Shown here: one piece after another, positions 1-28,422 of the stretch | Layout of the letters: each line of letters opens with the position of its first letter | How positions within the stretch are numbered: the first letter of the stretch is position 1 | From: a virus | Lineage: Duplodnaviria > Caudoviricetes | Strand: one strand, 5' to 3' | DNA length: 28,422 bases | IMG/VR virus record: IMGVR_UViG_3300009419_000963 | Location: 1 to 28,422 of that record | Notes under the pieces: model-generated | What the model saw: only the letters and a program-made list of their open reading frames with translations | What the model was told of the DNA's origin: nothing | The model's database searches: none | Translations under genes and position numbers: made by a program

Positions 1-1
1 A

Positions 2-649
2 AATAATGGCGCAAACTTGGTTTCTGAGTATGGGTTTGAAATTTACGACAGTTCATCTATAAATATAAATTACATAAGAACTGTTGCAAAAAAGTTTAAG
101 AAGAGATACGGAAAGTTAGATTATATAATTATTGATTATTTACAGTTGATGAAGTCTGTTGAAAAAGGAAAAGGTAATAGAGAGCAGGAAATCAGTCAGA
201 TAAGTAGTTCTTTAAAAGCTTTTGCAAAGGATTTTGACATACCAGTTATAGCTTTATCTCAGTTAAGTAGGGACTTAGAAAAAAGAAGTGATAAGAGACC
301 GATGATGTCAGATTTAAGAGAGAGCGGTAGCTTAGAGCAAGATGCAGATTTAATTTATTTCCTTTATAAACCAAGCAATTACTATGATTACGAACAAGAC
401 CCTGATTATGGTAAAGGACAAGACAATAATGTTAGTCCTGATAATTACACACAACTAATTGAAATACTGATAGCTAAACATAGAAATGGTTCAGTAGGAG
501 ATGTATTTAAGGAAAAATTTCAAGGAGAGTTCTTTAAGTTTACAGAGTGGGGAACTTACGAATACGTTAGTGATGAGCAACGTAGCGTAGGGATTATTAA
601 ACCTAGTATAGAAAATTCATTTGATGACGAATCGCAATTACCATTTTAA
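2..649 (+). CDS. dnaB: Replicative DnaB-like (SF4) helicase, C-terminal part; 5' truncated by window edge
   Basis: Motifs IIIDYLQLM, NREQEISQISSSLK, LSQLSR, KRPMMSDLRESGSLEQDAD, IAKHRNG. Frame is open upstream of the TTG at 17 to the window edge. Confidence 0.95.
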   Translation, partial: NNGANLVSEYGFEIYDSSSININYIRTVAKKFKKRYGKLDYIIIDYLQLMKSVEKGKGNREQEISQISSSLKAFAKDFDIPVIALSQLSRDLEKRSDKRPMMSDLRESGSLEQDADLIYFLYKPSNYYDYEQDPDYGKGQDNNVSPDNYTQLIEILIAKHRNGSVGDVFKEKFQGEFFKFTEWGTYEYVSDEQRSVGIIKPSIENSFDDESQLPF

Positions 650-692
650 AAAAAAATACAGAAAAAATAAATAATCTATAAAAAAAAAACAC

Positions 693-1133
693 ATGAAAAA
701 GAATCTAAATTACAAAGAATGCTCGTTCATATTGAACAGAAGTGAGGAGTATTGCATTGGTCTCCTAATGAAGGAGAATGGCAAGATGGGAATTCAAAAA
801 GAATTGACCCCAAAAGAATTTAAGGAAGAAGCTGCATCTTGGTCAATATCAGTAGACAGGCTATCAGAGATAACAAAGATAGATGTGGCTCATTTGCTGG
901 AAGATATTAACAAGAACTTCTTTAGAAACGAGGTATGCGTTGAGTATTTGTTAAAGAAAGTAAATCAGAAGTTTAAACCAAATGCCAAGACTGGTGCGTA
1001 TCCAATATCGATAGTTATTCCTGAAGAAATAACAACTTTTATGAACGAAGAGAATCAGAAAAGGTGCATTAAGGTGTTAGAGGAAAGAGTAAGTAAAAAT
1101 GTTAACTTTAAACTAGTAAATAAAAACATATGA
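693..1133 (+). CDS. Hypothetical protein (146 aa)
   Basis: ORF with A-rich leader; ATGA overlap with next gene; no motif recognised. Confidence 0.75.
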   Translation: MKKNLNYKECSFILNRSEEYCIGLLMKENGKMGIQKELTPKEFKEEAASWSISVDRLSEITKIDVAHLLEDINKNFFRNEVCVEYLLKKVNQKFKPNAKTGAYPISIVIPEEITTFMNEENQKRCIKVLEERVSKNVNFKLVNKNI

Positions 1134-1504
1134 TAACAAAATCGCAATGGGCTGTCATGCCCGAAGAGGAAAAAGAGAAGATTATGACTAATATCAGGAT
1201 TTCAATGGTTGGCTTACACGCTACACTAAACGCAGCCAAACACTACAAAGATTTTATCAAGGAGTACGAGGTTGGAATAAGCAATAAGAAGACTGTTAAG
1301 GTTTTAAAGGACGCTTTTATTAGTTTAGAGTACTTACTAACATTTATCGACACTGCCTTTAAGGGTAGCAAGGAAGTCAAAGAAGAACATTTAGAGGCGG
1401 AACAAGAATTCACTTATAAGATTCTTGAAAACTTAGAAGACGAGTGTTTCCAGTTTGTTAATCACGAGATGGGTTTCAATATGATTAAAAAAGCTTTAGG
1501 ATAA
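1130..1504 (+). CDS. Hypothetical protein (124 aa)
   Basis: Translationally coupled on both sides (ATGA, TAATG). Confidence 0.75.
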   Translation: MITKSQWAVMPEEEKEKIMTNIRISMVGLHATLNAAKHYKDFIKEYEVGISNKKTVKVLKDAFISLEYLLTFIDTAFKGSKEVKEEHLEAEQEFTYKILENLEDECFQFVNHEMGFNMIKKALG

Positions 1505-1692
1505 TGGAGATTAGAATACTTAAACAGGGAATTTATGAGACGGACAAGGGAGAGAGGATAAAAATTATTGAAATATGGTATGGGGCTAACCCTCGTATCG
1601 TATTTCAAATAGGTGATACAGTTTATACAAGAAGTAGAGAGATTTTTGAGGAAGGAATCAGAAATAATAAAATTATTAAAAAACTTTTTTGA
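1504..1692 (+). CDS. Hypothetical small protein (62 aa)
   Basis: TAATG coupling to the upstream gene; plausible small beta-rich sequence. Confidence 0.65.
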   Translation: MEIRILKQGIYETDKGERIKIIEIWYGANPRIVFQIGDTVYTRSREIFEEGIRNNKIIKKLF

Positions 1693-1717
1693 AATGAGAA
1701 AAATATTTCTATATTTG
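1688..1717 (+). promoter_or_regulatory. Bacteroidota primary-sigma promoter
   Basis: TTTG (1688-1691), 18 nt spacer, TATATTTG (1710-1717). Confidence 0.6.
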
Positions 1718-1762
1718 CACTCGATTGTTGGATGTGATTAGTCCAAGTTCTTCATGTGATTG

Positions 1763-1796
1763 AAAAAAGCTCAGTAGTAATATTGGGCTTTTTTTT
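1763..1796 (+). terminator. Intrinsic terminator, possibly bidirectional
   Basis: A-tract, stem AGCTCAGTA/TATTGGGCT with GTAA loop, then a T-tract. Confidence 0.85.
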
Positions 1797-1811
1797 GTTT
1801 GAATATATGAT

Positions 1812-1819
1812 TACATTTG
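1812..1819 (+). promoter_or_regulatory. Bacteroidota -7 promoter element upstream of the virion cargo genes
   Basis: TACATTTG just after the terminator and 32 nt before ATG 1852; no canonically spaced -33 element. Confidence 0.5.
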
Positions 1820-1851
1820 CAATAGAAAAAATAATTTAAACTAATATTTTT

Positions 1852-2523
1852 ATGATACCACAAATTATAGGAGCAGGATTACAAGCGTACAATATGTACA
1901 ATTCTTGGCAAGACAAGAATAAGGCAGAAGCAGCTGCTGCCGAACTAGATAGACAGCCAGTTCCTCAATATACACCAAACTCAAGATTAAATAGTTTCTA
2001 TCAACAAGCAGTTGCTGGTGTTGCTAACCCACAAGGATATACAGGAGCAGAAACAGCAGGATACAACTCTCGCTTAGCTCAAATAATGGCTTCTAGAAAC
2101 TATAATGCTCAAAACATGGCTGGCGGTCAATTGTCAAGAGCTATTGGCGGTATGGGTAACGCTGAATCTATAAACGCTTTAAATCAATTTAGCGGTAACG
2201 ATGCTGCTTTAAGAAGAAGTGCTTATAACGCTGCTATGGGTAGACAACAAAGTGCTATGGGTCAATATCAAAGTTTAGCTAACATGAACACTCAAACAGC
2301 TTTACAAAGAAGATTAATGAAAGAGCAAGGTTTAGGTCAGGCTATTCAAACTAATAAAGCTATGTTTAGCAATAGTCTAAATAATTTAGGTGGAGACTTA
2401 ATGGGCTACGGTATGAATAAAGATATGATGTCTAAAAAAGCTCCTGCTCAAAGTCCAGATTTAAATAGATGGACTAGGTACGCTGACGATATAAATGGAG
2501 TTTCAAACCCTTATTCAGGATAA
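1852..2523 (+). CDS. Putative small ejection/internal virion protein (223 aa)
   Basis: Ala/Gln/Gly/Met-rich helical composition, hydrophobic N-terminus (IIGAGLQA), first gene of a small-medium-giant cluster as in podovirus ejection cassettes. Confidence 0.55.
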   Translation: MIPQIIGAGLQAYNMYNSWQDKNKAEAAAAELDRQPVPQYTPNSRLNSFYQQAVAGVANPQGYTGAETAGYNSRLAQIMASRNYNAQNMAGGQLSRAIGGMGNAESINALNQFSGNDAALRRSAYNAAMGRQQSAMGQYQSLANMNTQTALQRRLMKEQGLGQAIQTNKAMFSNSLNNLGGDLMGYGMNKDMMSKKAPAQSPDLNRWTRYADDINGVSNPYSG

Positions 2524-2525
2524 AA

Positions 2526-3866
2526 ATGGAAGATACTATAGGACTCGCAGGGAGCTTAGGCTTAATAAATAGAGGCGGAGCTGCTTTTGGCGGTAACGTA
2601 TTAACAAAAGCGTCTGGCAAAGAGCTTGAAATGGATGCTACTCAAAAGAGAGACGAGGCAAAAAGATTAGCTAAACAGGCTCAGGAAGAAGAGATGCTAC
2701 TTAAGAGGATAAATCCAACTGGAAAGTTTGATGAGTTGGCTAGGAACAACATGAGAAAAGCCTATGCCGATGTTATAATGAACAAAAAGTATAGAGACCC
2801 AGAAGAAAAATATAATTTTGACCTTTATAAAACTAAACAATTAGAGGCTACTCAAAAAAGAGCTGAGGTAAATGATTTTTTTACTAAAAATAAAACTTTA
2901 GTTCCAAATGATATTCTAGAAGCTTTTAAAAAGAGTGATGTTGCGACCTTAGAACAAAAATCAAAAGACCCTAATACTGGAGTTTATAGAGACCCTAATT
3001 TTGAAGACGTGTATTATATGTCTCCTGATAAAATAATTCCTAAAATTGACACAGAAGATGAGATGAAAAGAGCCGCTTCTGTTATATCTGAAGGTGATTA
3101 TGACGTAAAGAATCAAACTAAAATAGTTAAAAATGGAATAACTTATTTGCAATCATCAGTAAAACCTGAAGTATTAATAAGTGCTGCTCAAAGAGATTTA
3201 AAGAATAAAGTAAATTACGAAAACTTTAAAACTGATTACAAGGCAGAAATAGATAAGACAATGAAAGAAGACCCTAAATTAACAGAATTTACAGCTGCTA
3301 CAAAAGTGTATGCTCAAGAATTAGGTAAGATGGGTAAGAAAGAAGATATTATAAGACCTAGTAAAGGGGTGGTTATAAACAATACCTTTAATTCGACTAG
3401 TGGAGGAGGTTTTGAAAGTAAAAATGTTTCACTATATCCAGAAAAAAGTAAAGATTATCCTGACGGAGTTTTATATCGCTACAATAGAAAAGGAGCTAAG
3501 CCAGATGTATATAATTTAAATGTTGGCTCAAAAGACGATTCTGTAAAAAAATTCACAGAGGTTAATTATGTAATTAGGCTAGACGATGAGACAGGGCTTG
3601 TTATAGGAAAGAGAAAGAGGTTGGGCGATATTGACGATACGCCAGAAAACGAAGCGTATGAAGAGGAAACTAATGACCATAGAAATGTCCCAGCATCAAT
3701 AAAAGTTCCGCTTTCTGTTGTTTATGGAGAATTGCAAATAGATGATAAGACTTGGAAGGCGTTAAAGTCGGAAGGCAAGCCAGCAGTAAAAGCATCAGCG
3801 AATACAGGTGGAGCACCTAAACCAAAACCAGCTTCATCAGGTGGAGCACCAAGACCAAAAAAATAA
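2526..3866 (+). CDS. Putative internal virion/ejection protein (446 aa)
   Basis: Gly-rich N-terminus, charged helical body, duplicated GGAPxPK tail; position in cluster. Confidence 0.5.
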   Translation: MEDTIGLAGSLGLINRGGAAFGGNVLTKASGKELEMDATQKRDEAKRLAKQAQEEEMLLKRINPTGKFDELARNNMRKAYADVIMNKKYRDPEEKYNFDLYKTKQLEATQKRAEVNDFFTKNKTLVPNDILEAFKKSDVATLEQKSKDPNTGVYRDPNFEDVYYMSPDKIIPKIDTEDEMKRAASVISEGDYDVKNQTKIVKNGITYLQSSVKPEVLISAAQRDLKNKVNYENFKTDYKAEIDKTMKEDPKLTEFTAATKVYAQELGKMGKKEDIIRPSKGVVINNTFNSTSGGGFESKNVSLYPEKSKDYPDGVLYRYNRKGAKPDVYNLNVGSKDDSVKKFTEVNYVIRLDDETGLVIGKRKRLGDIDDTPENEAYEEETNDHRNVPASIKVPLSVVYGELQIDDKTWKALKSEGKPAVKASANTGGAPKPKPASSGGAPRPKK

Positions 3867-3878
3867 AAATATTAGGAT

Positions 3879-6800
3879 ATGCCACAAGAACCAGATTACA
3901 CAAGCGAAATATATAAATACCTAGGAACTTTAGATAAAACTTATCAAAAAGAAGTTAGTTTAGATAAATTCAAGGAGTCTATGAAGGATAAAAACTATGC
4001 TTCTGATATTCATTCTTGGATTAGTAGTAAGGACGAAACATTTACTAAAGATGTGCCTTTTGATGATTTTTACGGCTCAATAAATCCAAAAACTCCTGTT
4101 GTTCCATCGTTCTCAACGGACATGAAGAACACAAATACAAATCCTGTAATGAAGAATTCTCCTTTACAGGCAAATGTAGATAAACTTGTAAAAGAGCCTG
4201 TTGCCTTAAAAGTTCCGCAAGAAAATCCTTTTTTAAAGAAGGCTAACGACTTAGCTTGGGATAAAACTCCTTTAGGTCAAGAACAAAAGAAAACAGAAAT
4301 AGTTGGTATGCTTCCTCAGACTCCAGCAAAGCCTACAATGACTGTTAAAAGTGAAGAGGATAAAATAATAGAATCAGGTATAAATGGTCTTCCAGCACTA
4401 TCTAAAATAATGCTGAAGAACAATCCTATATACAATAGAGATTTTAATGATTGGTTAAAAGTAAATCCAAAAGAAGCTCAAAGATTAAATGCTTACGCCA
4501 ATAACAAAGACGTTCAATCTGAATATCAAAAATCTCAAGTTTTTGATAAATTTCAAAAAGATATATTAGCTTCTAGAATTTTAAAGCTTACAGAGCTAGA
4601 AACTATGGGTGCTGGTGAAATTCTTAAACAAAAGAATGATTTATACACTAATATAAATAAGGTATCTGACGACTTAAAGAAGAAACAAACAGAACTTAAC
4701 TTTTATCAAAATACTTTTTTAAAGCAAAGTGGAAATATAGATTTAGTAGATAGAATAAAAGAACTTTCTAATATTTTAAATAAATACGATAAAGAAAAAA
4801 TAACTAATACCTTAACAGGAATAGATGGAGAGCTAAATGCAATAATCAATGAAATAAAATCTATTACAAGTGAAGACAATACTATAGCACAAGAGTATGC
4901 AGCACAGTATACTCAATTATATTCTAGGGCTAAGTCTTTAGAACAAGAAAGAACTAATATTGAAAACGACCCAGAGTTTTTAAAGTATAACGCTGCCATA
5001 AATGAATATAACAATGTTCAAAAAGAAATAAATAATAATATTGGAAACTTAAATAATGACCCTGAATACAAGAAAACAGTAGAAGGGTATAATTCATTAT
5101 TTAATAAGTACAAACAAATTGCAGGAAGTATTGAAGGTCTCAAAAAAGATGACCCTTTAGTTAATGAGTATTTAAGTCTGTCTAAGCAAGTTGCTGATAT
5201 AGACAAAACTTACAAATCTATAAACAGCGGATTTTTTATTAAAGCAGAAAGAGATAGATTACAAAAAGAATCTAATGAAAAAGGTGAGTTTTCTGGTAAA
5301 ATAGTAGGAGTTGTTCAGTCAATACCACAGGCAGTATTTTCATTAGCAGCTGGAGGAATTGATTTAATAAACTCTGTTAACGAAGGAGTTAAAGGTAATA
5401 GCACTAGTTTAACTTACACTACTTTAGATAAAGCAGCTGATTTTTATAACACTCTTGAAAAGGTTACTGGTTTTATAGCTCCAGAAGCTAAATCAATTAA
5501 AGAAAATGGTGACATAAATTGGGCTGACATACCTTACGAAGCATTTCAACAAGTTGGTAATCTTGCTGTTATGGCTGTTACTGGAGGTTCAAGTACTTCA
5601 ATGATGGTTGGCTCTGCTTATTTAATGTCTAGAAAAGGCAGAACAGACGAAGCTGACGAAGCTGGGTTAACAGGAGTTTCAAAAGAAATATATGTAAATG
5701 GGCTATCTTTATTAGAAGGTTTTTCTGAGTTAATAATGCCAGATGCTCAACTATTTACAAGAACAATAAGACAAAAGCTATTAAAAGATGCTGTATTAGC
5801 TCAGACGAAAGGAATTGTGTGGTTTAGAAAGCAGGCAATGGTTACTGTATTGGAAAATATGGGGAAAGAGGACGCTGAAGAACTAATTGTTAAACTTGGA
5901 GAGCTTGGTGCTCAATATGCTAACAATCTAGAACAAGGTAAAAATGTTTTTGACATAAAGAAAAGCAATACTGCAAACGAATATTTAAGAACAATTCTTA
6001 TAGCAGCTCCTTTGGCAGGAATAAGCACAGGGTTAAGTAAGATAGGTGTGCCCAAGAAAGAATTAGATATAGCAAGATTTATTGCTGCTAAAAATATAAC
6101 TCAAACTAGACAAATACTTTCTGATTTGGTTGCTTCAGGAAAAATAACACAACAAAAAGCAGATGAAAATTATAAGCAAATAATTAGATACGCTGCTGTT
6201 CAAAATGTTATGCCTAAAGACATTTCTCCAGAAAAGGCTATTCAATTAGTTCCCCTTATAGAAGAAAACAAAGAACTAGAGCTGCAAATTAAAACTGGCG
6301 GTATTAGCGATATGTTTATCAGTTCTATAAAGGAAAAAATAAAAGAAAATAACGATAAAGCTCAGGCAATATTAGAAACTCCTAGCACTAGAGCTGATAT
6401 AGCACCATCTGCTGAACTAAAAGCATCGGAAGAAATTACAGAAGAAACACCAGCACCTAACACTAAGTTTTATCAAGGTGTTGATTTTAAGGCACAAACA
6501 GGATTGCCTAATGGTGATTACACTGAAGAGCAAGTAAAGGCAGCAAGAGAGGCTAAATTAAAAGAAGCAGGTGTAACGCCAGCAGAAATAGAAAAGACAA
6601 TAAATGCAGAACAAGAAGTTATACCAGCAATTGAAACCCCTGCTGCACCAATTAGCGGTGTTAGTGGTGAGGTACAGGCATCTGGTGATGTAGAAGAGAA
6701 AATAAAAAGCTTGCCAAAAGAAAAGCAAGACGAATTAAAACTTTCTTTGTACAAAGAAGAAATAGCTCAATTAATTAAAAGTGGCAAAATAGAATACAAA

Positions 6801-7979
6801 GATGACGTTACTGGAAAGCCATGCTTAAGATACGGAGGAAGAGGAAATAGCTTTAATAGAGGCAGTGAGTGGGAAATAGTAAAAGATTTAAAAGGGTACA
6901 AGTCTCACGAGCAAGGTGGTGTTGACTTAAAGATAGGGAAAGACGGTGTAAATGTTTTTAGTGGCAAATCTAGTTTTTATGCTAAAGACGGATTATTGTT
7001 TAGCGATGGAGACCCTATAGAAAAAAGAATAGCTCCAACATTTTCTGAAAAAGAATCAAATAAAATTAAACAGGACGAGGCTTTTCTATCAGACTTTATA
7101 AGAAGTCCAAAGTACAGAGAAATGCTTTTAAAGCAATTTGGTGGAGACGAAAAGGCAACAGACGATAACATAGGTAAAAGATTAGAGCAGCTTCAATTGA
7201 CAAAATACGACAATACTGCTATAAATAAAAAAACTGGAGAAGTCGGAAAACCAGGGACTTATGTTAAAACTAGACTGCCTTTTGGTAAAGCTGCTATAGC
7301 TGAAACAATAGACCCTAAAAATAATGAAGATAATTTACAGGGAGACATATTCCTTCCTTCAGATGCTTTTACTTCTGGTTTAGATTTTGAGTCAGTTGGC
7401 TTAGACCCAACTAACTACGGTATGTATCCGTTAAGTGCAAATGTTCCTTTGCATGAGATGACACACAGGTCTTTAGGAGTTAATGATGAAAACATTACGC
7501 CTTACGCAGAAGAAAAAGTAAAAAACATAATGGCTGGCACTTACCCATTTGCAGATAACATGGGCAATAAAATGGGAGTAAATCCAGACTCTGACCCTAC
7601 TGGAATTGGTGCTAAGAATAAAGCAAATGATGATTATTGGCAAAGACCTACGGAAGTTTTAGCAAGAACAAATGCATTTAGAAAGCTGTTGTATGACAAC
7701 GGTGTATACGACCCTAAAACAGAAAGTATAGACAAAGAAAAGTATAACGCATTTAAAGATAAGCTTAACAAAAGATACGATGAGCTTAGCGATAAACCTT
7801 ATAGAAAAATGTCAGAAGAAGAAAAAAAGGAATTAAGAGAAATATCTGATATTAATCAAGGTTTTGGTTACATGAATGATTCTATTTTTGAAAAACAAAA
7901 AGAAGATGACGACAAAAAAAGATTGTGGATGTTAAACAATTTAGTTAAAATAAAAAGGGAGGACGAAAACAATGTTTAA
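3879..7979 (+). CDS. Giant virion cargo protein 1 (1366 aa) with C-terminal HEXXH zincin-like module
   Basis: N-terminal two-fold repeat, long coiled coil, Gly/Ala-rich hydrophobic segments, SHEQGGV motif (6903-6923), LHEMTH (HEMTH at 7452-7466) and downstream PTEVLAR. Confidence 0.6.
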   Translation: MPQEPDYTSEIYKYLGTLDKTYQKEVSLDKFKESMKDKNYASDIHSWISSKDETFTKDVPFDDFYGSINPKTPVVPSFSTDMKNTNTNPVMKNSPLQANVDKLVKEPVALKVPQENPFLKKANDLAWDKTPLGQEQKKTEIVGMLPQTPAKPTMTVKSEEDKIIESGINGLPALSKIMLKNNPIYNRDFNDWLKVNPKEAQRLNAYANNKDVQSEYQKSQVFDKFQKDILASRILKLTELETMGAGEILKQKNDLYTNINKVSDDLKKKQTELNFYQNTFLKQSGNIDLVDRIKELSNILNKYDKEKITNTLTGIDGELNAIINEIKSITSEDNTIAQEYAAQYTQLYSRAKSLEQERTNIENDPEFLKYNAAINEYNNVQKEINNNIGNLNNDPEYKKTVEGYNSLFNKYKQIAGSIEGLKKDDPLVNEYLSLSKQVADIDKTYKSINSGFFIKAERDRLQKESNEKGEFSGKIVGVVQSIPQAVFSLAAGGIDLINSVNEGVKGNSTSLTYTTLDKAADFYNTLEKVTGFIAPEAKSIKENGDINWADIPYEAFQQVGNLAVMAVTGGSSTSMMVGSAYLMSRKGRTDEADEAGLTGVSKEIYVNGLSLLEGFSELIMPDAQLFTRTIRQKLLKDAVLAQTKGIVWFRKQAMVTVLENMGKEDAEELIVKLGELGAQYANNLEQGKNVFDIKKSNTANEYLRTILIAAPLAGISTGLSKIGVPKKELDIARFIAAKNITQTRQILSDLVASGKITQQKADENYKQIIRYAAVQNVMPKDISPEKAIQLVPLIEENKELELQIKTGGISDMFISSIKEKIKENNDKAQAILETPSTRADIAPSAELKASEEITEETPAPNTKFYQGVDFKAQTGLPNGDYTEEQVKAAREAKLKEAGVTPAEIEKTINAEQEVIPAIETPAAPISGVSGEVQASGDVEEKIKSLPKEKQDELKLSLYKEEIAQLIKSGKIEYKDDVTGKPCLRYGGRGNSFNRGSEWEIVKDLKGYKSHEQGGVDLKIGKDGVNVFSGKSSFYAKDGLLFSDGDPIEKRIAPTFSEKESNKIKQDEAFLSDFIRSPKYREMLLKQFGGDEKATDDNIGKRLEQLQLTKYDNTAINKKTGEVGKPGTYVKTRLPFGKAAIAETIDPKNNEDNLQGDIFLPSDAFTSGLDFESVGLDPTNYGMYPLSANVPLHEMTHRSLGVNDENITPYAEEKVKNIMAGTYPFADNMGNKMGVNPDSDPTGIGAKNKANDDYWQRPTEVLARTNAFRKLLYDNGVYDPKTESIDKEKYNAFKDKLNKRYDELSDKPYRKMSEEEKKELREISDINQGFGYMNDSIFEKQKEDDDKKRLWMLNNLVKIKREDENNV

Positions 7980-9141
7980 GAATATAACAGTAGAAGCAGA
8001 AAATAACGAACTAATACTTAAAAATAAAAAAGGAGATTATGTTATTATACCTGCTAATAAAAGAAATTGGGTGAAGTCTAAGATAAAAGAAAAATGTCAC
8101 ACCTGTATTGACTCACTTGTGGAATCTCTTCCAGTAGCAAGTCAATATGCTGAGTTTGGTAGCGTATATTCTGAGGATGATTTTGACCCTGAGGACTTAC
8201 TTCTTAGCAAAGGAAAAGCAAAAAAACAAATTAAAAATGCTGTTGAGTTTAAAAGCGATGAAGAATTGCAAGAGTTTGTTAAAGCTAAAAAGAAGTTAGG
8301 GCACAGGATAAGTTATGCTGACGCAACAAGATATATAGACATGAACAAACTAGAGGGAAAAGATTTATATAAATTTGTTTCAGAGAATGTAAAGCAAGGG
8401 TTTAAAATGAGTAATCCAAAAGAATGGGTCAAAGAAGTTCCTAATAAAGATTACGTTCCCCCAATTACCGAGGCTCAAATATTAAATTATAGAAAGTTTC
8501 AAGAAACATCTGGAAAATTAAAAGCAGACCCTACCTTTGCGGAGTTGAAAACATTTTTAGAAAAAAGTGGATATTCTCCAAATGCAGCTGGATTAAAATC
8601 TGGGGAGATGACTGGAAAAAATATATTAGACATGGCTAAACGCAAAGGAGTTCCGTTAACTAAAAATGAAGATGGTACATATTCTATGATGGATGATGAG
8701 AATACGTTCCTTGATACTAATCAATCATTTGCAAAACAAAGAATTATTCATCCAGACGCAACTTACATGAGCACTCCTTATGTAAAAGGAAATGATATTG
8801 TTAATTATTATAATATGACAGTAGAGCCTAAATATGCAGAAAGAATGCCTACACCGCAAGAGGAAAAAGATTACACAGAAGGAAGATACTTTACAGAAGG
8901 AATGACTCCAGAATTTAATACTGTATATCTTGATTCTTATTTTGACCCAAAAACAGCCAATAGCGAACAGTCTTTAACAATGAAAGCAAACAATGAAGAG
9001 ATGACTCAAAGATATAAAAAGGTAAAAGAAATTGCTGACAATGTTCAGAAATATAAAAACTCTGAAGAATACAAAAAGATAAGGAATGGCAAGCAACAAA
9101 AGATGCCTTTAATCCTGCTAAGTGGGATACAAGAGGTTTAA
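7972..9141 (+). CDS. Hypothetical protein with CxxC motif (389 aa); C-terminus may continue in the -1 frame to 9197
   Basis: Overlaps upstream stop; KCHTCID at residues 41-47; see frameshift finding. Confidence 0.7.
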   Translation: MFKNITVEAENNELILKNKKGDYVIIPANKRNWVKSKIKEKCHTCIDSLVESLPVASQYAEFGSVYSEDDFDPEDLLLSKGKAKKQIKNAVEFKSDEELQEFVKAKKKLGHRISYADATRYIDMNKLEGKDLYKFVSENVKQGFKMSNPKEWVKEVPNKDYVPPITEAQILNYRKFQETSGKLKADPTFAELKTFLEKSGYSPNAAGLKSGEMTGKNILDMAKRKGVPLTKNEDGTYSMMDDENTFLDTNQSFAKQRIIHPDATYMSTPYVKGNDIVNYYNMTVEPKYAERMPTPQEEKDYTEGRYFTEGMTPEFNTVYLDSYFDPKTANSEQSLTMKANNEEMTQRYKKVKEIADNVQKYKNSEEYKKIRNGKQQKMPLILLSGIQEV

Positions 9142-9205
9142 TGACAGGAAAAGAATTTATGGAAGGTTTAAAATACGGAAACAGCACAACACACTAAATT
9201 AAACC

Positions 9206-12200
9206 ATGGCTTGTATATATATAATAAACGGAAAAAAATTTAAGTCTTTAGATAACAAGGCAATAGGCGAGTTACTAAAAGCTAAATTAATGACGGAGAA
9301 TACTCCTAAGACTCTTGCTATGGCTTATGCTGCTGCAAAAGAGGATAATACAAATATAGATTTTGTAAATGCAATAGAAAACCAATTAAATAATAAACAA
9401 AATGATAAAGAAAACATCACAGGGTTACAAAGTAACCAGCGAGAAGGGCAAGAACCTGTCAAAACCCAACCTGTCGAAACCACAGGCGGAGAAAAGATTA
9501 AAACAGGTAGAAATGTTCAAACATATGAAGAAGAAGTAGTTAAACCAATAGAAGCAAAAGAAGAAGGAGCTAAAAAGACAACAAAAGTTACCCCTAAAGA
9601 AGGCGATACCTCAATTACTAAGTCTGCAAGAGGCATGATTCAGAACATGGTCTTTAAAGATGGTGAGTGGCAAATTAAATTTGGTAAGGACTTTACTAAA
9701 GTTGCTAGTTCTGTTCAGAAAGAAGCTCAAGATTCGTTTAACGAAAAGAATGCACCTATTGCTGAGGTTAAGGAACAAGCACCTGTAGTTAAGGAACAAG
9801 CCGCACCTCCAGTAAAAGCTGAAGAAAAACCTGTTAAGGAACAAAAAGAGCCTGTTAAGGAACAAGCCCCTGTAATAGAAGCTCCTAAATTAGAGATGCC
9901 TGTAATAGAGGAAACTGTAACTGAAACACCTGCGGTTGAAGAGGAAGAAGAGCAATACGAACCTATAACAGTATCAGACACTAGTCACGAAAAATTCACC
10001 AAGGACAACGCTGTAGACTACGAAGAAGGTGAAAAGGAAGGCGATAACGGACGTTCTTACACTTACTTAGCATCGGTAACTGTAGAGTTAATAGACGATG
10101 TTAGCGGTGAGGTAATAGGGACAATATCTAAAATAAAAGATGATTACGGAGACGTTAATTGGAGTGCTGAGACTAATGATGGAGACCAAGTAGCTGACGA
10201 GGTTGGCAGTAAAAGCGAGGCTCAACAGGCTCTTGTAGATAAATGGAATAAAGATAAACTAAAAGAGTTTAATAAGGAGAAGGCTAAGGCTGCCAAGGAG
10301 AAGATTAAGGAGGCAGAGAAGGCTAAGAATAAGGCTCAAAAGATTGCTGACAAAGAACAAAAGGCACTTGAAAAGATTAAGGAAAAAGAAGCTAGAAAAA
10401 AGAAGCTAGAAGATTTAGCAAGAGAATCTGGTTTGGATATTTCTGAAGATGATGAATCTCCAGTATTTAGCGTAGAATTAAATGAGAACCTAGCTGAAGA
10501 CCAACAAGATGAGGTTAAGAAAATTGTAGAAGAAGCTATATCAAACCCAGAATTTGCTACATCAGAAACAGTTAATGTTGAAAGCGAGTTGCCAGAAGGA
10601 ATTCCTATGCAACAAATTGTTGTAGATGAGAACGATACAAGACCAGAAGCTCAAATGATGGCACAGTTATCTATACCTCTTGAGTTTATATTTGGTAAGA
10701 GCGTAGGTGTTGGTATGTCTGATACACTAACAACAGGAGAAAGAACAGTTCCTGTAATGGATACTAAAACTGGTGAAATAGCTGATAAAAAAGTTAGAGA
10801 AGAAGGTGGTATTGGATATCCATTCAAGTCTTTAATGGATTTAATAAACGGAACGCTAGAGGCAGGAAAGAAGGCTATGGGATGGGCTGGAGTAGCATTA
10901 GGAGCTTCGTCAGCAATGGTTAACGCAGCAGGCAAAGCAAGTAAGATTACAGGTAAAGAGCTTAAGGCTCATTACTTTAAAAGTCTTAAACTTACAGCTG
11001 AACAAAAGAAAAGAATAGAAGATGCTATCCCAGATAAAAAAGAATATGGAATAGTTATTATATATAAAATGGGTGCTGACGGAATAAAAAGCAACGAAGC
11101 ATATGCTCGTGAAGCTTTTAGACTAATAGACGTGACATTATCGGCAGCAGAAAAAGAAGATTTCTTTAAAAAAGTAAAAGAAAGATTAGCTAAAATTGCA
11201 TGGGAAGATAAAGATATTTATCTTGACTCAATAAAAGGAGCTAAATCATTTTTAGAACTAGAAAATATTTTACATGGCGAAAATTCTAAAATGCCATTAT
11301 TAGTTAAAACCGATATAATAAATAAAGGAATTTTATCTAGTGATAAAACAGAATCTAAGGAAGATAAAAACCCTGTTGGATTTCTTCTTAAAAGCAAAGG
11401 CATAACAGTAGAAAGCGTAGCAGCTAATATAGCAGAGCCTGTAATGGAAGGTATTACTACAGGTCAACCAATGTTAGCAATAGCTATAGACCCAGATTCT
11501 ACGCCATTTGAGGACATAACAAGAAAAAGGCACAAGAACTACCCATTTGGAGTAGAGGGGTTTCCTATTGGTTTATTTCAATCAACAGCTTCTTTTCATA
11601 ATTTAGCTCCAGACATGATGGATGTGTTTATAAAATCAGCAACAACACAAATACAAGAAGTAAAAAATAAAAAAGGAGATAAGGCAAGTTTAGAATTTGA
11701 AAAAACTGGTAAGAAAAAAAATAAGATAATTACTGTTTACGAGAAAGTAAAGACAAAAGAAGGTATTGTAAAAGTTGCTATTAAAGATAAAGATGGCAAT
11801 ATTATAAAAGCTAAAACAGAAGAAGAGATTTGGATTAAGCTAAAAGAATTAGGTTACACCCCTCGTATTAGTATATCTCAAAATCTAGAAGGTAATTTTA
11901 TTGCAGAAGAAGGAAGCGGAACAGAAAAAACACTTATTCTAGATGCTAAAGGGAAAGCAATTACTGCTAAAACAATAGAATTATTATACGCTAAATTAAA
12001 AAAAGCTGGCGTAAAATTAGATAAAGAATTTCAAGCAACTAGATACTCTCAGAAAATTAACGGAGGTACTTTTATTACATTGTTAAAAAAGGCTCAGCAA
12101 GCTTTGACTGAAATATATAAGAACCCTAAATTAACTGCACAGGAAAAACTTGTAAAGCATCTTAGCAAGGCGTTCCCTAGTATAGTTGTAGAAATGAATA

Positions 12201-13222
12201 TTTCTGAATACAATAAGTTACAAGAAGGATTTATTGAAAAGAAGTTATTTACAAAAAGTGGAAAATCTTATGGAGTTGTAAAGGACGGAAGAGTCTATTT
12301 AAATCCAACGTATCTTAACAATAATACTCCTATCCATGAATTTGGTCATATATGGAACGCTGTGGCTAAAAATGCTAGACCTGAGCTATATAAAAAAGGA
12401 GCAGATTTGGTTAAAGACACGAAGTATACTCAAAACATTATCAACAGTCCTTCTTATCAAAAGATTATAAAGCAATTATTTGGCGATAAGGCAATAATAA
12501 AAAACAAAGCTACTGGAAAATTTGAAATAAATACTAAAGCAGAAAACTTTAAAGATATTAATGATTACGTTATTGACGAAGCATTAGCTAGAGCAATTGG
12601 TGATAAAGGAGAATTATTTGTAAACGAGGTACAAAAAAGAAAGTCTTTTCAAGATTGGATGAATCTTCTTTTTGATGTAGTTAAACAAATAGCTGGATTT
12701 CCTACTATCGGTTCTCAAGAATTTCAAGATTTAACTATAGACCAATTTGTAAATGCAGCTGTAAAAGAATTATTAGGAGGCAAGCAGATTAGCGATATTA
12801 CAAGTGATAATCTAGCCAATCTTTCAAAAGAGTCGGCATATGCTAAGTTTAGTGTTACTGATAAAGAAAAAGAATTTAGAAAGAATGCTCTTGCTCAAGG
12901 ATATACCAACAAAGAAATAAATGCTATTCTTAAAAAAGCTAAGAAACCATCTGTAGCTCCTGAAGGTAAAGCAACTGAAAATGAGCCGCCTACGGCAACC
13001 ACAGAGCAAGCAGAATTTATTCCAAACGCTAAGGACATAGAATCATTTAAAAAGATACTAGAAGGAACAACTAGTGATGCTATTAGAATAAACAATGCAA
13101 TAAAAGAAGCTAAAAGCAATCCTAATTTAAATCCTAAGATAGTTGAAATCATGCAAAACTTTAAAGAGCTAAAGAAACAACTTATGGCTAACGTAGAGTT
13201 AACAGAAGACTGTTCTTGGTAG
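9206..13222 (+). CDS. Giant virion cargo protein 2 (1338 aa) with zincin-like metallopeptidase domain typical of phage polyvalent proteins
   Basis: GVVKDGRVYLNP...TPIHEFGHIW (HEFGH at 12335-12349) and DEALARAIG; low-complexity Glu/Lys/Pro linkers; begins MAC, ends EDCSW. Confidence 0.65.
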   Translation: MACIYIINGKKFKSLDNKAIGELLKAKLMTENTPKTLAMAYAAAKEDNTNIDFVNAIENQLNNKQNDKENITGLQSNQREGQEPVKTQPVETTGGEKIKTGRNVQTYEEEVVKPIEAKEEGAKKTTKVTPKEGDTSITKSARGMIQNMVFKDGEWQIKFGKDFTKVASSVQKEAQDSFNEKNAPIAEVKEQAPVVKEQAAPPVKAEEKPVKEQKEPVKEQAPVIEAPKLEMPVIEETVTETPAVEEEEEQYEPITVSDTSHEKFTKDNAVDYEEGEKEGDNGRSYTYLASVTVELIDDVSGEVIGTISKIKDDYGDVNWSAETNDGDQVADEVGSKSEAQQALVDKWNKDKLKEFNKEKAKAAKEKIKEAEKAKNKAQKIADKEQKALEKIKEKEARKKKLEDLARESGLDISEDDESPVFSVELNENLAEDQQDEVKKIVEEAISNPEFATSETVNVESELPEGIPMQQIVVDENDTRPEAQMMAQLSIPLEFIFGKSVGVGMSDTLTTGERTVPVMDTKTGEIADKKVREEGGIGYPFKSLMDLINGTLEAGKKAMGWAGVALGASSAMVNAAGKASKITGKELKAHYFKSLKLTAEQKKRIEDAIPDKKEYGIVIIYKMGADGIKSNEAYAREAFRLIDVTLSAAEKEDFFKKVKERLAKIAWEDKDIYLDSIKGAKSFLELENILHGENSKMPLLVKTDIINKGILSSDKTESKEDKNPVGFLLKSKGITVESVAANIAEPVMEGITTGQPMLAIAIDPDSTPFEDITRKRHKNYPFGVEGFPIGLFQSTASFHNLAPDMMDVFIKSATTQIQEVKNKKGDKASLEFEKTGKKKNKIITVYEKVKTKEGIVKVAIKDKDGNIIKAKTEEEIWIKLKELGYTPRISISQNLEGNFIAEEGSGTEKTLILDAKGKAITAKTIELLYAKLKKAGVKLDKEFQATRYSQKINGGTFITLLKKAQQALTEIYKNPKLTAQEKLVKHLSKAFPSIVVEMNISEYNKLQEGFIEKKLFTKSGKSYGVVKDGRVYLNPTYLNNNTPIHEFGHIWNAVAKNARPELYKKGADLVKDTKYTQNIINSPSYQKIIKQLFGDKAIIKNKATGKFEINTKAENFKDINDYVIDEALARAIGDKGELFVNEVQKRKSFQDWMNLLFDVVKQIAGFPTIGSQEFQDLTIDQFVNAAVKELLGGKQISDITSDNLANLSKESAYAKFSVTDKEKEFRKNALAQGYTNKEINAILKKAKKPSVAPEGKATENEPPTATTEQAEFIPNAKDIESFKKILEGTTSDAIRINNAIKEAKSNPNLNPKIVEIMQNFKELKKQLMANVELTEDCSW
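9402..9539 (+). CDS. Nested +1-frame small basic protein (45 aa) inside the 1338-aa gene
   Basis: Hand translation MIKKTSQGYKVTSEKGKNLSKPNLSKPQAEKRLKQVEMFKHMKKK*; preceded by A-rich leader TTAAATAATAAACAAA; resembles a small phage protein pattern recalled from memory. Confidence 0.55.
   Translation: MIKKTSQGYKVTSEKGKNLSKPNLSKPQAEKRLKQVEMFKHMKKK
9767..9911 (+). repeat. Imperfect coding tandem repeat (VKEQ(A/K) units)
   Basis: GTTAAGGAACAA at 9767, 9788, 9833, 9854; CCTGTAATAGA at 9869 and 9899. Confidence 0.8.
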
Positions 13223-13238
13223 AGTAAATATAAAAACT

Positions 13239-13246
13239 TAAATTTG
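13239..13246 (+). promoter_or_regulatory. Bacteroidota -7 element, near-leaderless for ferritin
   Basis: TAAATTTG 8 nt upstream of ATG 13255; no clear -33 element. Confidence 0.4.
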
Positions 13247-13254
13247 TACACAAT

Positions 13255-13749
13255 ATGAATAAATATTACGAATTATCAGACGAGGCTATGGAGATTATTG
13301 CTCCATTAGCTGAAATAGAATTAGAACAGTCAACTTTCTATAATCAATTGGCTATCACTGCTAACAGATTAGGATTCTTGATGGCGCAGAAATACTTTAA
13401 TCAAGAAGCTATAGAAGAGAAAGAACACTTCATGGGATGGGCTGACTATATCTCTGGAAGGGGTAATAACTACACAGTGCCTGCTATAGGAATAACTAAA
13501 TGTAAGAGTAAGAGCTTGTATGAGCTAATAGAAATGGCTTTGGCTAAAGAGGTTGAGGTTAGTAAGTTATATGCAGAGCAAGGTATGAAGTTGTTCAACG
13601 TAGACCAGTTAGCGTATCAGAAGTTAATTGGTTACTTACAGATTCAAAATGATGCGATAATATTCTACACTGACTTATGTGCAGTATTTGAAAACTTAGA
13701 CAAGGCAGGAGAGTTAACAGCAGAACACTCGTACTTTGAGAATAAATAA
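13255..13749 (+). CDS. Ferritin-like protein (non-heme Ftn family, 164 aa)
   Basis: IELEQSTFY, YFNQEAIEEKEHF, ALAKEVEVSKLY and YLQIQ match the spacing of the Ftn ferroxidase residues E, Y, ExxH, E, Q; length typical of ferritins. Confidence 0.8.
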   Translation: MNKYYELSDEAMEIIAPLAEIELEQSTFYNQLAITANRLGFLMAQKYFNQEAIEEKEHFMGWADYISGRGNNYTVPAIGITKCKSKSLYELIEMALAKEVEVSKLYAEQGMKLFNVDQLAYQKLIGYLQIQNDAIIFYTDLCAVFENLDKAGELTAEHSYFENK

Positions 13750-13760
13750 AGAAATTAAGT

Positions 13761-13829
13761 CAAGGTGTCGTATAAAGGCAATTACGCTAGTTTATAATTA
13801 GTATTGTGGTTCAATTCCATGCCCTATGA
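13761..13829 (+). tRNA. Degenerate tRNA-like element (possible anticodon TAT, or pseudo-tRNA)
   Basis: D arm GTA-TAAAGGCAAT-TAC; anticodon arm CTAG-TTTATAA-TTAG; T arm TGTGG-TTCAATT-CCATG; acceptor CAAGGTG/CCCTATG with two mismatches; no CCA. Confidence 0.5.
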
Positions 13830-13838
13830 CTTTTATCA

Positions 13839-13869
13839 TTTGCTATTTCAAAGATTAGTATTAAATTTG
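13839..13869 (+). promoter_or_regulatory. Consensus Bacteroidota promoter driving a non-coding region
   Basis: TTTG (13839-13842), 19 nt spacer, TAAATTTG (13862-13869). Confidence 0.7.
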
Positions 13870-13952
13870 TGATGTTGTAATGCGGATTCAACGATTTTCA
13901 TTTGTATATTCTTCTCGTTAAAAATATAATAGCCTTTAGATAGGCAATAAAG

Positions 13953-13986
13953 AAAACCTAGATATCCGCATTATCTGGGTTTTTTT
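13953..13986 (+). terminator. Intrinsic terminator or attenuator
   Basis: AAAACCTAGATA-TCCGCAT-TATCTGGGTTTT followed by more Ts. Confidence 0.8.
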
Positions 13987-14290
13987 ATGCCCATCAACTA
14001 AGGTATTGTATGATATTGTATATCTTATAGCTAGGCAACTTAAATGCTACAAACAAAAACAACTATGTAAAAATAATAGCCCCATAAAAATTCCAAGCAA
14101 TGTTTAGCTGACAACTTGGGCGTGAAGTGAAAGAGATATACTTGATGGGGCTGCGTTCCGCATACGCAAGGTACTTAGCAGTGTACCATTTGTTATTTTA
14201 CCGATATCGTTTAGGGCGTTTGCCACTTTTAAGTCCTAAACCAATGCCTGAAGAAACCCTCCCCTTCACGCATATAGCTACTGCTGTATT
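13987..14290 (+). ncRNA. Putative multi-helix structured RNA of unknown class
   Basis: No ORF of 60 aa or more on either strand; eight candidate helices of 5-9 bp found by eye, including long-range and pseudoknot-type pairings. Confidence 0.5.
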
Positions 14291-14318
14291 AAAACTTTAG
14301 ATTTCAATATAAATTCAT

Positions 14319-14326
14319 TAAATTTG
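14319..14326 (+). promoter_or_regulatory. Bacteroidota -7 element upstream of the 1233-aa gene
   Basis: TAAATTTG followed by an A-rich leader to ATG 14353. Confidence 0.5.
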
Positions 14327-14352
14327 CCTAATTATAAAAAATAAAAAAACAA

Positions 14353-17300
14353 ATGGCTTGCTTTGTCACCTACAAAAATAAACGTTATTCTGAACCCGAA
14401 TTCTTCGCATTGCTCGCAGCTGGTGAGTACGATAAGCTAGTAGCTGACGGAAGTTTTGTTCCTAAAAAAATAACTTTGTCTACAGATGCACCTGCTCCAA
14501 CAAAAGGCAAGATGAAAGAGCGCAGTTTAACGAAACAATTCTTAAAGGACAATCCTTCCCTACAACTTTCTGAAGGTGCTATAAATTACGAAGAGATATC
14601 TAATAAGAGTACCGTAGAAGAAGTAATGAATCTAATAGATGAACTTGGCTTAGACGCTTCTGTATACGCTGTTGATGACTGGAAGAATGGAATGAACCTA
14701 CGAGTTAGGTTTACCATGGCTCAAATTTTAATTAAGAAATTATCAAAAGAAGGTAGACTAGACGAAGCTAATGATTTAAGAGAGAGACTAGTAGTTGCTG
14801 CGACAGAGGCTGGACAAGGCATACAAGCATTTGCTATGTTCCCTGCACTTACAGCTGAAGGAGAGCTAAGAAAGATGTTGAAGATGATAAACAACATCAA
14901 CAAGAAAAGGGAGAAAGCAGATAAGAAGCTTACTAAAATAAAAGAAAAGTTTAAACAAGCCAACGAAGACGCTATAAACGAGGCAGTTGAAAACCTAGGA
15001 GGCAAGCCTTCTGAAAAAAGAAAAAAGGCAGCAAGAACCTATGCCGACTACGGTACTAAGAATAAGGTTATTACAAAAGCAAAGTACGAGGAGATGAAAA
15101 AAGCCCTTGCTAATAAAGCTTTTTCAGCAGCTATACCTGTTCAATTAATTCCTATTGGTGTATATCACTTAGAGGCTGGCTCAAGAAAGTTTAAAGAATT
15201 TAGCGAGGCACTTATAGAAGACTTTGGAGATAAGGTAAAACCATACTTAGCTGACCTTTATAAGAAAGCAGCAAAAGAATTAGGTATTCCTGCATCGGAA
15301 ATAGACAGTGAAGCAACTATCTTACAGGAGAACAAAGACAGAAGGGCTAGAGAAGCTAAGAAAAGTGTAAAAGGGGCTCTTAAAGATTTAGGCTTATCTA
15401 TTTCAAAAATAGCCATAGAACACTATACAGTAGTAGATTCTGCTAAAAGAACTCTAGTAGAAAAAATAATGGCAGAAACTGAACTGACTGAAAATGAGGC
15501 TAAAGAATATGCAAAAGCTATAGAAGAAGAGTTTGACAGACTAGCCACAGAAAAGAAAAAGAAAATATTAGACACAGTATTTAATCCTAAAGAAAGAAAG
15601 AAACCTGAGCTAAAGAACTTAGAATCAGAATTATTAAAGCTAACTAATTTAGGTGCATTCAAAGAACAAGACTTAGTAGAAGCATATGCTGATAAAATGG
15701 GTTGGGCTAAGTTATCTCAAGAAGAAATATCAGAAATAGAAAGGCTAGCTTCAATAGTAGAGGAATCTCCAGAAGGAATAAAAAGAGCACAGGCAGTTGA
15801 AGACTTATTAGGATACGAAGCTAAAATAAAAGGAATTCCATTAATGGATGTTGTAACGTCTATATGGTACGCAAATGTTTTATCTGGATTTACTACTCAG
15901 CTAGTTAACGTGATAGCTAACGCAACTCAATTATTGTTCTCTTACGGAGAATCTGCCATAAGAAACCCTAGAACAGGAGTATTTATGGCTAGAGGTATTA
16001 TAAATGGAATAAATAGAGGTATACTAGAAGCAGGGAGTTCATTAAAAACTGGTTATAATCCAATCAGAGGAAGAGTGGAAATTCCTTCTACATTAGAACT
16101 AAAAACATTTAAAGGAGGCAAATACAACCCAGCTAATTATTTAAAGTATGTAAGAAGACTAATGGTAGCATCCGATGTTATTATGTTTGAAACTCAGAAA
16201 GAAATGAGAGCTTATCAGTGGGCTAGAATGTTGGCTGCCAATGAAAATAAATTAGACCCTAGTGTTAAAATTAAACAAAGAGCACTTGACATACTACACG
16301 CAAATGACAGTACTATTCCTGATGCAAAATTAAAAGCATCTGAAGAGGCTCAGCTAGAGATAGATGCGGTAAATACTGAAAATATATCTAGTTCTGAAAA
16401 AGCAAAAAAAATAAAGAACATAAAAACAAACGAAAAAAGAAGAGTATTTGAATTAGTACAACAAAGCAGAGGCTCTGAAATAATGGACGAAAGTAATGCT
16501 TATGCATCTTGGAACACGTTTAATCATCCTGCTTCTGGTTTGCTAGGTGCTGTAGCTAAGAGAGTTAATCAGTTAATAGAAACTAATGGTGTTACTAAAA
16601 TATTTAGATTTGTTGTGCCTTTTACAAATGTAATTGCAAACGTAGCTAACATGGGAATAAACTACACTCCTTGGGGATACATAAGAGCTGCTAGGCAAGG
16701 CTCTGCATTTGGAATACCTAAAGCAGAGTGGGATTCTATGTCACAAATGCAGCAAGACCAATACAGAGTAGAAATAGTAACAAAAGCTACGGTAGGACTG
16801 GCTATGTCGGCTGCTGTTTTAATGTTGACTTTAAAAGGAGATGACGATGATGAGCCTTTACTAGAAATAACAGCAAATGCTACAGGTAAATACAAGAAAA
16901 ATGAGGGTCTTAAAAATGAGGGATGGCAACCATATTCATTTAGAGTTTACAACAAAAAAACCAAAAAATATGGCGATTGGATTTCATATCAGTACAGTCC
17001 TTTATTAGTAATGTTTAGTCTTATTGGAAACCTAAAAGATTATGAAAAGTATAGAAAAGAAAATACAGATGATAACCTTTTAGATAGAATATCTTTCGCT
17101 GCTGTTGGCGCATCAAGAACATTTTTAGACAGTACTTTTTTAGTATCTATAAATTCATTCCTTAAGGCTCTTACAGAAACAGAAGCAGGAGACGCTGTAG
17201 ATGACGCAATGAAATCTATATTTAAAACCGTTAAGGGATTTGTTCTGCCTGCGCTATACACTCAGTCAGCAAGGGAAGTTCAAAGAGCGTTTGACGTGCC

Positions 17301-18054
17301 AGAAAAAGAAGTTGGAACTAGTTTAGTTGCGGAGTTAGTAAGAGACATTCCTGTTGCTAGAAATATGCTAAACGACAGAGTTAATATATGGGGTCAAAGG
17401 TCTATTGCAGACACAGATAAGTTTACATCTAAATCTGAAGATACGGACTTAACCGCAACACTGACAAGTAAAAAAATATTTTTAACAAAACCAAACATAA
17501 AAACAACAAATATTATAGATATAGAAAGCGGCAAGTTTAGAGCAATGACTGATAATGAGTTTTTTAGTTACGCAGAAGAAAGAGGTAAATATTTGTACGA
17601 AACTTTAATAGATAGACTTGAAGATATTAAAGAGATGTCAAATGAAGACGCTCAAAAAGAAGTAAGTTCTATTGTTTCAGATGCATCAAAACTAGCTGAA
17701 GCTAAATCTTCTTTACCTATAGAGTCTTACGAAAGAATAAAAAAAGAAATGAGAAATCAGTATCGTGAAAAGAAAGATGAGTCAAAAGCAAAAAAAGAAG
17801 AAAAAGCTTCTGAAGAAAGAGGAGCTAAAGTAACTCCTGAATATAAAAAAGAAATACAAGATATTAAGAAAAATGACGTTAGTCAGATATCTAGGTTTAT
17901 TGTTTCTAAAATTAAACAAAGCGGAACTAAGTCTAGGGAAATTCGAAAACTTTTAGCATCAGAAAAACTTACAGATGAATATGTAGACATGGTATCTAGT
18001 GCAGTGAATAAAATATTAAAACAACAAGAAGCAGCAAAACCAACAACAAATTAA
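14353..18054 (+). CDS. Giant virion cargo/ejection protein 3 (1233 aa)
   Basis: Begins MAC; C-terminal half with YANVLSGFTTQLVN, FVVPFTNVIAN...YTPWG and GWQPYSFRV segments resembling C-termini of large podovirus ejection/polyvalent proteins. Confidence 0.6.
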   Translation: MACFVTYKNKRYSEPEFFALLAAGEYDKLVADGSFVPKKITLSTDAPAPTKGKMKERSLTKQFLKDNPSLQLSEGAINYEEISNKSTVEEVMNLIDELGLDASVYAVDDWKNGMNLRVRFTMAQILIKKLSKEGRLDEANDLRERLVVAATEAGQGIQAFAMFPALTAEGELRKMLKMINNINKKREKADKKLTKIKEKFKQANEDAINEAVENLGGKPSEKRKKAARTYADYGTKNKVITKAKYEEMKKALANKAFSAAIPVQLIPIGVYHLEAGSRKFKEFSEALIEDFGDKVKPYLADLYKKAAKELGIPASEIDSEATILQENKDRRAREAKKSVKGALKDLGLSISKIAIEHYTVVDSAKRTLVEKIMAETELTENEAKEYAKAIEEEFDRLATEKKKKILDTVFNPKERKKPELKNLESELLKLTNLGAFKEQDLVEAYADKMGWAKLSQEEISEIERLASIVEESPEGIKRAQAVEDLLGYEAKIKGIPLMDVVTSIWYANVLSGFTTQLVNVIANATQLLFSYGESAIRNPRTGVFMARGIINGINRGILEAGSSLKTGYNPIRGRVEIPSTLELKTFKGGKYNPANYLKYVRRLMVASDVIMFETQKEMRAYQWARMLAANENKLDPSVKIKQRALDILHANDSTIPDAKLKASEEAQLEIDAVNTENISSSEKAKKIKNIKTNEKRRVFELVQQSRGSEIMDESNAYASWNTFNHPASGLLGAVAKRVNQLIETNGVTKIFRFVVPFTNVIANVANMGINYTPWGYIRAARQGSAFGIPKAEWDSMSQMQQDQYRVEIVTKATVGLAMSAAVLMLTLKGDDDDEPLLEITANATGKYKKNEGLKNEGWQPYSFRVYNKKTKKYGDWISYQYSPLLVMFSLIGNLKDYEKYRKENTDDNLLDRISFAAVGASRTFLDSTFLVSINSFLKALTETEAGDAVDDAMKSIFKTVKGFVLPALYTQSAREVQRAFDVPEKEVGTSLVAELVRDIPVARNMLNDRVNIWGQRSIADTDKFTSKSEDTDLTATLTSKKIFLTKPNIKTTNIIDIESGKFRAMTDNEFFSYAEERGKYLYETLIDRLEDIKEMSNEDAQKEVSSIVSDASKLAEAKSSLPIESYERIKKEMRNQYREKKDESKAKKEEKASEERGAKVTPEYKKEIQDIKKNDVSQISRFIVSKIKQSGTKSREIRKLLASEKLTDEYVDMVSSAVNKILKQQEAAKPTTN

Positions 18055-18060
18055 TTAACG

Positions 18061-18068
18061 TATATTTG
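18061..18068 (+). promoter_or_regulatory. Bacteroidota -7 element, essentially leaderless
   Basis: TATATTTG ending 4 nt before ATG 18073. Confidence 0.45.
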
Positions 18069-18072
18069 CACT

Positions 18073-18984
18073 ATGAGCCTTTTACCAACAAATAACCTAG
18101 AAATTGTAGACCCTTTCGGAGAAATAATTAACTTTACTGATACTACAGGTGGTTACGCCACAAACAATACTGACGGATACGGAAGTCCGAACCTAACATA
18201 CGCACAGGTTGGAGGTGTAAATTTACTAATAGGAAACTATGTAAATATTGTTCCCTCGGAAATAGGTGTTGGGGCTGCTTTAGTTCCTTACACTCAATAT
18301 ATTAAAACTAGCGGAACGGCAAAAACATATGATAGCAAGTCAATAGCTGTAGGCAACTACCTTGTGCCACACACAACAGGATTAGTAGTGGCAGCTGGCG
18401 ATACATTTGAGACAACAGGATATTACAATCCGCTAATAACTCCATCAAGATGGCTGCCAACAGCTTTAGGAACTCCTTTATATTTAAGTACGCAAGACTT
18501 AGGTTACACCACACTTGGAGTTATTCCTGATAGCATACTAACCTTACAGTACGAGGTTTATGGAATTGTAAATACTGTAGCATTCACAACAGTATTAGGC
18601 ACTAAGTACTTAGTTACTGGAACTGGAATTGTTTCTTATTTAGGAAGCAACTACAAACAAGGAGAAGTATTTACAGCATCAGGAACTTCAACAGTAGGCG
18701 TAGTAAGCGGAACTTTCGGAGTTGCACCTTATAATAGTGGAGCAGTAAGTAATTTTCAAACTATCTACAACCTAGAAACTAGTTTAGTAGAATTACAAAC
18801 ATCAAATATTTTAAATCCTAAACCTCAAGGCAGGGAGTATAACTATCAGATAGCCACCATTTTTACAAACATCTACACTATGCAGAATGCTGCTAATATC
18901 GGTTTAGTAAGTCTGGGTCAGGCGTACAATAATATTGTAAGTTTACAGGAAGAGGTTGATAACTTAGCTAATAATATATATTAA
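18073..18984 (+). CDS. Putative tail hub/fibre-attachment protein A (303 aa)
   Basis: Thr/Gly/Tyr-rich beta composition, DTTGGY...GYGSPN motif; paralog of 20607-21470. Confidence 0.5.
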   Translation: MSLLPTNNLEIVDPFGEIINFTDTTGGYATNNTDGYGSPNLTYAQVGGVNLLIGNYVNIVPSEIGVGAALVPYTQYIKTSGTAKTYDSKSIAVGNYLVPHTTGLVVAAGDTFETTGYYNPLITPSRWLPTALGTPLYLSTQDLGYTTLGVIPDSILTLQYEVYGIVNTVAFTTVLGTKYLVTGTGIVSYLGSNYKQGEVFTASGTSTVGVVSGTFGVAPYNSGAVSNFQTIYNLETSLVELQTSNILNPKPQGREYNYQIATIFTNIYTMQNAANIGLVSLGQAYNNIVSLQEEVDNLANNIY

Positions 18985-19238
18985 TGGACTACAATCAAAT
19001 AATATATCAGTTAAGATTAGAGCAGGTTCGTTGTACACAACTAGGACTGCCATTTGACGTTAGCGATGGCACTATTATATACTTGAGTAATCTTATTCAC
19101 AGCTATAATTTTGTCGGAATGACTGATAGTCAGAGAATAATAATAAGAAATGAGTTGAACAGCATAGTACAAGATGTTAGCTACTACACCTCTTTCACTC
19201 AAGGACTATTTAATGGTTACTATAATTCACAAGTTTAA
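18984..19238 (+). CDS. Small hypothetical structural protein (84 aa)
   Basis: TAATG-coupled to upstream gene. Confidence 0.65.
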   Translation: MDYNQIIYQLRLEQVRCTQLGLPFDVSDGTIIYLSNLIHSYNFVGMTDSQRIIIRNELNSIVQDVSYYTSFTQGLFNGYYNSQV

Positions 19239-19242
19239 ATTA

Positions 19243-19273
19243 TTGTAAATTACAAAGGAAAAGACTAATTTTG
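19243..19273 (+). promoter_or_regulatory. Bacteroidota promoter upstream of fibre gene
   Basis: TTG (19243-19245), 20 nt spacer, TAATTTTG (19266-19273). Confidence 0.5.
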
Positions 19274-19299
19274 CAATAGAATAATAATAACAATAATAA

Positions 19300-20604
19300 A
19301 TGTCAATACAGTTATCAAGAGCCAACACAGGTACACCATTAACCACAGCAGATTACAATAGTGATAATCTAATAGTGGAGACTGCTGTTAATTCTTTATT
19401 AGGTACATCTAGCAGTGGAGGGACTGTAACGAACTTTACAAAAGTAGATACAGATACTTCATCAGAATTATTTAGTGCAAGCGTATCTAATCCAACTACA
19501 ACACCAGAAATAACATTCTCAAGAATAAGTAAGGCGGCTAACCTTGTATATGCCTCTCCAGACGGAGCTTCAGGCAAACCTACAATGAGAGCCTTAGTAT
19601 CAGGAGACTTACCAGTAGTTCCTTTTAATAAAGGAGGTACAGGATTGTCTGCAATAAATGCAAATAGAATTATCAGAACAAATAATGCAGGTTCAGCAAT
19701 TATAGAAGGAGCTATAACCGCAGGCTCATCAAAAATTAGTATTAATCCTACTAATCCAAACTTTGAATTAGATGTAGTTCCAGCAAACATAGAAGTAAAT
19801 ACTTTGGCAGCAACTACTCCTTTGTCTTTTGCTAAGGGAGGAACTAATGCATCTACAAGACAAAACGCTATAAATGCTCTTACAGATACAGGTGTTACTG
19901 TAAATATAGGAAAAGCTTTAATAGTAGATGGGTCTAATAACGCAACTTGGACAACATTTTCAGCAGGTGTTTCAAGTGTTAATAGTTTAACTGGTGCTGT
20001 TTCTCTTACTACTGCCTTAATACCTGAAAGTGGTAATTTATATTATACTGATGTAAGAGTAACTAATAACGCAACAGTAGTTGCAAACACCGCAAAGGTT
20101 ACTAATGCCACTCATACAGGCGATGTTACAGGAAGTGGTGCTTTAACAATAGCTGCTGGAGTTGTTACTTACGCTAAAATGCAGGCAATAAGTGCAACTA
20201 AAAGATTATTAGGAAGAATTAGTGGAGGTGCAGGAAGCACAGAAGAAATAGTTATTAGTGGTAACTTAGCAATGAGTGCTACTGACCTAATTGTTAGAAC
20301 TTCTAAAATAAAGACAGTTACGGCAGATTATTCAATACCTATCACAGAAGGAACTATTTTAGTAAACGCCTCAAGTAAAACAATAACATTACCTGATACT
20401 TCTACAGTAGCAAATGGCGATGAATTTATAATTAAAAATATAGCAGGTGCTACAAACAATACAGTATCAGTATTTAACGCAGGTATTGAAGAAATAGATG
20501 GTTCAGCAACATACACAGGTTTAAACTTAGCATATAATTGTGTAACCCTTAAATATGGTGGTTCAAACAGATGGTACATTATGAATAAAATAACAACTGG
20601 ATAG
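19300..20604 (+). CDS. Tail/head fibre-like protein (434 aa)
   Basis: Fibre-type segments: two KGGT repeats, VSSVNSLTGAVSL, NLYYTDVRV, ANTAKVTNATHTGDVTG...VTYAKMQ, C-terminal TITLPD...FIIKN...IDG domain. Confidence 0.7.
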   Translation: MSIQLSRANTGTPLTTADYNSDNLIVETAVNSLLGTSSSGGTVTNFTKVDTDTSSELFSASVSNPTTTPEITFSRISKAANLVYASPDGASGKPTMRALVSGDLPVVPFNKGGTGLSAINANRIIRTNNAGSAIIEGAITAGSSKISINPTNPNFELDVVPANIEVNTLAATTPLSFAKGGTNASTRQNAINALTDTGVTVNIGKALIVDGSNNATWTTFSAGVSSVNSLTGAVSLTTALIPESGNLYYTDVRVTNNATVVANTAKVTNATHTGDVTGSGALTIAAGVVTYAKMQAISATKRLLGRISGGAGSTEEIVISGNLAMSATDLIVRTSKIKTVTADYSIPITEGTILVNASSKTITLPDTSTVANGDEFIIKNIAGATNNTVSVFNAGIEEIDGSATYTGLNLAYNCVTLKYGGSNRWYIMNKITTG

Positions 20605-20606
20605 TA

Positions 20607-21470
20607 ATGGCAACAGATATAATCATCTCAACTGACAATAGTACAAATACCACCTTAGGTATATACGATAGTACTGACTACACTGGACTAGGAATTAGTA
20701 TTTCTGATGTAAAGGCAGTTAGGTTTTTATTCTCTACATATAACAGTGTGTTAAACTCTGGCATAGTTGGAGCTTTGGTAGCTAATAATGAATACCTTGT
20801 AATAACAGGAACTCTTCTATTGGAAGGTGTTAACTATAATTCAGGAGACGTATTTGTAGCGCACTCAAATTACACCATACCAGTAACCTCAGGATTGTTA
20901 GTAAGCTCTACAGGATACTACAGCACATACAATACACTAATACCAAGCACAATAACTAATTATAATTTTTACCCTTCTGATTTAAACGAGAACTCTACAA
21001 CATTTGCAGACTCGGCAAGAACAGTTAATTACGAAATTTATACGACAGAAAGTGCATCAGGAGGAGGGTTAACAAATATAGCAGCAGGAACTTATATTGT
21101 AAAAGGAACACCTAATGATTTTATTACAGTAGCAGGAGGGAAATATTATGTAGGTCAAGTGTTTACTAAGTCAACCTCTTTTACATTCTTAGGAACACCT
21201 ACAGTAGTAAGAAGCTTTGATGAAAACTCTTTTGACTTCTGGACTAATGCAGCATCAAGTGTTATATACCAAAGCTATGTAAATAGTTTATCAAATAGTA
21301 CACTAAACGCAAGCGAAGACTTTAAAGATAACTTTATAAGAACCAATACTTTATACTCTTTACCTTATGTACAGAGTGCGACTAGTATTGCCTACGACTT
21401 TAGCGCAGTACAATCATCACTTGATATTATTGTCAACTACTTAGGAACTAAAAACAAAAACTTAAAATAA
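20607..21470 (+). CDS. Putative tail hub/fibre-attachment protein B (287 aa)
   Basis: Colinear similarity to 18073-18984 (TGYY; DSxxTxxYExY; GxxYxxGxVF). Confidence 0.5.
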   Translation: MATDIIISTDNSTNTTLGIYDSTDYTGLGISISDVKAVRFLFSTYNSVLNSGIVGALVANNEYLVITGTLLLEGVNYNSGDVFVAHSNYTIPVTSGLLVSSTGYYSTYNTLIPSTITNYNFYPSDLNENSTTFADSARTVNYEIYTTESASGGGLTNIAAGTYIVKGTPNDFITVAGGKYYVGQVFTKSTSFTFLGTPTVVRSFDENSFDFWTNAASSVIYQSYVNSLSNSTLNASEDFKDNFIRTNTLYSLPYVQSATSIAYDFSAVQSSLDIIVNYLGTKNKNLK

Positions 21471-21481
21471 TAAATAAATAA

Positions 21482-21718
21482 ATGTTAAGACCTAATTTCA
21501 ATTCAATGTTCACAAGAAGCTGTAAAAAGATATCTGATAAGCAGATTTCTAATATTGCAGACTTTAAGAAAGGCAGAACAACACTAATGGGCTCTCAGTT
21601 TGTTAATTACAATTCTTTTGTAACAACTCAAACTCAGGACAACTTAATGAATGGAAATACAGATTATAACAGCATGAATATTAACTTAGACTACTTACTA
21701 CAAAAATGGGACTACTAA
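21482..21718 (+). CDS. Small hypothetical protein (78 aa)
   Basis: A-rich leader; same position in the module as the 84-aa gene. Confidence 0.6.
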   Translation: MLRPNFNSMFTRSCKKISDKQISNIADFKKGRTTLMGSQFVNYNSFVTTQTQDNLMNGNTDYNSMNINLDYLLQKWDY

Positions 21719-22095
21719 CACCGATAAGCACAAACATAATTACAAGTTTAATGAATTACATAAATAATTATGTAACTTATAAATTAAGCTCTTTTATATT
21801 AAATACCAATAATACAGTTACAGGGGCACAATCTGTTACACTGAATAAATTAAACGGAATAGTAACATATACATTTGCAGCTGCTGCCGCATCTGTAACT
21901 TATTATAATTTAACAAACAGTACAATAAACAGTAATAGTTACATTGTACCAACAATTAAAGTAAATGCAGCTGAACCTGCTGTGCTATTGCTTGGAGGAT
22001 ACTTTATATCAGGAACTACCATTACTTTTTATGTATATAATGCATCAGTTACTCCTTCTGGCTCATTTAAAATACATTTTCAAGTAGCTGGATAA
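21706..22095 (+). CDS. Small beta-rich structural/fibre-tip-like protein (129 aa)
   Basis: SVTLNKLNGIVT...LTNSTINSNS...FKIHFQV beta-sandwich-like pattern. Confidence 0.55.
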   Translation: MGLLTPISTNIITSLMNYINNYVTYKLSSFILNTNNTVTGAQSVTLNKLNGIVTYTFAAAAASVTYYNLTNSTINSNSYIVPTIKVNAAEPAVLLLGGYFISGTTITFYVYNASVTPSGSFKIHFQVAG

Positions 22096-22162
22096 TAATT
22101 AATAACTAACAAAAATCATTTTTAGCCTGAAGAACTGAAAATGAATATAATTAAAAACACAT

Positions 22163-22555
22163 ATGGCACTAACAGAAAAGGAAAGTAAAGAACTGTCCAA
22201 ATTATCTATGGACTTACAAATTAAGATAAAGGAGTGGAGTAAACTTTTTGATACAGTCAAGAAGAGCCATTCCTTGAGTACCTATCTAACCATCTTTAGA
22301 CAGAGAAAGTCTTGGCAGGATGAGATAGATGAATCTCCATTTACTATCAGAGCTCAAAATGAAGATGAAGATGCAAGAGCACAATCCGAGACGGCAATGA
22401 AGATAATTAAACTTCTTCCTGACTTAGATAGTGACTTAGAAAAGCTATACATCAAGATGACTACTGACGAGAAAACAGAAGTAGAGAGAGTTAAGGCAGG
22501 AGAGGCAGAAAACATTTTAGCTAAACACTTAGAAGCTAATGGCAAAAAAGCATAA
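22163..22555 (+). CDS. Putative terminase small subunit (130 aa)
   Basis: Helical protein immediately upstream of and overlapping the large terminase; positional inference only. Confidence 0.4.
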   Translation: MALTEKESKELSKLSMDLQIKIKEWSKLFDTVKKSHSLSTYLTIFRQRKSWQDEIDESPFTIRAQNEDEDARAQSETAMKIIKLLPDLDSDLEKLYIKMTTDEKTEVERVKAGEAENILAKHLEANGKKA

Positions 22556-24557
22556 CAGTATAGAGTTATTTGGAACAAGTGGAGAGCCTGACGACAATGG
22601 GAATATAAAGAACTTATTCTACGAGTGTCCAGAACCATTTGAACCTGTATATAATAAAGACTTACCAAAGAAACAACAGAGATGGGAAAGACCTAAAGAC
22701 CCAAACTTTAGTCACATGACTGTTGAAGAAAAGCAGAATTATCAGTTAAAGGAATTATTTAGACTAGAGAACGGTTATCATTTTTATAATAATGGAGAGT
22801 TAGTATATCTTACTGGTTCTCATTACGGATTCTTAAAGCACTGGGACTTAGGAGGAGGAGTCTACCCCAACTATAGATGGGCTCACGCTCAAATGGCTCT
22901 AATGCAAGACCTTTGCAAAAAGGATGAAAACTGTTACGGACTAGTTGCCTACACACAAAAGCGTTACGGTAAGTCAGAAATGATTCCTTCACGAATGTTA
23001 TTCGATAGCTTACTAAGACCAAAGGCTAGTTACTTCCTACAGGCTACAAAAGATGATAAGGCTCAGGCTTTGTTTCAAAGAACATTAAATGCATTCTTAT
23101 CATTAAACAATTCACTTCCTTACATTTACCAACACACTTACAAGAATGATAGTATATTCTTTAAACAGAATCAAACTATTAAAAGAAGTTCAGACAAGGT
23201 TACATTTAAAGACGGTAACTTTACTAGGATAGAGGCACTACCCAGTAAGATAACAAGTATACAGGGGGAAAGAGTAACAGAGTTTTTCTTAGATGAGTTT
23301 GCTAGTCAGGAACTTATGGATATGGAACAGTTATTTGGAACGCTAATAGCACAGTGTACCGAGGGAACTAGAGACATTATCGGTAAGATTTGGCTAGTAT
23401 CAACTGTTGAAAACGGCACAGCCAAGGCAGTCCCTTTCAGCAAAGAGCTATGGTACGACAGCAATCCTTTTGAAAGAGATTTAAACGGCAGGACAAAGAG
23501 CGGATTATATAGGATGCTAATTCCTTACTATAAATCTGACCCTTCTTTTATTGACGAGTACGGAAATCCTAAAGAAGAAGAAGCTACGAAGTTCTTTACC
23601 AATATGTGTGCTGGAGCGAGCGACTCAAAGAAGGCTTTGCTAAAGAGACAGTTTCCTGAGAAGATAGATGATATCTTTGATGTGAATAGAGGCGGAGGAT
23701 TAGAAATAGATGTAATTGAGATACTTAGACAAAGAGAGAAGCAACTCAAGGGAACTCCTCAACCAATGTATAAGATTCTCAAGAACTCAGCTACAAAAGA
23801 AGTTGACGTAACGCCAATGGCTAAAGGAGAAGATGAAAATGAGCTAGCTGTACAAATATTTGAGCATCCACAAGAACATCATTTATACAGAGCAGGACTA
23901 GATGCTACAAGTACGGATACTAACAGTACAAACAAGAATAATGACGGTTCTGAAAAAGGAAAGGCTAAATCTAAGTACGCTTTAGTAATACAAAGAATAA
24001 CAGGAGCTAATCAATATATAGACGTTGCTAATATATGTATACGTCCAGACAAGAGAGCCATGGTAGAAAAGGCTGCATTGTGGCTATGTATGTACTACAA
24101 TAAATTCGGAGGTCTTAGAGCCTACCCAGAGAGAAATGCAAGTGCTGGTAGTACCATTTCGGATTTATTTGAGACCGAGGGTCAGCAAAGATTATTGATT
24201 CGTCAATTAATAAAACACAATACAGAGAAGTTATTAGAGAAGTCTAGTAATGCTTATGGAATTTATATCGATGGAAACAATAAGGTGTACAGAACTTCTG
24301 TAATGAATAAGTACTTAAGACTGTACGGACATCAAATCAATTCATTAAGAATAGTTCAAGACTTACTAATCTACGGTTCAGCTAACTCCGATTTAAGTGA
24401 TGCTTACGGAGTAGGATGCATGGCGTGTGGAAACTTCGACCCAGAGACTCAGCAAGAAGTCAAAAAGAAGATAAGTAGACCAACTATACTAAGTAAAATA
24501 GAAAATGGCGTAACTATTTGGTACGAACTAGAGAGCGGTAAACCTATAGAAGCCTAA
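22539..24557 (+). CDS. terL: Terminase large subunit (672 aa), crAss-like
   Basis: YLTGSHY adenine-binding region, Walker A variant KRYGKS, Walker B FFLDEF, coupling motif VST, nuclease residues AGLDAT, YPERN, DLSDAYG. Confidence 0.88.
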   Translation: MAKKHNSIELFGTSGEPDDNGNIKNLFYECPEPFEPVYNKDLPKKQQRWERPKDPNFSHMTVEEKQNYQLKELFRLENGYHFYNNGELVYLTGSHYGFLKHWDLGGGVYPNYRWAHAQMALMQDLCKKDENCYGLVAYTQKRYGKSEMIPSRMLFDSLLRPKASYFLQATKDDKAQALFQRTLNAFLSLNNSLPYIYQHTYKNDSIFFKQNQTIKRSSDKVTFKDGNFTRIEALPSKITSIQGERVTEFFLDEFASQELMDMEQLFGTLIAQCTEGTRDIIGKIWLVSTVENGTAKAVPFSKELWYDSNPFERDLNGRTKSGLYRMLIPYYKSDPSFIDEYGNPKEEEATKFFTNMCAGASDSKKALLKRQFPEKIDDIFDVNRGGGLEIDVIEILRQREKQLKGTPQPMYKILKNSATKEVDVTPMAKGEDENELAVQIFEHPQEHHLYRAGLDATSTDTNSTNKNNDGSEKGKAKSKYALVIQRITGANQYIDVANICIRPDKRAMVEKAALWLCMYYNKFGGLRAYPERNASAGSTISDLFETEGQQRLLIRQLIKHNTEKLLEKSSNAYGIYIDGNNKVYRTSVMNKYLRLYGHQINSLRIVQDLLIYGSANSDLSDAYGVGCMACGNFDPETQQEVKKKISRPTILSKIENGVTIWYELESGKPIEA

Positions 24558-24563
24558 AAAAAT

Positions 24564-24593
24564 TTTGTAATTCATTTAAATATGTTAATTTTG
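24564..24593 (+). promoter_or_regulatory. Bacteroidota promoter upstream of portal
   Basis: TTTG (24564-24567), 18 nt spacer, TAATTTTG (24586-24593), 8 nt before ATG. Confidence 0.6.
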
Positions 24594-24601
24594 TAGTATA
24601 T

Positions 24602-26731
24602 ATGCAATTAGATATTAATACATACCCTGCGGTTCAACCCTTACAAACAGTTGAAAACGAAAAGTGGGATGACGAAAATTACTGGAAACAGAATGTTCGT
24701 TGGGTTTGTTCTATGTATAATCAATTGGTAGTAACACCTCAATTAATTGGACTTCCTAACCAAGACCCTTTCTACGGTCTTCAGAACAGATATGTTCCAC
24801 AATATGTAAAGTACGCTAGATACGTTTTTGGATGGCAGTACGGAACTTCTTACGAGCTAACAGCAAAGGACGGAAACAACAACAATACTCAAATTCCTTT
24901 ATACAGAGGTAAGGATATTATTGCCTTATTCAATTACTTTAGAGGTAAGTTCGGATATTTAATTAAACCTATTCCAGATATTATGCAGGCTGGTTGTATA
25001 GCTGGTGATGCATTAAGCAGAAAGACTACAGAAAAGAATGTAATGAAATACATGATGGATGGTAGAAACTTCTTAAAGCAACAACAATTACTAGGTAACA
25101 TTCAGGTAGAGGCAGGAACAGATTTAGATATTACAGACGAACAAGATATAGAGGCTTTATACACAAACTTCGTAGAGGCAAGTGAGAAGACTTATGTTAA
25201 GTTTGGCAAGAGTTTCTACATCTCAAATGAGTGCTACGACCAATTTATAAAAGGAGCTCAATACTGTTTTATCGGAGGAAGAGCAACATCATTCATAACA
25301 GAAAGAAACGGTAAGGTTTTTATGGACTTAGTTCCACCTGAGTACGCTGTTGTTGATATGAACAAGAATGATGACCAACACAGAGACGATGACTATGCTG
25401 GACAAATTAAACCATACTCGGTATCTGACGTTGTTTCTAAATGGAAATTGACTAAAGAAGAGGCTGAAGACCTTGAAAGAATCGCAAGAGACGGAACAAG
25501 TCAAGCTCCCTATGTAACAGGATGGGTTAACTTTAACTGGTACAGTAACTATAATGGTGTGCCTAAAGTTTGGGTAGCAGAGAAAATACAATGGCAATCA
25601 ATTACTTATGTAGACAAAGTGCCTGTATCTTGTATAAGAGAGGCTACCTTAATTGGTAACAAATATCTAAAAGACCAAAAGATTGTTCCTAACTCTATTT
25701 TAGATAAGAGAGACAAAAGAAGAAAGAGATTGAGCTATATTACTTGTACTCCTAATACAATTCTAGGTGCAAACCAAGGTGTAATTGGAATGGTAAGTGA
25801 TATGCAGGACATCAAAGATAGTTTGATTACTATGATGCTTAACTCTGTAGCTAGAAGTATAGGCAAAGCAATATATATTGACACAGCTCAACTTCCTGAG
25901 GGAATGAGAAGTCCTGAGTTTTTATCACAGCTAAAACAAAATGGTGTGATTGCAGCTAACAGGTCTGAAATTGATGCTGACCAGAAAATGAACCCTCTAA
26001 TCGAGGTAATGGACTTAACACTAGACCCTAATATCAACTCACTCTTAAATCAAGTAGCATACTTTGACAATGCAATAGCAGATGTTTTAAATATGCCTAA
26101 GAACGTAAGACTAGGAAGTGGTTCATATCAATCAGAAGGACAAAGAAATAGTAACGCAGAGAATAGCGATACAGGTAATCAGTGGTTGTACGGAAGTTTA
26201 ACCAAGTGGATTGAGAACAATATAGAATTTGCTGCTGACTTATGGATTAAGATAGCTGCCGAGGGTGGTGAAGATATAGCTGTTATGGTAGGTGATACTA
26301 TGGCTGAGATGCTAACTAATAAAGAGATTCAAGACTGTTACGATAGTGACTATAAGATGTATCTAAACTTTGACAATACTGTAACTCAAGAAGCTAAGGT
26401 AACCTTACAAGGAATGGCAGTACAAGAGGCTGGCGTTAACCCTGATGCTAAGTTAGAGTTCTTAAATATATTAGAACTTAAAACTATTTCTGGCATGAAG
26501 AGCTACTTACAGAACGAGAAGCGTAAGAGACAGCAAAGAGAAGATGCAGCTATTAGACAACAGCAAGAAGCAGCAGCGGCTAACTCACAAATGCAGGCAG
26601 AAGCTCAACAGAACATAGCTGCACAACAAGGACAAACTGCTTTAGAGAATTCAGCAATGAATAACAATGCGAAGCAGGAGGAGATGATGTTGCAGAATGA
26701 GATGAATAATGCACAACCACCACAACAATAG
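24602..26731 (+). CDS. Portal protein (709 aa), podovirus/crAss type
   Basis: Directly after terL; size; GKAIYIDTAQLP and MDLTLD segments; Gln-rich coiled-coil C-terminal barrel. Confidence 0.8.
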   Translation: MQLDINTYPAVQPLQTVENEKWDDENYWKQNVRWVCSMYNQLVVTPQLIGLPNQDPFYGLQNRYVPQYVKYARYVFGWQYGTSYELTAKDGNNNNTQIPLYRGKDIIALFNYFRGKFGYLIKPIPDIMQAGCIAGDALSRKTTEKNVMKYMMDGRNFLKQQQLLGNIQVEAGTDLDITDEQDIEALYTNFVEASEKTYVKFGKSFYISNECYDQFIKGAQYCFIGGRATSFITERNGKVFMDLVPPEYAVVDMNKNDDQHRDDDYAGQIKPYSVSDVVSKWKLTKEEAEDLERIARDGTSQAPYVTGWVNFNWYSNYNGVPKVWVAEKIQWQSITYVDKVPVSCIREATLIGNKYLKDQKIVPNSILDKRDKRRKRLSYITCTPNTILGANQGVIGMVSDMQDIKDSLITMMLNSVARSIGKAIYIDTAQLPEGMRSPEFLSQLKQNGVIAANRSEIDADQKMNPLIEVMDLTLDPNINSLLNQVAYFDNAIADVLNMPKNVRLGSGSYQSEGQRNSNAENSDTGNQWLYGSLTKWIENNIEFAADLWIKIAAEGGEDIAVMVGDTMAEMLTNKEIQDCYDSDYKMYLNFDNTVTQEAKVTLQGMAVQEAGVNPDAKLEFLNILELKTISGMKSYLQNEKRKRQQREDAAIRQQQEAAAANSQMQAEAQQNIAAQQGQTALENSAMNNNAKQEEMMLQNEMNNAQPPQQ

Positions 26732-26764
26732 AAAAAATAAAAACACACAAATAATAAAAAAACA

Positions 26765-27955
26765 ATGGATAAGAAAGCACACGTTGAAGTTTACAAACTT
26801 CGCACAATTGAGAGATGTGAGACATCACCTCAAATTAAGTTAATGAGTATGAACAACTCAAAAAATATGTATGAGTACCTAGCTAATGTTGATGGTACAT
26901 ACCAATCTTTTTTAGGCTTCCCACAGGAACAGCATTTAAGAGAAATTGTTGCGTTTTACCCTAATATGCCAACAGACCAAAAAGGTTCTAGGTACATCTG
27001 GGAGTACAACTTGGAGGTTGCTACAGACGAATATTTATTATTCTTAGAGCAAAATCCTACAGCAGACAGATTGAGCGTTGTTAACTACAAGAATAATAAA
27101 TCTTTAGTTCAATTATTAAAGAGCCATAGACAAGTTATTTGGAAAGACGGTGGAAGAGAGAATAAGAATACTAATATCAAGAGTGACGTAGTTATTTTTG
27201 AATTAGTTAATACAACTGAAATTACAAGTGTAAGAACTAAGTTAGAGAAGTTAGCTATCGAGGCAAGTGCTAAGATTAACTACTGGAGCGAGTTTGATAC
27301 TAAAACTTATTTAAACTTCTGTTACTTATGGGGTGTTCAAGGAATTGAAACTTTTACAAAAGAAGCTTTGTTCAGCTCTATGATTAATAGCGTAAAGGCT
27401 AACTTAGACAAGTACAGAGAAGTAATAGGCTGGTTAGATAACGAAACTAGAATCTATATTAGTATGGGTCTAGCTACCTTATTAAAAGATGAGAGCAAGA
27501 AGACTATTATAACAAAAGATGGTAACTACTACACCTTTAACAAGGAATTAGCAGGAGTTACTATCGATGAGGTTGTTAATTACTTTACTACTCATCCTCA
27601 GTCATATAGGTTATTAAAGAACTTATTAGATGTTAAGGATAGTATAGATGTTGAGTTGCCAAGCGCACCTAAGGTGTCAATGGATAAGAACGAAATAACT
27701 CCAGCTATCTCAGCAGCAGAGCAAGACAAAGAAAAAGAAAAGCACATTGCTGAAATTGAGCGTAAGTTAACTCAAGTAAAAGAAGGCAAGAACGTAATGG
27801 GAGAGAAAGAAAAAGGAAGATTTCCTTTAATAGATAACGTGTTGATTACCACTACAGACGTGTTGGCTCAATTGGCTAGTACAGAAATAGTAGTTAAGCA
27901 TGGCTTACAAACTCATTACTGGGCTAAAGCAAAAGAATACAAACTAACAAATTAA
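26765..27955 (+). CDS. Conserved structural-module protein (396 aa), reminiscent of the crAss gene that follows the major capsid gene
   Basis: Segment IITKDGNYYTFNKELAGVTIDEVVNYFTTHPQ resembles that family from memory; ORF itself is clear. Confidence 0.45.
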   Translation: MDKKAHVEVYKLRTIERCETSPQIKLMSMNNSKNMYEYLANVDGTYQSFLGFPQEQHLREIVAFYPNMPTDQKGSRYIWEYNLEVATDEYLLFLEQNPTADRLSVVNYKNNKSLVQLLKSHRQVIWKDGGRENKNTNIKSDVVIFELVNTTEITSVRTKLEKLAIEASAKINYWSEFDTKTYLNFCYLWGVQGIETFTKEALFSSMINSVKANLDKYREVIGWLDNETRIYISMGLATLLKDESKKTIITKDGNYYTFNKELAGVTIDEVVNYFTTHPQSYRLLKNLLDVKDSIDVELPSAPKVSMDKNEITPAISAAEQDKEKEKHIAEIERKLTQVKEGKNVMGEKEKGRFPLIDNVLITTTDVLAQLASTEIVVKHGLQTHYWAKAKEYKLTN

Positions 27956-27967
27956 TAATAATAGATA

Positions 27968-28422
27968 ATGAATAACGAGATAGGTTTATTTGACACGATA
28001 AGTGCGGATTATATAGTAGCAGGTGTAAAGATGGAGTTAGACTTAACTTCAACTACTACCCAAGACTTTTACTTAGAAAATAAAGTAAATGAGGGGATAG
28101 GAGCTTTACGCAGTGCATACACATTAATTCCAAGTATTGCTGTATTAAATATAGACCCTGATACGTTTTCAGCAAAGTTACCTAAAGGTTTTGTTAGACT
28201 AGTAGGTAAAAATTCAGTTAGAATATTAGATAACACAAGGAATCAGAGTGACAATGGGACGGTTATACTAGGTACAACCTCTCCCATTGGTAACTCGAAT
28301 GGATTCTATAAAGGAGATTTAGCTATTAACTTTACCGCACAGGTAGTTGATGGTTACTTGTACTTTGGTAGTGCTATTACACAGACAATGTGTGAAATAA
28401 GTTATATCGGAACAAACATAGA
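27968..28422 (+). CDS. Putative ring/head-tail adaptor protein, 3' truncated
   Basis: Open from ATG 27968 to window end (MNNEIGLFDTISADYIVAGVKMEL...AKLPKGFVRL...GYLYF...ISYIGTNI), similar in pattern to crAss ring proteins; absent from the ORF track because it has no stop. Confidence 0.5.
   Translation, partial: MNNEIGLFDTISADYIVAGVKMELDLTSTTTQDFYLENKVNEGIGALRSAYTLIPSIAVLNIDPDTFSAKLPKGFVRLVGKNSVRILDNTRNQSDNGTVILGTTSPIGNSNGFYKGDLAINFTAQVVDGYLYFGSAITQTMCEISYIGTNI

Follow-up and report, generated by a model that had tools for sequence, protein, structure and literature searches.

The window, the whole stretch of 28,422 nucleotides analysed here, carries on its plus strand three genes for giant proteins, treated below as the first, middle and last members of a candidate chain. 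Protein 1 (3879..7979; 1366 amino acids) is without an N-terminal cysteine, protein 2 (9206..13222; 1338 amino acids) has a MAC start and a cysteine end, and protein 3 (14353..18054; 1233 amino acids) again has a MAC start. Counting of ORF residues gave C982 (6822) as the sole cysteine of protein 1, C3 (9212) and C1336 (13211) as the only cysteines of protein 2 and C3 (14359) as the only one of protein 3, a total of four in the 3,937 residues of the three proteins. The original prediction had placed these cysteines, and a CHTC motif (8095-8106) in the gene between proteins 1 and 2, exactly where the recount found them, and it was also right that protein 1 lacks a MAC start and protein 3 a cysteine end. 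Of the two cysteine ends that it described, that of protein 2 (C1336) stands, whereas C982 of protein 1 is internal, with 384 residues downstream. Nor do proteins 2 and 3 directly adjoin, a point that the original prediction had overlooked: a ferritin-like gene (13255..13749, plus strand; PF00210) and ∼600 nucleotides intervene, the gene sitting between the two halves of the putative protein 2 to protein 3 link (clasp 2).

Several genes neighbouring the giants encode no cysteine at all, and ejection proteins are generally cysteine-depleted, with cysteine-free examples already known (PMC11445570); low cysteine content by itself is therefore not special. The telling feature of the giants is the placement of their cysteines: by chance, at least three of four cysteines would lie no more than 5 residues from a terminus with a probability of 1.8e-6, for a zone width picked post hoc. 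Proteins 2 and 3 follow the rule that the sole cysteines lie at the C-terminal end of one giant and the N-terminal start of the next; for proteins 1 and 2, the upstream cysteine is internal. Position and cysteine depletion suggest that the giants are packaged in the virion and injected. Ahead of them, two cysteine-free genes (223 and 446 amino acids; 1852..3866, plus strand) occupy, from gene order only, the position of small ejection proteins, and they gave no sequence match to cultured phages. Zincin motifs occur in protein 1 (HEMTH, 7452-7466) and protein 2 (HEFGH, 12335-12349), each with a downstream ExxAR, at motif level only and with no Pfam match; protein 3 has a weak DarB-like match. 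The terminase large subunit and portal lie further downstream (22539..26731, plus strand). The terminase is ∼26-29% identical to those of Elemovirus, Pachyviridae and Pervagoviridae phages, which together with one unclassified podovirus were the matches listed among 85 matching phage records. It is Elemovirus-like and not of the crAss type, and it gave no match to the stretches of crAss001 and phi14:2 compared, which may omit their terminase.

Between the motifs ASGDVE and NKQNDKEN lies a putative inserted cassette of ∼2.7 kb (6699..9391, plus strand), whose boundaries were read by eye from P0007, P0011 and P0012; in fused relatives, this position holds a linker of ∼60 residues. The cassette comprises a cysteine end, an SHxGG module, a zincin-like tail, a CxxC gene and a new MAC start, all on the plus strand. 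The internal cysteine end of protein 1 (6756..6824) consists of a helix, a strand and C982, and is followed by a YGG/AxxG motif and the SHxGG module (6825..7019; SHEQGG in protein 1), which are also found in crAss-like phages (E 3e-20). The remainder of protein 1 (7023..7976) is zincin-like by motifs only (HEMTH and, as its ExxAR, EVLAR at 7653-7667), with weak matches to phrog_24249 (E 0.0025) and an LPD23 cluster (0.89). The next ORF (7972..9141; 389 amino acids) encodes an EAExNE protein containing the CHTC motif, of whose N-terminal 66 residues 52 are identical to a crAss-like homolog. The expectation that accessory genes insert at the junctions of the chain is borne out. Neither the tail of protein 1 nor the CxxC protein body yielded a match when searched against the retrieved loci, and the two cassette halves had no significant sequence match in the PDB. 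Comparison of the SHxGG and EAExNE halves with the portal-bound domain of crAss001 gp45 (425-552) returned an hhalign probability of <1% each, and the protein in the gp45 position of another locus (L039) gave a weak match to each half (E 0.005 and 0.31). By eye, residues 425-552 of crAss001 gp45 resemble the two halves in motifs. GC and GC3 differ little between the inside and outside of the cassette and do not date its presumed transfer.

In close relatives, the fused giants correspond in their N-terminal part to residues 1 to ∼940 of protein 1. The eight longer homologs recovered are all 1+2 fusions, with matches to protein 1 as well as to protein 2; because this search could return longer proteins only, split relatives of protein 2 are uncounted. 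Each of the eight has a single cysteine, third from the end, so that the cysteine pair at the junction is lost in fused homologs, as had been anticipated. The non-identical loci L003, L033 and L037 (3/3) are fused too, and C3 is the only cysteine in 4/4 protein 3 homologs. Pfam matches to GNAT, methyltransferase, ART-PolyVal or DarA_C domains were present in five of the eight fused homologs.

The pairing of cysteines extends well beyond this locus. In contigs chosen by the SHxGG motif alone, not by cysteine, a cysteine precedes the module in 18/18 and the next giant begins with a cysteine in 18/18, and all 12 complete last members are without a cysteine end. Junction cysteines make up 69 of all 82 cysteines in 85,195 residues; among control ORFs, a cysteine start was found in 1/45 and a cysteine end in 3/45. 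When contigs were chosen by the start motif instead, the upstream partner ended in a cysteine in 23 of 24 evaluable cases, the remaining one being of the internal type. The start profile matches 407 clusters and lies at the protein start in 146 of the best 150. Across 59 junctions, partner modules co-vary (Mantel rho 0.27), a value reached by 0/2000 global and 0/2000 within-locus shuffles, and in 30 middle proteins the type of end is associated with the start that lies downstream (p 4e-4) and not with the protein's own start (p 0.44); the end and start classes in these tests were set after inspection of the data, and linked inheritance of adjoining genes can inflate such co-variation. The predicted paired, conserved end modules are retained in distant phages, each co-varying with its neighbour's module. 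The rule is also obeyed by phi14:2 gp67/66/65 and crAss001 gp47/50/49; in phi14:2, the candidate pairs are C1797 of gp67 with C3 of gp66 and C2179 of gp66 with C3 of gp65. An explanation of the cysteine codons by a signal in DNA or RNA was rejected because both cysteine codons are in use at junctions, the gaps range from -7 to 1131 nucleotides and crAss001 gp47 lies on the opposite strand. Prediction of a complex between the protein 2 end and the protein 3 start (45 + 45 amino acids, 32-row alignments) scored 0.24 against a mark of 0.32, with the controls unfolded, and so carries no weight on binding either way.

At the level of sequence, these results show that ends and starts are paired by rule, that the pair disappears on fusion, that partners co-vary and that a cassette has been inserted. 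Because a cysteine lies at each protein-to-protein meeting point and the pair is absent from fused relatives, the short end modules likely clasp the proteins to one another. We consider it reasonably probable that two docking-module pairs, each likely joining a cargo protein's end to the start of its successor and probably closed by a disulfide, allow the chain 1-2-3 to be packaged and ejected like the single giant of the relatives. The original interpretation of split docking modules is, as a whole, partly supported.

The link could instead be real but a mere staple that stabilises folded cargo in the head, with the proteins exiting separately and no order being set. In the published A4 structure (Anabaena phage A-4L), gp27 and gp26 form part of a pentameric ring in which the C-terminal helix of gp27 occupies a gp26 cleft, and a cysteine pair, visible by cryo-EM as a disulfide, is described as adding stability (PMC12002296); disulfides likewise stabilise the crAss001 tail. 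We regard this reading as unlikely, because a staple has no need of termini or gene order, nor of being gained at gene splits and lost at fusions, and because chains of five members and proteins of 70-100 amino acids with both ends occur (some of the short ones perhaps cut by contig ends).

Alternatively, the two cysteines might share a metal (zinc or iron) without a disulfide, with the CxxC protein perhaps completing the site or ferritin supplying the metal. A CxxC gene does lie inside junction 1 here and in 17/26 homologous cassettes, and in 10 distinct contigs a ferritin gene is located in the chain or next to it (loci centred on the block). However, the CxxC is absent from the other 9/26 homologs, whose chains persist, most junctions have neither gene, no other invariant ligand was found in the clasp modules, and the A4 pair is reported as a disulfide (PMC12002296); shared metal is therefore quite improbable. 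With chains persisting in those 9 homologs, the CxxC protein is not an obligatory catalyst; nor was such a protein observed next to the phi14:2, crAss001 or A4 giants, and a required role for it is not supported. A 70-residue model of the CxxC domain (pLDDT 70), considered as a candidate thioredoxin fold, has three strands and two helices, with the CxxC between the helices, and a fold search of 48,161 chains gave a top Z of 3.8. The ORF encodes 408 amino acids in the near-identical locus L001, and the window has one A fewer in the A-run at 9073-9077; this deletion is likely an assembly indel, and the true length of the protein is probably 408 amino acids. It is likely that a passenger protein carries the CxxC as a local and optional feature.

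We give very little credence to self-closure or self-pairing of each protein, or to mere tolerance of cysteine at the disordered ends of cysteine-poor proteins. Protein 2 does have a cysteine at both ends, and ejection proteins are, as noted, generally poor in cysteine (PMC11445570), but the start is missing from first members and the end from last members, neighbours co-vary while a protein's own start and end do not, and the cysteine is invariant within otherwise divergent ends (in alignment rows selected on that cysteine). The start cysteine lies at position 3-5 and the end cysteine often has residues after it. Cysteines flanking a junction on both sides recall intein chemistry, and fused polyproteins are known in crAss-like phages, but ligation or trans-splicing into one peptide chain is hardly credible, given that no Hint domain of the split-intein kind (Cys1, terminal His-Asn) was found by Pfam in the window, that neither cysteine is placed as such chemistry would have it, and that phi14:2 gp66 is described as an active polymerase when made as a separate full-length recombinant chain.

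Returning to the disulfide-sealed clasp, we envisage that assembly takes place in the reducing cytoplasm, where the helix-strand-cysteine end would dock noncovalently onto the MAC hairpin-helix start. Oxidation after lysis would form the disulfide, which would keep the partly unfolded proteins joined through the tail and periplasm until the cytoplasm of the next host reduced it. Clasp 2 would be the standing link of the lineage, and clasp 1 likely came with the cassette from a crAss-like phage; because the cassette brings both clasp halves, the chain would have stayed whole when the fused gene was split. Cleavage during maturation may take place at the AxxG/YGG motif that follows C982, which would make C982 terminal; if no cleavage occurs, the tail of protein 1 would form a branch. 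We advance only tentatively a broader proposal: that one plug-and-socket code, made up of orthogonal cysteine clasps, is common to podophages from unrelated lineages and determines the order in which their proteins are injected, and that the 2.7-kb unit is a mobile "protein-level intron" which, carrying both clasp halves, splits an essential giant gene and adds passenger effectors while leaving the ejected chain intact, with crAss-like phages as its source and two recipient lineages, the present one and a third that has a different portal type (L088).

The problem addressed is how megadaltons of phage cargo leave in order through a narrow tail. If true, the clasp would explain how giant genes can freely split, fuse and take up insertions, and short, orthogonal, reducible protein connectors are potentially useful tools. 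The window presents the rule in a phage that does not resemble a crassvirus, with a split caught against fused close relatives.

Among known systems, A4 resembles the window in having adjacent giant ejection genes with end-to-start sole cysteines, the only cysteine of gp27 being third from the end and that of gp26 being C5. Unlike the window, it has a single link, presented as a bond stapling a folded ring and not as a general rule (PMC12002296), and no inserted cassette. The window-type profiles A2 and A3 had no match among the A-4L proteins at E < 0.5, so that the likeness to A4 is one of rule by analogy, with homology not established. The cargo block of Crassvirales likewise has three giants, whose terminal cysteines are distributed over the first, middle and last members as in the window. 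These giants are reported as virion cargo by mass spectrometry, and as one fused polyprotein in some phages, in PMC10172136 and 10.1101/2020.03.07.982082, the portions of which consulted make no mention of terminal cysteines; on the order of the cargo, the crAss001 structure paper says only that packing and interactions likely set it. Crassvirales cargo contains a DFDxD polymerase motif, which is also present in most SHxGG loci, whereas none was found in the giants of the 28-kb window or in L003, and the window terminase is of another type. Polyvalent proteins (Iyer et al. 2017, PMC5512222) are similarly giant, multi-domain and encoded near the portal and terminase, with zincin motifs, and the swapping of effector domains typical of them is seen among the window homologs (GNAT, methyltransferase, ART-PolyVal, DarA_C). 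That paper, in whose main text "cysteine" and "disulfide" do not occur, treats single polypeptides and proteolysis, not the rejoining of split genes. Elemovirus, phi18:3, phi38:1 and ctfjg026 share with the window a related terminase and two small genes followed by a giant, but their giant is unsplit and without a clasp (0 cysteines in the 3394 amino acids seen, 0, 0 and 1, respectively), and homology to the window giants was not detected. The original claim of no prior description thus needs qualifying: no general terminal-cysteine rule was found in the literature searched, which lies largely outside subscription journals and includes portions of PMC7886860, PMC10136315 and PMC5512222, yet the A4 disulfide is already published (PMC12002296). 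What is new is the occurrence of the rule in giants without the crAss RNA polymerase motif, the putatively mobile double-clasp cassette and the partner code.

The cysteines of the three giant proteins of the window (protein 1, 3879–7979, 1366 aa; protein 2, 9206–13222, 1338 aa; protein 3, 14353–18054, 1233 aa) lie, as originally predicted, at C982 of protein 1, C3 and C1336 of protein 2, and C3 of protein 3, and the CHTC motif between proteins 1 and 2 is correctly placed at 8095–8106. The chance of such a placement, computed post hoc, is ∼1.8e-6. Of the two C-terminal Cys ends predicted, C1336 is indeed terminal, but C982 is internal, with 384 residues beyond it; the protein 1 end, a variant carrying a short insertion, falls outside the simple end pattern. 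Proteins 2 and 3 are separated by a ferritin gene and ∼600 nt. The ORF of the CxxC gene encodes 389 aa compared with 408 aa in the viral contig L001 because the window is one A short at 9073–9077, likely an assembly indel.

In L003, a contig whose protein 3 starts with MSC and is 85% identical to that of the window, proteins 1 and 2 form a single ORF of over 2,691 aa with its sole Cys third from the end, and L033 and L037 have the same fused arrangement. The expected loss of the Cys pair on fusion was borne out: in a search with the protein 2 end that covered longer proteins only, split forms being outside its reach, 8/8 longer homologs matched proteins 1 and 2 and had exactly one Cys each. 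In the fused forms, ASGDVE is followed by ∼60 residues and then NKQNDKEN; in the window, a 2.7-kb cassette (6699–9391) lies in between, with a Cys end at its beginning and a MAC start at its finish. C3 is the only Cys in 4/4 protein 3 homologs, two of which have bodies only ∼25% identical. Cultured phages with a related terminase (Elemovirus, phi18:3, phi38:1, and ctfjg026) have one giant each, with 0, 0, 0, and 1 Cys (for the Elemo giant, 3,394 of ∼3,694 aa), and sequence comparison detected no homology between these and the window giants.

A Cys-blind pattern for the SHxGG module of the cassette matched 21 loci; 3 were dropped, one being the genome of the window itself, another a duplicate, and the third a repeat match on a contig already counted. 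The predicted co-occurrence held in 18/18 contigs, each with a Cys just ahead of the module and a Cys start in the next giant. All 12 complete last members lacked a Cys end, and 69 of the 82 Cys (85,195 residues) were at junctions; among control ORFs, restricted to at least 0.25% Cys, 1/45 had a Cys start and 3/45 a Cys end. Most SHxGG loci carry the crAss polymerase motif. Alignment searches with the CxxC protein added eight contigs, all with the internal Cys: six with a standard adjacent start, one with Cys at position 11, and one with the start 7.8 kb away. Searching with a DNA pattern of the start returned 33 matches (8 beginning ORFs of ≤84 aa were dropped as chance, and 1 had no upstream partner on its contig); the upstream partner ended in Cys in 23 of the 24 evaluable cases and was of the internal type in 1, six of these contigs occurring again in our other sets. 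Phages unlike crAss by eye are among them (L040, L064, and L066). A start profile matched 407 clusters among 1.84 billion proteins; among the best 150, 146 matched at the protein start and 4 were repeat proteins. A Cys end was also present in 59 of the 146, some only 70–100 aa and possibly cut by contig ends. Six records (P0016, P0039, P0051, P0055, P0075, and P0100) of 70–96 aa, some possibly truncated, comprise a Cys start, a Cys end, and little more; such proteins could be adaptors.

The cassette occupies different junctions in different phages. Its layout in L009 is exactly that of the window, and in L088, next to a portal of another family, it separates two giants that lack the polymerase motif. 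At 52 of its first 66 residues the CxxC protein is identical to a crAss-like copy, and the remaining parts of the window giants had no match in those crAss-like phages; the simplest reading of the sequences is that the cassette was transferred from a crAss-like phage. The CxxC, flanked by two helices in the model of a 70-residue domain, occurs in 17/26 homologs; the 9 that lack it still have intact chains. In nearly all cassettes, an AxxG-type motif comes 0–20 residues after the internal Cys, and this type of motif also ends both the SHxGG and the EAExNE module; by eye, segments of crAss001 gp45 are bounded by similar motifs. Judged from sequence, the motif is possibly a maturation site that would expose C982. 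SHxGG and EAExNE may each represent one half of a portal-binding domain like that of gp45; hhalign gave either half a probability under 1%, and an L039 protein in the gp45 position matched both weakly (E 0.005 and 0.31). Another small module, with two closely spaced Cys that probably form an internal disulfide, recurs in cassette passenger proteins (L011, L018, L007, L012, L013, and L016) and in crAss001 gp45 (L027, residues 390–398).

Genes resembling GIY-YIG/HNH homing endonucleases (by eye) often lie exactly between the Cys end of one giant and the Cys start of the next, hereafter the two clasp halves (L006, L017, L019, L020, L040, L047, L049, L058, and L066; L003, 9183–9956). The ferritin-like gene of the window (13255–13749, EEKEH at 13414–13428) has counterparts between or beside chain members, making 10 distinct contigs of different lineages (window, L003, L033, L037, L035, L050, L012, L013, L092, and L095), an association biased because loci were centered on the block; the ferritin might conceivably help to oxidize the clasp. 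On the 3' side of the window gene is a degenerate tRNA-like element (13761–13829; Rfam tRNA 20 bits, E 0.2, below the gathering score of 29); ARAGORN found no tRNA. In L035, ∼6 kb that include unrelated tail genes separate an extra Cys-start giant (17135 onward) from its likely upstream partner; thus, chain members need not adjoin.

Similar cysteines occur in cultured phages. Those of phi14:2 are gp67 C1797, gp66 C3 and C2179, and gp65 C3; those of crAss001 are gp47 C2339 (gp47 being encoded on the other strand), gp50 C5, C1334, and C2404, and gp49 C5. These six are virion cargo proteins (PMC10172136, in part), and crAss-type cargo proteins are fused in some phages (10.1101/2020.03.07.982082, in part); the portions of both sources seen draw no link from the terminal Cys. 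In Anabaena phage A-4L, C1715 is the sole Cys of gp27 (1717 aa) and C5 that of gp26, and part of PMC12002296 reports a gp27-gp26 disulfide by cryo-EM. The only two Cys of gp28, upstream of this pair (L032, 25321–28497), form a CxxC near its C terminus (1036 and 1039). Cys depletion of ejection proteins is itself known (PMC11445570, in part). The original prediction knew of no description of such linkage; a general statement of the rule was indeed not found in the literature searched, but A-4L is one solved precedent.

Across 59 non-redundant junctions, end similarity correlated with similarity of the next starts (rho 0.27, reached by 0/2000 shuffles both globally and within loci), and the helix-strand-Cys end preceded a window-type start in 17/26 cases and other starts in 3/33. 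In 30 middle proteins, end type varied with the type of the start downstream (p 4e-4) rather than with that of the protein's own (p 0.44), which argues against self-cyclization. For all these figures, classes were set after seeing the data, and linkage can inflate them.

Pairing, loss on fusion, gain at the split, and partner co-variation are thus shown, as is the A-4L disulfide. We consider it probable that the clasp halves would dock without a covalent bond during assembly, oxidize after lysis, stay linked while the partly unfolded proteins pass the tail and the periplasm, and be reduced in the cytoplasm. A clasped chain would let a split gene behave as a fused one, leaving endonucleases, ferritins, and the cassette free to insert between the halves. 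That the bond is a plain structural staple is unlikely, and a metal bridge is distinctly more so. Tolerance of Cys or self-pairing is slightly less plausible again, the latter opposed by the middle proteins, and peptide ligation is the least likely. The end-to-start Cys feature is real and widespread, and the window adds a phage outside the crAss type that follows the rule, a split caught against fused relatives, a mobile cassette that carries the two clasp halves, and, separately, a partner code.

The 28-kb contig encodes terminase and portal at 22539–26731. The terminase matched 85 phage records (26–29% identity among the matches listed), mainly of Flavobacterium Elemovirus and Cellulophaga phages, which suggests a Bacteroidota host. 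No DFDxD polymerase motif was found in the three giants, which are therefore distinct from the RNA polymerase block of crAss phages; the phage likewise fails the crAss tests applied. The window link would work as gp27-gp26 of A-4L does, a likeness of analogy: profiles of the window-type modules did not hit the A-4L proteins at E < 0.5. Finally, the giants contain zincin motifs, and their homologs exchange GNAT, methyltransferase, ART-PolyVal, and DarA_C domains, as do the polyvalent proteins, which likewise combine zincin motifs with swapped domains (PMC5512222, in part).
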